IMG/VR virus record: IMGVR_UViG_3300032294_002797
Location: 62,001-126,000 of that record
Strand: one strand, 5' to 3'
DNA length: 64,000 nt
Positions 1-64,000 of the stretch are shown in pieces. Position 1 is the first letter of the stretch; every line of letters starts with the position of its first letter. A program made the translations under genes and the position numbers. The notes under the pieces were generated by a model that saw only the letters and a list, made by a program, of their open reading frames with translations, ran no database searches and was not told the origin of the DNA.

Positions 1-19
1 ATATTGAAGGATACATGAT

Positions 20-1186
20 ATGCCTACTATCAATGTGATTACTCCAGAAAATAAATTACTCATTATCAATACTACAGAAAGCTCTGAAGATGTTCGTTCA
101 TCCACAGTAAATATAAACGATAATTTTACTAGGACTATTGCTATTGTTGATATAGAAAGAGGTTTACAAGGACCACCAGGATCCGGCCTACCAGGTCCTC
201 AAGGAGATAAGGGAGAGAAGGGAGACAAGGGTGATAGTATAGTTGGGCCTATTGGACCCATGGGACCACCTGGTTCCGGAATATCTGTGTTAAAATTGAC
301 TGATTTTATTAATACAATTTCTTTAAGCGGAATATCTGATACATTACGAATAGCTGGTAATAATGGAACATCTATTGCTCTCGACAGTAATAGTAATACA
401 TTGACTATTTCTTCACCAAATATAGTTGGGATCTATGCTCCTGTGAGTCATCAACACAATGTTGCTCAAATTACAAATTTTAACGAAGGAGTCGATGACA
501 GAGTTTATAATCTTTTAGAAAGCGGAGATTATATATCATTATCTTATCATGATGATGATTTTAATAAACTACTAATAAGTGTTTCCGGATTAGATATTGG
601 CACAGACGTACAAGCCCACTCTTCTGCTCTAGATTCTATATCTAGTTTGTCCATCTATTCCGGCGCTATGTTGTATGGAAATAGTAATACAGGCTTCAGA
701 TTAATTACAGCTACTAGCCAAGCAGTAAAACTATTAAATGATGGTACGGCTCAAGAACAACGCAATACACTCGGCTTAGGCTCGTCCGCGATATATGACC
801 AATCATATTTTGCAAAAATTAATGGCGGCAATAGTTTCACAGGAACTCAGTCTTTGGGCGACGGTGAACTAAATAGATTTTCTGCCAGTATTAATTATCA
901 AACTACTAATAATTATATTGTCGAACAAAACGATAACGGTAAAATTATAGCACTAGACCACAATGATAGTTTTATTAATGTGAGTTTTTCAAATAATATT
1001 ACCAATGGATTTAATTGTCTGGTAGCCCAATTAGGGTCGGGGCAAGTGAGATTTTCCGGCACCATATTAAATAGATATAATCACACCAAACTAGTTGGAC
1101 AATACTCTATAGCTACTATTGTTAAAATTGCTACAGCTAAATTATTATTATCGGGAGATACAACAGCATTAAATAGTGGACCATAA
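20..1186 (+). CDS. Collagen-repeat tail fibre/virion protein
   Basis: G-X-Y run GPPGSGLPGPQGDKGEKGDKGDS..GPIGPMGPPGSG; C-terminal beta-rich fibre-like module. Confidence 0.7.
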   Translation: MPTINVITPENKLLIINTTESSEDVRSSTVNINDNFTRTIAIVDIERGLQGPPGSGLPGPQGDKGEKGDKGDSIVGPIGPMGPPGSGISVLKLTDFINTISLSGISDTLRIAGNNGTSIALDSNSNTLTISSPNIVGIYAPVSHQHNVAQITNFNEGVDDRVYNLLESGDYISLSYHDDDFNKLLISVSGLDIGTDVQAHSSALDSISSLSIYSGAMLYGNSNTGFRLITATSQAVKLLNDGTAQEQRNTLGLGSSAIYDQSYFAKINGGNSFTGTQSLGDGELNRFSASINYQTTNNYIVEQNDNGKIIALDHNDSFINVSFSNNITNGFNCLVAQLGSGQVRFSGTILNRYNHTKLVGQYSIATIVKIATAKLLLSGDTTALNSGP

Positions 1187-1188
1187 TT

Positions 1189-2490
1189 ATGATTCTTCCT
1201 CCATTCTTTGGTTTTATCAATAAAAGAGACACCAGCGAGCTTGAACAGATATTGCTTTCGTATCTTTCTATCGATACTGTATCTTATACTATTCCAACAG
1301 AAAAAATTAATTTATCTTATCTTGCGGCTGATGTTATTTCATATAATAAAAAATCACCTATTATAAATTTAACATATGTCTCTAGCGATGTATTATCTTA
1401 TAATACTCTCAAGGAAGAAAATCGAATATCTTATATAGCAGCAGATGTCTTGGTATATAATTTACCCCCTACTCCTCCTGGTCTTATAGAATATATTTTT
1501 GCAAGAGACAAGGATTCATTAGGTATTTTTAAATGGCCAAAACCTTTTGATGGTAAATCACCCATTACAGACTATTTAGTAGAGTATAGTGACGATTCTG
1601 GAGCTTCTTGGAATACCTATTACGATGGCACTAGTACCAATACAGGATTAAATATTTCCATAACAAATAATGTTCCTTATCAAATTAGAGTAGCCGCAAT
1701 TAATAATATAGGAACCGGATTGTTTACTACTAGTGATATTATTATTCCATCTGGCGGAATAGATAATGATAATGATTTATTGTTCTTTGCAAATATGGAT
1801 CAAGCAGATAGAAATCAAATTGTGGATTATTCTTGTTTAATTAATCAAATTGATACAATAGAAAATGTCGAGCCAAATATATCAGATGGAAGCTGGTATT
1901 TTCCTGGAGATGTTTCATATAGTGACGAATCTTTTATTACTCAAACTTATCCTCATATGAGAGCATACGACCCGGATGGTTTATATAATACACTCTGGTC
2001 TCTTAGTGGAAACTTTACCATCTCAGTATGGTTTAAACCAGATTCTATTGTAGACAGTCAGAATAGAACTCTGCTGTCGTCTTGTTCAGAATATGGTGGC
2101 AATGATAATATATGGCAATTATATCACAATAATCAAAATATTTATTTTAATATCAACGGAGTGAATATTTTATCTAGTTCTCCGGTATTAGCTACAAACT
2201 CATATAATAATATTACTATATGTAGATCTAAAAACTATATATCATTATTTTTTGATGGTATCGAACAACAAGAGATTTATTATCCTAATAATATTATCAT
2301 AAATAATCCATATTTAATTATTGGAGCATTACATAGTCAATATTATAATTTTGATAATCTGTATAGCAGAGGTTATGTAACAGAAGGTTTTAGTGGTTAT
2401 ATTGACGATATTATCGTGTCACGATCAGCATTTTATCGTAAAAATTTCACTGTTGTAAAGAAATCTCCGTTCAGCATAGATTGTACATAA
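1189..2490 (+). CDS. FN3 + LamG-like virion adhesin protein
   Basis: FN3 pattern (WPKPFDGKSPITDYLVEYS..YQIRVAAINNIGTG); LamG pattern (FTISVWFKP..GYIDDIIVS); N-terminal ~20-aa repeats. Confidence 0.8.
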   Translation: MILPPFFGFINKRDTSELEQILLSYLSIDTVSYTIPTEKINLSYLAADVISYNKKSPIINLTYVSSDVLSYNTLKEENRISYIAADVLVYNLPPTPPGLIEYIFARDKDSLGIFKWPKPFDGKSPITDYLVEYSDDSGASWNTYYDGTSTNTGLNISITNNVPYQIRVAAINNIGTGLFTTSDIIIPSGGIDNDNDLLFFANMDQADRNQIVDYSCLINQIDTIENVEPNISDGSWYFPGDVSYSDESFITQTYPHMRAYDPDGLYNTLWSLSGNFTISVWFKPDSIVDSQNRTLLSSCSEYGGNDNIWQLYHNNQNIYFNINGVNILSSSPVLATNSYNNITICRSKNYISLFFDGIEQQEIYYPNNIIINNPYLIIGALHSQYYNFDNLYSRGYVTEGFSGYIDDIIVSRSAFYRKNFTVVKKSPFSIDCT

Positions 2491-2532
2491 CAAAGGGGTA
2501 TATACTTATATTATATCTTTCTGGAGTATTAA

Positions 2533-5232
2533 ATGGCCACATTATTTTTTGATGGTTTTGACAGAGCCACATTTACTAAACAATTAGACCCAAAATATTG
2601 GTCTACCGAATATTCTAAGCCAGGATATCCACGATATGCTTTTGGAGGATATACCTATAGCAACGAAACGATAGCATCAAATGGAATATTATCGGCAACA
2701 TACTCTACATATTCTGTAAATAATGGAATTGTCCCTAGTGGTCAACATTATAGTACTATTTGTTCAGACAATAACTGCGGTACTTATATACTGAGTAATG
2801 ATTATCCTGGTTTTGGTAGTCCTCCCGGATTTTTAGCTCTTACGAATGTTCCTGTTAATGATCCTAATAATCTTGAATTTATAAGTTATATTCAACTAAG
2901 TGGCTTTCCTTCTATAAGCGGAACAAAATCTTATTTTGGTATCAGAACTTTAGGAATAGAAACCAAACATTTAGATTACCACAATGTAGACTTTCCTGCT
3001 GGAAGATTTGGAAATAAACATCCATTTTTAGCATTTTGTAGTGGAAATGTTACTGGTTTGTTATTGAACATAGTACAGATTAGCGGAGATCATCTTTTAC
3101 CACTTAAGATGTACAACCCCCCACAAAATACAGGGGTGAGACAATCTATCGGTTTACAGGTGGAACAAAATAATGGAATTAGTGGAGTTTTTGATTTAAA
3201 TTTATCAGATACTTTACCTAATTATAGAATTACTCCTTTATATAGTGCGCAGGATACTAATGGAATCCCATCTCTTAGCAATCCTTGTAAAATACTGACA
3301 ATAGCTAATGATGATACGATAAGATCCCAAGGTAAAGGTATCACAAGAGGAAGCGATGTTACGTCTAGATGGACACATTTTGAATTTGAATTTGATCATA
3401 TAGGCGGAGGACTAAAGCTAAAAGTAGAGGGAACAGATGCACTAGTAGAAAATACTGATATTTATACCGATAGAGATCTATGGGATATAGAGATACAAAT
3501 TAGTGGTTTTAAATATGATAATATTAGATTGTTTAATAGAACATATGAGCGAAATGCTCACTACTATGATGAAGGTGTGCTACTCTTTCAGTATCTTTCT
3601 ATGGTTCCGAGACCCCGCAATCCTGTTGACTCGGCATATTATGCTAGAGGACAATTAATATTATTTGATGATATAACTTTGGTTGATAACACAGGTAATG
3701 ACCCTAGATATTTTCTAGGTGCAGATTCTAAGATATTACCACTCACTCCAGGATTAACTTTCGTCATCAATAATAATGATACCCAACAGGCTCTTAATAA
3801 TAATCAAATTATTTCTGATGGACTAACAGAATGGAGTAAGAGTACATCGTCTTCAGATAGAAGACTATTAGCATCTATGGATAAAGACTCTTCATATATT
3901 TTTACAGATAAAAAAGGGGTCATCAACAGCATTATATATGCAGCTAATAGCAGAGGTAGAGATAACTATGGCAACTCCTTATCATTTTCCGATCCTCTGT
4001 CACGTTGGAGACACAATCCTGGTGAAGCTGTCGCAGGATTAAAAGTGTATAATAGTGCTCGTAAAAATTTTCTAGATTCATCTTTTATAAACGTTTTTGA
4101 GACAGGCATCTCCGATCCTCACAGAAATAATGTTATGCTCTTAATACATGGTGAAGAGGATCCTATTCGAGATTATTCTAAATACAATCATCCTATTATA
4201 AAGGATGGTTCAACATATTATACCTCTAATCATAGATTTGGCTCTAGTGGAATTGCTTTTTTGAGTGATAATCAAAAACAATCATCATTAATAGCAAATA
4301 TACAGAAGCATCCCGAGGAAGAAAAATTTACGATTGAGTCTTGGGTAAACTTCACAGGACAAAATGATACTATTGTACTTATGGATACTTTTCCTAGGAC
4401 ATTACCTAACATAATTCCAGCATTTAATTATAATAGCTACTCACAATGGTATAGAATATCCTGTAATCCATCTTCTATAAAAATAGAACATCCTATAAAA
4501 ATAAATCCAAATGAAGACGGTCAGAACACCTGGGAACTCTCTTCTATAACGTCTCAATTAGTTTTACCTTTTCCTGTTATTGCTAATACTGGAGAATGGC
4601 ATCACGTAGCTCTTGTAAGATCCCATCCATTGCCTAATACCGGTCAGTATATTGCGTATTTGAATGGTGTTTCTGGTACAACATATCAGAGACTATCTTT
4701 CCCATCCGGACGTAAAGGTCAAGGATGGCAATTTTTCGATGATAATAACAACTCCATACTAGATCATAACGGTAATTTTGCCATCTGGTATCCCTCTAAG
4801 TTAAAATCAAGTGATATTATTGATGGGCCAGTTCTTTATAGCTTAACTAATTCTTATCCGTATGTATCAACAGATACTTCTGGTTTGCCATTTTTACAGA
4901 ATATTTTATTTGGTGGAAATGGACTTTGGTATGGTTCGTACTGGGGCTCAAGAGACCCTTATCCATATATTTTTATAGGCTATAGTGGCATTATTGATGA
5001 ATATAGATATAGTCAAAATATTGCAAGATATACTAGTAATTTTGATCCACCAACCTCAAAGTTTAAGGCTAATTATGATGATTATATGAGGTTCGGACCA
5101 ATCCATACAACAGATAGAGCATCATATAGGCTATTTCAATTTTACCAAATGACAAATCCAGGTACCAATCAACCCTGGACATCCGGAGAAATTTTCACCT
5201 CCGGAATCAGATTGGGAGTAGAAAAATTATGA
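2533..5232 (+). CDS. Large virion protein with C-terminal LamG-like domain
   Basis: FTIESWVNF..WHHVALVR..IIDEYRYSQNIARYTSNFDPP; GGAG RBS upstream. Confidence 0.7.
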   Translation: MATLFFDGFDRATFTKQLDPKYWSTEYSKPGYPRYAFGGYTYSNETIASNGILSATYSTYSVNNGIVPSGQHYSTICSDNNCGTYILSNDYPGFGSPPGFLALTNVPVNDPNNLEFISYIQLSGFPSISGTKSYFGIRTLGIETKHLDYHNVDFPAGRFGNKHPFLAFCSGNVTGLLLNIVQISGDHLLPLKMYNPPQNTGVRQSIGLQVEQNNGISGVFDLNLSDTLPNYRITPLYSAQDTNGIPSLSNPCKILTIANDDTIRSQGKGITRGSDVTSRWTHFEFEFDHIGGGLKLKVEGTDALVENTDIYTDRDLWDIEIQISGFKYDNIRLFNRTYERNAHYYDEGVLLFQYLSMVPRPRNPVDSAYYARGQLILFDDITLVDNTGNDPRYFLGADSKILPLTPGLTFVINNNDTQQALNNNQIISDGLTEWSKSTSSSDRRLLASMDKDSSYIFTDKKGVINSIIYAANSRGRDNYGNSLSFSDPLSRWRHNPGEAVAGLKVYNSARKNFLDSSFINVFETGISDPHRNNVMLLIHGEEDPIRDYSKYNHPIIKDGSTYYTSNHRFGSSGIAFLSDNQKQSSLIANIQKHPEEEKFTIESWVNFTGQNDTIVLMDTFPRTLPNIIPAFNYNSYSQWYRISCNPSSIKIEHPIKINPNEDGQNTWELSSITSQLVLPFPVIANTGEWHHVALVRSHPLPNTGQYIAYLNGVSGTTYQRLSFPSGRKGQGWQFFDDNNNSILDHNGNFAIWYPSKLKSSDIIDGPVLYSLTNSYPYVSTDTSGLPFLQNILFGGNGLWYGSYWGSRDPYPYIFIGYSGIIDEYRYSQNIARYTSNFDPPTSKFKANYDDYMRFGPIHTTDRASYRLFQFYQMTNPGTNQPWTSGEIFTSGIRLGVEKL

Positions 5233-7703
5233 GCTTTAATTTATCTATTCCATTATCTTCTGGTATATTACAGGGTTTTTATATAGAACCAAATAATTCT
5301 CAAATTATAGAGGATATAGACGGAAACTATCAATTAATAGGATATAATCCATCTGGTTATAGAAATAATAAAAATATCATAGAAAGATTTTGTGTCAACA
5401 CAATAGATTTATCTTTACCTATCCATAAAGGAGCACTAGTATCTGCTAATTTAATTTTAAATTTATCTAGTGGGATAGATGACAAGACTCTAACGTCTGC
5501 TCCTCAATTGGGTTCCGACCCCAATATTAATGTAAATATAAGCGTTCCTGCTTTAGAGAGCGATTTCAGAAAAGCACTAGTTTCAGATTTTGGATCATCT
5601 ACAAATATACATATAGCATCGTGCTCTCAATCAGGCGGATATTTGCCAAGCAATAATTTCTCAACTATCCGAGATTATAAAAAAACTAATATATCGATTG
5701 TCACAGTAAGCGCAAACTCACAGGTATCCATACCGGTAACCGAACACTTATTACCTCATAATAACTCTATATCGTGGCAAAAAAATAATAGAATAATTCT
5801 GATACTTAGCGGAGTAAGATCCGGCTTAGGAGCAGGAGGCGTGATTAATATAGGCAACGAGTTTGCTCTTAGTCCATCTCTATTGAATTTGGTATACGAT
5901 CCGGTTCCTCCTTTTGAGCCACAGTCGCTCGTTATATCCGAAACAGCATACAAACAAGTTAGTTTAAACTGGAATTATCCTGCGGATGACGGAGGTGCTA
6001 ATGTAACAGATTACACTATACAATACGGACCCGTGTCTGGTGATGCTATATACTCTACCAACTGGTTAGTTGCTGGTATTACTAGTTCAACATCATTTGC
6101 TGTCGATAATTTAGAGTTAGACAAAACATATATTTTTAGAGTAGGTGGTAGAAATTCTGCTGGTCAAGGACAATATACTACACCCAGCATACCAATTACC
6201 ATATCTCGATCAGGTGCTCCTGTCACTCCGTTATCCTATAACGACAGTAATTATACTAGAATTAGGGTTAGAAGAGACACCCTGTCTCAATGGACAGGTA
6301 TTAATCCTACTTTAGCTATCGGAGAAATAGGATACGAGCTAGACACCCATAGGATGAAAGTAGGAAATGGCACTAATTCCTGGAATAGCTTAGCATACCT
6401 AACAGTAGACGAATCATCTATCGATTTTCCTACCCCACCAGATACTCGTTTGATCATAGCATCTTCACCAAATAATATTTCTAACAATGATAGAATAATT
6501 ATAAACTTAACAGATGGAGACAGACTCAATATAGTAGGAGAAGAAGGAGTTACTATAGACTATAGTAATAGTTATAAAAGACTAAGTATTAAAACAGATA
6601 AATTATATAATCCTGTTAGTTCCGGGACCATATCTAATCCCACTAGCTCTGGCACCCCAGGCTCATTGCTATACGATAGCGACTGGTTTTATTTTTGTGT
6701 ACAAAATAATTATTGGCAAAGATCTCCATTAGACAAAAACTGGTTCGATTTTTCTTTATTAACTATTTCTAATAATAGTGGATCTTATCCGAGTAATACA
6801 TCTATGATTTTTGATGGAAATAAATTTGCAATATCTACAGATGGTGATCCTTATCCGGCTTTAGCAGGGCGCCCTCTTAATAATAATGGTACTTCTGCCA
6901 GAATAGGTTTCAAAAATGGAGCGGTGATTGTTGATCAAAATTATACATTTAGATTGGATTATAGAGGCGGTCAATATACTCATAATCCTATGAGAATCAA
7001 TAATACTGGTATACATGGAATAATGAATAATGGTGTTCCAATTTTATCTATATCAGCTGGCACAGGAACACTACCCGGATTCGTATCGGCACCATCTGGT
7101 TTTACATATAATCTATCTTTTAATAGTCATTTTTTTGGAGCAGATGATTGTGGTGGTTATGTGAATGTGGATGGTTCATATAAGTATACAGACGGTAAAT
7201 TTTTAAAGAGGTGTTGGGAAACAGATAAATTAATAAAATCTAATAGCTATTATAGCGGTAGTCACTATAATCATGACTATTTTAGACACTCTGATGGACA
7301 TTCTAAGATTCTGGGTTTTTGCACAGATGGCTATCCTATATATGGTCCTTATGCTTATTCTGGAAGCATGAATATAGATAGTGCTATTATTAAAATGCGA
7401 CCGAGCTATTCTGGTATTACGGATAGTACCCATAGACCAATAAACTGGAAATATTGGAACACTATGGTTGTTGGAGATACTCCATATTCTTTGCCTATGG
7501 GATTATTTATAGAAGATTATGTATATGTTTCTGGATATGGAGACTTAGATAATTTCAACGGAAGATTCGGAGTCACCCCAGAATATCCATCCGGAACATA
7601 TGCTTATTATTTAACTTTTGAGGATAATAATTTATCAGTACCAGCATTCCCGTATGTATTCGGAACCGGTACTAAAGAACAAAGAATCCCATATAGTGTA
7701 TAA
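5229..7703 (+). CDS. Multidomain fibre/adhesin: FN3, Mtd_N-like, YHYH-like domain
   Basis: FN3 (LNWNYPADDGGANVTDYTIQY); Mtd_N-like (RIRVRRDTLSQW..NPTLAIGEIGYELDT..KVGNG..WNSLAY); YHYH-like (GHSKILGF..DGYPIYGPY..DLDNFNGRFGVTPEYPSGTYAYY); ATGA overlap with previous gene. Confidence 0.8.
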   Translation: MSFNLSIPLSSGILQGFYIEPNNSQIIEDIDGNYQLIGYNPSGYRNNKNIIERFCVNTIDLSLPIHKGALVSANLILNLSSGIDDKTLTSAPQLGSDPNINVNISVPALESDFRKALVSDFGSSTNIHIASCSQSGGYLPSNNFSTIRDYKKTNISIVTVSANSQVSIPVTEHLLPHNNSISWQKNNRIILILSGVRSGLGAGGVINIGNEFALSPSLLNLVYDPVPPFEPQSLVISETAYKQVSLNWNYPADDGGANVTDYTIQYGPVSGDAIYSTNWLVAGITSSTSFAVDNLELDKTYIFRVGGRNSAGQGQYTTPSIPITISRSGAPVTPLSYNDSNYTRIRVRRDTLSQWTGINPTLAIGEIGYELDTHRMKVGNGTNSWNSLAYLTVDESSIDFPTPPDTRLIIASSPNNISNNDRIIINLTDGDRLNIVGEEGVTIDYSNSYKRLSIKTDKLYNPVSSGTISNPTSSGTPGSLLYDSDWFYFCVQNNYWQRSPLDKNWFDFSLLTISNNSGSYPSNTSMIFDGNKFAISTDGDPYPALAGRPLNNNGTSARIGFKNGAVIVDQNYTFRLDYRGGQYTHNPMRINNTGIHGIMNNGVPILSISAGTGTLPGFVSAPSGFTYNLSFNSHFFGADDCGGYVNVDGSYKYTDGKFLKRCWETDKLIKSNSYYSGSHYNHDYFRHSDGHSKILGFCTDGYPIYGPYAYSGSMNIDSAIIKMRPSYSGITDSTHRPINWKYWNTMVVGDTPYSLPMGLFIEDYVYVSGYGDLDNFNGRFGVTPEYPSGTYAYYLTFEDNNLSVPAFPYVFGTGTKEQRIPYSV

Positions 7704-7729
7704 TACTTTATTTACCACATAGGTTTTAT

Positions 7730-8251
7730 ATGATAGACAATATTAATTTCCCAGAATTGAAAAGCATTTATAATAGCGCTATTGATTCGCTGATTGGTAA
7801 GAATGGTTTGTCTGTGCCATGTAAAATTATCTATAGTTCATTGAAACAGGCCATCTGTAGCAATTGTATTTTTGATCCTATTAATCAAAGATCGTCTAAT
7901 ATGTATAATAATACCGGCCCTGCTCCTTTTGCTCCTATGGGCATATGTCCTGTATGTAATAGCTATGGTATTATTGATCTTAGTCCAGAAGAAACTGTTT
8001 ATTTAGCTATGCTGTTCGATAGTAAGTACTGGTTTAATTGGGATTCTAAAAGTGTAAACATTACTAATAATATGGCTCAATCTATATGCAGCATATCGTT
8101 ACTACCTAAATTACAAAATGCAAAAGAAATTATTATAGATAGTACAATATCCGGCTACGGACATCGTAGATATAGTAGAGTTAATGAGCCCGAACCATGT
8201 GGACTAGGACATAATAACTATATTATTACTATGTGGCAAAAAATATTATGA
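7730..8251 (+). CDS. Putative neck/head-closure protein with CxxC pairs
   Basis: 173-aa ORF with CSNC and CPVC; position ahead of tail genes; function from synteny only. Confidence 0.45.
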   Translation: MIDNINFPELKSIYNSAIDSLIGKNGLSVPCKIIYSSLKQAICSNCIFDPINQRSSNMYNNTGPAPFAPMGICPVCNSYGIIDLSPEETVYLAMLFDSKYWFNWDSKSVNITNNMAQSICSISLLPKLQNAKEIIIDSTISGYGHRRYSRVNEPEPCGLGHNNYIITMWQKIL

Positions 8252-8895
8252 ATATTCAATTCAAAATTCTAGATACCGACTCACAAATAAATAGTAAAAT
8301 TTTATCTGCTATTATAGCTTATCTACAACCTATTTTCGATAAAGTAGAGTCATCTACACAAAAAATATTACCTACCTATGTTAAACAAGCACTTTTTGCT
8401 GAGCCAGAATATGTATCTTTATTAAGTGGGCAACTACGATCAGAGTTGGGTGTTCCAGATGCAGATTCTAGAATCAATAGGCTTTTTGATGCATGGTCCT
8501 CTAATGTTAATCTGAGAAAATCTCCCCTATCAGCCAGGGCCGGAAGACTCAGTGGTGGATTTAGTTTGGATATTATTAAGTCAGATTTTTCTGATGTTTT
8601 ATCATTACCTGAATCTATAGTAGTTGATGATACTAGCGGATCAACTATCCCGTGGTTAAGATGGTTATTACTAGATGGTAACAAAATTTTAATTAGAAAT
8701 TATACAGTACAAATGGGTAACAATCCAAGATCCAGAACAGGTTCTGCTATCATGGTATCTTCTCAAAAAATTAATTGGAGAGTTCCCGCTCAATTTGCTG
8801 GTACTGTTAACAATAATTGGGTTACAAGAGCTATAGAAAGATTAGACGACTCCCTATTGCAACAAATAGAAAAAGAATTGGAGAGATATATATGA
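8248..8895 (+). CDS. Putative neck/tail-completion protein
   Basis: Likely ATG at 8248 overlapping the previous stop (ATGA); function from synteny only. Confidence 0.45.
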   Translation: MNIQFKILDTDSQINSKILSAIIAYLQPIFDKVESSTQKILPTYVKQALFAEPEYVSLLSGQLRSELGVPDADSRINRLFDAWSSNVNLRKSPLSARAGRLSGGFSLDIIKSDFSDVLSLPESIVVDDTSGSTIPWLRWLLLDGNKILIRNYTVQMGNNPRSRTGSAIMVSSQKINWRVPAQFAGTVNNNWVTRAIERLDDSLLQQIEKELERYI

Positions 8896-9848
8896 GTTGT
8901 AATCATTCAAACACATTTAATAATATATCAAATATAGGAGAAAATCAGCTACTTAATCAGCTTGAGGCCAATCTGAAACACTTCTTAGACTGGGGCTTTT
9001 TGAATATCGGGGGTTTTGTAAATATTAATATTCCAACTTCTGGTTTATACGGAGGCTCTTTCAGCTCATTAAAGCCAGTATCCCAACCAGGATATAGTAA
9101 TGGACAAGTATGGCAAACCTTTAAAAAAGACTGGATTTGGGAATCCGGTATTACATACAATAATTATCAACCAATATTATTTTCTGGTTTATATATTGGT
9201 AATACATTTTATCCTGGACCTACTGGAAATAATGCCATCTCATATAGCATCAATTATCCTATGGGACAAGTTATTTTTAATTCTTCCATCCCCATAAATA
9301 GTAATGTACGAGCCAATTATGCTTATAGATGGTGTCAAGTATATAAAAATAGTTCTGATCCACAATGGAAAGAATTACAAGAGTTAACATACAAACCGGT
9401 CCCACAAATTAATCAGGCAAACTCTGGAGAATATGCTATAGGAGCTTCTCATAGGGTTCAAATGCCAGCAATTGTTATAGAGCCTATTTCTAGAAGCTAT
9501 TCTCAACCATGGCAATTAGGATCTTATGATTTTGCTGTAGATCAAGATATTTTATTACATGTATTTACTGAGAATGCGATAGACAACAATAAAATTATAG
9601 ATATTATTCGTCTACAGAAAAATAAGACTATTATTTTATACGATATTAATAAAGTGGTCAATAGTGGAACCTATCCTTTGACCTATAATGGATCTCTCAA
9701 TCCCAACGGATTATGCTATACTGACCTGTTAGAAAATTATCGTTGGAATTTGTGCTATTTCAAAGAAATCAGTGTATTAAATATGGAGAGCGCGAATAAA
9801 AATTTATATTGGTGTACATTAAGATTAACCACGCAAGTTATTATCTGA
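8892..9848 (+). CDS. Putative tail terminator/completion protein
   Basis: Likely start 8892 (MSCNHS, ATGA overlap); immediately upstream of the probable tail tube. Confidence 0.45.
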   Translation: MSCNHSNTFNNISNIGENQLLNQLEANLKHFLDWGFLNIGGFVNINIPTSGLYGGSFSSLKPVSQPGYSNGQVWQTFKKDWIWESGITYNNYQPILFSGLYIGNTFYPGPTGNNAISYSINYPMGQVIFNSSIPINSNVRANYAYRWCQVYKNSSDPQWKELQELTYKPVPQINQANSGEYAIGASHRVQMPAIVIEPISRSYSQPWQLGSYDFAVDQDILLHVFTENAIDNNKIIDIIRLQKNKTIILYDINKVVNSGTYPLTYNGSLNPNGLCYTDLLENYRWNLCYFKEISVLNMESANKNLYWCTLRLTTQVII

Positions 9849-9885
9849 TAACCAATAACACACAATATTTTCTGGAGATTAAATT

Positions 9886-10944
9886 ATGGCTAATAATAAT
9901 AGAATTTACTACGCTTGTCAATCTGTAGAAGTTAACGGCCCATCGGGCACAGCAAGTGCTCAAAATACATCATATGATATTGTTAGAGGCTTACAGAGCG
10001 TAGGTATGAACACCAATTTTAATCTTGAACCAGTTTATCAGCTTGGACAGCTAGAATTATATGATAACTACGAAGAAATTCCAGAAGTTGAAATTACACT
10101 TAATAAAGTATTAGATAATAACCCTACTTTGTATGCTATGACCATGGGCACGGGTAGTCTTAGCACATTGGCTAATCATCGTTGCGGCGTTAGATTAAAT
10201 TTATTCAAAGATACAGATTCAGCTAATACCGGCACTCCGGTAGCATCGGTTGAATGTGTCCCAGCATACTTATCTAGTGTAACATATACTTTCCCAACGG
10301 AGGGTAATTTTACAGAAGAAGTTACACTAGTTAGTAACGACAAAGTTTGGCTTGCATCCCCATCCGCAACTGCTAATGAGAACAAGCTTGGCAGTGCAGT
10401 CCCAAGCGGCGTTGGTATTTTGCGTCGTGGTTTATGGAGTTCTTCTAGTGTTTTACCAACAGGAGCCGCTAATGCTGCTTCTACCCTATCTTATCTTAGC
10501 GGAGGCATTCCCTCCGGTATGAAAATTCAAAATGTTAGTGTTAGTATGAATTTAGGTAGAGAAAGTATCTATAGACTAGGTCAGCGTACTCCATACTATC
10601 GCTACGTGAATTTCCCTGTTGAAGTAACATGCGAAATTGAGTGTGTTGCTGGTGACGGCGATTTAGTCGGTGTTGCAGGAAATACCGAAGCTGTATGTAA
10701 CAATCCTAAAGCTCTCACTAACAAAGAAATTGTGATTAGGCTTTGTGACGGTACAACAATTGATCTTGGTAAGAAGAATAAATTAACAAGTGTTAACTAT
10801 ACCGGTGGTGATACTGGTGGTGGTAATGCAACAGTAACTTATAGCTATCAAACTTACAATGATTTCACCTATAGCGCACCAACAGGTACTGTAAACTATA
10901 GTACTGATATTTATGAGAGCGATAGCACGTTCCCAATTAGTTGA
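9886..10944 (+). CDS. Probable major tail tube protein
   Basis: 352-aa Ser/Thr/Gly/Val-rich beta protein with GGAG RBS; canonical position before chaperones and TMP. Confidence 0.65.
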   Translation: MANNNRIYYACQSVEVNGPSGTASAQNTSYDIVRGLQSVGMNTNFNLEPVYQLGQLELYDNYEEIPEVEITLNKVLDNNPTLYAMTMGTGSLSTLANHRCGVRLNLFKDTDSANTGTPVASVECVPAYLSSVTYTFPTEGNFTEEVTLVSNDKVWLASPSATANENKLGSAVPSGVGILRRGLWSSSSVLPTGAANAASTLSYLSGGIPSGMKIQNVSVSMNLGRESIYRLGQRTPYYRYVNFPVEVTCEIECVAGDGDLVGVAGNTEAVCNNPKALTNKEIVIRLCDGTTIDLGKKNKLTSVNYTGGDTGGGNATVTYSYQTYNDFTYSAPTGTVNYSTDIYESDSTFPIS

Positions 10945-10978
10945 TAATTAGTTACAGAGATTCAAAAGGAAGGACACG

Positions 10979-11128
10979 ATGGAAGAAATTTTTACTATAA
11001 TAGGTAAAATGTATGTAGATATTGTTCAGTCTCAAAAAGCTATTACAGAATTACAAAAACAACTAGATGATAAAGATAAAGAGATATCTAGTTTACAAAA
11101 TTCTATTATAGCTAAGCAGACAGAATAA
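10979..11128 (+). CDS. Small 49-aa coiled-coil protein (not in the ORF track)
   Basis: MEEIFTIIGKMYVDIVQSQKAITELQKQLDDKDKEISSLQNSIIAKQTE; AAGGAAGGA RBS; fills the gap; stop 1 nt before the next GTG. Confidence 0.75.
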   Translation: MEEIFTIIGKMYVDIVQSQKAITELQKQLDDKDKEISSLQNSIIAKQTE

Positions 11129-11129
11129 T

Positions 11130-12176
11130 GTGAAAACAATAGAACTAGAAAAATTTGTAAATAGAATTTTATCTGGTAAGCAACTTATAGAACACAAAGA
11201 TGTGTTATACGAGTTGAGGTCTGCTAGTATAGATATAAGACTTCAGGCTAATCTATTATACGACAATACATACGAAGACAATTTATATTCTAGTTCATTT
11301 ATTTTAGAAGATAATATAGAAGACTTATTATTTGAATTAGACATAGTATACCCAGCATATAAAAAAGATATGGAAATGCTGGAGAAAAAAATTGAAAATA
11401 TTAAGGTAGATTTATACTATCATTTTTTTGATAATACTAAGAAAACTAAATATAGAAAAGAATTAGCTTCTACTAGAACCAGATATAATGAGTTATTTAA
11501 TCTATCTCATAGTTTAGATTTTTTAACTTTAGAAAATTATTGCGCTAATATTAAAAACGAATTTATTATTAGTAATACATTATATATTTATCAAACTAAT
11601 AATTTAATATTTTATAACAATAATAATTATCAGCTATTTAATCATTTAATTCATAAGATTAGCTCTAATATTATAGATATATCCACGTTAAAAGCTCTTG
11701 CTCGTAGCGACTATTGGCGTAATTATTATGCTATTAATAAAAATCATTTATTTCCATATAGTATTATAGATTTTAATGAAGAACAAAAGGCTATTCTTAG
11801 TATATCATTAATGTATGATAGAGTATATGAACATCCAGAGTGTCCTGAAAAAGAAATTATAGAGGATGACGATGCTCTTGAGGGATGGATGATTCATAAC
11901 CAAAGAGAAAATAAGAAACAAAAACAGGAAAAGAGTGTAAATAATATATTGGGATCTGATCGCATGAAAAAAGCTAACGAAGTTTTTCTCATGGCTGATT
12001 CAGCAGCTCAAAGAGATGATATTTTAAAATTGAATAGTCCGGAAAATCTCTTGAAAAGACAAAATAAAGTTAGTACGGTATTGAATGCAGGAACTATCAA
12101 AGACGCGGATTTACCGGATGTGAAACAAAACATTAGAGATCAGCTCAAAGAATTAAATTTTAATAGGAAAAAATAA
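11130..12176 (+). CDS. Hypothetical protein, tail assembly chaperone region
   Basis: 348-aa helical ORF (GTG start) between tail tube and TMP. Confidence 0.55.
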   Translation: MKTIELEKFVNRILSGKQLIEHKDVLYELRSASIDIRLQANLLYDNTYEDNLYSSSFILEDNIEDLLFELDIVYPAYKKDMEMLEKKIENIKVDLYYHFFDNTKKTKYRKELASTRTRYNELFNLSHSLDFLTLENYCANIKNEFIISNTLYIYQTNNLIFYNNNNYQLFNHLIHKISSNIIDISTLKALARSDYWRNYYAINKNHLFPYSIIDFNEEQKAILSISLMYDRVYEHPECPEKEIIEDDDALEGWMIHNQRENKKQKQEKSVNNILGSDRMKKANEVFLMADSAAQRDDILKLNSPENLLKRQNKVSTVLNAGTIKDADLPDVKQNIRDQLKELNFNRKK

Positions 12177-12190
12177 TAAGGAATAATACT

Positions 12191-12499
12191 ATGACAGATA
12201 CTGAACGACTGATATTTCATCTTAAAAAAAGAGTAGAAACAACAATGATAGGAGCATTAAGCAAGTTTGAAAATACTTTTGGATTTTTGTGGGGGCAAGA
12301 TATTGAAAATGAAGATAACCTTACCTCGGAACAAATAGAATTTTCTGATATGTGGGAAAGAACTAGAAATCAGATTCTAAACCAAGGAAATGCTCAGATC
12401 AGAAATCTTGAAGATGATTTTTATAAGTATGGTGGATTTTTTAAGCAAAATTTCAATTATTCTTTTAGAGTACCAAAAGATAATACAAAAAATAATTAA
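12191..12499 (+). CDS. Hypothetical 102-aa protein, chaperone region
   Basis: Intact ORF with AAGGA RBS. Confidence 0.65.
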   Translation: MTDTERLIFHLKKRVETTMIGALSKFENTFGFLWGQDIENEDNLTSEQIEFSDMWERTRNQILNQGNAQIRNLEDDFYKYGGFFKQNFNYSFRVPKDNTKNN

Positions 12500-12522
12500 C
12501 ATAGAAGAAAGGACAGTATAAT

Positions 12523-13410
12523 ATGAAAACTGAGGATTTTAAAGTTGTGGTTGGTGAAGAGACGAAAACATTTATGGTGAGGTCGCCCTCTTTAACGGAT
12601 CAAAGAGAAGCTCAGAAAGTATATAATCATGCTTTTACAGACGCTATTAAAAGCAAGAGTGTTGTAAGAGCCAAAATGGATGATCTACTCGAAGAGCAAG
12701 GCTTATGGAACGAAGATAAGCAAAAAGAATACAATGATTTGCAAAAAGAATTATTAGAAGGCGAAAGAAAACTAGCCAAGGGCGGTTTTGCTCTTAGTGA
12801 AGCTAAAAAAATGGCCATTAAGATGAGAGAAGTACGAGGTAAGATTAGAGAATTAATTAGTGTTAGGACTTCCCTAGACAATCATAGTGCCGAAGGTCAA
12901 GCTGATAATGCTAGATTTAATTATTTGGTGAGTGTTTGTGTGGTGTATAAAGATAGTGATAAAAAGTATTTTGAGAGCCTGGAAGACTATATGGGTCGCA
13001 TAGATGATCCCGTAGCTCTTGCGGGAGCACAGAAATTGGCCAATATGATTTACGGTTTGGATAATGATTTTGAGAAGAATTTGCCCGAGAATAAGTTTTT
13101 ACGTAAATATAAATTTGTTAATGACAATTTAAGATTTATAGATAAGCAAGGTAGAACTGTAGATGGCGAAGGAAGATTAGTAGATGAAAATGGTAGGTAC
13201 ATTAATGACAACGGAGAGTTCATTGATAAAGATGGTAATAGAGTAGATGCAGATGGAGAGTACTTAGTTGATAGTCAGCCATTTTTGGATGACAACGGCA
13301 ATCCAGTAATTTTAGATGAGGAAACTAAAAAAAGTTTAGAAACCAAAGAACCTACCAATGAAGCAACTCCTGCAGCATCAGTATCAGAGGGAAATAAATC
13401 AACTACATAA
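12523..13410 (+). CDS. Putative tail assembly chaperone with 7-aa D-x-x-G repeats
   Basis: Directly upstream of the TMP; helical N-terminus; repeats IDKQGRT/VDGEGRL/VDENGRY/INDNGEF/IDKDGNR/VDADGEY. Confidence 0.55.
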   Translation: MKTEDFKVVVGEETKTFMVRSPSLTDQREAQKVYNHAFTDAIKSKSVVRAKMDDLLEEQGLWNEDKQKEYNDLQKELLEGERKLAKGGFALSEAKKMAIKMREVRGKIRELISVRTSLDNHSAEGQADNARFNYLVSVCVVYKDSDKKYFESLEDYMGRIDDPVALAGAQKLANMIYGLDNDFEKNLPENKFLRKYKFVNDNLRFIDKQGRTVDGEGRLVDENGRYINDNGEFIDKDGNRVDADGEYLVDSQPFLDDNGNPVILDEETKKSLETKEPTNEATPAASVSEGNKSTT

Positions 13411-13446
13411 TAGTTTATTGTTTTATTCTAGCTTTGTTTCATTAAC

Positions 13447-13481
13447 CAACGCCATGCTTTTTAGTGTGGCGTTGTTATTTT
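13447..13481 (+). terminator. Intrinsic terminator-like hairpin before the TMP
   Basis: caacgccatgc-ttttta-gtgtggcgttg: 11-bp stem (2 G-U pairs), followed by ttatttt. Confidence 0.6.
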
Positions 13482-13494
13482 ATGGGAGTAATTA

Positions 13495-16400
13495 ATGGCT
13501 AGAGGATTTAATCTTACAGCAGAAATCAATCTCAGAGGTCCGTCTAATATTAGGCAAATAACGTCTAATATTCGTAGACAGCTAGGTAATATCAATGCTA
13601 ATATCAATTTAAATATAGATAGAAATGCATCTAGAACAATTACTCAAGTCAATAATAATCTAAGAGTATTAACACAAACTTTAGGAGCTACGACAACAGC
13701 TGCGACAAATGCTACTACAGCATTTAATAATTTGGCGGCTGCGATGAGAGCGGTTGGAAATGTGAATTTGCCCGCAACCATCAGTACTCCTTTGGTTAGA
13801 ACAGCCGGCGCCGCCAATAACGCCAGCAGAGCCATTGCGCAAGCCAGAACAGAATTTGAGGATTTCGGTCGTCAAGCAGGACTAGCCGTACGACGTTTTG
13901 CTGCGTTCGCTTCTGTAACATCTGTTATTTACGGCGTTACAAACGCTCTGGCCAAAGGTGTTCAACAGTATATAGAATTTGATAGACAAATCGTTAGATT
14001 GTCACAAGTTACTAATGAAAGCAGAGAATCATTATCTGCTATGGTACAAGAGATAACAAAATTAGCTACAAATTTTGGCGTCTCATCATCGGATATTTCT
14101 CAGGTTGCTGTAACATTGGCGCAAGCTGGTTTAACAGCTAAAGATACGAGAATCGCGCTAGAAGCATTAGCTAAAAGTGCTTTGGCCCCATCTTTTGATA
14201 GCTTATCAGATACTGTAGAAGGCAGTATCGCGCTTATGAGACAGTTCGGCATTAGCGCTGGACAGCTAGAAAATGCTTTAGGTAGTGTAAATTCTGTTGC
14301 TGCGGCTTTTGCCGTAGAAGCCGGAGATATTATTACTGCTATACAAAGAACTGGTGGTGTATTTGCTGCTGCTAGTAAAGGTGTCAGTGAAGGCACAGAT
14401 GCGTTAAATGAATTTATTGCAGTATTTACTAGTGTTCGTGCGACTACTCGCGAAAGTGCTGAAACTATCGCCACTGGATTAAGAACTATTTTTACTCGTA
14501 TTCAAAGAGGAGATACAGTAGAAGCCTTAAAAGAATTCGGAGTTACTCTCACAGACTTAGAAGGTAAATTCGTTGGGCCCTACGAAGCTGTGCGCAGACT
14601 CAGCGAAGGATTAAGTAGACTAGATCCCAGAGATTTAAAATTTAGTAGCATAGTAGAAGAACTTGGTGGATTCAGACAAATCGGTAAAGTGCTTCCGTTA
14701 ATCCAACAGTTTTCCACCGCTCAAGAAGCTCTGAAAATTGCACAACAAGGTCAAGGCTCTCTTGCGATAGATGCGGCTAAAGGTCAGATGGCACTGGCGG
14801 TTCAAATACAAAAAGTAAGAGAAGAATTTAGTGCTTTAGTTAGATCTCTAGGAGATAGTAAGGGTTTTCAAACTTTAGTGAGACTTGGTTTGGATTTAGC
14901 CAGCGCACTAATTAAAGTAGCTGATGCAACTAAAGGTGTTTTGCCATTAATAGCTATTATGGGTGCTTTTAGAGGAGCTAGTGCCCTCACTCAATTTGCT
15001 GGTGGTTTTGGTGGAGGTTTTAGGGGTAATCGTCAACGAGCCAGAGACGGAGGTGTTATAGGTTTTGCTAGAGGAGGATTGGTTCCCGGCTCAGGAGATT
15101 CTGATAGCGTCAATGCTAGATTAACTCCTGGTGAGTTTGTAATGAGAAAGAGTGCGGTTAGAAGTATCGGTGCTGACAATTTAAGCAGCATGAATCGTGG
15201 AGGAGGTATAAAAAAATTACGAGAAGGAGGATATACTGTTAGAGAGCTTGCTGATAGTCAGAGAACTATCATAAATAACTATTTATATCCACGTAACAAA
15301 AACTCTAACTTAGAATTAAATGATAAAGTTAATGCTCAAATTATTAGAGTTAAAGAGAAACCGCTCACTGATGCAGAGATACGTGAGATCAAAGGTGCAT
15401 ATCCTACGTTAACTGGAAAATTAAAGACAAAAATAAAAGATCCTAAGAATAGAAAATTATTAGTAGAATCTCAGCGACCAACCTATCAAGGACCTGAATC
15501 AGATTCTATAGATGGTCTAGAGTATTCTCGTGCAGAAAAAGCCTGGGCTACTAAGTATGAGGAAATAATCAGGAAAAGACATAATCTTGAAGCAGCTAAT
15601 AAAGACAATCCCAATTATCCTGTAGACACCGTATCATCTCGTAACGTATGGGGGGAAGTAAAATTTAAAACTACCAAAGAACCAAAACGAGCTTTAATAG
15701 CTAAATTGTTGGCTAAAAAATTATTAGATAGATCAGTTAATAGGTTTTTTAAAGAAAATTCTTCGGACCAAGTTGACGGATCCATAGAAACAGACCCGCT
15801 TGGTCGTAATACTGTCAATCTAGGCAATCTTGAATACTATGGAGGAGATACAGGTCCTGGATTAGAATCTCATAAAAAGCAATTTTATAGGAAATTAAGA
15901 TCTGGAGGTATTGTTCAAAAATTTAAAGAAGGGGGTGAAACCCTTACTCTTGAAAAAGCAAGAGGCATGAGTAGAAAAGATATCCTAGATATTTTATCTG
16001 GCAGAAAAGGTGGCATAAGTACAACAGAAAGAGAAGTTGGAGTTAGTTCAGGTGAGATATACACAATACTAGGACAAAGAAATCCAGATGCAAAAACACA
16101 AGGACTTAAAGAAGCTATTCTTCAAAAAGCTGTTACAGCAAACAATAGGCAATTAGGAGCAGCAAAAGCTCAGATAACTAAATTACAGAATAATAATCTA
16201 GAAGTTGCCGCAGCAGGCTTATTTGGATCGAAATTTGCCGATCAAAATATGGATATCGAATCTCCGTCACTTTCTCAGTCCGCAAAGGTTAGAGTTATTA
16301 GCGGAATAATGGATAGTAAAATAGCTTCTTCTTTTAGCTCTATTGTATCAGAAACAACAGATAAATTAACCACGAGATTAGCAGAGGTAGCCACAACAGG

Positions 16401-19400
16401 CGATATACTAGCAAAACTTGGGCTAGGTAAAGAACTTAATACGGATTTTGACCGAACACTAGTTACTGGAGCCGACAAGATATTATCCGATCCAGGCAAA
16501 CCAGTGTTTTCGGAGTTTAGTGACCCAAATAAAGTATCTGCAGCATTACAGGGAGCAGAATTAACTTATCTTGGATCATCTTTAGTAGAGTTGATAAAAC
16601 AAAGAAAAGATTTATTACAATATATACGAGTGGTGACGGCTAGACCAGAATCGACTTTGGGTCTTATACAAGGATTTTTAGCCAGTAAAGATCTACCCAT
16701 ACCACGATCTCAATTTAAAGGCTTTGGTGGCGAAAATATTAGTGCAGATGAAATTGCCGAATTAAAGGCTGCATTTTTGAATCCAGATTCATTATTTGTT
16801 GATGATGATCCGCGTAATATAGCAGCAGCCAAAAAACGATCTAATGAAGGTATCACTAGTTATTTATACGGAACTGGCAAAAGTTTACCAAATTCGCAAG
16901 CACAGGGAGATATAGAGGGGTTATTACTAGAACAGGTTGTACAAAAACTTGGTGGTCCCGGAGCCCTCAAAGGCATGGGATTTGATTTTCCCAATGGGTT
17001 AGGCGATGCTGCTAAATATTTTGGACTACCTGATGATATACCCACAGATGTTAAGAGAACTATTAGTGGGCCATCCACAATCAAAGATAATATCGTTACA
17101 TATTTAAAGAACGTTATGGGCTATGCTGGTGGTGGGACTGTACCTGCTATGGTTAGTAATGGTGAAGCTTATGTTCCTCCAGCTATGGCTAAAAAAATTG
17201 GTTATGGGAAACTCCATAAAATGAATCAGGCTGATCGAAATGGGATGAATAGTTTTGCGAGTGGAGGGATGAGCATATTTAAAGGATCGGGCACTGGAAC
17301 CAGTGATAGTATTGGTCCTATAGGATTGCCTGTTGGCAGCTTTATCTTAAGAGAAAAAGCCACGAAGGCTTTGGGGTTGAATAGCGGAGGCAGGGTACAG
17401 AAATTCTTATTCGGAGGCAGAAGCAGAGGGCCAGCAGCAAGACCCGATGCTATTTCTGTAGATACAATAGGAGCGAGTAATACTGCTGTCAGATCTCTAG
17501 GAGACCTAGCTACAGTACTTAATGATTTAGGAGTTGCATCCTCTAGATCCTCTCAATTATTGAGTCGTGGATATCAGGCCACGGCAGCAGAAGCACAAAG
17601 AGCATATGAGGCCGATCTAGTTATGGCTCGCGCAGCCGGTGCTAGTGCAGATGTATTATACGATCTAGAACAAGCTTTAATTAGAACCAGACAAGAAGCA
17701 GAAGCAGAAGTAGCAGTAATGCAATCTTTAGCAAACATGAGTGGAGTAGAATTGCAAGATACTCTAAGCGACATGGAAGATGAATTAAGAAGATTGACGG
17801 ACGCCGCTAGGAATGCCGCGGCCGCTGCTGGACTAACCGGAGAGGAACTAGAAACAGAAGTTAGAGCAGGAGCTGGAGATCGTCGAAGACAAGCTTTCGA
17901 AACTGTTGCGGCCTCTGGAACTGGTCCACTTCGTGCCCTTGGTGGAGGAACTGGTTTAGATTTAGCTGCTATTGGCGCTACTGGAGATGATCTGGGTAGG
18001 GTTATTAATAATTTGATGAGAGACGCAGAAACTCTAGAACAGATGAATATGCGATATACTCAAAATCGCAGAGAAGAAGTAGCACAAGCCGCTATGGCTG
18101 CCGGTAATATAGCTAGAGCAGCTAGAATACGAGCTGGTAGTGAAAGAGATGTAGAAGAGACTATACAGAGAGAAATAAGAGCTAGAACAACAGCAGTAGA
18201 ACAAAATGCTAGAAGTACTGGAGCTAGGGGTCCAGATGAAGCTAGAGAATTTAATAGGCAAAATAATATGCTAGCTTCTTTTGCCGTTATGACCGTTGGG
18301 AATATTATTGCTGATACTATCAATGCTAAATCTAGCGCCACGGAAGCTGGTGTTGCTGGAGGTATCAGAGGAGGAACTCAGGCTTTTGCATATGCAAATC
18401 AGATTAGTGGAGAATTAACTAATTTTGCAGATGGTCTTAGTCGTACGGGGAATAGATTTGCTGGCCTAGCCAGTAATATTGCTAGATTTGCTGGAAGAGT
18501 TCAAATTTTTGCTGTGCTAGGAGAAGCAGCTATACAAGCATATAATGGGATTAGACAATTTGGTATAGAATTAGAAAAAAATAGAGTTGAGCAAGCTCTT
18601 AGTGGCCTTACCGAACAATTTGATAAGTTAAATAAAGATCTGAATCAGTTAGATCTTAGAAATGCTATTCAGTCAAATATTATAGATGCTAGCAGATCTT
18701 CGGAAAGACTAAGATCACAAACATTAGATACGGCCTCCGCTGGATGGATCAATGGTATAGATGTTTTCATATCATCTCTACAAAATAGTGAAACCAATAA
18801 TACCAATAGGAGGGCTGCTTTAAGATCACAAGTATTGGAAAAAGAAGGTATTATGGAATATATCAACACTAGTTTTGGAGGTGCTGATACTTATGCTGCC
18901 AAAGCAGCAAAATATAGTGGACAGCAAGCTCTAGAATCTAGTCAATCCTTTAAGCCAGTAGCTGATAATATTAATCAATTAATTTCTGCCCGTATTAGAG
19001 GAGGAGAAAATATTGGAGATATTCTTGGCGGACCGGAATTTAAAGATTTTGCTACATCCTTAGTTTATGCTGATAGTGCTTTAAATAAGCATATTCGTGA
19101 GATAGAATTATCTACTAGATATACAGAAGAAGAGAAAAAAGCTCGTATAGATGAGATTATTAGTATACAAGGAGCTAATAAAATTCGTACGCAGGCCGCA
19201 ATTGCCCAGAGAGAAAAAGATCAAAGAGAATTAGGCACAGTAGCTTCTGTATATACAAGATCATTAAAGAGAATGTTTACTAATATGGAACAGGCTATAA
19301 ATGCTGCTGCATATTCATTAAAACAAATGACGGACAATATAGATTTAAATGTTAGCGCCCTACAAGGACAAGCCAAAGTAGGTTCAGTTGATTTACAAAC

Positions 19401-22400
19401 ATCTAATATTATACAAAATCCACGAGCCTATAATCCCGGAGTAAGATCATCTGCTCAGGCATCTGCCTCTTCGTTATTTGGTACAAGAGCACCAGAAATG
19501 GCGCAGCTTATGAATCTTGGAGAAACAGTAGAAAATACTGTTATGTCTACTATCAATAAAACATTAGAAGACAAAGGTCCAGATGCCTCTAATGAAGCTA
19601 TAGCCAGAGCTGTAGATAAAAGCGTACGAGACGAACTCAGTGGATTAGGATTACCTCCGGAGCTAGCGGATAAATTAGCTAAAGAAGTTGGTGATACATT
19701 AGTAGATTTAAGAAAATCTGGCGACGAAAAAGTTGATTTTGCCAAGCTTTCCGAAAAACTAGGATCGTTGTCTAGCGTTATAGATACAGCAAAAGATGCA
19801 CAGCAAGCAGCTATCAAAGCTTTAGAGAATTATCAGAATGTTTTGAATGCTTATGCTAATAATATTAATCGTATTATTGACCTGGAAACCAGTGCTAGAG
19901 ATAAATTTAATAAATCTGTCAATATCGCTGCTGATGGTAGTACCGCTTTATCTAAAGCTCTTGGCAGAACCATCACTGTCGCAGATGCTTTTGCTAAAAG
20001 AGATGCTTCTATTGCTAGACAAACAGGTGGTCTAACTGATCCAACGGATATCTTTAATAAGATCTTAAGTCTGAATAATAATAGAGATATTTTACAATCA
20101 TCTAGTAGAGAAGCGGCTGATAAAGGTCCTGCTGGTATTCAAGATTTTATCAAATTTAATAGCGAACTTAAGAATACTAATATTGCTTTAAGAGAAAATA
20201 GAGCTGCTTTAGAGGATATGGCTACTAATACAGAAAAAGCAAGCTCAGCTATGGATGCTATACAAGAAGCTCAACAAAAAGCAGCTGGTAGAATTGGCTT
20301 CTTAGAAAAAGTAGTTACCAGTACTCCTGATGAATTAGATTCGTTAAATCAATCTTTGTATAGACTGCAAAGAAATATGAATGGTCAACAAAATACTATT
20401 CAGAATAGCATAGGTGCTCAAAAGGCATATAGGGATGCATTAAATCAGGGAGCTTCTGCTGCTGAAGCTATGAGAGCTGCTCAAACAGCTTTTGCCAACG
20501 AAAGAAAGGAAACCCTAGGTACTCTTCAAGATATTATGCCATTTTTAGGAGACAATCAACAAGCAAATAATATTAAAGCAAATGTTCTAGAGACAATGTT
20601 AGCCGAGTCCGGCATGGGAGTTTCTCCGCTATTCCAACAGATACTCAATACTCTACGAAATCCCGAACAAGATCCCGCCACAGCTGCTGCTATACAATAT
20701 TATAATCAGTCAATAGCGGAACAGTCAACAGCTACTAGATTATTAGGACAATTAGATCAACAACTAGCCAATGATATAGCAGTACAAAATAGTAAACTAA
20801 TAGTAGACGGCTTAACTAAAACAGTATTAACTTTCCAGAATAATGAGCTTAGAGATATAGCAGACAAAGTCAATACAATGGTTTCTATTATGCAGAAAGC
20901 TCCTGGCGCTGGAGGTTTAGCTAGCGGAGGCATGGTTTATGCTGCTGGTGGTCAATTTATCAATTTTCAACCAAAAGGTACAGATACTGTTCCTGCAATG
21001 CTAACACCGGGAGAGTTTGTTGTCAATAGAGCCGCTACTCAAGCGAATCTTCCGTTATTAAAATCTATTAATAATGGATATTCCAGAGGAGGTAAAGTAT
21101 CTTATTATGCTGCTGGTGGTTTTGTTACCAATTGGGGCAGTCAAACTAGTATGGATGAATTTGGCATGATGAGTGATAAAGAGATTATTGATCCTAGTGT
21201 AGAAGCTAATAGAGCCATTTGGAGTGCTGGATACAAGCAGAATATTAGATTATTACCTAGTTATTATACTTTAGATTTTTCTGATGATAATACTACGATC
21301 CCATCACCGGGAGCAGACCCCGATAGTCCTAACTTTAACTTAGATCAAATTAAACCAACAAGTGGTAAAGTTAGAGTTGGCTCAGCAGTTGGTATTTCCA
21401 GGGTTGGAGATGATCAGTATGCATATATAGACAACCAAGGTGCTATCGACGCTAGTAGCGATATGCCTATTATCAAGGCTGCTGAGACAAATTTATATTT
21501 GGGTTTAGACAAGTTCAAATCAACAAATTTTGCTCAGTCCAAGGCTACAGAATACAAAGATCGATTTCGATCATTTGAAGCATTAGACTCTACTCTTCAT
21601 AAATCTATAAGTATGGATCCTATTGCTTTTGCTGATGATCTTCCAAAATTAAGTGATTTTACTTCTAATGCTAATGAATGGAATCCTACACTAGCTGGTA
21701 AATCATACGGTATAGCGTTTGATACTTCTACAGAGATTAGACCAACTGATAAAGATGTGTCTGCTGCGCCTTCTTTTAAAATTTGGTACTATAAAAGATC
21801 CCCATTGAATTATGCGGGCTGGGCTCCAGGACTAGCGATGGGAGTTTCTGTAAAGCAGCCAAATTTCGATATTGGCACTCCATATTCCTCAAATGATGGA
21901 TTCGATAGCAAAAGCTGGGTCGTTTTCGGATCTGGTAAGTATAAATCCGCTATGTATCCTGACTTAGAAAAAATGAATGGTGTTATTACCGGCAAAGGAA
22001 TAAAAGACGCTAATACTATTAGTTCAGAGAACTATGAGCTATATAAAAATACAGTAGATTTTTTAAGTGGAGCTTCCACATATAAGGATACCGGCGGCCT
22101 TGGTGCAGCTTTACAACAAAAATTATCTAGTTTATATAATGGTCTAGCACAATTTATAACTCTTGATCAAAATGAAATAGCCCCCTTAGATGAGCTAGTC
22201 AAATTGAATGCTACTAGCGCAATTATTGCACAACAATCTTTAGAGCAACAATTTAAAGATGGCCTTCAGTTTATAGATACTAATGCTGCTAAATATAATA
22301 AAGTAAAAATAGGATTGACTGGTGCCAAACCCGCCATCAAAAATCCAGATTTCTTAGCCTCTAAGCCTTTTGATATAGAAAATACAGCAACAAAAATATC

Positions 22401-25400
22401 CAAGTCTTTTCCGTTCATGATAAATGGAAATATGCGTGAGATTCTAGGTAAAGATTTTGAGGATGTCGCTGCTCAACAAGCTGCTGCTACTAAAGGCAAA
22501 GTACATAGCAGATTACTACCGGTTGACGAATTAAAGGTCAATTTACCAGTGAATATACAGGGTAAACAACCTCAATTATCTATACCAATAGCTTATGAAG
22601 AATATACCGGAGAACTATTTGATCCATCAACTAAGAATTTTGATGGTAAGCCTTTTACCACTTTGTTGCCTAATAATATTTCAGAAACTCTTTTTCAAAA
22701 TTTGGACGAATCACGAAAAAGATTATTTACAACTAAAAAATATACAGTACCAGATATTTTAAAAGCATCGAAACTAGATGATCCTACTAATCCGATTTTT
22801 ACTGATATAATAGACTTATTCAAGTTTCAAACTAATAATGATCCTAATGTAGATGCACAGGCTAAAAAAGTAGCAGCAAATCTTAATTTAGTATTCGATC
22901 ATCCTCAAAATTCTTTAATTAAAAATGTAGGCTTAGCTGGAGACGGCGGGGTAGATGTGTTCTCTGCTATGAGCGATGAGCCCACCACAGTTAATGTAGG
23001 AGAATTTTTACTCAAAAAATTCCAAGAGTTTAGAGGCCAGCTAGCTTCTGGAGCAAATAAAGTAGATCCAATTATGCCGAAAGGCGCTGTATTTTCTGAT
23101 GCTGAACTTCCTCAAGCAACTGCCGCACTGATTCGTGGATCGATGGCATTATTTGGGGGCCTAAAATTACCGGGTGCTCCTTATGGATGGCTTTCTAAAT
23201 CTGGTGGTCCTCAAGCTCTCAGAGCTGCTATATCAGGTAACCCCGTAGCAGCAGCGCAGCATATGGCAGGAGTATTAAATCAAGCAGGAGCTTATGTCTC
23301 GCAATTACAAAATAGGGCTCCTAATGTATCAGCTTATAATGCTCTAGATAATGCTATGACTATGATTAGTGGAGCAGCTAATGCTTTTGGTTCCTTAGCT
23401 GGTGGGGATACTAGTCTGTTAAAGCAGTTTTATGAGAATAAGGTGCCTATCGCCGCAGTATTTCGTAGTTTAGGAGCTGCGTCTAGATTTGGTAAAATAT
23501 CGGGTATGAAATTGAGTCCGGATTGGCAAAATATATTAGGTAATCAGCTTCAGGGATCCAAATTGAAAACTGTTGGACGAGATGGTTCATTATCAGACGC
23601 CACGTTAGTTAGTGCGATACCAGAAAACGCCACTGTTTCTGATTTAGTCAAAGTAATTTTTAATCCATATAATGAATTTGCTGGTAAAGATATACGAAAA
23701 GGTCTTATTCAAAAATTTGGTGATGATATATTCAATCTGAGAGGACCAAATCGCATGCCGTATTTTGATCCTCAAACCTTATCTTTTATTAGAACGGGAC
23801 TTTATCGTTTGATGGATTGGTATGGAGGAAAAGGAAATTGGGTAGGACAAGACTATTTCTTTGATGAGAAAAACGAACCAGATAATGCTCTTCGTATGGC
23901 TAATTTTGCTCAATCTTTAAAAACAGATGGGTCTCAATTCTATAAAGACGCTATGGAAGCCCATACTCTATTTGGTTTGTCTAATGCTTTTGGAGCTTTA
24001 CCAACAGATCAATGGTTTATGTCTCGTGGCGCTGTATTGCCACAAAAGAAGGCGGCTGGCGGAGTTATCTATGCTCAAACGGGTGGAAACTTAGTCAACT
24101 TTAAACCCCAGGGCACTGATACAGTTCCCGCGATGTTAACCCCAGGAGAATTTGTTGTTAATAGACGAGCAACACAAAAAAATCTACCACTACTACGATC
24201 CTTGAATAGTGGTGGATCTACAGGATATAGTCAAGGAGGGGTGGTTTATTTAAGCGGCGGAAGTGCCGACCCTGTTGTAGACGTTACCGGCAATGGTGTT
24301 GGAAACATATCGCCAAAAGTTATTCAACAAGCATTGATTACAGGGATTAGAAATGACCAATTATTAGCCGGTAATGCATCTAGAGAAGATACTTTGGACA
24401 TGACGGTGAGAGATTATACTAGACGAACGGTTTTCAAGGACCATCTTTTAAATCTTGGTGTTACTCCAGAACAGCTTAAAATAGCAGAAGATGATCTACG
24501 AGAAAGATCGGAAACCGGCGTAGACTTACCGGCAGGTGATATGTATGATAGACAAATTGCGGGTACTTTAATTAGACAAGGAATATCACAAGATATTATT
24601 GATAAAGCTAAAAAAGCTAATTATGAAGCACAAAATAAGACATTTCGTATACAAAAAGATTTGTTTGATAAGAAAAAAATGGCATTAGCAAGATCTAATG
24701 TTTTTGGTGTTGAATATTTTATGGGAAACTTAAGCATTTTTGATGCATCTCGTGGGGCACGTAAAGATAAAAAACTATTAGAAGAGCGTTTTAAATTAAC
24801 AGATATGACCAAAGATAATACTGTTAATGTACTAGATTTATTAACATGGTTATCTAGAAATCCAGATGTTCAATCGGCTGCTAATCCATATATCAGCTCA
24901 TCCGATGCCTGGATGCCCAAAGGCTTTTTATCTGGTAGTGGCGGTGTATTTTCTGATACTACTCGTAAACAAGACGAAAGAGCCGAAATAGAACCGCATA
25001 TTCGTACTCTCTCTCCTCAACTTGATACATGGGCGAATGTTCTCAGGTATAGACTAGATTCTGCCCGACAAGCCCAAGATCTAAGAGATGCAGAAGCTAA
25101 ATTAGCACAAAATCAAACAAAGGAAAAACAAGGGGTTGAAGCTTGGGGTAGCGGTGGAGCCGGAGGGATAGATCCATCTGAAATTAATACGCTAAGAGCC
25201 AAACAAAAAGAATGGGGACAGAAAAGATTACAGTATATGGAAAGACTAAATACTTTAGAAGGTCTTATTTCTTTAAGAGCTATCGGCGGTACAGGAGTGG
25301 GGTCTTTGGAGGAACTTGTCGCCAATGAACAAGGTATGTCTACAAGTATTAGAGATAATGAACAATTAGGTTTGAGAGAAGATATTATAGATGAAGGCAA

Positions 25401-28400
25401 TAGAGAAGGTTTGCGTAAAGGAGCGAGAAATTTAGTCATGACAGCAGCAATAGGCGCTGCTTCACCATTTTTATTGCCCGCTGGAATAGCAGCTGCTGGA
25501 GGAGCAGCGGTATTAACTATCGGAGGTTCGCTTGGAGCAATGTATTTGGCTGATGCTGTTGAAGAAAAGAATTATCAAAATCTAAAAAATACCGATCCTA
25601 AAGAATTTGCTCGTCAACAGTTATTAAGAAGTCAAAATTCGTATCAGGAAGCTGCTGCTTCTATGGAAAATATTGTAGACATTGCTGATATGGCTTTGGG
25701 TATTGGCGCCGGCGCTGTAAACACAAAGGGATTATTTAAATATAGATTTTTTCAAGAAGCTGCAGACGGTCAGCCTGTCAAGATAAAAAATACTGCTGTT
25801 AGTCGTTCAGCAGAAGCTAAGGACATAGCAGATAAAAGTAAAGCAGCTCTCAAAGACATGTCCGATGATGCAAAAGCTAAACCAAAAACAGCTGATGATG
25901 TTAAAACTGATACTGAAGCTAAAGCAAAAACGAAAACCGAGCAACCGGCAACACCAGAAAAACCCATTAAATTTAAGAGTCCAAAAGTAGCAGAAGCCTG
26001 GAATAATGCCGTAGCCGAAGCTAGAGCCAAATATAATAAGTCTATAAATGAATTTTCAGACCAACAGATGAAAGATTATTTTGAGACCGGACCAGGCTCA
26101 GCTGCTAAACAACAAGTTAATGCTCAAATAGAACAATTGAAACTTGATGCTGGTGCGACAAAGATGAACGATGCTGATGCTTGGAATACCATAGCAACAC
26201 AGTATCCCGATAGATTTGGACAATTTGCAGATGATCTGAAGAAAAATGGATATATGATAGATGATGATGGAAATATTATATTTGGTCCTAATGCTAGAGG
26301 TATTGTAGATTCTGATCCCAATATGGCCGGGGCTTTTGAAAATGCTCGTACAAAAGCTAGACAACAGGGTATAGACGAGGCCGCTGATAAATTAAAAATT
26401 AAAAAAGGTAGTAAAGATTATGATGATTTAGTAAAAGCATATGATGATGATATTAGTATTAAAGGAAGAACATGGAGAGGATATGTCAAAGATAAATGGG
26501 CTGCTGTCACTAAGTCCAAATGGGCAAGATTAGCAGCGGGTGGTGCCGCATTACTGGCTGCATGGCAGGCTTGGATGATGCTTAATGCAAATAAACAAAA
26601 TCAAAAACCCCCAGGAGGTGCTCCAACAATTCCACCAGCTCCTGGTACTGGAGGTTCTGGTGGTGGTGGCGGCGGCGGTAGCGGTGGAGGTAACACACCA
26701 ACTGTTCCCCCTCTGGAGCCCACTGTTGTCGATCCTGCTGGTAAAACTGTTAAAAAGATAGAAACTCCTAATTATTATGATGAATTAACATATAAAGAAT
26801 ATGTAAGTAGACAACTAGTGGCCGGTCATGCTCCACCAGAGCCGATCAAAAAGTTATTTACTACGGCCGCTGTTTATGGCTATCAGACAGATGCTACAGG
26901 CAAGAGAATTAGAGGTAGTAATAGAAGAACCACAGCATATGATCAAAGAGATACTAGTGGCTTAAATAAAGGTATTGGTTTAGAAGGAGATGAAACCGGC
27001 GGCGCTATGCGCGCTAAAAGTCCTGTTGGAGGCAGAACTGTTTCGTCTCAAACCCACACTACTACCGCTCCATTTGTCCCTAGTTCTACAACATATGATG
27101 GAAAGGGCGGGTTTAATTATAAGCCAGGCGGTGCTCCTCAAGATACTAGAAATTTATCAGAAGAAGATAAAGCTAGAATAAAAAAACAAGGAGGATTCTT
27201 ACCATCCGGCCAGTTCGGTACTGACCAAAATAATAAAGAAGGTAATGCGGGTATACGTCAATCTGCGGGGGCCGCACCAGCAATACCATTTGGTGTTCGA
27301 CCCGTGCCTCCAGAAAAAAAACAGGGAGCCGCAGATGAATTTGTAGAGTCTGCAAGTAGTACAGACGTTGCTAAACAAATGGAAATAGCAAATCGACCAA
27401 TGAGTGTTCGCGGAAAAACAGTTATGTGGGGTAGAACAAGCCCTCTTACTCAATATAAAACAGCTTATGCATTCTGGAGACGTAAACTAGGAGAATATAA
27501 TTATTTTAATAGTATAGCTTATCAAAAGAAAGATAGATGGAAAAAAGGATTTGGTAAATATGATAGTGTCTTAAAACAAGAAAAAGAAGCACAAGGATTG
27601 TCTAGGGGTGGTGTGGTATATGCTCAAAATGGCATGCTTATTCCTTATCAACCTAGGGGTACTGATACTGTTCCGGCTATGTTAACGCCGGGTGAATTTG
27701 TGGTTAATAGAGCCGCCACACAAAAACACTTGCCTTTATTAAAAACTCTCAACCGTAGCAAAGGCGGAACTGTTTCATATTTATCAGCCGGAGGACAATC
27801 TGCTCCCGCGGCTCCTCCTTTGTTTGTATCAGACAAGAATGCTGCAAAACTCAGTAATGTTGGTAAAGATGTAAAAAATGTAGAGATTCTTGGCAAGGAT
27901 ATCAAATCATTATTAATTAATAATCCTGTTCCTAAAAAATTAGATGAATCAACAGGTAAAATTTTAGATTGTTGTAAAGATAGTCAAAATAAAAACCAAA
28001 AAAATGCAGAAAATATTTTAACGCTACAACTACAAAATAGAACTAATATGGGTATTAGTACAAAACTCATTATGGGCGCCATAGAATATACTGGAATGAA
28101 AGCCGAGGCCGCGATAGCCAAAGCTTCAGTTGAAAAACCAGCTTGGGTAGACGAGGAAGTTAATAGCATACAATCAAAAATAATTGTAATGATTAGTCAG
28201 AGCATAGACTCGGCGAAACAATCAGTAACCGACACCATTGGGGCGGCCAAAGATGCTCTTGCGGGTATGCTCGGAGGCGCCGCTGCACCTGCTGGTGCTG
28301 TTCCTGGTCCCGCTGCGGCCGGTGCCGCCGCTGCTCCTGCGGCGGGAGCCGCTGGTTTGTACAACGGAGGTATGGTATATGCTAGTAATGGAACTCTTAT

Positions 28401-29670
28401 AAATTATCAACCAAGAGGCACAGATACCGTACCAGCAATGTTGACTCCTGGAGAATTTGTAGTTAATGCTAGAGCAACAAAAAAACATTTACCTCTATTG
28501 AGTGCTATTAATGATGGAAATTATAAAGCTGATGGTGGTATTATCACACCGAGTTATTATGCGAACGGGGGTCACAACCCAGATCATAAGCAATGGGCTG
28601 AAGCGAGACAAAGACACGAAGAACGTCAAGAACAAACTCAAATATTAAGCGGATATAAAAAATTTGGAAATAGAGCGCCATTATTTTTTGAAATAGATAA
28701 TCAGATAAAGCAAGCTCGTAATCTGTTTGATGCACTTGATGCAAACGCTATTAACGAAGATCTAACTAAAGATCAAGTTATAACTATGGTTGAAGATAAA
28801 ATAGCAAAAGCATCGTCCGATCAAAAGGCTGCTCTCATAAATGCAGAAAGAGCAACGGCTCAACAACGCTTTCAGTATTTATTAGGTGTCGTTCAAAGAT
28901 CTTCTGTAGCTATACAATCTCTAACAGGTAATGCTAGAAATTATGAGTCGGTACAAAATCCTGGATTTACTTACTATGATATTCTAGATGCTCAAATAAA
29001 GCATGGCCAGGCAGAAGGAAAAGCGCTATACGAAGGATGGTTAGAATTAAATAAAGAAGTGGGCTCAGTATCTTTACCGGGCTCAACAGCGGTAGGTTTA
29101 CCAGCACCAGGAGCAGGAGGAGCGAATCCGCCTGTTGGTAAACAGTACGGAGGATTAATTTATGCTAATAATGGCATGTTAATTCCTTATCAGCCCAAAG
29201 GAACTGATACTGTGCCTGCTATGCTCACTCCTGGTGAATTTGTAGTTAATAGAAATGCTACCAGGAATAATCTTGCTTTATTACAAGATATTAATAGTAA
29301 TAGATTTAATAATGGTGGTCCTGTAGTATATAAGCAAGCGGGCGGTCCTATTATGTATAGGCAATATGGCGGAATGACGGATGAATCTGGCGGAGGCACT
29401 AGTGGTGTATCTAATAGTGGCGGACCTGATTTTGATAAATTAGCCCAATTTACCGCCACCTTTGATAGATTTATTGGCCAATTACAAAAACTTAATATTC
29501 CACCACAAATTAATTTAACTCTAACACAACAGAAGCCATTGGAGATTAATGTTAACGGAGCAGAAGCACTACAAAAACTATTGGAAGGTCCATTAGGAGA
29601 TATTGTAAGAGGAAATGTCAATACAGCACTTAATCAAAATCGCGTAGGTAACGAAGAACCACCACAATAA
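13495..29670 (+). CDS. Giant modular tail tape-measure protein (5391 aa) with repeat-bounded cargo domains
   Basis: N-terminal TMP core (FDRQIVRLSQVT..ATNFGVSSSDISQVAVTLAQAG..); long Ala-rich helices; canonical position; eight copies of a GTDTVPAMLTPGEFVVN-type module; embedded HAD and PD-(D/E)xK-like motifs. Confidence 0.9.
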   Translation: MARGFNLTAEINLRGPSNIRQITSNIRRQLGNINANINLNIDRNASRTITQVNNNLRVLTQTLGATTTAATNATTAFNNLAAAMRAVGNVNLPATISTPLVRTAGAANNASRAIAQARTEFEDFGRQAGLAVRRFAAFASVTSVIYGVTNALAKGVQQYIEFDRQIVRLSQVTNESRESLSAMVQEITKLATNFGVSSSDISQVAVTLAQAGLTAKDTRIALEALAKSALAPSFDSLSDTVEGSIALMRQFGISAGQLENALGSVNSVAAAFAVEAGDIITAIQRTGGVFAAASKGVSEGTDALNEFIAVFTSVRATTRESAETIATGLRTIFTRIQRGDTVEALKEFGVTLTDLEGKFVGPYEAVRRLSEGLSRLDPRDLKFSSIVEELGGFRQIGKVLPLIQQFSTAQEALKIAQQGQGSLAIDAAKGQMALAVQIQKVREEFSALVRSLGDSKGFQTLVRLGLDLASALIKVADATKGVLPLIAIMGAFRGASALTQFAGGFGGGFRGNRQRARDGGVIGFARGGLVPGSGDSDSVNARLTPGEFVMRKSAVRSIGADNLSSMNRGGGIKKLREGGYTVRELADSQRTIINNYLYPRNKNSNLELNDKVNAQIIRVKEKPLTDAEIREIKGAYPTLTGKLKTKIKDPKNRKLLVESQRPTYQGPESDSIDGLEYSRAEKAWATKYEEIIRKRHNLEAANKDNPNYPVDTVSSRNVWGEVKFKTTKEPKRALIAKLLAKKLLDRSVNRFFKENSSDQVDGSIETDPLGRNTVNLGNLEYYGGDTGPGLESHKKQFYRKLRSGGIVQKFKEGGETLTLEKARGMSRKDILDILSGRKGGISTTEREVGVSSGEIYTILGQRNPDAKTQGLKEAILQKAVTANNRQLGAAKAQITKLQNNNLEVAAAGLFGSKFADQNMDIESPSLSQSAKVRVISGIMDSKIASSFSSIVSETTDKLTTRLAEVATTGDILAKLGLGKELNTDFDRTLVTGADKILSDPGKPVFSEFSDPNKVSAALQGAELTYLGSSLVELIKQRKDLLQYIRVVTARPESTLGLIQGFLASKDLPIPRSQFKGFGGENISADEIAELKAAFLNPDSLFVDDDPRNIAAAKKRSNEGITSYLYGTGKSLPNSQAQGDIEGLLLEQVVQKLGGPGALKGMGFDFPNGLGDAAKYFGLPDDIPTDVKRTISGPSTIKDNIVTYLKNVMGYAGGGTVPAMVSNGEAYVPPAMAKKIGYGKLHKMNQADRNGMNSFASGGMSIFKGSGTGTSDSIGPIGLPVGSFILREKATKALGLNSGGRVQKFLFGGRSRGPAARPDAISVDTIGASNTAVRSLGDLATVLNDLGVASSRSSQLLSRGYQATAAEAQRAYEADLVMARAAGASADVLYDLEQALIRTRQEAEAEVAVMQSLANMSGVELQDTLSDMEDELRRLTDAARNAAAAAGLTGEELETEVRAGAGDRRRQAFETVAASGTGPLRALGGGTGLDLAAIGATGDDLGRVINNLMRDAETLEQMNMRYTQNRREEVAQAAMAAGNIARAARIRAGSERDVEETIQREIRARTTAVEQNARSTGARGPDEAREFNRQNNMLASFAVMTVGNIIADTINAKSSATEAGVAGGIRGGTQAFAYANQISGELTNFADGLSRTGNRFAGLASNIARFAGRVQIFAVLGEAAIQAYNGIRQFGIELEKNRVEQALSGLTEQFDKLNKDLNQLDLRNAIQSNIIDASRSSERLRSQTLDTASAGWINGIDVFISSLQNSETNNTNRRAALRSQVLEKEGIMEYINTSFGGADTYAAKAAKYSGQQALESSQSFKPVADNINQLISARIRGGENIGDILGGPEFKDFATSLVYADSALNKHIREIELSTRYTEEEKKARIDEIISIQGANKIRTQAAIAQREKDQRELGTVASVYTRSLKRMFTNMEQAINAAAYSLKQMTDNIDLNVSALQGQAKVGSVDLQTSNIIQNPRAYNPGVRSSAQASASSLFGTRAPEMAQLMNLGETVENTVMSTINKTLEDKGPDASNEAIARAVDKSVRDELSGLGLPPELADKLAKEVGDTLVDLRKSGDEKVDFAKLSEKLGSLSSVIDTAKDAQQAAIKALENYQNVLNAYANNINRIIDLETSARDKFNKSVNIAADGSTALSKALGRTITVADAFAKRDASIARQTGGLTDPTDIFNKILSLNNNRDILQSSSREAADKGPAGIQDFIKFNSELKNTNIALRENRAALEDMATNTEKASSAMDAIQEAQQKAAGRIGFLEKVVTSTPDELDSLNQSLYRLQRNMNGQQNTIQNSIGAQKAYRDALNQGASAAEAMRAAQTAFANERKETLGTLQDIMPFLGDNQQANNIKANVLETMLAESGMGVSPLFQQILNTLRNPEQDPATAAAIQYYNQSIAEQSTATRLLGQLDQQLANDIAVQNSKLIVDGLTKTVLTFQNNELRDIADKVNTMVSIMQKAPGAGGLASGGMVYAAGGQFINFQPKGTDTVPAMLTPGEFVVNRAATQANLPLLKSINNGYSRGGKVSYYAAGGFVTNWGSQTSMDEFGMMSDKEIIDPSVEANRAIWSAGYKQNIRLLPSYYTLDFSDDNTTIPSPGADPDSPNFNLDQIKPTSGKVRVGSAVGISRVGDDQYAYIDNQGAIDASSDMPIIKAAETNLYLGLDKFKSTNFAQSKATEYKDRFRSFEALDSTLHKSISMDPIAFADDLPKLSDFTSNANEWNPTLAGKSYGIAFDTSTEIRPTDKDVSAAPSFKIWYYKRSPLNYAGWAPGLAMGVSVKQPNFDIGTPYSSNDGFDSKSWVVFGSGKYKSAMYPDLEKMNGVITGKGIKDANTISSENYELYKNTVDFLSGASTYKDTGGLGAALQQKLSSLYNGLAQFITLDQNEIAPLDELVKLNATSAIIAQQSLEQQFKDGLQFIDTNAAKYNKVKIGLTGAKPAIKNPDFLASKPFDIENTATKISKSFPFMINGNMREILGKDFEDVAAQQAAATKGKVHSRLLPVDELKVNLPVNIQGKQPQLSIPIAYEEYTGELFDPSTKNFDGKPFTTLLPNNISETLFQNLDESRKRLFTTKKYTVPDILKASKLDDPTNPIFTDIIDLFKFQTNNDPNVDAQAKKVAANLNLVFDHPQNSLIKNVGLAGDGGVDVFSAMSDEPTTVNVGEFLLKKFQEFRGQLASGANKVDPIMPKGAVFSDAELPQATAALIRGSMALFGGLKLPGAPYGWLSKSGGPQALRAAISGNPVAAAQHMAGVLNQAGAYVSQLQNRAPNVSAYNALDNAMTMISGAANAFGSLAGGDTSLLKQFYENKVPIAAVFRSLGAASRFGKISGMKLSPDWQNILGNQLQGSKLKTVGRDGSLSDATLVSAIPENATVSDLVKVIFNPYNEFAGKDIRKGLIQKFGDDIFNLRGPNRMPYFDPQTLSFIRTGLYRLMDWYGGKGNWVGQDYFFDEKNEPDNALRMANFAQSLKTDGSQFYKDAMEAHTLFGLSNAFGALPTDQWFMSRGAVLPQKKAAGGVIYAQTGGNLVNFKPQGTDTVPAMLTPGEFVVNRRATQKNLPLLRSLNSGGSTGYSQGGVVYLSGGSADPVVDVTGNGVGNISPKVIQQALITGIRNDQLLAGNASREDTLDMTVRDYTRRTVFKDHLLNLGVTPEQLKIAEDDLRERSETGVDLPAGDMYDRQIAGTLIRQGISQDIIDKAKKANYEAQNKTFRIQKDLFDKKKMALARSNVFGVEYFMGNLSIFDASRGARKDKKLLEERFKLTDMTKDNTVNVLDLLTWLSRNPDVQSAANPYISSSDAWMPKGFLSGSGGVFSDTTRKQDERAEIEPHIRTLSPQLDTWANVLRYRLDSARQAQDLRDAEAKLAQNQTKEKQGVEAWGSGGAGGIDPSEINTLRAKQKEWGQKRLQYMERLNTLEGLISLRAIGGTGVGSLEELVANEQGMSTSIRDNEQLGLREDIIDEGNREGLRKGARNLVMTAAIGAASPFLLPAGIAAAGGAAVLTIGGSLGAMYLADAVEEKNYQNLKNTDPKEFARQQLLRSQNSYQEAAASMENIVDIADMALGIGAGAVNTKGLFKYRFFQEAADGQPVKIKNTAVSRSAEAKDIADKSKAALKDMSDDAKAKPKTADDVKTDTEAKAKTKTEQPATPEKPIKFKSPKVAEAWNNAVAEARAKYNKSINEFSDQQMKDYFETGPGSAAKQQVNAQIEQLKLDAGATKMNDADAWNTIATQYPDRFGQFADDLKKNGYMIDDDGNIIFGPNARGIVDSDPNMAGAFENARTKARQQGIDEAADKLKIKKGSKDYDDLVKAYDDDISIKGRTWRGYVKDKWAAVTKSKWARLAAGGAALLAAWQAWMMLNANKQNQKPPGGAPTIPPAPGTGGSGGGGGGGSGGGNTPTVPPLEPTVVDPAGKTVKKIETPNYYDELTYKEYVSRQLVAGHAPPEPIKKLFTTAAVYGYQTDATGKRIRGSNRRTTAYDQRDTSGLNKGIGLEGDETGGAMRAKSPVGGRTVSSQTHTTTAPFVPSSTTYDGKGGFNYKPGGAPQDTRNLSEEDKARIKKQGGFLPSGQFGTDQNNKEGNAGIRQSAGAAPAIPFGVRPVPPEKKQGAADEFVESASSTDVAKQMEIANRPMSVRGKTVMWGRTSPLTQYKTAYAFWRRKLGEYNYFNSIAYQKKDRWKKGFGKYDSVLKQEKEAQGLSRGGVVYAQNGMLIPYQPRGTDTVPAMLTPGEFVVNRAATQKHLPLLKTLNRSKGGTVSYLSAGGQSAPAAPPLFVSDKNAAKLSNVGKDVKNVEILGKDIKSLLINNPVPKKLDESTGKILDCCKDSQNKNQKNAENILTLQLQNRTNMGISTKLIMGAIEYTGMKAEAAIAKASVEKPAWVDEEVNSIQSKIIVMISQSIDSAKQSVTDTIGAAKDALAGMLGGAAAPAGAVPGPAAAGAAAAPAAGAAGLYNGGMVYASNGTLINYQPRGTDTVPAMLTPGEFVVNARATKKHLPLLSAINDGNYKADGGIITPSYYANGGHNPDHKQWAEARQRHEERQEQTQILSGYKKFGNRAPLFFEIDNQIKQARNLFDALDANAINEDLTKDQVITMVEDKIAKASSDQKAALINAERATAQQRFQYLLGVVQRSSVAIQSLTGNARNYESVQNPGFTYYDILDAQIKHGQAEGKALYEGWLELNKEVGSVSLPGSTAVGLPAPGAGGANPPVGKQYGGLIYANNGMLIPYQPKGTDTVPAMLTPGEFVVNRNATRNNLALLQDINSNRFNNGGPVVYKQAGGPIMYRQYGGMTDESGGGTSGVSNSGGPDFDKLAQFTATFDRFIGQLQKLNIPPQINLTLTQQKPLEINVNGAEALQKLLEGPLGDIVRGNVNTALNQNRVGNEEPPQ
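15088..29250 (+). repeat. Dispersed in-frame module repeats in the TMP
   Basis: Exact GTDTVPAMLTPGEFVVN at 20977, 24112, 27658, 28417 and 29200; degenerate copies at ~15088, ~17137 and ~17281. Confidence 0.95.
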
Positions 29671-29682
29671 AGAAAGTTAAAA

Positions 29683-32600
29683 ATGTCAGACAATATAATT
29701 TCCGGAATATTATATCTAGGCTCTGGTACAGGATATGATAATATTATATCAGATACTTCCGGTGTTAATACTGTTTTTAACAGAAACGGACAAAATATAG
29801 ATTTCGCCGTATCTGGCACAAACAGCTTTTTATATTATGATGCTTCGACCGGTCGCTTAGGGTTGGGAGATAAAAATCCCGATGCTGCTTTGCACGTTAT
29901 AGCTCCTTGTGCATATGACGGCCTCAAAATAGAAGGAACCACAAACTGTCCTACTGGTGTAAGACTGCTGCTCTTGCACAATCCCGGTATTTCTCCAGAA
30001 TCCGGCAGCTATCCTTCTACTATAGATTTAGCTGGTCATGATACTAATAGTCAAACTATAAATTATGCTCAGATACGATCAAAAGTTTTAAATCCGACTA
30101 CATCAGCTACTAGCGGCGAAATTATCTTTAATGTTGATCATACTGGTACTTTGAGTACAGTTTTTAGAGCTAATACTGCCAATACTGTTCTTGGTGGATT
30201 AAATATTATTAATGGATACTCATATAATGTTCTGGGGTCAAATAATACTCTATCTGGTTTACTATATATAGATCTAGGTTCTAATAACGCTGGTACTGTT
30301 TATTCTGGTTTATTATTAGGAAATAATATTGATATCAACGCATCTAATGCTATTTGCGTATCTAATACTGCCGGGTTATCTGGGATTAATATCTTGTTGC
30401 TAGGCAATAATACATTTGTAAGTGGATATACCAATGTTGTAGTAGCAAATAATTCAACAGTTTCTGGGTCAGAGAATATATTATTAGGCAATAATAATAC
30501 ATTATCTATAAATACAAATAAAATTATTGGTTTATTTAATAATGCAAATATAGGCGGTTCATCAGGCGTAGGTATGGGATCTGATGTTAGAGCTACTGGC
30601 ATAAATAATGTATTTATTGGTAATAATGTTACTATAACAGGAGCCAATAACTCCGCTATAGGCACCAATACTTCTATTAGTGGAAATAATAATTTAGTTT
30701 ATGGTGGTTCATCTAGCATAAGCGGCTTTAATATAGTATCTATAGGAAATAGTATTAATCCTGTCGGAGTTTCTAGTGGTTTATTCATAGGTAATGATAT
30801 TGATGTATCTGATAGTAGCAGATCCGTTGTTATGGGTCTTGGTAATCAGATTGATAATATCTTAAATAATAGTACTATCATAGGTTTAACTAATGATACG
30901 TCGAGCGGAGAAGCCAATGATTTAGTAATTGTAGGACAAAACAATAAATCATCCACTATCACTAATACTCTGGTGATGGGTAATAATAATAATATAAGCG
31001 GTACTGCTAAAAATAATATTGTATTAGGTCCTAATAATTTTAGTGCTTTAACTAGTAATAATAATATTATTATTGGAGCATTAAATAATAATAGTGGTAT
31101 GAGAGTTACATCTGACGGAAATATCTCGGGCTCTCCTTCTCGTAGTAGTAGCACCGTGACTAATAGTTTGATGTTAGGCATTAATAATATAGGCTATAGT
31201 ACCACTAATACTACTATAGTAGGAAATAAAAATTATCTCAATGGTAGTAATTTTAATTCTATTGGTTCTTTCAACAACATAAAAAATACTAGTAACACAC
31301 AGAATATCGGCAACAACAACTTTATTTTGGGCGACTTTACTAATATATTAGGTGGCAGAGTAACATCGATTGGCTCATCTTCTATTATTAATAATCCCTC
31401 TAAAAGACCAGTATATTCTTTTGGAGATGGCAATATTTTATTTGGAAATAATGAGATTGTAGTTAGTGGCTTATGTATAGGAGACAATAATGATCTATTG
31501 GGTTTAAATAATATTGTTTATGGGAAAAATAATTTTATTGGAAGATCTAGAAATCCTTGTATTGTAGATGCTGCAACTGTCATCATCAACGGAGATGTGA
31601 CAGCTAACTACAAAAATGGAGATAGGGTATTAGTATCTATTGTAAATCCTGCTGCTACCGATAATATCTATATAAGACTAGTAGATTCAGTATCATATCA
31701 GAATGTAGATGGCCTTACTCTTATTAATTTAAGCGAAGGTATTGCTCCAGTAGGTGTTGATTATGGAGTTCAGTCTACTTTCGACGGATCGTTACCATCA
31801 CCGTCTGTTACAGTTAGTGGTTGGGTAATGCCATATCAAAATGGAAATGATTTGACAGATCCTGTTGGAGATCCGTTATATGGCGATAGTAATATTGTTA
31901 TAGGAGATAGTAATAGGTATCCCAATACTAGTGGATTAATATTGGGCAGATCTAATAGTGTGACAGGAGTGAATAATATAGTTATTGGTTATGGTATTAC
32001 TAATTATACTAATAATAGTGTGCAAATTGGTAGTAATAATGCTAATAAAATTTATTTTGATGATGATACTATCGTTTTTAATACTGGTCTTTCTCAAAGC
32101 ACAGTAATACTTAATAGTAGATTAGCTGGCACTACTCTATTAGCAAATCTAGCTCAGAATAGAGTTGGTATTAATACTAGCGTACCACGATCTACCTTGG
32201 ATGTTAGTGGAACATTAACAACCAATACTCTACGAGTAGGCCTAAGCGGTATTCCAGGATATACTCTGACCTCTGATGCTAGTGGAAACGCCACATGGCA
32301 GTTCCCTGTTAATTTATCTGGTATTAATAATGGTATTTTATATCGCATTAATAATAAGGTTGCTAGCGGAATTAGTGAACTAGTATTTAATCCGGTTAGT
32401 AAATTTTTAACATATCTCAAACCGTCTGCTACTAATATTGGCGATTTTGAAGACGCATTCATACTTACTCCATCTGGCTTATTTATTAATGATACGGTCG
32501 ATGATAATAGCTCATACAATATTACAGTGAAGGGGTCCGGTGTCGGACTGATAGAAGGAGTAGAAGGCTATGATCTTCGTGTTAATCTACTCAAAACTCT

Positions 32601-34149
32601 ACCTAAATATAATGCTATTCAGTTCTACAATATAACGGGAGTATCTGGTCATTTCTATAGATATTCTATTACAGACCAAGTATTTTTACCTCTTAATTTA
32701 ACTGGCACATTATTGAATGTTTCTAATACTGATGGAGCATTACAGGTAAGAAATATGCCAGGTAATACCGTGTTATTCTCTAATAGAAATTCGTTAGCTT
32801 CTGGTAGTAATGATATAAAGTTTTTTAGCAATGATAAAGTTCTAACTATCGGTTCTACAGGTGTGCTATCTGATGTTCAAACTTTAAATTTTGCTGGTTT
32901 TACAGATACCACTAGTAATATTATACTAGGCTCTACCTCATCTTTTGGTACAGTTATTAATAATGCTGGCTATGGTCAACCTTTTAGTGTTATGAATTCC
33001 GGAGCCAATTTTCCCAATGCGAGATATGGATTACATTATAATACAGCTAATGGGATACTAGGCGTCAATATAGCTCCTGATGCTACAATTAGACAGACTG
33101 CTGGAGGTGGCGCCACACAATGGCAGAACATCACAGCAAATAAGTTAGTAGTCCCGGGTCGTATATATACGGAAGGGCTTCAAATTATATTAAATGGTAA
33201 TCAATTTCCTCCCATAGGTCAAAGATACCTCAGAGTCAATGATGATGGAGTAGTAAGTTTTTCGGCCTTAGACATATCTCCTCAATTCAGTGGCATATTC
33301 CCGATATATGCTCAACCTAGAACACAAGGTAGTGCGAATATAGATATAGGCATTCTAAATCGCAGACCCGGCAATAATACTAATTTATCAACAGATGATA
33401 ATGGTCTTAACTTGGTTTGGGACGGAGTAAAATGGAATACTGATTTGAGAGGAGCAAGATTTTATCAGCCGGACAGCAGTAGCACTAACGATAATCTTAT
33501 TCCGGGACTATTGATTGGTCCTGGAGGCAGAAAAAATTCATGTAATAATACCCATGTATTTGCTGGGACTCCCTTCTTAGATACTAATATAGATCCACAA
33601 TATAGAGGATCTAGTCAGTTGTCTAGGTTTTATCTCAAAGGTAGAACAAGCAATAACTCAAATACTGAATTAGTTTCTGATTTTACCAAAGATGTATCAC
33701 CTCTTCCGTCTCCCACTAATACTATTAGCACTAGATATCTATATACTCCATCTAGCTCGAACCTTATCGAATGGAATGGTAAGTCAGTTTGGTTATATAA
33801 AGCACAATTTTGTGGTTTAGCATATAGTATTGTTGCCGGCGCTGAACAAGAAAATAATCCACGGGCTGTAGCTGGAACTTTAGAAGGAGCATTCCTTACG
33901 TATCGTGACAATCAGAATACCCGACAGGCTGTTATTTTAGGAACACCAAACATCACAGTATATAAAAGTTCTTTATTAAATTGGGGATCAGAGGATCCTA
34001 TCTATGCTACTGGAGTCACAGATGGGAATGCACAGAGACTAGCGTTCGTAACAAGAGGACTGGCAGATTATCGTATTCTATGGAATACTACAGTAGATAT
34101 TCAACAGCTCAATCACCCCAGCGGAATAAATTTATCGGCATCATTTTAA
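29683..34149 (+). CDS. Tail fibre/spike with Asn/Gly-rich beta-helix repeats
   Basis: RLGLGDKNPDAALHV and RVGINTSVPRSTLDV fibre motifs; many (I/V)G-N-N-N turns. Confidence 0.75.
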   Translation: MSDNIISGILYLGSGTGYDNIISDTSGVNTVFNRNGQNIDFAVSGTNSFLYYDASTGRLGLGDKNPDAALHVIAPCAYDGLKIEGTTNCPTGVRLLLLHNPGISPESGSYPSTIDLAGHDTNSQTINYAQIRSKVLNPTTSATSGEIIFNVDHTGTLSTVFRANTANTVLGGLNIINGYSYNVLGSNNTLSGLLYIDLGSNNAGTVYSGLLLGNNIDINASNAICVSNTAGLSGINILLLGNNTFVSGYTNVVVANNSTVSGSENILLGNNNTLSINTNKIIGLFNNANIGGSSGVGMGSDVRATGINNVFIGNNVTITGANNSAIGTNTSISGNNNLVYGGSSSISGFNIVSIGNSINPVGVSSGLFIGNDIDVSDSSRSVVMGLGNQIDNILNNSTIIGLTNDTSSGEANDLVIVGQNNKSSTITNTLVMGNNNNISGTAKNNIVLGPNNFSALTSNNNIIIGALNNNSGMRVTSDGNISGSPSRSSSTVTNSLMLGINNIGYSTTNTTIVGNKNYLNGSNFNSIGSFNNIKNTSNTQNIGNNNFILGDFTNILGGRVTSIGSSSIINNPSKRPVYSFGDGNILFGNNEIVVSGLCIGDNNDLLGLNNIVYGKNNFIGRSRNPCIVDAATVIINGDVTANYKNGDRVLVSIVNPAATDNIYIRLVDSVSYQNVDGLTLINLSEGIAPVGVDYGVQSTFDGSLPSPSVTVSGWVMPYQNGNDLTDPVGDPLYGDSNIVIGDSNRYPNTSGLILGRSNSVTGVNNIVIGYGITNYTNNSVQIGSNNANKIYFDDDTIVFNTGLSQSTVILNSRLAGTTLLANLAQNRVGINTSVPRSTLDVSGTLTTNTLRVGLSGIPGYTLTSDASGNATWQFPVNLSGINNGILYRINNKVASGISELVFNPVSKFLTYLKPSATNIGDFEDAFILTPSGLFINDTVDDNSSYNITVKGSGVGLIEGVEGYDLRVNLLKTLPKYNAIQFYNITGVSGHFYRYSITDQVFLPLNLTGTLLNVSNTDGALQVRNMPGNTVLFSNRNSLASGSNDIKFFSNDKVLTIGSTGVLSDVQTLNFAGFTDTTSNIILGSTSSFGTVINNAGYGQPFSVMNSGANFPNARYGLHYNTANGILGVNIAPDATIRQTAGGGATQWQNITANKLVVPGRIYTEGLQIILNGNQFPPIGQRYLRVNDDGVVSFSALDISPQFSGIFPIYAQPRTQGSANIDIGILNRRPGNNTNLSTDDNGLNLVWDGVKWNTDLRGARFYQPDSSSTNDNLIPGLLIGPGGRKNSCNNTHVFAGTPFLDTNIDPQYRGSSQLSRFYLKGRTSNNSNTELVSDFTKDVSPLPSPTNTISTRYLYTPSSSNLIEWNGKSVWLYKAQFCGLAYSIVAGAEQENNPRAVAGTLEGAFLTYRDNQNTRQAVILGTPNITVYKSSLLNWGSEDPIYATGVTDGNAQRLAFVTRGLADYRILWNTTVDIQQLNHPSGINLSASF

Positions 34150-34158
34150 GGATTAGAT

Positions 34159-35739
34159 ATGAGCATAGCGATTTCATATGGAAGCTTTGCATTTAGTGGT
34201 TTGGGTAATGACCCCTTGGTATCTTTCGATACTCAAATCAACAGATCAGAAGCAGGATATATCATAGGAACTACTGACAAAATTAGATTAAATGGAATTA
34301 TTTTTGGTTCAGGCAGACTCAACGATGCGAAGAATGCTAATGATCCCGCGACTTCTAATGCATGGACAACCCTAGCGAGTGGTATCGGATTTTTATCCAC
34401 AGGACTAAAAGATTATTCTTCCTTAACAATTAAATGTGGTAGTACAGAAATATATAAATCTAATCCTTTATCTACTATTATTGAGAGTGTTAATATTAAT
34501 AATAGTACGGATGATAACTGGAATCAAATAGTAGATTATACTATTAATTTATCTGTAGCCAATAGTGGACACTCTAATTATATTCCAGATACTGGATTTT
34601 ATATATCAGACTTTAGCGATAATTATAGTATCCAAATAGCTCAAGATAATCATTATTATTATCATCCGGTTTCTACTACTACCCCACATTATCCTAACTC
34701 TGTACAGACACAACGACTACCTGTCTATAATATAACACGAGATGTTTCTGCTGTAGGAATATATACCAGTGGAAGCGCCAACTCTGCATTAAACAATGCA
34801 AAAAACTTTGTTTCAGGCATACTAAATACTAATCCTCAAATTAATAACATTATTAATAATCTAACATTATTAGATAGATCTATTGTGATATCCGCTAGCG
34901 AGATAGATGGACAGTATAGCATCAAAGATAGTTTTATAGCCATGAGTGGACTCGGAGCTTCTGGATGGATAGACACATTTACTATCAATAACGAAGTAAA
35001 CGACCAATTATTAAGGACTGTGAGCATCCAAGGCACAGTAAAAGGACTTAACGATCTTACTGTTTCACCAGTTATGTATAATAACGTTTTAAATAATCAA
35101 TATATGTCTAATTTTAGTGGAACTCAGTTCAAGAATGCTAGCGGAGGATACTATGGTCATGTAAAACCCAATATTTTTTCTAGAATTTTAAGTACAATAT
35201 TTCCTACTGGCAGTTTGAGCGGCTTAGCGAATCAATATAGCTTGAATACAGGATTGAATCCAATACCTATATCAGCTAATGTTGATCATAATATTGTAGA
35301 AGGCAGTATTGGTTATTCATACACATATAATTCTAGACCATTATGTTTAGTTACAGGAGCTATCACAGAATCTTTAAACTTTGAAGATAGTTTTTCTACT
35401 CGTACATATAACATGCAAGATGTTTATTATCGCATGCCACTACCTCAAGATATAGGTACCAGGTCAATTCCTTCTCGCACCGTTACTTATGAAGCCACAT
35501 TTATTAAACCTCTCACAGGAGCAGCCATACCTCCTTTGGCTAAATCACAAATTACTGGTATTATAGAACAATTTAATCCTAATAAATTAACTCCGATAAG
35601 TTCCTCTGCTCAGTTTGGACCAGGATATTTTAGTTGGGTAACAGCCAATGAAGAGTCATATGATATTATGAATGGCAAATATAGTATTAAATATGCTTGG
35701 CAGTATCAAAAAGCATATTTTCCTCAAGGATTCTATTAA
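34159..35739 (+). CDS. Tail/baseplate protein, paralog A
   Basis: 526-aa beta-rich ORF; shares blocks with the next gene. Confidence 0.6.
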   Translation: MSIAISYGSFAFSGLGNDPLVSFDTQINRSEAGYIIGTTDKIRLNGIIFGSGRLNDAKNANDPATSNAWTTLASGIGFLSTGLKDYSSLTIKCGSTEIYKSNPLSTIIESVNINNSTDDNWNQIVDYTINLSVANSGHSNYIPDTGFYISDFSDNYSIQIAQDNHYYYHPVSTTTPHYPNSVQTQRLPVYNITRDVSAVGIYTSGSANSALNNAKNFVSGILNTNPQINNIINNLTLLDRSIVISASEIDGQYSIKDSFIAMSGLGASGWIDTFTINNEVNDQLLRTVSIQGTVKGLNDLTVSPVMYNNVLNNQYMSNFSGTQFKNASGGYYGHVKPNIFSRILSTIFPTGSLSGLANQYSLNTGLNPIPISANVDHNIVEGSIGYSYTYNSRPLCLVTGAITESLNFEDSFSTRTYNMQDVYYRMPLPQDIGTRSIPSRTVTYEATFIKPLTGAAIPPLAKSQITGIIEQFNPNKLTPISSSAQFGPGYFSWVTANEESYDIMNGKYSIKYAWQYQKAYFPQGFY

Positions 35740-35740
35740 T

Positions 35741-37252
35741 ATGTTATTAAGCGTAGCTTATGGAAATTTTATTTTTGACTCTATTAGTGGATACCCAACT
35801 CCCAGGGTTACAATAGATAACAAAAATAATAGAACATCCTCCGAACAATATTTATCTTCTACTCAAACCATAAGTTTAGAGGGTATCATTTATTTACATA
35901 AGTTGGGTAGTCATTATGGTTCTTCATTCTCATCTGCTCCATCATCGGGACTATTAAAAAAAGCCATCGATCTAAAAAATACTTTATTATCTCAAAGAGA
36001 GCCATCATTATGTATAATCAAAGCAGGATCTCAACCATTTGTAAGTGGCTCTGGTTATATCAGCAGTATTAATTTTGATACTAATCAGGATAGAGCAGTT
36101 AATAAGATAGATTATACTATAGAAATAGAATTATTTGATGGAATGTCTAGTGGATCTCTGAATTCCAAGCCTCGAAACCTTAGATCCGTACAAGAAAGTG
36201 TCGAGATTGAAACCAATTGGAATGAATTATATATAGAGACCGGTATTATATATCCAACATATAAAATATCTAGAAGATTATCAGCAACGGCTAATAAAGC
36301 AGGACAGAACGGAGCTTTATCGGAAGCAGTAGAGTGGATCAATAGCAGACAATCATATCTGACAGGTCTCATACCGGATACTGGTTCATTATACGACTAT
36401 AATAGATCAATAGACATAGATGAAAGTAGGGGGTCTATAAATTTTAGTGATGATTTTATACACAAAAATGGACAACCATGGATAGACACCTATACAGTAT
36501 CCACTAGTATGAGTGAGGATTTTACTAAAGAGATTAAAATTAATGGCACGATCAAAGGATTGCATAAAATTACTAGTCTAAATTCTATTACTGGTAATTT
36601 ATCTACCATTGCCAGTGGAGGCGGTATTCTTACTCCATTATTAAGTGGAATAGTACACACAGGCAATATGAAATATACTAATGCACTAAGCGGATACCTC
36701 TCCTTGACCGGATTGATGTTTTTTAGAGCTATGGAATATAATGGATCACAGACAAATCCTGTTTCTAATATTCCGGGAATCACACAGAACGCATTCCTAC
36801 ATAATATTCCCATATCTATTACTGAAGGATTTAATCCTACTAATGGAACTATAGAATATACATACGTATTTAATAATCGCTCTTCTGGATCTATTATTAG
36901 TGGCGCATTATCCGAAATGATTAATGTAACCGACAATGGGCCATTACCAAGAATATCTAATATTCCTGTACTTGGTCGTCGTTTGGGTCCGGTGGTGTAT
37001 TTTTATATATCGTCATCCGGCATTGGCGAAAGGACTGCTACTTATGAGGGAGTTTTTAAACCTCCCACTGGACTTAGGAAGTTTAAAGTGGATAATAATA
37101 TATTAAATAGTATTAGTGCCTATATCTCGGGTTTTGCTCCAAAGCCACCATATACAGGCTTGGTAACATCTGATACTAATAATATTAATATGAATGAAAA
37201 TAGAATTAGAAAGTCAGTTACGTGGCAATATACCAAATGTGCTAATGGTTAA
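35741..37252 (+). CDS. Tail/baseplate protein, paralog B
   Basis: Likely start MLLSVAYGNFIF at 35741 (cf. MSIAISYGSFAF); WIDTYTV..INGTIKGL vs WIDTFTI..IQGTVKGL. Confidence 0.6.
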   Translation: MLLSVAYGNFIFDSISGYPTPRVTIDNKNNRTSSEQYLSSTQTISLEGIIYLHKLGSHYGSSFSSAPSSGLLKKAIDLKNTLLSQREPSLCIIKAGSQPFVSGSGYISSINFDTNQDRAVNKIDYTIEIELFDGMSSGSLNSKPRNLRSVQESVEIETNWNELYIETGIIYPTYKISRRLSATANKAGQNGALSEAVEWINSRQSYLTGLIPDTGSLYDYNRSIDIDESRGSINFSDDFIHKNGQPWIDTYTVSTSMSEDFTKEIKINGTIKGLHKITSLNSITGNLSTIASGGGILTPLLSGIVHTGNMKYTNALSGYLSLTGLMFFRAMEYNGSQTNPVSNIPGITQNAFLHNIPISITEGFNPTNGTIEYTYVFNNRSSGSIISGALSEMINVTDNGPLPRISNIPVLGRRLGPVVYFYISSSGIGERTATYEGVFKPPTGLRKFKVDNNILNSISAYISGFAPKPPYTGLVTSDTNNINMNENRIRKSVTWQYTKCANG

Positions 37253-37266
37253 TAGGAATAATATTT

Positions 37267-40200
37267 ATGCCCATATGTAATTTTAGCTATAAAGAATGCG
37301 GGCCTTTTGCTCAAACATTATTTTTAGGTTGTAGCGTTGCTAATATAGGTCAAAATCTAGCATGGGGGTCCGAACCATCAACATGCACTATAAAATTGAT
37401 CAAAGACTTATCTTCTCATCCATCCGACCCGGCGTTTTTACCATCGACTACATATGCAGATACTATAACATCTACTGCGGATACAGTGACCAATACATTA
37501 TTTGATCCTACTATTGATGGCGCAGATCTGTCTCATACTTTGCGAAAAAATATTGCTCAACAAGAAAAAAATATAGAAGTTACCAGACTTGTAGATGATA
37601 TTACCAATATTCCTCAAGCTAGTTTAAAAGATCTAGGTAAAAAATGCTGGAATCCACACAACTTAGCTGCAAATCCTATAGATTGGGTTGGTCCCGATCC
37701 CGGTTTTGTAGGAGACAATTCGTTTATGGGGAGAAGACTTTTCGGTGTGGCTGGAGTTCCTTGTTACTTTAGATTTGATACTGTAATGTTTGGAGGACTA
37801 ATTAACAAATGGGCTTATGAAGGCGGAACATACAGTGTAGAATTAATGGGGCCTGGTAGCATGCTGAAGGGCGTTAAATTAATTGTTAATGAATACTATG
37901 GCTCTATATCCACATTAATTAGTAGTACTGCTGGTGCTTTACCAGGAGGTAATAGTCTCGCTATTCCTTATGGCGACACTAGTATCAACTCGTATACTAA
38001 TACGATTATTCAGGGCAACATTCCCAATGTTATTAATATTTTCGGATTCCTACAAAACATAGGATATGGTTCTACTCTAATATCCCAATATGGAGTTAAT
38101 GCTTCTCAAATATATGATACTCTCAACTTATTATTAAATAATAGTAATGGTATTCAAACAAATCAATTTTCTCCATACGGTGCAATAGTAGCTAAAAGCT
38201 TAATAGAATACACAAACAATAATAATGTAGGAATAGTTAATCCCGAAAATGCATCTCTTATGTATGGTGGTAAGACTATTAATTTAACACACCTAGGGCT
38301 AATGAATCATAAAGTGGCTGTAGACCAGGTTTTTAGACCATTGTTTAGATTGGATCTTAGTCAAGTTCCACGACCAGATCCAAATATCTATATGGATCTG
38401 ACTAATGTTATAGAGCTAGATCAATTCATTACTTTTTGTTGCGACGGAGCGGGAATGGACTGGAATACCGAGATTATTCCTGATTTAAGCGGCAGCGATT
38501 TTACTGGTCGTATAGTTATCAATACATATAATAGAAATATTCAGCCTCCACCTAAGGTTTTAAAAAATCTTGTTTCTACATTTGGAGCTGCGGATAGAGT
38601 TATTTCTTTCAATGCGGGCGAAGAATATAGTGATGAGCAAGTAAGAAAAATTGTAATAGGAGGTAAGCAAGAAAGATTATTTCAGGTAATGAACCATACA
38701 TTATCCAGATATCGTAATATTCGGGTCTTTGATATAGCAACCGGGAATTTTATGCCTATCGGAAACGATATGACTGATACGACATTATCTACAGGAGATT
38801 CTCGTAATACTATTCGTTGGCCCAGACCAAGTTCCACTAGGGCATATGATTCTAGTTTTGGCTTACCATATCGAACGTACGGAGGAGCGGCCACTGCACA
38901 AACAGATAATGATTTTCTATCCTCCGAGACATTAGGATTCAGTAATACTACTGTTACAAAAGGTAATTATACAACAACTGCCCCTTCGTTAAAAGACGAA
39001 GAAATTCCGTCTTTCCCATCTCCTGGACGAGCTTGTGAAGGATACTCTGGATATGCTTATCCCATATCCTATGATCTCATCAGCCCTTATTTTGGACGAA
39101 ATACAGATGGTAGTATTAGAAAGGTTTTTTATGATCGAAAACTTAGACAATTACAGGTTAATGTAAGTTTGTCTGACTTGCAGCCATTTTTTCCAGTTCA
39201 GGGCACCGGAGGATGGGGAGGTTTCATCACATTTTATGAAAATGAAATTAGAGCTGCTATCGCAGGATTCGATTCCTGGCTTTCCTACGTCCTTGAACCT
39301 GTTAAATTTGGATTTTCTTTACCTTCAACTTCGTTAATTCAAAAATTTATAGCTGATAAACATGGTCAGCAGATAGCGAATCAAATCATATTGGGTGGAT
39401 TAGGCATACTGAAAGGACAAACCAAAATGAGCGCGCTACCTGTAGCTGGACATACGGGTAACAGAATATCTCCAGGTAATTCTATTCCATATCTAGAAGG
39501 CATATTTGATACACTAAAAAAATTACATCAATTTATAGCATCAAATCTTGGCGAACACTATGGCAAAAATTTCTTGGTGAGACTACCAAATATACAAAGA
39601 AGGATTGGCCCTGATGGTGTTGCATACTATTCGTATCAGGTATGTGACTCGGGCTGGGAAGAACAGGGTAATTTCTTGGATGATACTATGCAAATAGGAA
39701 CAGCTGCCGCTACCGCTTTAGCAACAGAAAATGGTAAATTCCCACCCATTTTAGGATTCAACGCTTCTGCTGAATGGGATAATGCTACTTATTTTGATTT
39801 AGATTCTATGAGCCCTTGGGGCAGAACACTAATGAGTATGAGATCAAAATATGCTGAATTTAGTGGAGATAAATGGTATTTTCCTTTAGTACACGATCTT
39901 GATCCGGATAAGGTTGTTATAATGCCGTATGAAAGCACTCTTTTGAACGGGACCCTACGACCAGGATTTAATACTAACCCTCCTACACTCAATGATTCGT
40001 ATGGTAGATCTATACCAGATGATAAAAAATATAAAATGTATGTAACTGGTAGTATTTTAGAAACCGCCCCAGAGAATAAAGTCAATAAAAATATAATATT
40101 TAGTGAAAATGCTCAATATTGTGTTGTATCTAATACTTCCAAAATTCATCATGCATCTCATAATAGTCTTGTAAAAACTATGTATGAAGATTTGTATACT

Positions 40201-42594
40201 TCGGTTGTAGAGGGTATCGAGCAGGCCATAGAACCCGGTATGATACAATCTAGAATACGCAGGGGTAATTGTATTAATCCAAACACTTTCTTAGTAATTT
40301 TAGGGTTATTAGACCATGTTTTTAATACTAGCGCTTTTCCTCCCTCTATTTCTTTGGGAGGTAGTGAGCAACATCTGCCCATAGCTGCGAAATGTCCTAC
40401 TCCTTGTTTTGCTGCTATTCCGATTAGAGATAATCTATCTATATATGGACCATGGATCAGTCATCCAGGATTAATTTCGAACATTATTTTCCCTGATCTG
40501 AGCCAGGCTGGTGCTAATGCTATGACAAATAATATAGTTGGAGGTGTCGATGTTGATATATCAGATTCTTATGTTCCGTGGGAATATGGCGGCATGGACT
40601 TAATGGATACAGCAATATTAACTAAATTAGCAGATAATAATAAATATCAACAAGTATTAGAGGCCGGAAGTTTAACAGTGGCAGGCATTATGTTGAGAGA
40701 TACGCACATAGGAAGCACATTGATCAATAATTACGGACCAGTATGTAACAGTATACAGGTGGCCATCGGAACAGATGGCTATCAAACAACATACCACTTT
40801 AGAACTTACAGCAGAAAGCTAGGTTATTTTAATAAAAATCAATCAGATTTAATGCAAAAATTTGGTAAACAAGCTTTGACGAATAGAAAAGAATTAGTAG
40901 ACAGCATCCGAAGCCAACTGACTAGAACTATGCAGCTTAGAGATCCAGCCGCAGATAGAGCTGGCAGACTACCAAAAGGCATGGCATATAGTCCTGTGAA
41001 TGTATTAGTTGGCGGATCATATCCAATGATTCATTCTGATAGTTCTCTTACAGATGCTTATACTCAACTTAAATTTAATCCGGATTGGCACTTAAGACCT
41101 ATTATTCCAACAAATTTACCATCTGATCCTAAAAATATGCTGAGACAGCAAACAGTATCTCAGATATATGATCCTCAAGAACTCGATGGGGTGTTGGGTG
41201 GTTCTCCTAGAGACTACGAGTCTCGCGCAATTATGAGTTTAGATGGATTATTTTCTCCAATTTCTTTTTATCCTACTAAATATGGTACTACTTATTCTAT
41301 CTCATATTATCCTAGAAGCAAATGTCCTCATTGTAAAGGACAAGGAACTTATACCTACAAAGAATTTACTCAGGCATCTACATTATTAGATCCTACTAAT
41401 ACTAATAGTTCTGATGCGACTACTACTACTATTAAAAACAGTTTTACTGAAAAAACTAAATCCTGCGACTTTTGTGTTCCGGATGACAAAATCAATAAAA
41501 AGACCAGTGCCCAACCCAATGAAACAACACCTCCTTTCTTATTGGCTAGCGGAACAGATTTACAGATCATCTCAGATAGAGATACTAGCTTTCAATATAA
41601 TTCTTGTATTATTAATAATTATACATTAAATCCTATGATTATGTCTGCTACTGGTAGCGATTATAGTTGTTATATGAACAAACAAAAAACGGATCGTTGC
41701 GGTCATAGCATAGACATTGTTTCTTTCGGTAATACTTTGCCAAAATTCAATGATGGATTAAGAGCCTCTTTATCTCCAACAATTAATAAAAATTACAATG
41801 ATTATGATATTAATTTAATAGAAGCAGATGCATCGTTTCAGACACCTCTACAAAATGTTAGATTTTTTGGATTAAGAGGACCATTAATGTTACACTCTTG
41901 GGGATATGACTTAGAGGGCTATCCTATACCGAATTCTTCCGGAGAATATCAACTTCAAGCCAACGGAGATATCAAAAGAGATAACGAAGGTAATCCCGTA
42001 TTCAAAAATCAAGTACAACAAGCAGATGGAAAATATTCGGCACCATATAAAGACAATACATTTTTTAAAGGATGGGGACAATTACCATCCACATGGCCCG
42101 TAGGACCCATAGATTTACGTTGGGACAGCGGAGCCAATGTATGGACCATTGGAGCCAATTATAAACCAGTGTGGGTTGCTATAGAAAACGATCTACTAGA
42201 TGATAATCCTGTAAGAGGAGCAATCATAGAATCATCATACAGCAATAGTCCTCTACCTTCTGGTTTACGCAAATTAGTATTTGTGAAAGATACGGCGGGT
42301 ATGTTTTCTGCTCCTCGTGGAGCAGCATTATATTGCAGATATGACTCTCAAAATGGGTTTTATGAACCAATATATAATAGGCCGTTACTTACATCCGGAA
42401 CCATCAATGGACCCAATACAGTATCGATATATAAGGCTTACGTTCCTGCAAGTCTACTAGATCTTAATACAGAAGAAGTTTTATCATATAATACCACATA
42501 TAGTAATCCATTAGATTTAGATGCAGATACTAATAGTGTTGGATTATTTACATTTCTAAATGGCCAATGGATACTAATGTCCACAAAGATGTAA
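37267..42594 (+). CDS. Large tail tip/baseplate hub-like protein (1775 aa)
   Basis: Position after the TMP and tail paralogs; beta-rich; internal CPHC..CDFC pair; function inferred. Confidence 0.55.
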   Translation: MPICNFSYKECGPFAQTLFLGCSVANIGQNLAWGSEPSTCTIKLIKDLSSHPSDPAFLPSTTYADTITSTADTVTNTLFDPTIDGADLSHTLRKNIAQQEKNIEVTRLVDDITNIPQASLKDLGKKCWNPHNLAANPIDWVGPDPGFVGDNSFMGRRLFGVAGVPCYFRFDTVMFGGLINKWAYEGGTYSVELMGPGSMLKGVKLIVNEYYGSISTLISSTAGALPGGNSLAIPYGDTSINSYTNTIIQGNIPNVINIFGFLQNIGYGSTLISQYGVNASQIYDTLNLLLNNSNGIQTNQFSPYGAIVAKSLIEYTNNNNVGIVNPENASLMYGGKTINLTHLGLMNHKVAVDQVFRPLFRLDLSQVPRPDPNIYMDLTNVIELDQFITFCCDGAGMDWNTEIIPDLSGSDFTGRIVINTYNRNIQPPPKVLKNLVSTFGAADRVISFNAGEEYSDEQVRKIVIGGKQERLFQVMNHTLSRYRNIRVFDIATGNFMPIGNDMTDTTLSTGDSRNTIRWPRPSSTRAYDSSFGLPYRTYGGAATAQTDNDFLSSETLGFSNTTVTKGNYTTTAPSLKDEEIPSFPSPGRACEGYSGYAYPISYDLISPYFGRNTDGSIRKVFYDRKLRQLQVNVSLSDLQPFFPVQGTGGWGGFITFYENEIRAAIAGFDSWLSYVLEPVKFGFSLPSTSLIQKFIADKHGQQIANQIILGGLGILKGQTKMSALPVAGHTGNRISPGNSIPYLEGIFDTLKKLHQFIASNLGEHYGKNFLVRLPNIQRRIGPDGVAYYSYQVCDSGWEEQGNFLDDTMQIGTAAATALATENGKFPPILGFNASAEWDNATYFDLDSMSPWGRTLMSMRSKYAEFSGDKWYFPLVHDLDPDKVVIMPYESTLLNGTLRPGFNTNPPTLNDSYGRSIPDDKKYKMYVTGSILETAPENKVNKNIIFSENAQYCVVSNTSKIHHASHNSLVKTMYEDLYTSVVEGIEQAIEPGMIQSRIRRGNCINPNTFLVILGLLDHVFNTSAFPPSISLGGSEQHLPIAAKCPTPCFAAIPIRDNLSIYGPWISHPGLISNIIFPDLSQAGANAMTNNIVGGVDVDISDSYVPWEYGGMDLMDTAILTKLADNNKYQQVLEAGSLTVAGIMLRDTHIGSTLINNYGPVCNSIQVAIGTDGYQTTYHFRTYSRKLGYFNKNQSDLMQKFGKQALTNRKELVDSIRSQLTRTMQLRDPAADRAGRLPKGMAYSPVNVLVGGSYPMIHSDSSLTDAYTQLKFNPDWHLRPIIPTNLPSDPKNMLRQQTVSQIYDPQELDGVLGGSPRDYESRAIMSLDGLFSPISFYPTKYGTTYSISYYPRSKCPHCKGQGTYTYKEFTQASTLLDPTNTNSSDATTTTIKNSFTEKTKSCDFCVPDDKINKKTSAQPNETTPPFLLASGTDLQIISDRDTSFQYNSCIINNYTLNPMIMSATGSDYSCYMNKQKTDRCGHSIDIVSFGNTLPKFNDGLRASLSPTINKNYNDYDINLIEADASFQTPLQNVRFFGLRGPLMLHSWGYDLEGYPIPNSSGEYQLQANGDIKRDNEGNPVFKNQVQQADGKYSAPYKDNTFFKGWGQLPSTWPVGPIDLRWDSGANVWTIGANYKPVWVAIENDLLDDNPVRGAIIESSYSNSPLPSGLRKLVFVKDTAGMFSAPRGAALYCRYDSQNGFYEPIYNRPLLTSGTINGPNTVSIYKAYVPASLLDLNTEEVLSYNTTYSNPLDLDADTNSVGLFTFLNGQWILMSTKM

Positions 42595-42608
42595 TATAGG
42601 AAATAAAT

Positions 42609-45600
42609 ATGTCGTGCTCTATTTTTCGCAAATCGTTAATTGCTGATATCAAAGATATAAATATTAAAGATTTTGATATATCTTGGCTATCTTCTATGAT
42701 ACCAGGATATAAACCCGGATTAAGTGGCGTATGGCAACCTATATGGGTTGCTGGTACTAATTCTAGTATAGAATATGTAGAGCCATTAATTAAGCCTCGC
42801 ACCGGCCCATCACCCACATTTAATCCTTGTAATTGTACCGATGGCAGCATAAATCCACAGGACATAGAAGATCAAGTGACGGATTACAACCGCTGCAATT
42901 ATTGTGGAACTTATTCGACATCTTCAAGTCTTATAGATAATAGAAAACAAAGGTCTCCGCGATCATATACTTTTGATTGTTGTAATGGTGCTTGTGATAC
43001 AAGATTTAAAAACGATGATTTTATACAGAAAATACCCGTGCTTAATCAATCTTATATAACAGGATTATTAGACTCTAAATATCATGGTCAATTCCCAGCG
43101 TGTAATAATCAGGGGCTGGGTAAAGAAAGATTTATCAAAATTCCGGCTAGTCGGCGCAATAAAATTTTAGGTCCGGACTTGTGCATAGACTGGAGACTAA
43201 AGGAAACTATTTCAGAAATTCCATATGACTCCCTTTATAGTCAACATGATTCAGAATATTTGCATAATAAGTCATATAAAAAAAGCCAAATGCTAAGTGA
43301 TACTTGTGGTAATTTTATTATGTTGTCTCTCCCAGAAACAGAAGAACCTAGTAAAAACTGGTATCAAGAACAGTATCCGATATTGAGGGGCCTAATAGGA
43401 ACAAAAGTTCTCAATGACACCCCTATTAATATACTTCCGAATCCTGATCAATTTAAAAATATACCCTATGGGATAGATCAAGAATCATATAAAAACATTT
43501 TTATTAAAAATCAAAAAATAGGATCATATTGGAAATGGAATTATAGCTCTGGTATTTTATGTTGGTATAGATACTATAATATAGGAGTAAGTCCAAGCGA
43601 TGATCCGAGACCTGTACCCGGCGTCGATTTATACATCCCTCCCGGTGATGTTTTTTTTGCTACCAACGATGGCCCTGAACCAGCAACCGATCCAGTAAAT
43701 CCATTATCTGTAAATCCTAGGTCTCAAATACAAAGTTGTCCTTCTGGTTTAAAGTTGATAAATAATGGTGAAGTTACTGGCATAGTGCCTAGTGGATCTC
43801 AATTTTGTTATATATCTAATAATCTATATGAAAAATTTTATACTGCATATAATGTTATAAATCAAACTCAAGACGTTACATATATAGATGCCTTCAAAGT
43901 TGCCGCTGTACTAGCCACTTCTCCGCAGTATGATAAAATTACTGTAGATCTTTTAAAAACAAATATCATATTTGATTATCCTCGTAATATTTATAAGCAA
44001 ATAGATATTCTTAATAGAGATATGCAGAGTGGCACATCATATGATTCTGTGTCTCATTTAAACTATATTTCTGATAAAAAAGAATTATTGACCACTTTGA
44101 GCCAAAAATATGGAGCATATCTGTGGGTGCCTCCAAATACAGAATCTACAATTACTTTTGATAAATCAATATCTTCGTCATTTGCTTTAGATATAGATTT
44201 TGATATGGTTATTAAACGAACAGATTCTCTATGGAGATCTAGTACATGTAATCCTATGAAATCGTGTGCGGAAAGATCGGTAACAAAAAATTTCAGTTAT
44301 AGTCAAGAGATAGGCTTTTCCGATGCTATGCTTAAAACAGAAACTAGGGATGATGTGAGGTACGCCCCCACTTGCAACACCGGAGATGGTTCGGTTATTG
44401 GGAAAAATTTTAGCTTATTTTCTAGTGTTTATATTAATAGTTCAAAAATCAAATCAGTTTTTACTTCTAGTGGCTGTATATTTTTTGAAGATATTTATCC
44501 AAGAATCGCTGGCACTGATACTAGTATATTTTGCGATAATTGTGATAAAAACAGCTCCTATTATCTAATAGAAAATGTAGAGAGTGCAGAATGTGGATCT
44601 AAAGCTGGCAACGATAGTTTTTGTTACAAAACACTAGCTAGAAGATTCAATAATTCTCCGCCGCAATTTCCAGGAGATCCTAGTCCTAGCGGCACTCGCA
44701 CAGAAAGAACCGTAGCCGATGGTACTATACGATGGAAAAGAGGATACAAATCTTTATTTTTTAATCCTCATATCGATTTAGTTGCTTTCCATCAAGAAGG
44801 AGGTATATTTTTTAATAGCGTTCCTCTTGGCATAGATAATCAGACATTTTTTGAGAAAACTTCTTCCTTGTCTGAAATTAATATTGATCAAATTCAAATT
44901 AAATTTGCTACTAAAGATGTTGGTATTAAATTATATAAATTAGAAGCCGAATATCTTCAAACATCATCCGATTCCTCTGCCAAATGCAAAAGATTCCCCG
45001 TTAAAACCACTTGCAAATGTATGCCCGTATCAGTTTCTCCCACCCATCCTATATCTTGCGACGATCCAAATCCATCCACATTTTCTAGTTCCAATCTATA
45101 TACGCCGAATGTATCTACCAAATATGCTCCTAAATTAAAAAAATATGGTGGATATAATCAAATATATTTAGACAAAATTTTTAATGCTGGAACTTTAATC
45201 GCAGAAAACACCACTCTGCCCACACTATCAAAAAAAATAGATCCGTTGAATCCCTATGGCTGTGGCTCAAATGCATCGATTACTTTGCGCAACTATACCA
45301 ACACTTTCTGGAATATCGATTTAAATAATTTTTCTACAAATCATGCGGATATTCGCGCGAGGGTTACCGAGAATGTTGATCTTTTTGCTCCGCAATGGAG
45401 CATTCTGATTCGATTTGGAGGACGAGAAGAGGGCTTAGAATATATTCCTAATAAAAATTATCGTAGATTTACTACTAAAGTATCTTTGGAATATGGTGGA
45501 GGATCTACAGATTTATATGCCAATCAGTCGTCTGTTATCCTAAACAAAGATGATAGTGTTCCAAAAACTATCACTGCTCATTTACAGAATCCTTTTTTGG

Positions 45601-48600
45601 AAGCATTGATGACGACCAGGGGTGCAAAAAAAGACACCGTCTTATATCCACCATCTGGTAAGTTGTTACATGATTTTATTTTTAATCCTAATAGTCGCTG
45701 GAGTCCTCCTCTTAGGGGCAACGAAACTTCTATAGTTACATTGTCTATTAATCAAACTCCTAGAAAACAAATTTTAAATTTTGTAGTACCACCCGCTCAG
45801 TCTATGGGGATATTACAAAAGGGTTTTTTCCATCCTAATAGTGGCCTTACCAGTTCTATAACGGATAAAACACCGATCAAAAACAACAAGCTATTTTATG
45901 ATAAGCCCATATCTGATAATGTAGAGTACGATGAAGGTTTCTGTTTATATGGTTCTTTAACACAACAAGTTCTCAATGTAATACGAGACGTTAATAATTT
46001 TGATAAGCACAGAAAACTTAGACTATATTTATCAGTTAATGATCGCTGGTATGAGTTTCAGCATCCCAATAGAGGAGGATATTTATTAAATAATCAACAA
46101 TATATTGGAAGTCCTAATATTTTTGAGTATATTTCTAAGTTAGAATCAAGTAAAGGACTTCCTATTTTGTTACCGGCAGCTCCTAAAAAACATATAAAAT
46201 ATAATTACTTATATAATCACTATAAATATAGTAAACAAGCACTACCAGAATTTCCATTATTGTCTAATGCTTTTTCATATAATAATAGCACCAAAGAGAT
46301 TACCATACTGGGTACTCGTCATTATTTTATGGTTCCAGAAATAGATCCATCTATAGACACCGAATTAGGCTCTATGGATGACATAGCCAACTTTAACCCC
46401 AGTAGTCCCCTAGATTATGCTCAGATGATTAGATTTGCCGATGGTTCTCATTGGCTATGTCTTAAACCAGAAGCTCCATCAGTACGAACATCTTATATTT
46501 GGACAGATTATGATTATCTATATCATGTTTTTAGTGATATGCATATTGATTTTAATAAAATTTCTAAGCAAGGTTATGTATATAATACTAAAAAGCCATG
46601 CGACTTTTCTTTTTCTACATACAATCCATATGATAAAAAATGGGATACCGCTAATAAAATTATAAGTAAAAAAGTTTTGGTTAAATTCGTAAAGAAAGAT
46701 GGAAGCCCTATTAGAAATTTGAGAACAGAAGATGTCTATATGATACCATATACAGTTTTTACTATTACATTACCTATCAGAAATAGTAAATATACTTTTA
46801 TAGATTTATTAGGATCGGCTAATAATCCGGGAGATAATAAAAATTTTCATTCGTTCACCACCACGTCAATTACCGCTCCACTAGCCGAAAATGACTCTAA
46901 ATTATTAAATAAGTATATTCCTAGTAAGTGGGGAGATGTTATTAATTATGATGGCACTATTTTAGATCCTTATACAGACGCTTTTGTAAACCCTGAAGAC
47001 TTTTACCCATCTTCTACATACAATAATGATTTCTATAAAATAATTGTTAATAATCATGATAAATTAAAACATAATTATCAAATAGAAATTAATGGAGAAC
47101 TTATAAATATAAGCCATGAAGACTTAGTCTATTATAATATATTACAACCCTATAATATAGGAGACAATGGAGCATATTCGATACAAACACAAAAATATCA
47201 TAATTATTTACCATTTATAGATATTAATTTATTAAGCTCAGAAGAAGCCTCTAGTATAGATCAAAAGATAAAAGAAGCCGCCGCCGATAGCATAAAGAAT
47301 AACACAGCAATGACCGGAACGATTAGCATGAACGGTCTACTAAAAAACTTATCAAATTTTGATAATAGTTTTATCAATCCCGATACTGCTCCGGATCCAT
47401 ATTTCTGGATCAATTTCACACAAGGAGAGAATTTGGTGAAGTCAGCTTTTGTGCCGACACAAACTATTTATAGTCCTACTCTTAGGTTTGATGATCCACC
47501 ATACTGGTTATCAAGTACTACGGTAAAAAATCGAAATATATCTACTGATTCTAGATATACTTGTAGAGAGAGGTTTGAACCTCAAAGAATCAATTCTTAT
47601 ATAGCTACTACTACTAAATTTGATAATTCTTCATCTTTCAAAAGTACCACGCTAACTAGACAGACACCATATTTTAGATATCCGATACATTGCGATACAG
47701 ATGACGACACATGTGCTAATTCAGGATGTAATACAGATCTTAATGCTGGTATGATGCAGGTGGGCTGGAAAGAACTGATTTCTAATTATAGAGTAGGCGT
47801 TGAAGAAATCAAGAATATAACAACATCATCAATACCATTTATTTTAAGCTATGACGCAGGAATCTATAATACTGTTGGGAATACCAGTCCTATAACTATT
47901 AAAAGATTTGAGTTAGAACCAAATAATGAGATAGAATTTGATTCTTTTTCATGTGATAATGATAAAATTTTTCCTGCTAATTATAAATCTTCTGTTATTA
48001 ATCCTATTTATCAAAAAACTTTGGATAATACGCCCGATATTACACATGATCTTATAGTAACAAATACAGACTTGGTGGCCAACGAAATGCTATTCCGTAT
48101 ATTATATGGAGAAGCACAAATTATTAATAAAAAAATGTTAAGTATAAATAATAAGATACTTTCTAAATATGATTTAATACAATATTCAGACCCAAAAGTA
48201 GAAGCTAAAGATATTTATAACCAAATTTTATATAATTTTGATAAAAATGCTCCAATGGATAATCTTAATATTAATGGCAGCCTTATTGTTAATGGCGTAA
48301 TGAGTGTTAGATCAAATACAACTATAGTTATCAATGATATCACCGCTAACTTACAGATTGTTAAAGAAAATAATAAAATTTATATTAGAGGTACTATCGG
48401 GGACAAAAATATCGATATACTAATTTATGCAGAAGTATTAACGCGTAAAAGATATTTAATTCAGCAATATGGTCCTGGTTTATGGATTGATGGGACAAAT
48501 AGGGGGAATACATGGAGCAAACCAGCTCCGCCAACTTCAGCCGATGAAAATACAACGATTGTTTTCCAAGGACAATGTAATGTTCATGCTAGAAGAGTAT

Positions 48601-50927
48601 TTACGCTATTTACCGCTACAAACGCTTCTTTTTGTAGCGGCCAAGCTAGGTCAGGTGTTATATCTGATACCAGTAGCTATCCATGCAAACGAACACTAGA
48701 TACATCTAACCTTGCTAGTGGAGGAAGTGTGCAAGCAGGATTTACTAATGCGGAAGCTAGATGGAGCAGAGGTTTTCCTGGAGCAATATCCTGCTGGTCT
48801 AATATTACTAATATTCCTATGAATGGAGAATTCCTTCCGTTTAGACAGTGGGTTTGTGGAAAGCCTGTTTGGGGGCCAATAAGTTTTGGAACTATGAGAA
48901 AAGAGGCAATTCCCTATCGTTGTGCATATGGCTATAATACTACAGGAACAGATAATTGTGCTGATTTTGAAGTAGGATATTGTAGAAAGAAACAATGCGA
49001 TTTATGTGATGAGGTTGTTGAGAATGTAGATGAAATTAATGTTAAGTATGAATTTCAATTTTGTCGAACTCGATTTAATTTATATGGGCATGCCTATAGG
49101 GAAAACCTCAGGCCTCTACCTACTCTAAGAAGAGTACCAGAGACATATCCAACATATTCTGTACAAGAATATCAAGACTGGGTTGTTGGGAGCATATGCA
49201 ATTCCTTCTTTAGTCCGGGTCCTGATGCACAGTATTGTAGTTGCGCAAGTTACGGAGTGAGCAGATGCTCAGAACCACCTGAAATGTGTGGCAGGTGTTG
49301 TGCTCCTACTACCTGTTGTATTTGTCCGCCGGACTGCGATCCTGGCTGTGCTTCATGTTTCAGAGGAGATTATATTCAAGCTAGTCCGGAAGATGATGGT
49401 ATAAGTATAGGAGGAGGATATTGGCCACAGCAACCCGGAGAACAATATGATCCTTGTGCAGATAGAGAGGATGTATGCGGAGTGAACTCATACGGGGATA
49501 GAAGTGTTGCATATTATAGAGATATTTATCTCATGACCGAAAAAAAGATAGAGGATCAATATAATCCGTTGTGCGCCACGCCATTAGTTCAAATCAATTA
49601 TACTAGCAAATCTTTAACATTTCGTATTAGAGAAAAAGAATACTGTTTTCCAGTATCTTTGAGTACGTGTCCAACTATTAATATCTCATCATCTATGGAT
49701 CAATTGTATGTAGATGATACTGTAGACAGCAGATGCGAAAACTGTACTCAAGAAATAGGTCAGTTGTCCGTATCTGATCAAAAACAAAATTTTCTTGTCA
49801 GAAAAGAAAAAAGAAAGTGTGTGTTAGGAGTTAAATACTTTGCTAATGTTAATAGTAGAGGCATTGTTGGTGGAGGTCAGATATATTACGAATATAGAGG
49901 AGACTATCCATTGGGTAGTAATAGTTGGAGAACTCAATGTGGCGGTGGTCCTATAGAATATGGTTGTTGGGAATTTGGAAGTACTATGGGAGGGTGGTCG
50001 GATCTATTTATGCCTATGGGAATAGAATGCGATAGGCCAATTACTACGGATTACTGGGGTTCGGGTTCGGCATCCTTGGCTAGTTTAGAAGTAGATGAGT
50101 GGAAATGGGAATTATCTCAATTTTTAAGAAAAAGATACCAATACTTATCCCAAGGAGCAAACCATATTCCTGAAGAGGATATTATTGACGGAATAGTGCC
50201 CGGTAGTGTTAGTGAATTACAGATAGAATCTTATAATGTGGGCGGACAAAAAATAACTCGTGGTGGCGGAATAGTGGATAATGTTGTGACAGCTTATATA
50301 GCATATTATGAATATGACTATATCAGACCGGCTACTCTACAAGATATTTTACGAGATGATAGCTCACTTATATGTGTGGCTGGTAGAGAATATAAAGAAA
50401 ATATTCAACGGTCTTTAGCTACTATAGGCAAAGGCGGGCAAGATGCTTCTATAGCAGCCCAACAATTATATGGTGGTTGTCCTTATGTGGGCTTCCCACC
50501 TAGTTATAGAGATAATCTAGGAGATGCCTCGGGCTTAGGCACAGCCCGTAGATATTTTTACTACAGTGGAGATTCATCTACACCAGGAGCCATAGAAGGA
50601 TCAACTTATACGGTCACATCTCCGTTATATAATCAAAATACTAATTGTAATAATAGTTTATATTGTTCTCATAAATATAATGTTTATATCTGTCCGCAAG
50701 CACAAAACATTTGTTGTCTTGCTGATTTAGAAGTTATAGATAATACTGGAGATCCAAATTGCAGTAGTACTGGAGCACCTCTTTGTGATAAAGGCAGCTC
50801 TGCAACATGCTCTACCTTGAACATATATCCACCATGGATACAATATATAGACGACTGGTATAAAGCACTTGGCTGGGATGGTGCCCCCGTTAGAGGCCCA
50901 CAATTTTGGACGAGTCCTCGATTTTAA
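42609..50927 (+). CDS. Giant Cys-rich virion-associated protein (2772 aa)
   Basis: Uninterrupted ORF at the end of the tail module; Cys clusters at the N-terminus, middle and especially the C-terminal third. Confidence 0.7.
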   Translation: MSCSIFRKSLIADIKDINIKDFDISWLSSMIPGYKPGLSGVWQPIWVAGTNSSIEYVEPLIKPRTGPSPTFNPCNCTDGSINPQDIEDQVTDYNRCNYCGTYSTSSSLIDNRKQRSPRSYTFDCCNGACDTRFKNDDFIQKIPVLNQSYITGLLDSKYHGQFPACNNQGLGKERFIKIPASRRNKILGPDLCIDWRLKETISEIPYDSLYSQHDSEYLHNKSYKKSQMLSDTCGNFIMLSLPETEEPSKNWYQEQYPILRGLIGTKVLNDTPINILPNPDQFKNIPYGIDQESYKNIFIKNQKIGSYWKWNYSSGILCWYRYYNIGVSPSDDPRPVPGVDLYIPPGDVFFATNDGPEPATDPVNPLSVNPRSQIQSCPSGLKLINNGEVTGIVPSGSQFCYISNNLYEKFYTAYNVINQTQDVTYIDAFKVAAVLATSPQYDKITVDLLKTNIIFDYPRNIYKQIDILNRDMQSGTSYDSVSHLNYISDKKELLTTLSQKYGAYLWVPPNTESTITFDKSISSSFALDIDFDMVIKRTDSLWRSSTCNPMKSCAERSVTKNFSYSQEIGFSDAMLKTETRDDVRYAPTCNTGDGSVIGKNFSLFSSVYINSSKIKSVFTSSGCIFFEDIYPRIAGTDTSIFCDNCDKNSSYYLIENVESAECGSKAGNDSFCYKTLARRFNNSPPQFPGDPSPSGTRTERTVADGTIRWKRGYKSLFFNPHIDLVAFHQEGGIFFNSVPLGIDNQTFFEKTSSLSEINIDQIQIKFATKDVGIKLYKLEAEYLQTSSDSSAKCKRFPVKTTCKCMPVSVSPTHPISCDDPNPSTFSSSNLYTPNVSTKYAPKLKKYGGYNQIYLDKIFNAGTLIAENTTLPTLSKKIDPLNPYGCGSNASITLRNYTNTFWNIDLNNFSTNHADIRARVTENVDLFAPQWSILIRFGGREEGLEYIPNKNYRRFTTKVSLEYGGGSTDLYANQSSVILNKDDSVPKTITAHLQNPFLEALMTTRGAKKDTVLYPPSGKLLHDFIFNPNSRWSPPLRGNETSIVTLSINQTPRKQILNFVVPPAQSMGILQKGFFHPNSGLTSSITDKTPIKNNKLFYDKPISDNVEYDEGFCLYGSLTQQVLNVIRDVNNFDKHRKLRLYLSVNDRWYEFQHPNRGGYLLNNQQYIGSPNIFEYISKLESSKGLPILLPAAPKKHIKYNYLYNHYKYSKQALPEFPLLSNAFSYNNSTKEITILGTRHYFMVPEIDPSIDTELGSMDDIANFNPSSPLDYAQMIRFADGSHWLCLKPEAPSVRTSYIWTDYDYLYHVFSDMHIDFNKISKQGYVYNTKKPCDFSFSTYNPYDKKWDTANKIISKKVLVKFVKKDGSPIRNLRTEDVYMIPYTVFTITLPIRNSKYTFIDLLGSANNPGDNKNFHSFTTTSITAPLAENDSKLLNKYIPSKWGDVINYDGTILDPYTDAFVNPEDFYPSSTYNNDFYKIIVNNHDKLKHNYQIEINGELINISHEDLVYYNILQPYNIGDNGAYSIQTQKYHNYLPFIDINLLSSEEASSIDQKIKEAAADSIKNNTAMTGTISMNGLLKNLSNFDNSFINPDTAPDPYFWINFTQGENLVKSAFVPTQTIYSPTLRFDDPPYWLSSTTVKNRNISTDSRYTCRERFEPQRINSYIATTTKFDNSSSFKSTTLTRQTPYFRYPIHCDTDDDTCANSGCNTDLNAGMMQVGWKELISNYRVGVEEIKNITTSSIPFILSYDAGIYNTVGNTSPITIKRFELEPNNEIEFDSFSCDNDKIFPANYKSSVINPIYQKTLDNTPDITHDLIVTNTDLVANEMLFRILYGEAQIINKKMLSINNKILSKYDLIQYSDPKVEAKDIYNQILYNFDKNAPMDNLNINGSLIVNGVMSVRSNTTIVINDITANLQIVKENNKIYIRGTIGDKNIDILIYAEVLTRKRYLIQQYGPGLWIDGTNRGNTWSKPAPPTSADENTTIVFQGQCNVHARRVFTLFTATNASFCSGQARSGVISDTSSYPCKRTLDTSNLASGGSVQAGFTNAEARWSRGFPGAISCWSNITNIPMNGEFLPFRQWVCGKPVWGPISFGTMRKEAIPYRCAYGYNTTGTDNCADFEVGYCRKKQCDLCDEVVENVDEINVKYEFQFCRTRFNLYGHAYRENLRPLPTLRRVPETYPTYSVQEYQDWVVGSICNSFFSPGPDAQYCSCASYGVSRCSEPPEMCGRCCAPTTCCICPPDCDPGCASCFRGDYIQASPEDDGISIGGGYWPQQPGEQYDPCADREDVCGVNSYGDRSVAYYRDIYLMTEKKIEDQYNPLCATPLVQINYTSKSLTFRIREKEYCFPVSLSTCPTINISSSMDQLYVDDTVDSRCENCTQEIGQLSVSDQKQNFLVRKEKRKCVLGVKYFANVNSRGIVGGGQIYYEYRGDYPLGSNSWRTQCGGGPIEYGCWEFGSTMGGWSDLFMPMGIECDRPITTDYWGSGSASLASLEVDEWKWELSQFLRKRYQYLSQGANHIPEEDIIDGIVPGSVSELQIESYNVGGQKITRGGGIVDNVVTAYIAYYEYDYIRPATLQDILRDDSSLICVAGREYKENIQRSLATIGKGGQDASIAAQQLYGGCPYVGFPPSYRDNLGDASGLGTARRYFYYSGDSSTPGAIEGSTYTVTSPLYNQNTNCNNSLYCSHKYNVYICPQAQNICCLADLEVIDNTGDPNCSSTGAPLCDKGSSATCSTLNIYPPWIQYIDDWYKALGWDGAPVRGPQFWTSPRF

Positions 50928-50944
50928 AGAAAGGATGATTAGTT

Positions 50945-51439
50945 ATGTTTTTTTGTGAGTTCGAATATATAGATCAGGTATTTAATAATAAAAAAGTATA
51001 TAAGTGTAAATATTGTGGTATGACTTTAGCCTTAGAAGATCCAGAGGCTAATATCATATGTTTTAAACGACATAATGAAATCTTCGATAAAATAGATAAT
51101 CAAAATAGACCAGCAGACCAACAAATTAATAGTCAATTTTTGGATAGCGGAGATGAATTAGCATTACAAGAATTTTTAGCCAAGGATATAAATAAAAAAA
51201 TATCTGAGACCACATCCGAGGATCCTGTTCTAATGCCAGTTGAAGATCATCCTAGTAATTTATGTTCTAAGGAAGATATAGATCAAAGACTAGCTATCTG
51301 TCAAGCTTGCGAGCATTATCAAAATGACGCTTGTATGCTATGCGGCTGTACTATTGTGAGAGAAATGAATTTCAATAATAAATTAGCGCATAAAAATGGC
51401 AGTTGCCCTGTTGGCAAGTGGGGTCCTATTCAGAATTAA
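50945..51439 (+). CDS. Small CxxC (probable Zn-binding) protein
   Basis: CKYC..C; RLAICQACEHY..CMLCGC..KLAHKNGSCPVGKW; AAGGA RBS. Confidence 0.7.
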   Translation: MFFCEFEYIDQVFNNKKVYKCKYCGMTLALEDPEANIICFKRHNEIFDKIDNQNRPADQQINSQFLDSGDELALQEFLAKDINKKISETTSEDPVLMPVEDHPSNLCSKEDIDQRLAICQACEHYQNDACMLCGCTIVREMNFNNKLAHKNGSCPVGKWGPIQN

Positions 51440-52379
51440 AGCGATGTACCAGTTGAGGAGAACTGTATAACACAGCTACTATGTTATATGTCATTGTTTG
51501 ATCTCTATTTTTTATACGCACAATAACGGGCACTTTATTATTGCCTGTCCATGTTCTATAGAAGTGAACATAAACTGAAAATGATCCTCTGGGAGATGAT
51601 CCATGTGGCCAGAAAATATTCTCAACAGGATGAGGTTGTAGGAATCCCGAATTGGCGTTCATGTCTATATCTAGCATACCAGTAGATATCTGTCCTATTC
51701 TATTCATCCAATTTATAGTATCGACAAGACCATTACCCGCAGTAAAGCATACATGTAGATCTATATCGTCTGCGGTATTCCATGCCATAGATATTTGAAC
51801 ATCTCCTTCTTTTGCCCCAGCAGCTTTAAGTCTACCAGATATTCCTAGATTTTCACCTAATGCCTGGGACGAGGTCTGGTTAGCAACAATTCCTCCGGAT
51901 ATAGATGATATGATTTCGTTGATGGTATTATCAGTACTATGATTATTTACTATGTCTATATTATTAGGCGCAATTATCTGTGACACATCTTCTATATCAA
52001 TTTCTTGTAACAGAGTAGCCTGTTTGGATAGTTCTGATGTTTCTTCCAAAGAAACTTCTAACGAAACGTCTGTCTCGTCTAAATCAGGAATAGTCTCTGA
52101 CTGTTGCTGCCTATCAGAGACAACTTCTGCAGAACTAATCTCTAGTGCTTCTAGGCCCTGAGATTCATCTTCGTTGATTTCGACCGTAGAAATCTCGTCA
52201 AAACGAAGAGTTAAAGTTATATGCTTAGATGGAGCAGGAATAGAAAATGAGGCGATACATAAAAGTACAATAATATGTATGACCAAACTTACTAAAAAAG
52301 ATTTACAGTCGTTATCGAACTCTAAATCTATGATTGCTTCTTTTTGTCTGTTGCGTCGGAAGGATTCCATTTGTGCCAA
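51426..52379 (-). CDS. Membrane-anchored YfaP/DUF2135-like protein
   Basis: TM segment SFLVSLVIHIIVLLCIASFSI; acidic linker; GDVQISMAWNTADDIDLHV..LDIDMN..PVENIFWP..GSFSVYVHFY. Confidence 0.65.
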   Translation of the reverse strand: MAQMESFRRNRQKEAIIDLEFDNDCKSFLVSLVIHIIVLLCIASFSIPAPSKHITLTLRFDEISTVEINEDESQGLEALEISSAEVVSDRQQQSETIPDLDETDVSLEVSLEETSELSKQATLLQEIDIEDVSQIIAPNNIDIVNNHSTDNTINEIISSISGGIVANQTSSQALGENLGISGRLKAAGAKEGDVQISMAWNTADDIDLHVCFTAGNGLVDTINWMNRIGQISTGMLDIDMNANSGFLQPHPVENIFWPHGSSPRGSFSVYVHFYRTWTGNNKVPVIVRIKNRDQTMTYNIVAVLYSSPQLVHRFNSE

Positions 52380-52672
52380 CCCCCATTAGGTAACCAATTA
52401 TTATTATCATCTTTCCTTTTTGGAAACAAAGTACCACCTTTTTTGTGTTGACCAAATGCTAAAATAGCTCCACAATCAGAGCATCGTAATTCGTAGTAGT
52501 CATTACCATCTACATTACGTACCACAAATCGTAGATTAGCACTACCACATAGGCCACATTTTTCTTCGGCAAAAATTTCTTGAATTGTGGCTAATTCTTT
52601 AAATATCTCTTTTTGACCAGCTCCTTCTAGCTCAAATTCTAACTTATCCCCCACTTTGTATTTTACTTTCAT
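52328..52672 (-). CDS. Zn-ribbon protein
   Basis: CGLC..CSDC; likely start MKVKYK at 52672. Confidence 0.7.
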   Translation of the reverse strand: MKVKYKVGDKLEFELEGAGQKEIFKELATIQEIFAEEKCGLCGSANLRFVVRNVDGNDYYELRCSDCGAILAFGQHKKGGTLFPKRKDDNNNWLPNGGWHKWNPSDATDKKKQS

Positions 52673-52673
52673 A

Positions 52674-53387
52674 TTATTTCCAGTTACTGTTATAACCAGC
52701 AATCTTACTCGGTATAGAAGCTAAATTTTGTTGATACTGGTTTAAAGCTCTAATAGATGATACGGCATCATCATGACTCATATTATATATTGTGTCATAC
52801 GATATGTCAAGAGAAGAAAATAAGCCTACTACATCAATATTGAGCCTCTTAGCTAATACATCAATAAAATTGATTTGATTGATACTAATCTTTGAAGCGG
52901 TTAATCCATCTACATTATCTTCTATATTCTCGGCTATTTCTTCTGCCGCAACCACTTTTCGTAGCTTTAAGGCCCTTCTTAGGGCTCGTCCCTCTGCTCT
53001 GGTTTCGGCTACGGCCACCGGATGATTTCTAAAGATCTTGTCACAATTACCCCAGTAAACGTCCGCAGAGCCGCTGACAGACCTGTATTTAAAGTCTTCC
53101 TGTGTCTTTGGAAGATTTTTTATAACGTACGCTATGGTGTGTACGACAGTGGCTCTTTTTTCATTAGATGGGTCAGGAGTTTGAACCACATCACTTTCAG
53201 CACTAATTACCACACAATCCAAAGCTATTTCAAAAATTCGACGCAAACCATCTGTTGTCGGATTACCGTTAATTTTTTCATCATCGGACAATAATCCGAG
53301 AACATAGTCTGTCCATCCGGGATCATTGGATGATACAGTTGTCTGCTTTTCTGTTTCGGTGTCCTGAGAGCTGGTAACTTTGGCCAT
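52674..53387 (-). CDS. Putative single-strand annealing protein (Rad52/ERF/Sak-like)
   Basis: RATVVHTI..SGSADV..HPVAVAETRAEGRALRRAL; replication-module context. Confidence 0.6.
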   Translation of the reverse strand: MAKVTSSQDTETEKQTTVSSNDPGWTDYVLGLLSDDEKINGNPTTDGLRRIFEIALDCVVISAESDVVQTPDPSNEKRATVVHTIAYVIKNLPKTQEDFKYRSVSGSADVYWGNCDKIFRNHPVAVAETRAEGRALRRALKLRKVVAAEEIAENIEDNVDGLTASKISINQINFIDVLAKRLNIDVVGLFSSLDISYDTIYNMSHDDAVSSIRALNQYQQNLASIPSKIAGYNSNWK

Positions 53388-53389
53388 AT

Positions 53390-54175
53390 TTAATCCTCTA
53401 TAGTTATAATTTTTGTATTATCAAAACTAGTTTTATCTTTAATAATTTGTTGTAGCTTTTCGTATAATAGATTTGCTCTGGTTTTTGAGAAATCATGGGT
53501 TTGTCTGAGCCTGATCAACTTCAGCCCTTTTCCTATAATAAGGCCCGATTTTTTCTTATCAGATTTTTTATTTTTTTGCAAAGAATCATCGCCCCAAACT
53601 GGCTCAAAATGAGAAGGACCATCAACCTCGATTGCTATACTCATAGTAGGTAGATACAGGTCAATCTGCAACTTTGTATTTGATAAGTTTTGTTCTTTAT
53701 GAAATTCTACTTTGTATCCGTCTTGAGTAAGATTTTCTAATAGGAAGTGTTCTAATTTTGATCCTACTTTGCTTGTTTTTCGAACTGCTATATTTGCAGC
53801 TTTGAGCCTGGCTTCTTTTTCATCATCGCTTAGATTTTCCCATAATTGCTTAGATACAATTTTTCTTTTTTGTTTTTCTTTTTCCGATAGATTCTCCCAA
53901 TTTTCCATTACTCCTTTGCCGATTTTTGTTTTTGTGTCATTTGGTCTTTGTTTACCTTTTGTAGGATGACTATGCTTGCCTGTTGTCAAAGCATTTTTTT
54001 GGGCTGAACTCTTATCTCTAATAGGTATATTAAATTTTTTAGCATCTCTTCTTATTCTATTGGCATATGTGCCTAATTCATTGGCTATATCATAAAAGCT
54101 CATACGCTTAACAACATACATCTCGTGTATAATACTTGCCTTCTCTTTGTCGTTATTATAGTTGTCGTATAACAT
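53390..54175 (-). CDS. HTH + Vsr/DUF559-like endonuclease (homing-endonuclease-like)
   Basis: N-terminal HTH (SFYDIANELGTYANRIRR); basic segment KGKQRPNDTKTKIG; IDLYLP..IAIEVDGPSH. Confidence 0.7.
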   Translation of the reverse strand: MLYDNYNNDKEKASIIHEMYVVKRMSFYDIANELGTYANRIRRDAKKFNIPIRDKSSAQKNALTTGKHSHPTKGKQRPNDTKTKIGKGVMENWENLSEKEKQKRKIVSKQLWENLSDDEKEARLKAANIAVRKTSKVGSKLEHFLLENLTQDGYKVEFHKEQNLSNTKLQIDLYLPTMSIAIEVDGPSHFEPVWGDDSLQKNKKSDKKKSGLIIGKGLKLIRLRQTHDFSKTRANLLYEKLQQIIKDKTSFDNTKIITIED

Positions 54176-54623
54176 TGTCTATATTTTCTGCAGTAAGGTT
54201 AAATGATTTATTAAATGGTTTTTTCCAGCATGTATCAACCAAGTCATATAAATATTCAGAATCAACCAGTAATTCGAATTTGTGATCCATATACACAGAA
54301 TACCATACGCTAAACGGAATATTAGTATTCTCTGCCCATGTTGGTTTGTCCATGCAAATAAACTGTTTATCCGGCCCTGGAAAAGTTTTGGTTAACAACG
54401 CATGTTCTGTATCAAATAAAAATAAAAGTCCTCTAAAATATTTTGCATGATTAATTGGTAATAGGTAATATTTTTGATTACTATCTATAGTATTAAAATT
54501 GTTATTAAATAACACGATATTATCATATGGTCTTAGTGAGCACAAATTATTGATAGTTTTTAATATTTCTTGATGCCGAATATTATTTTGCTCAATATCG
54601 AGTAAATAAAATGCAATATTCAT
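54156..54623 (-). CDS. Hypothetical protein (glycosylation cluster)
   Basis: Intact 155-aa ORF in a translationally coupled run. Confidence 0.6.
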   Translation of the reverse strand: MNIAFYLLDIEQNNIRHQEILKTINNLCSLRPYDNIVLFNNNFNTIDSNQKYYLLPINHAKYFRGLLFLFDTEHALLTKTFPGPDKQFICMDKPTWAENTNIPFSVWYSVYMDHKFELLVDSEYLYDLVDTCWKKPFNKSFNLTAENIDNVIRQL

Positions 54624-55399
54624 AGGGATGAGCCTTCTAAAAATGGAACCATTTGATTTTTGACAAACGTCTCACAGTCTGTCATATTATCTATAACAGG
54701 AATAAATTTCATTTGATCTATGCTGTCTTGAATAGAGAACGAGATATCAACTGTAGGCATACTACAAATTTGTGCCTCGATTAAGAATTCTTTATCTAGA
54801 TCAACCAAATAACTGTACTTATTGAGTATGAAATTCAGATCTATTTCATTACACACCCCAATATTTTGATCGTGTTTAAAATTAGGATTGTTTAATAATA
54901 CTATAGGATATTTATTTTTATTGGGTAATAACTGACCAGCCAAATACCTATGATTTTTATCATCGTCACTAGACAGCAATACCACTACTTTATTATTTCT
55001 GGATTCTATTGGATCTAACTTAGAATAAATATGATTATCATAAATATGCTGATGTATTATAGATTTATCTGGTGTAAAATTGTAGCTAAAATTATTAGAT
55101 GAAATATATTTTGTCGTCGTATTCTTTGTTAAAAAATCTAATAGCTCTTTTTGTTCTACCTCTCTGTCTATATAGAGTACAAAGGACACGTTTTTATGAT
55201 CCCGATCTGTAATATAATTATGTGCTTCTTGGGTATATTCACTTATAGGATATATAACAATATTTGCTTTTGTCGTATATATAGTATCATATAAATGATC
55301 ATGCATCTGAGCTACTAGGCAATCTGTTTGTTTTTTGAGATGGCGAATAATAGATCTATACAATCTAGATCCCCCCATATGTGCTATAATTTTAGTCAT
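54620..55399 (-). CDS. Hypothetical, possibly degenerate GT-B protein
   Basis: 259 aa; C-terminal YSYLVDLDKEFLIEAQICSMPTV resembles a GT-B nucleotide-sugar-binding segment. Confidence 0.45.
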   Translation of the reverse strand: MTKIIAHMGGSRLYRSIIRHLKKQTDCLVAQMHDHLYDTIYTTKANIVIYPISEYTQEAHNYITDRDHKNVSFVLYIDREVEQKELLDFLTKNTTTKYISSNNFSYNFTPDKSIIHQHIYDNHIYSKLDPIESRNNKVVVLLSSDDDKNHRYLAGQLLPNKNKYPIVLLNNPNFKHDQNIGVCNEIDLNFILNKYSYLVDLDKEFLIEAQICSMPTVDISFSIQDSIDQMKFIPVIDNMTDCETFVKNQMVPFLEGSSL

Positions 55400-55400
55400 A

Positions 55401-56087
55401 TTATTTTAATTTAGCCTTATCCTTTATACCGTTAATGGTGATGATATCTTTATGATCGCAATGAATAATGTCAAATGATATATTTTGTTTTTCTATAGCG
55501 GTGTTTATAATTTCAAAATCAAACATATTATCGTAATATAAATCTTTATTATTATAAATTGTTCTTAGATCCTGTGAAGTCAAAAAAAATATTCCTGTCC
55601 ATTCATTATCTCCAATATCATAAAATAGATATTCCAAACAATTGTTGCCTCTGCAACCAGTATATGATTTGTTTTTTTTGTGTCGTACCTTTTGTGTCAT
55701 AATCCAAGATGTATTAGTAGGATATTTTGGTAAATTTTTTATTAACAAATTATTATTTACAAACAATACCCCGTCAATATTGTCTATATCTTTTATTATA
55801 CTATCTAATGTTATTTTAAATGCATATCCATTAGCAAAAATATCATACTTATTGTTAGATAAATAATCGCACCGGATACTATTCTCTATAAATCTTTTTT
55901 TAATTTTATCTTCATCAAATCCCAAAACAACATATAAATTTCTATGCTTAGTTTTATGCTGTAAAGCACCTATCAGCTGTAATATGAGTTCTTTGCCGTT
56001 ATTGTGTTTTAGTAGGCTCAAAGAACCGTAAGATTTCATTCCTTTAGTAATTTGATATGAAAAAATACAATAAGATATTTGTTTCAT
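55401..56087 (-). CDS. Nucleotidyltransferase/GT-A-like protein
   Basis: KGMKSYGSLSLLKHNNGKELILQLI..LYVVLGFD..GVLFVNNNL pattern. Confidence 0.55.
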   Translation of the reverse strand: MKQISYCIFSYQITKGMKSYGSLSLLKHNNGKELILQLIGALQHKTKHRNLYVVLGFDEDKIKKRFIENSIRCDYLSNNKYDIFANGYAFKITLDSIIKDIDNIDGVLFVNNNLLIKNLPKYPTNTSWIMTQKVRHKKNKSYTGCRGNNCLEYLFYDIGDNEWTGIFFLTSQDLRTIYNNKDLYYDNMFDFEIINTAIEKQNISFDIIHCDHKDIITINGIKDKAKLK

Positions 56088-56497
56088 ATTTTTTTAGTAA
56101 TTGTAATAACAGAATAAATATTATCTATATAGGTCTTTTTTACTATAATATTTGGAATACTATTAAAAATTTCTAGAATATAGTATTCTGTCCATATCGA
56201 AACTATATTAGATATGATTGATGAGACCTTGATACAATCTAATTCGTTTTTTATAATCCGTTCCGCTAATACAGTGGCATTTAAAAACTTAAATATGGCT
56301 TCTCCGTCAAAAGCCAGTTTATTTGTTATTTGTTGCAATGCCATATTTCTAGCTTGTATTGGTATTCTATCGAGACATTCACATAGAATATTTTTTGTGG
56401 AACCATTAACTACAGAAGATAGTCCTGTATTAATATCTATATTCGTATATCCTGAAATAGTTTCGCTGTCGCCCATAGTAAAATTAATAGCATTCAT
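56084..56497 (-). CDS. Degenerate methyltransferase-like protein
   Basis: INFTMGDSETISGYTNIDI..CLDRIP..ITNKLAFDG resembles a minimal Rossmann methyltransferase. Confidence 0.4.
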   Translation of the reverse strand: MNAINFTMGDSETISGYTNIDINTGLSSVVNGSTKNILCECLDRIPIQARNMALQQITNKLAFDGEAIFKFLNATVLAERIIKNELDCIKVSSIISNIVSIWTEYYILEIFNSIPNIIVKKTYIDNIYSVITITKKI

Positions 56498-57387
56498 TAT
56501 TTGATATATACCTCTCTTTTAACATTACATACAATTTCATTGATTGATTTAGCAAATTTACTATAATTATGATTTATAGCTAAGTATTCATTAATATTCG
56601 TAGTATTCAGAGTTGTATCGGATGCAGTGTTGATAATAGTAATTATTTCTTCCGGAGTATTCACATGATATATATAAGATGTAAAAGCTGGATTTTGTTT
56701 CAGTGTTATCGGTATACATCCAGCAGATAATGCATACAATAAATTGTATCTATAGTTACTAGAAATATCTATACAAAATTTGTAGTTTTTAACAATATCA
56801 ATGTCGTTTATCTCTATCAGATCACAAGCTAATCCAGCGGTGGATGACACAATATGATGAATTTGTTGCGCTATGATACTACTATTTATAATAGCTATAT
56901 TTTTTGTTTTTATGTATGGTTGGTCTGTCTGCACTAGGGGCATTCCTATATCTATCACAAAAGATTTATCTGGCCTACCTAATGCATCATAGGAGTGCTC
57001 TGATAGGAAAATTTTTGTAATATCTTTAGTTTTTTCGTTTATTAGATACCTGTCTTCTTTCTTGTATTCATATACCTTATCTATAAATACCACAGATGGA
57101 ATATGATATATAAACGGGACATAACTTGTATTAATATATTTCTCTAATGAAAAATTCATGAATAAGCTATAATTATACATAGTGGCGCATCTAGCAGGAA
57201 TCTGAAAAAGACGATCATATAATTTTAATTTTGCGGCATCTTCTACAACATAGAATTGATCTTCAACAGAAGACATTAGGATATTATCTAAAATACTATT
57301 ATGTGGCTCATATAGGATACGACAAGACTTTGATTGTGCATCAAGGGTGTTGACAATAAGATTTTCTGCTATATAGCTTAGATGCAT
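56497..57387 (-). CDS. Glycosyltransferase-like protein (degenerate)
   Basis: YKFCIDISSNYRYNLLYALSAGCIPITL resembles a GT-B C-terminal motif. Confidence 0.5.
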   Translation of the reverse strand: MHLSYIAENLIVNTLDAQSKSCRILYEPHNSILDNILMSSVEDQFYVVEDAAKLKLYDRLFQIPARCATMYNYSLFMNFSLEKYINTSYVPFIYHIPSVVFIDKVYEYKKEDRYLINEKTKDITKIFLSEHSYDALGRPDKSFVIDIGMPLVQTDQPYIKTKNIAIINSSIIAQQIHHIVSSTAGLACDLIEINDIDIVKNYKFCIDISSNYRYNLLYALSAGCIPITLKQNPAFTSYIYHVNTPEEIITIINTASDTTLNTTNINEYLAINHNYSKFAKSINEIVCNVKREVYIK

Positions 57388-58511
57388 AATTTTTTACCTA
57401 TCTTAGCGTACGAATAATTATGAAGTACTTGTTCTGCGTTTAAACTTTTATTTGTATAATTCTTATGATTATTTTTATACATATCGAAAGCTTTTTTCAT
57501 TGTTTCTACTAAACTATAAATTTTTGGAGTATACCAAAATCTGTCAGCAGAAAAAATTTCATATTCTGATGGCAATGGTTTTTTAGTCATGATGACTGGT
57601 ACTTTCTCGGATTTGATCACAAATCCTGATGTATTATCTACGAAATCACAGAGACCGGTATTATCCATCACTATAGGAGTTTTACCAAGCGATCTTGCAA
57701 TTAATGTTTGTTTACAAAAATTATTACCAGATGCTATACTGATAAAACAATCCGCAGCGTTATGCAATCCTATCATATTTTTTTCATCAAAATATTCTGT
57801 AATAATTAGCTCATTTTTATAGGTTTTATTGATTTCTAATTGCTCTTTAATTTTGGATATATCATTTTGTATGCGATTTCTAAGATCTGATGGGCCTTTA
57901 TCTGTATTAGATGTTTTAATAATTAGGCTGACCCTATCTGTTTCTGTAAAAGCTATATTAAAAGCCCTAATGATAATATCTAGGTGAGGCCTATCAGAAT
58001 AATCCGCATAACAATAAAATTTAAATGTATGATCTATACAAGACGGTAATTGTATTTTATTTGTACTATTTGCTATTATAAAATCCACATCTACAGGTCT
58101 AGGTACTACATATACTGAAGTAGTAACTCCGGATTGTTCCAGCCATTTTTTTTCATATGTTGTGGTGACAAAAATACCATCTAGTTTATTTAAGATAATA
58201 ACAGCTCTTGTATTTATCCATCCTCCTGTCTCTACATTAATAATACCATAATTTCTAGGAGACGATCCTTTATTTGATGTATATAAAGAATGAGGCAATA
58301 ATTTCTGTATAATTATATCATATTCATTATATGCTGTATTTTCGCACTCTAATATATTTGGAGATATACTAGTATTGACATTATTAATATAATAATAAGG
58401 TCTAGTTGTTAATTTAATATCAGGATTACTAAGTAGTGCTCGTATATAATCTATCGATGCAAAGCCCCAGTCATCATTTTGCCGATATGGGCCTATAAAT
58501 AGTGCATTCAT
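57378..58511 (-). CDS. GT4-like glycosyltransferase
   Basis: VYVVPRPVD, VSLIIKT, GLHNAADCFISIASG..LGKTPIVMDNTGLCDFV; EX7E glutamates missing. Confidence 0.7.
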   Translation of the reverse strand: MNALFIGPYRQNDDWGFASIDYIRALLSNPDIKLTTRPYYYINNVNTSISPNILECENTAYNEYDIIIQKLLPHSLYTSNKGSSPRNYGIINVETGGWINTRAVIILNKLDGIFVTTTYEKKWLEQSGVTTSVYVVPRPVDVDFIIANSTNKIQLPSCIDHTFKFYCYADYSDRPHLDIIIRAFNIAFTETDRVSLIIKTSNTDKGPSDLRNRIQNDISKIKEQLEINKTYKNELIITEYFDEKNMIGLHNAADCFISIASGNNFCKQTLIARSLGKTPIVMDNTGLCDFVDNTSGFVIKSEKVPVIMTKKPLPSEYEIFSADRFWYTPKIYSLVETMKKAFDMYKNNHKNYTNKSLNAEQVLHNYSYAKIGKKLCI

Positions 58512-60187
58512 TTCACAGAGTCCTTCATTATGGCATAGTCTATAAAATCTTCTCGTCCCAACCTATCTTTGTTAGCTAGTGCTTCCATAGCCATATTATG
58601 ATTAGATATAAGATTATTTATTGTAGATACTGATTGATCAATATTATAGGGTTGGGTTTGAAGTCCATTTATAATAAAGCCGTATGTTAAGTCACTGATC
58701 ATATTTAATAAGATCATAGAAGAGGTGATTTGGTGGTTCGATAGTTTTTGAGATACTATTTTCATAATGGCATTGTGTGGGGTGTCATTGGACACAATAT
58801 CTTTCGATTCTATATTAGGAATTTTAGGTAATACTATATCCCATTTTCCTTGTAGTCCTGTTAGGTTCAAATTATCTAAGTATTTTTCCCATTTTTTAGC
58901 AATAATATCCCAACAATAATATTTTTCTGTAAGTTTTCTGGTTTCGAAACGCTTTTGTTCTCTGATAAGACTGGGCATATTAATGTGTTCATATAATATA
59001 TTGATCAAAGATTGATTATCAGGATATACTCTTACGGCCTTGGTTTCTAGTTCTTTAAAATATTGATTCACTTTTACAGGATATGCCTTTAACTTTTGTA
59101 TAACGTCGTTCATTGCGCTATAGTCTACTGATGCTATCGGAACTCCCGCTGCTCCTGCTTCAACCTGGGGCATTCCGAATCCTTCACAAATAGCATATTG
59201 TACATAAATATCAAATATATTATATATAGTATTTAGATCTTGCTGAGATATGCCATTACTAACATTAGGCATGGAAAAAGCTTTTTGTCCACACCTAGGA
59301 CAATGTGCAGATGGGTGCTGATATAGAGATGGCTTGTAAAAGCCACAATTTTTACAGGAATAGGTGAATAGCACCCTATTTCCTATTGCATATTCTTTTA
59401 ATAAGCGAGGAAGGTCCCATCCAGCATCAGGGTAACTGGTATGCAGATATAAATATACTTTTTCAGCTGCCGGGTTGTTATCTGTTTTGAGTTTGTCTAT
59501 AAAGTTTCTAACAGCTGAAAATAATTCTGGTATCAATTTTCTCTTTTGATTTCTCATCACCGAACCGATAATGAAAGCATCCGGATCGAGACCAAACGCT
59601 TGTTTTAATTGGCTTCTTTGATTGTCCGAATAATATTGAAATACGTCTAGATTGACACCCGGAGATGTGGTGTCTACATATTTTATGGCTCCATTACTCT
59701 GTTCCTTTAGAGTATCTCTGCCGAAATCTGAGTACGTAAATACCGCATCTGCATGACAGAACGTATCTATCCAATCATCTTGTTGTGGAGCGGAGTCTAC
59801 GGTTGGCATTAAGATCCAGTGAAAATAAGGTCTATATGGAGTAAATTGCTGATAAGAATTCATCCAATAGTCTCTTACATCTACGACCACATCCGGCTGA
59901 AAATCTAACAAAACGCGTTCAAATCTCCATCTTCCGAATTGATTCTCCATAGAGCTATTATATTCTTGGCTTCTTGGATCTCCACCGTCTACAGCATTGG
60001 CATAATACTTCCATTTGATTTCCGAATCTTTGGGATCATTGACTTTTCCATAGCAGGCAAATTCTGCAATTTCATATTTTTGAGAGGCATGTAGACGAGA
60101 TAATATTTCTTTGGCATATGTACCAAAACCAGAACTAAGAAAGCTAGCCTCTGATACCATCAGAACTTTGAGTTTTTTATTTGACAT
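58508..60187 (-). CDS. GT4 glycosyltransferase with Zn-ribbon insert
   Basis: SGFGTYAKE, FIIGSVMRNQKRK, EGFGMPQVE (EX7E), GVPIASVDYSAM; CKNC-x14-CPRC. Confidence 0.85.
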   Translation of the reverse strand: MSNKKLKVLMVSEASFLSSGFGTYAKEILSRLHASQKYEIAEFACYGKVNDPKDSEIKWKYYANAVDGGDPRSQEYNSSMENQFGRWRFERVLLDFQPDVVVDVRDYWMNSYQQFTPYRPYFHWILMPTVDSAPQQDDWIDTFCHADAVFTYSDFGRDTLKEQSNGAIKYVDTTSPGVNLDVFQYYSDNQRSQLKQAFGLDPDAFIIGSVMRNQKRKLIPELFSAVRNFIDKLKTDNNPAAEKVYLYLHTSYPDAGWDLPRLLKEYAIGNRVLFTYSCKNCGFYKPSLYQHPSAHCPRCGQKAFSMPNVSNGISQQDLNTIYNIFDIYVQYAICEGFGMPQVEAGAAGVPIASVDYSAMNDVIQKLKAYPVKVNQYFKELETKAVRVYPDNQSLINILYEHINMPSLIREQKRFETRKLTEKYYCWDIIAKKWEKYLDNLNLTGLQGKWDIVLPKIPNIESKDIVSNDTPHNAIMKIVSQKLSNHQITSSMILLNMISDLTYGFIINGLQTQPYNIDQSVSTINNLISNHNMAMEALANKDRLGREDFIDYAIMKDSVK

Positions 60188-60221
60188 TTATATCTTATCT
60201 AGTAAAATAGAGTAATAAGGT

Positions 60222-60257
60222 AATGCATAAGATTCTCCGAAGAGAATCTTATACATT
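60222..60257 (-). other. 16-bp hairpin with cUUCGg tetraloop downstream of ssb
   Basis: Minus strand aatgtataagattctc-ttcg-gagaatcttatgcatt; one G-U pair; no U-tract. Confidence 0.8.
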
Positions 60258-60283
60258 CCTAAGGTTAGCCACCGAAATCTTAC

Positions 60284-60652
60284 TTAGAAGGCTACAGGTT
60301 GAGCTTCTTCTGTCTTGGCGCTAGATAGTCTAGCAATCTTCGAAAAATTATTTACTCTTACCTTGAGTGAATTATGCTTCACTCCATCCTTCTCCCAAGA
60401 ATCATTTCTAAGTGATCCTTCAATCATTACGAGATCCCCCTTCTTGAAGGACTTCCCTATAATTTCTGCCCCAGAATCCCACGCCTCACAAGGAACAAAT
60501 GTGGTAATCTTATCCTTGTCTCCGTTAGACTTTGTGTATTCACGAGACACAGCAATAGTAAAATTTACAACCGATGTTGTTTTACCATTGGTTGATACAC
60601 TCCTTAACTCTGGATCTCTTGCTAAATTACCTCGTAACATATTGATATTCAT
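60284..60652 (-). CDS. ssb: Single-stranded DNA-binding protein
   Basis: LRGNLARDPELR..VVNFTIAVSR..FVPCEAW..KGDLVMIEGSLRNDSWE; acidic tail ending PVAF; AAGGAG RBS. Confidence 0.95.
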   Translation of the reverse strand: MNINMLRGNLARDPELRSVSTNGKTTSVVNFTIAVSREYTKSNGDKDKITTFVPCEAWDSGAEIIGKSFKKGDLVMIEGSLRNDSWEKDGVKHNSLKVRVNNFSKIARLSSAKTEEAQPVAF

Positions 60653-60694
60653 AAATATCTCCTTGAAAATTAAATAAAACCAAAACCAACGTTT

Positions 60695-60722
60695 ATTATA
60701 GAAATGGCCGACTCACGGTCAA
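60695..60722 (-). promoter_or_regulatory. Sigma70-like promoter for ssb
   Basis: TTGACC-N16-TATAAT on the minus strand; the -35 box overlaps the dnaE-C stop. Confidence 0.65.
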
Positions 60723-62344
60723 GTTTTTGGAATATAAGCCTTCTCCACTATGAAACTATCTCCAGTATTATTTTTTTTACCCTTAATAATAATTACATTA
60801 TTTTCGAATAATATATTTCTATACTGTTTATAAGTATCAGGGAAAAAAATGACACTATCTATTGATCCATAACTATCGGATAGGGTTACGAAAGCCATTT
60901 CTGAGCCTGGGGTCTTTCCTGTTTTTGTTTTTGTAATTCCTATGTTATCTATTTCTCCACATAGAATGATATTTTCTTTCATTAGCAATGTTTTGAATTC
61001 TTTACAATTGCAATTAGTCATACTGATATCATACATGTCTACTTTTGAACAGGTGACACTACAACCTAGCACCTCCTCCTCTATATCCGATATCCATTCA
61101 GCGTTATCATCCATAGAATATGGAGGACGATTTAAATTGTCTATTAAACTATAAATAATTTGTTTTCTTTTTTCTGTAAGCTTATATTGGGAGGTCATGC
61201 TTTTCATAGAACTCAAGAAAGACTCTCCTATATCAACTTTGCTGATTATAAATTCTATTTCTTTTTTTGTTAGTTCACAAGCTATACTATATTCGAATAG
61301 CATACTAGTTCGAGTTTTTTTGTCATAATTTAAAGCTCCACTTTTTATTAATGCTTTAGCAGACGTAGAATTAATATTTATTAATATTTGAAGTAGTATT
61401 TGATCCCATTTCATGGATTTGATATCTAAATGTTTATTAGTGATAAGACCACCTAGTTTATTAAATACTGATTCTCCAAAGCCTTTAATGTCCGTTAAAC
61501 CAAAATAGATACAACTATCTTTCAGTATGAATAATTTATTCAGATTTCTTAGATCAGGTATACAGACCTGAATATCCATTTCGGTGGCATTCTGCACAAG
61601 CTCTTTAATTTCTGCTTTTGGATCTATTTTATCTTTGGCGAACCTTAAATAAGAAGCAAAAAAAATCTTAGGGAAATGAGCTTTTGTATATGCAGATAAA
61701 TAAGCATTGATAGCATAAGATATAGCATGACTTTTATTAAAAGAATATCTTTGGCTCTTTTCTATCCATCCGAATATTTCTTCTGCTTGCGAGGCGCTAA
61801 CTAAACCCAGTTTTTCGGACCCTTGTAAAAATTTACTTTTAAGTTTGGACATTTCTTCTGGCTTTTTTTTACCAATAGCCTTTCTCAAATTATCTGCTTC
61901 CTGTAAATCAAATCCTGCTATATATTTAGCAATTTCCATTGCTTGTTCTTGATAAATCATCTCTCCGTATGTGGTCTTAAGAATATTTTCTAGACACGGA
62001 TGATAATAGTCGATAGACTCTTGCCCATTTTTTTTATCTATATAGTGGTTAGATACTGTTTTTCCATCTCTAATTGCCTCCAAGCACCCAGGCCTTAATA
62101 TGCTGATCAAAGCAGATAGATGTTCTATATTTCGAGGCTTTAGTTTTTTAGCCATAGACCGTCCAAGCCTAGACTCCAATTGAAAGCATCCTTTAGTATT
62201 GCCGTCAGATATTAGGTCCCAGGTTTTAGAACAGTCTAGATTTAAACTATGTCTAATTGGATCAAACTCCACCAATAACTGGTTGTTTTCTGATGGAATA
62301 ATATCGAATGAGCATCCACAATCGTAATTAAAAGTTTTAGGCAT
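60719..62344 (-). CDS. dnaE: DNA polymerase III alpha, C-terminal half (fingers, HhH, OB)
   Basis: GCFQLES, ILRPG, TYGEMIYQEQ, YSFNKSHA, IYFGLTDIKGFG, MAFVTLSD; likely start MPKTF at 62344. Confidence 0.9.
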   Translation of the reverse strand: MPKTFNYDCGCSFDIIPSENNQLLVEFDPIRHSLNLDCSKTWDLISDGNTKGCFQLESRLGRSMAKKLKPRNIEHLSALISILRPGCLEAIRDGKTVSNHYIDKKNGQESIDYYHPCLENILKTTYGEMIYQEQAMEIAKYIAGFDLQEADNLRKAIGKKKPEEMSKLKSKFLQGSEKLGLVSASQAEEIFGWIEKSQRYSFNKSHAISYAINAYLSAYTKAHFPKIFFASYLRFAKDKIDPKAEIKELVQNATEMDIQVCIPDLRNLNKLFILKDSCIYFGLTDIKGFGESVFNKLGGLITNKHLDIKSMKWDQILLQILININSTSAKALIKSGALNYDKKTRTSMLFEYSIACELTKKEIEFIISKVDIGESFLSSMKSMTSQYKLTEKRKQIIYSLIDNLNRPPYSMDDNAEWISDIEEEVLGCSVTCSKVDMYDISMTNCNCKEFKTLLMKENIILCGEIDNIGITKTKTGKTPGSEMAFVTLSDSYGSIDSVIFFPDTYKQYRNILFENNVIIIKGKKNNTGDSFIVEKAYIPKT

Positions 62345-63044
62345 GTTTATTTGACGACGATACAAATGAATCTTTGAACTTAACCTTTTGAGATACATTA
62401 CGATGAAGTTTTAGAAATCTCATCAGTATCTCTGCACAGTCCTTAACATCTTTAAGAGCATCATGAGCACCTTTTTTATCTATGCCTAGATAATCTCTAA
62501 GATTATCCATAGAATAGCTTTTAAGATCGTTATTTTGTTCAAACCAATAAAATACTAAGTTCATAATATCTATAACATCTCTTTGAAAGAAAATATTGCT
62601 ATTACCTTCTTTATTGGTATCCCCATATTTCTGACTTAATCTATCAATAATTTTTAGATCAAAGCGATTAATATTGTATCCAGCTGGTAGCGGCGCAGAA
62701 AATTGATTTTTCTTAGAACTTCTACTATGGTATTTTGTTAAATATTCTGTAAACATTTTCCAGGATTGTTCTTGAGGAGGATACTTGAGCCATTCGTCCA
62801 GTACTTCTTTTTTGGAAGAACCCTTAACTTTGGCATGAAAATCCAAGATATCAGTTTCATATACATACTCAGGATTTTTTTCCAAAACTTCGGGCTTGAA
62901 GTAAATATTAAATTCTGAATCTGGAATAATCTCTAGAGATATTGGATCAATTATCACCGAGGCTATCTGAACAGGACTACATTGAGTAGGATCGGAGCCG
63001 TCCGTCTCAAAATCAAAGACACATATTTTATTGTAGTTTATCAT
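62337..63044 (-). CDS. DEDDh 3'-5' exonuclease (DnaQ-like)
   Basis: ExoI VFDFETDG, ExoII AGYNINRFD, ExoIII HDALKDV. Confidence 0.9.
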   Translation of the reverse strand: MINYNKICVFDFETDGSDPTQCSPVQIASVIIDPISLEIIPDSEFNIYFKPEVLEKNPEYVYETDILDFHAKVKGSSKKEVLDEWLKYPPQEQSWKMFTEYLTKYHSRSSKKNQFSAPLPAGYNINRFDLKIIDRLSQKYGDTNKEGNSNIFFQRDVIDIMNLVFYWFEQNNDLKSYSMDNLRDYLGIDKKGAHDALKDVKDCAEILMRFLKLHRNVSQKVKFKDSFVSSSNKHA

Positions 63045-63226
63045 GAGTTATTAGATTGAATTACTTCCACCTCTGTAATGGGCACAACTTGTATCTTTTC
63101 TCCCGTAGCAACAGACTGAGCATTAAATACTTTGCAGCAACTCAATCTTTCGTCTGGTATTCTCAGGTATTCTTGTTGATTGTATAAAAATTTATCACCA
63201 TTTTTTAAATCTGCCATTCTTGTCAT
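63041..63226 (-). CDS. 61-aa small beta-barrel-like protein
   Basis: MADLKNGDKFLY..; abuts dnaE-N and overlaps the exonuclease start. Confidence 0.65.
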   Translation of the reverse strand: MTRMADLKNGDKFLYNQQEYLRIPDERLSCCKVFNAQSVATGEKIQVVPITEVEVIQSNNS

Positions 63227-63227
63227 T

Positions 63228-63998
63228 TTATTCTCCCTTTTTTAAAATATCTTGTATAGTCATAATTTTATCTAACATAGCAACTCCCAATATGTCAAAC
63301 TTTATTATACCCAAAGATTCTAAATCTTGCATCTCCATACCGGCTATCGTTTGCTCATTTTTTACATCGTACACCATAGGACATATATCTTTTAAAGCAT
63401 GGGAGCTGATGGCTATGCCGGCGGCATGCTTGGATTGATTAGATTTCGTGCCCTCTAATCTTATAGCCTGTTCGAACCTTTTGGCAAGTGGTCCTTGTAA
63501 TTGTTGATTCTCATCTAAATAGCACCAATCTTTTAATTTATCTCCATTATTTTCTAATGCCCAGCGTATAATAGACGCTTCTCCCGTTTCTTCTTTCATT
63601 TCTTGTAGATCGTCAGCTATTTTAGCTTCATCTGGTATGTGCTTGGTGATATTGTTCATTTCATCGAAAGAAATATTACCATAAACACGCAATACATCTT
63701 TCAAGGCTCCTCTTCCTTTGATTGTATTAAACGTAATCATCTGAGAAACTTTATCATGTCCATATTTCTTTTTAATATATTCGATAATATTTTCTCTTTG
63801 ATTGATAGGAACATCAACATCTATATCTGGCATAGAGATATGTTCTGCAGTATTTCTACCAGCATTATAAAATCTATCAAACATTAGATTATACTTAATT
63901 GGATCTATATTGGTAATACCTATTAAATAGGAGACCAAACAACCAGCAGCACTTCCTCTGCCCGGCCCGGGAAGCCAGTTATTGCTTCTTACATAGTT
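63228..63998 (-). CDS. dnaE: DNA polymerase III alpha, N-terminal catalytic half (5' end beyond the window)
   Basis: Frame is open from the window edge: GPGRGSAAGCLVSY, FDRFYN, SMPDIDVD, SKHAAG, KFDILG, then stop. Confidence 0.92.
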   Translation of the reverse strand, partial: NYVRSNNWLPGPGRGSAAGCLVSYLIGITNIDPIKYNLMFDRFYNAGRNTAEHISMPDIDVDVPINQRENIIEYIKKKYGHDKVSQMITFNTIKGRGALKDVLRVYGNISFDEMNNITKHIPDEAKIADDLQEMKEETGEASIIRWALENNGDKLKDWCYLDENQQLQGPLAKRFEQAIRLEGTKSNQSKHAAGIAISSHALKDICPMVYDVKNEQTIAGMEMQDLESLGIIKFDILGVAMLDKIMTIQDILKKGE

Positions 63999-64000
63999 CA

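What the first reader, a model, noticed from the sequence alone, without database searches (positions are those of the whole stretch)
60719..63998. Intein-less split DnaE with a proofreading exonuclease gene between the halves
The N-half carries the catalytic PDIDVD and KFDILG motifs and stops about 15 aa after KFDILG. The C-half resumes shortly before GCFQLES. No intein motifs appear on either side, unlike cyanobacterial split DnaE. A DEDDh gene and a 61-aa gene sit in the break, with tight or overlapping junctions. Inference: a non-covalent multi-subunit replicase whose proofreader docks at the split point.
Basis: partly seen in the sequence, partly recalled or inferred. Interest (0 to 1): 0.62.

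Follow-up and report, generated by a model that had tools for sequence, protein, structure and literature searches.

The report
Two-piece phage DnaE polymerase, no intein
An uncultivated 223-kb aquatic phage, like hundreds of its relatives, encodes its DnaE-type replicative DNA polymerase as two separate proteins cut at the palm/fingers junction, with a proofreading-exonuclease gene and a tiny gene in the gap and no intein or intron to rejoin them; I found no description of this arrangement for this polymerase family.

Summary
On the minus strand lie a DnaE N-half (624 aa; PHP, palm, thumb; it runs off the window end), a 61-aa gene, a 235-aa DEDDh exonuclease gene, a DnaE C-half (541 aa from its likely start at 62344; fingers, HhH, OB) and SSB. 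Junctions are tight or overlapping. The two halves tile the DnaE profile (positions 1-573 and 583-1022) with nothing missing. No intein, Hint or intron signal is present at the break. The same break is kept in all 80 fetched IMG/VR relatives and in 141 of the 150 best representatives. Relatives do carry cis-inteins and one split intein elsewhere in the gene, so intein detection works in this family. Some relatives hold unrelated genes (ThyX, UDG, a methyltransferase) in the gap, which shows two independent cistrons. The catalytic aspartates lie on the N-half and conserved finger motifs on the C-half. The best reading is therefore a non-covalently assembled two-subunit polymerase, translationally coupled to its exonuclease. 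Most split C-halves have gained an N-terminal hairpin with three invariant cysteines. The claim that the proofreader docks at the split point has no support. It is a new variant of the known genes-in-pieces kind.

The parts
63228..64000 (-). DnaE N-half (PHP + palm + thumb). Only its last 256 codons lie in the window. The full gene is 624 aa and runs to G000:C1:127102 (L001:4010-5884).
   Evidence: PF07733 at E 1.6e-58. TIGR00594 at 487.9 bits, above the cut-off, covering profile positions 1-573. Best PDB matches are Taq, M. tuberculosis and E. coli Pol III alpha. D426, D428 and D603 are invariant in 47 sequences.
63041..63226 (-). 61-aa protein (s61). It is a small SH3/KOW-like beta-barrel with an invariant CC pair (C30, C31) in the 28-32 segment between two predicted strands.
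   Evidence: No Pfam, PHROG or NCBIfam family. The 49-sequence alignment has F13, C30 and C31 invariant. The AF2 model has pLDDT 94.5. Fold matches are only generic, with Z up to 5. The nearest Atlas clusters are unnamed and almost all viral.
62337..63044 (-). DEDDh 3'-5' exonuclease (235 aa), a divergent DnaQ-like protein with a conserved C-terminal KFKxSF tail.
   Evidence: PF00929 at E 2.9e-13. PHROG 192 'DNA polymerase exonuclease subunit' at E 1.3e-23. The active-site residues and F223 are invariant. The family has 1418 clusters at 90% identity. No NCBIfam model reaches its cut-off.
60719..62344 (-). DnaE C-half (fingers + HhH + OB), 541 aa from the likely start M19. The longest ORF would start at 62398.
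   Evidence: PF17657 at E 2e-45, plus PF14579 and PF01336. TIGR00594 positions 583-1022. The AF2 model has pLDDT 94.3 and matches DnaE structures at Z 20-22, from E. coli alpha about 573 to about 1075. Homology in relatives starts at M19.
62225..62344 (-). Coding region for the N-terminal 'head' of the C-half. It holds about 22 extra residues forming a CGCxF hairpin, plus the LDC cysteine. C9, C11 and C38 are invariant.
   Evidence: The three cysteines are invariant in 67 of 67 aligned CxC-bearing C-halves. The CxC motif is present in 122 of 146 representatives. It is absent from unsplit relatives. The model shows three short strands at pLDDT 83-90, and residues 1 to about 20 lie outside the region that aligns to solved DnaE structures.
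60284..60652 (-). SSB, the next gene of the same replication operon.
   Evidence: PF00436 at E 1.1e-24. It is syntenic in distant relatives.

Best explanation
This is the replicase operon of a large uncultivated phage. The C-family polymerase DnaE is made as two separate polypeptides, cut in the linker between the palm and the fingers. The N-subunit (PHP, palm, thumb) carries the catalytic aspartates. The C-subunit (fingers, HhH, OB) carries conserved finger motifs. The two must associate non-covalently to form one active site (inferred).

The genes N, s61, exonuclease and C are translated from one message, with overlapping or 1-nt junctions. That arrangement would give coupled, near-stoichiometric synthesis (inferred from the sequence).

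The DEDDh protein is a trans-acting proofreader comparable to E. coli epsilon (inferred from family and context). The 61-aa barrel is an accessory protein of unknown role.

Most split C-subunits carry an extra N-terminal hairpin with three invariant cysteines. I propose that it stabilises the new N-terminus or clasps the partner, perhaps through a metal ion (hypothesis).
For: The two ORFs tile the DnaE profile without loss or overlap.

The break is conserved. All 80 IMG/VR loci at 60-74% identity have it. So do 141 of the 150 best representatives at 38-58% identity in a search of 1.84 billion proteins. Deep branches L091-L093 and L097 also show N, small genes, exonuclease, C.

Both halves are under strong constraint, and the active site is divided. 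D426, D428 and D603 are invariant on the N-half. Q132, E133, R154, K160, N203 and H206 are invariant on the C-half.

The halves are independent cistrons. Relatives hold ThyX, an FkbM methyltransferase, a DUF1559 protein, UDG or a homing endonuclease in the gap.

There is no intein at the break. Inteins are readily detected elsewhere in the family. About 54 of 150 relatives carry cis-inteins at about four sites in the C-half. L041, L051 and L058 carry a split intein plus an endonuclease in the N-half.

No Rfam intron was found.

The C-half folds confidently on its own as DnaE fingers to OB.

The Cys3 head goes with the split state.
Against: No biochemical or transcript evidence exists. No RNA run holds the locus.

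Association of the two halves was not co-folded, because only one complex job was allowed. The job I ran on the exonuclease gave no answer.

About 24 of 146 split representatives lack the Cys head (some are fragments or possibly mis-called starts), so it is not required for a split enzyme.

No fourth metal ligand was found.

s61 is absent from deep branches, which carry a different small protein.
Confidence: 0.8

Rival explanations
1. Protein trans-splicing by an undetected, atypical split intein rejoins the halves, as in cyanobacterial DnaE.
For: The family is rich in inteins. Relatives have a genuine split intein with an endonuclease in the N-half and cis-inteins in the C-half. The C-half head has conserved cysteines.
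Against: No Hint or intein match appears at E up to 10 on either end. The 18-aa N tail aligns with native DnaE sequence, so no N-intein piece is present. The extra C head is only about 22 aa. Headless split forms exist. In unsplit relatives the joined sequence simply lacks the head.
Confidence: 0.02
2. RNA-level joining, by a group I or II intron, trans-splicing or ribosomal bypass, yields one chain.
For: Phage polymerase genes often carry introns. A Bacillus jumbo phage has DnaE annotated in three pieces with non-coding gaps. L063 has a LAGLIDADG ORF interrupting the N-half.
Against: The whole 0.9-kb gap is filled by two conserved protein genes with 1-nt or overlapping junctions. No Rfam intron matched at E up to 0.1. 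The gap content varies from 0.9 to about 4.5 kb and includes unrelated genes. Across relatives each half keeps its own stop or start codon close to the same point.
Confidence: 0.03
3. The halves do not form a polymerase together. The gene is a decaying relic, or each half has a separate job, and the phage uses the host replicase.
For: No clamp or clamp-loader gene was detected in the phage. The C-half lacks a tau-binding tail. The PHP ligands look intact, so the N-half might act alone as a nuclease.
Against: Both halves are conserved at 60-80% identity across 80 loci and 38-58% across 150 representative clusters, with catalytic and finger motifs invariant. They are always co-encoded with DnaB, primase and SSB. 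Decay would not preserve this.
Confidence: 0.04
4. The break is an assembly or sequencing artefact, such as a frameshift or chimera.
For: The record is a metagenome assembly.
Against: About 0.9 kb with two conserved genes lies between the halves. Contigs from other samples of the same study span the junctions. Hundreds of independent assemblies share the arrangement.
Confidence: 0.01

Closest known systems
Cyanobacterial split DnaE with the naturally split intein (Wu, Hu & Liu 1998; Caspi 2003; as cited in PMC2677866 and PMC3919608)
   Same: The replicative C-family polymerase alpha subunit is encoded by two genes.
   Different: In cyanobacteria the halves carry split-intein parts, lie at separate loci and are ligated into one chain. 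Here there is no intein, the halves sit in one operon, and they presumably stay separate.
'Fractured genes' of environmental, phage-like DNA, including three DnaE loci with a split intein plus a free-standing homing endonuclease between the halves (Dassa et al. 2009, PMC2677866)
   Same: Aquatic metagenomic DnaE genes occur in pieces with a gene between the pieces. Relatives of this window (L041, L051, L058) show exactly this arrangement inside the N-half.
   Different: At the break studied here there is no intein and no endonuclease. The intervening genes are a conserved exonuclease and a small barrel protein.
Intein-less genes in pieces of T4-like phages: split PolB gp43 (Petrov & Karam) and split NrdA (Edgell and co-workers), as summarised in PMC2677866. 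The phage name and the endonuclease name for the NrdA case are from my memory.
   Same: An essential replication enzyme is encoded by two adjacent genes. The products are thought or shown to assemble non-covalently, and other ORFs lie in the gap.
   Different: Those are a B-family polymerase and a ribonucleotide reductase. Their gaps hold homing endonucleases and occur in a few phages. Here it is a C-family polymerase, the break is kept across a very large clade, and the gap holds the proofreader gene.
E. coli Pol III core (alpha, epsilon, theta; PDB 5FKU, 5FKV, 5M1S appear among the hits)
   Same: A DnaE-type polymerase is paired with a separate DEDDh exonuclease and a small third protein.
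   Different: Alpha is split in two here. The exonuclease reaches no NCBIfam epsilon cut-off. s61 is a beta-barrel, whereas theta is a helical protein (from memory). No binding has been shown.
Two-gene B-family polymerase of Methanobacterium thermoautotrophicum (cited in PMC2677866)
   Same: A cellular replicative polymerase is naturally encoded as two non-spliced polypeptides.
   Different: It belongs to a different polymerase family and domain of life, and no accessory gene lies in the break.

Membership tests
C-family DNA polymerase, DnaE type (Pol III alpha) | PHP domain followed by a palm with the catalytic aspartates | tested here: met
   PF07733 and TIGR00594 score above their cut-offs on the N-half. 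PDIDVD and KFDILG align with the Taq and E. coli motifs. D426, D428 and D603 are invariant.
C-family DNA polymerase, DnaE type (Pol III alpha) | Fingers, HhH and OB domains | tested here: met
   PF17657, PF14579 and PF01336 match the C-half. The model aligns to DnaE structures at Z 20-22.
C-family DNA polymerase, DnaE type (Pol III alpha) | One continuous polypeptide | tested here: not met
   There are two ORFs about 0.9 kb apart. The break is conserved in relatives.
C-family DNA polymerase, DnaE type (Pol III alpha) | C-terminal tau-binding region and use of a clamp | tested here: inconclusive
   The model ends at the OB domain, near E. coli residue 1075. No DnaN or clamp-loader Pfam match was found in the phage genome. 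Clamp-binding motifs were not analysed.
Split-intein DnaE (cyanobacterial type) and 'fractured genes' | N- and C-intein parts at the two ends of the break | tested here: not met
   No Hint or intein hit at E up to 10. Positive control: the same search detects the split intein of L041 and L051 and cis-inteins in relatives.
'Fractured genes' (Dassa 2009) | Free-standing homing endonuclease between the halves | tested here: not met
   The gap holds a DEDDh exonuclease and a 61-aa barrel. A GIY-YIG endonuclease occurs only in relative L090.
Intein-less genes in pieces (gp43A/B and split NrdA type) | Two adjacent genes that together encode a complete enzyme, each with its own start and stop | tested here: met
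Intein-less genes in pieces (gp43A/B and split NrdA type) | The products assemble into an active enzyme | not testable with these tools
   This is inferred from the divided active site.
DnaQ / epsilon proofreading subunit | DEDDh active site | tested here: met
   D11, E13, D129, H194 and D199 are conserved. PF00929 and PHROG 192 match.
DnaQ / epsilon proofreading subunit | Equivalog-level sequence membership | tested here: not met
   The best NCBIfam hits score 18-30 bits against cut-offs of 189-335. PDB profile hits are weak and partial, to a PolC-type exonuclease domain, entries named exodeoxyribonuclease III and Exo I.
DnaQ / epsilon proofreading subunit | Binds the polymerase | tested here: inconclusive
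   The co-fold of N-half + s61 + exonuclease gave no answer. This is not evidence either way.
Theta (HolE)-like small core subunit, for s61 | Homology or shared fold with theta | tested here: not met
   s61 is modelled as a beta-barrel whose best matches are EF-P domain I, KOW and Tudor folds at Z up to 5. It has no family hit.

The most novel reading that the evidence does not exclude
A globally distributed clade of large aquatic phages replicates with a C-family polymerase whose active site is built across a non-covalent palm/fingers interface. A Cys3 (possibly zinc) hairpin that evolved on the new N-terminus of the fingers subunit holds the interface together. The enzyme is co-translated with its DEDDh proofreader and a small barrel subunit, forming a four-protein 'split Pol III core'. 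In this reading the split was ancestral to the clade and was reversed at least twice by re-fusion.
Probability: 0.3. Interest if true: 0.72.

Novelty: new variant of a known kind. Interest (0 to 1): 0.55.

Why it matters
Every solved C-family chain matched here is a single chain, and the natural splits described in the papers I found are all healed by inteins.

A conserved intein-less split would show that the palm/fingers junction is a natural seam of the enzyme. It would give a ready-made two-piece system for studying finger closure, for segmental labelling and for engineering DnaE.

The same gene family carries cis-inteins, a split intein and a plain break side by side. It is therefore a natural testbed for how essential genes get broken and perhaps re-fused.

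There is also a practical point. Annotation pipelines will call these genes truncated or 'partial' DnaE in hundreds of phage genomes.

Tried and rejected
Complex prediction. It gave no answer (ipSAE 0.00). This is no evidence for or against binding. The N + C pair was therefore not co-folded.

Rfam. A scan of L001 and three variant loci found no intron or other RNA family at E up to 0.1.

Sequencing runs. No RNA run holds the locus. Laying DNA contigs only confirmed the arrangement. Two low-support 'joints' with sides of 24-25 letters were disregarded as cross-matches.

Promoter and terminator scan. Counts were at background level, and no terminator lies between the four genes.

s61. It has no Pfam, PHROG or NCBIfam family. 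Only 3 close homologues were found by the word-index search. Fold searches gave only generic SH3, KOW and Tudor matches. The nearest Atlas clusters are unnamed and almost all viral. I considered s61 as the metal-sharing partner of the Cys3 head. I did not adopt this, because deep CGC-bearing branches lack s61.

Fourth metal ligand. A search for a split-specific Cys or His in the N-half or the C-half found none.

Phylogeny. Unsplit relatives nest inside the split clade in three trees. The AU test of the alternative gave p = 0.058, so re-fusion versus a single fission is not settled. A 94-row version of the test did not finish in three runs.

Host. Close relatives in GTDB genomes sit in MAGs of conflicting taxonomy, probably through mis-binning.

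Literature. Four searches found no paper on an intein-less split DnaE. Absence from this library is not proof of novelty.

Isolated phages. The closest records share at most about 35% identity and are unsplit, or are interrupted elsewhere with non-coding gaps.
Full report
**Where the window lies**

The window is bases 62001-126000 of a 223,302-bp IMG/VR virus record. CheckV estimates it as complete, and its GC content is 35%. The finding lies at the right end of the window. I fetched the flanking DNA as L001 to see the whole N-half. No genetic code other than table 11 was used.

**Anatomy**

All genes below are on the minus strand.

| Gene | Window coordinates | Size | Evidence |
|---|---|---|---|
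| DnaE N-half | 63228 to beyond 64000 | 624 aa | PF07733; TIGR00594 at 487.9 bits, above its cut-off |
| s61 | 63041-63226 | 61 aa | no family match |
| DEDDh exonuclease | 62337-63044 | 235 aa | PF00929; PHROG 192 'DNA polymerase exonuclease subunit' |
| DnaE C-half | 60719-62344 | 541 aa | fingers PF17657, HhH PF14579, OB PF01336 |
| SSB | 60284-60652 | 122 aa | PF00436 |

- The longest C-half ORF would start at 62398. In every relative, homology begins at M19 (window 62344), so the product is about 541 aa.
- The s61 ATG lies 1 nt after the N-half stop, behind AAGGGAG.
- The exonuclease start overlaps the s61 stop as ATGA.
- The M19 start of the C-half overlaps the exonuclease stop by 8 nt.
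- No terminator-like site lies between these genes.
- Upstream in the genome lie a DnaB helicase, a DnaG-type primase and a ribonucleotide reductase.

**The two halves make one complete DnaE**

- The N-half covers TIGR00594 positions 1-573 and the C-half covers 583-1022.
- Against Taq alpha, the N-half ends near residue 639 and the C-half resumes at 647. Against E. coli alpha, the C-half resumes at 589.
- The AF2 model of the C-half (pLDDT 94.3) superposes on solved DnaE structures from E. coli residue about 573 to about 1075, at Z 20-22.
- The cut is therefore in the linker between palm and fingers.
- The invariant aspartates D426 and D428 (PDIDVD) and D603 (KFDILG) lie on the N-half.
- The invariant finger motifs YQEQ, RKAxGKK and FNKSH lie on the C-half.
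- From what I recall of Pol III alpha structures, finger residues of this region contact the incoming nucleotide. On that basis neither half can be a polymerase alone. This step is an inference.

**No splicing element at the break**

- Neither the N tail nor the C head gives any Hint or intein match, even at E up to 10. The 18-residue N tail aligns with native DnaE sequence.
- Intein detection works in this family, which serves as an internal positive control.
  - About 54 of the 150 best representatives carry cis-inteins (PF14890, often with LAGLIDADG) at about four sites of the C-half.
  - In L041, L051 and L058 the N-half is itself broken at GRG|SAAG by a split intein. Its N part is about 91 aa and begins with Cys. 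Its C part ends in VHN followed by Ser. A free-standing PD-(D/E)XK-like endonuclease gene lies between the two parts.
  - That is the 'fractured gene' arrangement that Dassa et al. described for environmental DnaE loci (PMC2677866).
- Rfam finds no intron, and the gap is fully occupied by two conserved protein genes.

**Conservation**

- The search for related loci found 421 IMG/VR stretches encoding a relative of the C-half. The best 80 (60-74% identity) all show N, small ORF, exonuclease, C in that order.
- A full HMMER search of 1.84 billion representatives with the C-half gave 20,986 hits. Of the best 150 (38-58% identity), 141 begin at the split, 5 are fragments and 4 are unsplit.
- Deep branches keep the split but vary the gap:
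  - L091 has N, an 87-aa gene, exonuclease, C.
  - L092 has three extra genes in the gap.
  - L093 has UDG and two other genes.
  - L097 has N, a 77-aa gene, exonuclease, C.
  - L090 has a GIY-YIG endonuclease and a thymidylate-synthase-like gene upstream of C.
- L059, L060 and L062 hold 1 to 3.6 kb of extra genes between the exonuclease and C. In L060 and L062 these include an FkbM methyltransferase, a DUF1559 protein and ThyX. The two extra ORFs of L059 have no Pfam match.
- These variants show that the halves are ordinary independent cistrons. The most constant adjacency is exonuclease then C, usually with overlapping stop and start.
- Contigs from two other samples of the same study span the junctions of the window's own sequence.

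**A feature that goes with the split**

- Split C-halves carry about 22 extra N-terminal residues with a CGCxF motif. The CxC motif is present in 122 of 146 representatives.
- C9, C11 and C38 (counted from M19) are invariant in 67 of 67 aligned CxC-bearing sequences.
- Unsplit relatives lack the hairpin. In forms without it, the third cysteine is often Asp.
- The model shows a small three-stranded element at pLDDT 83-90. Its first 20 residues or so lie outside the part that aligns to solved DnaE structures.
- I found no conserved fourth ligand in the C-half and no split-specific Cys or His in the N-half. A metal site is therefore only a hypothesis.
- Headless split forms exist (L097, L099), so the head is not obligatory.

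**The gap genes**

Exonuclease:
- It has all the DEDDh residues and an invariant C-terminal KFKxSF tail.
- It belongs to a family of 1418 clusters at 90% identity, which JGI often names 'DNA polymerase III epsilon subunit-like'.
- It reaches no NCBIfam cut-off. Its PDB profile matches are weak and partial.
- Unsplit relatives keep this exonuclease with the same tail but encode it elsewhere. In L089 it lies directly upstream of DnaE. In L088 it lies 4 kb downstream, between the glycosyltransferase genes.
- That argues against a docking role tied to the break.

s61:
- It folds confidently (pLDDT 94.5) as a small SH3/KOW-like barrel. The invariant CC lies in the 28-32 segment between two predicted strands.
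- Structure matches are generic, with Z up to 5. Only unnamed, almost all viral clusters resemble it.
- Deep branches carry a different small-protein family after N.

Other points:
- The PHP metal ligands of the N-half appear intact, so there may be two candidate proofreaders.
- No clamp or clamp loader was detected in the genome.

**Evolution**

- Unsplit relatives nest inside the split clade in three trees. They are P0068, and the clade of P0028, P0077 and P0098. The state needs at least three changes on the tree.
- L088, which encodes the unsplit P0098, shares the SSB and glycosyltransferase synteny of the window.
- This pattern suggests an ancestral split with re-fusions. However, the AU test of the alternative (unsplit forms plus outgroups on one side) gave p = 0.058. 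The question stays open.

**What was not shown**

- No transcript or protein data exist for this locus.
- The single complex job (N-half + s61 + exonuclease) gave no answer and is not evidence either way. N + C was not co-folded.
- No host could be assigned. Close relatives sit in MAGs of conflicting taxonomy. The DUF1559 genes in L060 and L062 are only a hint.

**Comparison with what is known**

- The literature I could search speaks of split DnaE only in the sense of the cyanobacterial split intein and of Dassa's fractured loci.
- The functional analogues are the intein-less two-gene polymerases: gp43 of some T4-like phages and PolB of Methanobacterium. Both are cited in PMC2677866.
- The present case is a C-family polymerase, split at a different kind of site. 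The split is conserved over a very large uncultivated phage clade, the proofreader gene lies in the gap, and the new terminus carries a lineage-specific Cys3 element.

**Verdict**

I rate this a new variant of a known kind, with moderate to good interest.

Noticed in passing
window 13495-29670, 29683-34149, 37267-42594, 42609-50927 (+ strand); also an ORF ending at window 18: The window holds very large ORFs of 5391, 1488, 1775 and 2772 aa, plus a 4690-aa ORF that starts before the window. Neighbouring genes hit PHROG tail-fibre, baseplate and virion structural families.
   Followed up: partly
window 57378-58511 and 58508-60187 (- strand): Two glycosyltransferase genes follow SSB. The SSB plus glycosyltransferase block is syntenic with the DnaE genes in distant relatives (L088, L090, L093, L097, L099). 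It is an unusual fixed companion of a replication module.
   Followed up: partly
L041:3235-4445; similar in L051 and L058: In these relatives the N-half is itself broken at GRG|SAAG by a split intein. The N part is about 91 aa. The C part ends in VHN followed by Ser. A free-standing PD-(D/E)XK-like endonuclease gene lies between them. DnaE is therefore encoded in three genes there.
   Followed up: yes
L063:3395-4560: A LAGLIDADG ORF in another frame interrupts the N-half at the PDIDVD catalytic site. I did not resolve whether this is an intron, a frameshifted intein or a further split. Rfam gave no intron hit.
   Followed up: partly
proteins P0006-P0154 (relatives of the C-half): About 54 of 150 representative C-halves carry one or two cis-inteins at about four sites, near query residues 120, 150, 176 and 224. 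Many include LAGLIDADG domains. This is an unusually intein-rich gene family.
   Followed up: partly
L060:2355-5847 and L062:3383-5847: An FkbM methyltransferase (shown for L060), a DUF1559 protein with a prepilin-type N-methylation motif, and ThyX lie between the exonuclease gene and the C-half. I recall that DUF1559 is expanded in Planctomycetota, so it may hint at the host. This was not tested.
   Followed up: no
L090:825-1556 and 4467-5657: A GIY-YIG homing endonuclease lies just upstream of the C-half, and a TnpB-like gene (Cas12f1-like_TNB) lies beside SSB. In this relative the exonuclease is not next to the C-half.
   Followed up: no
L001:4010-5884 (N-half) and the whole genome G000: The PHP-domain metal ligands look intact, so the polymerase may have a built-in nuclease as well as the separate DEDDh protein. 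No sliding-clamp or clamp-loader Pfam match was found in the 223-kb genome. The C-half has no tau-binding tail.
   Followed up: partly
L100-L103 (GTDB genome contigs): Close relatives (59-71% identity) sit in MAGs labelled Flavobacteriales, Chitinophagia, Alphaproteobacteria and 'bacterium'. These are most likely phage contigs mis-binned into MAGs.
   Followed up: no
L086 (Bacillus phage vB_BceM_WH1, LC597490.1:194353-198551): This isolated jumbo phage has DnaE annotated as three CDSs separated by non-coding gaps of about 0.4-0.7 kb, at positions different from the break studied here. The gaps are probably introns.
   Followed up: no
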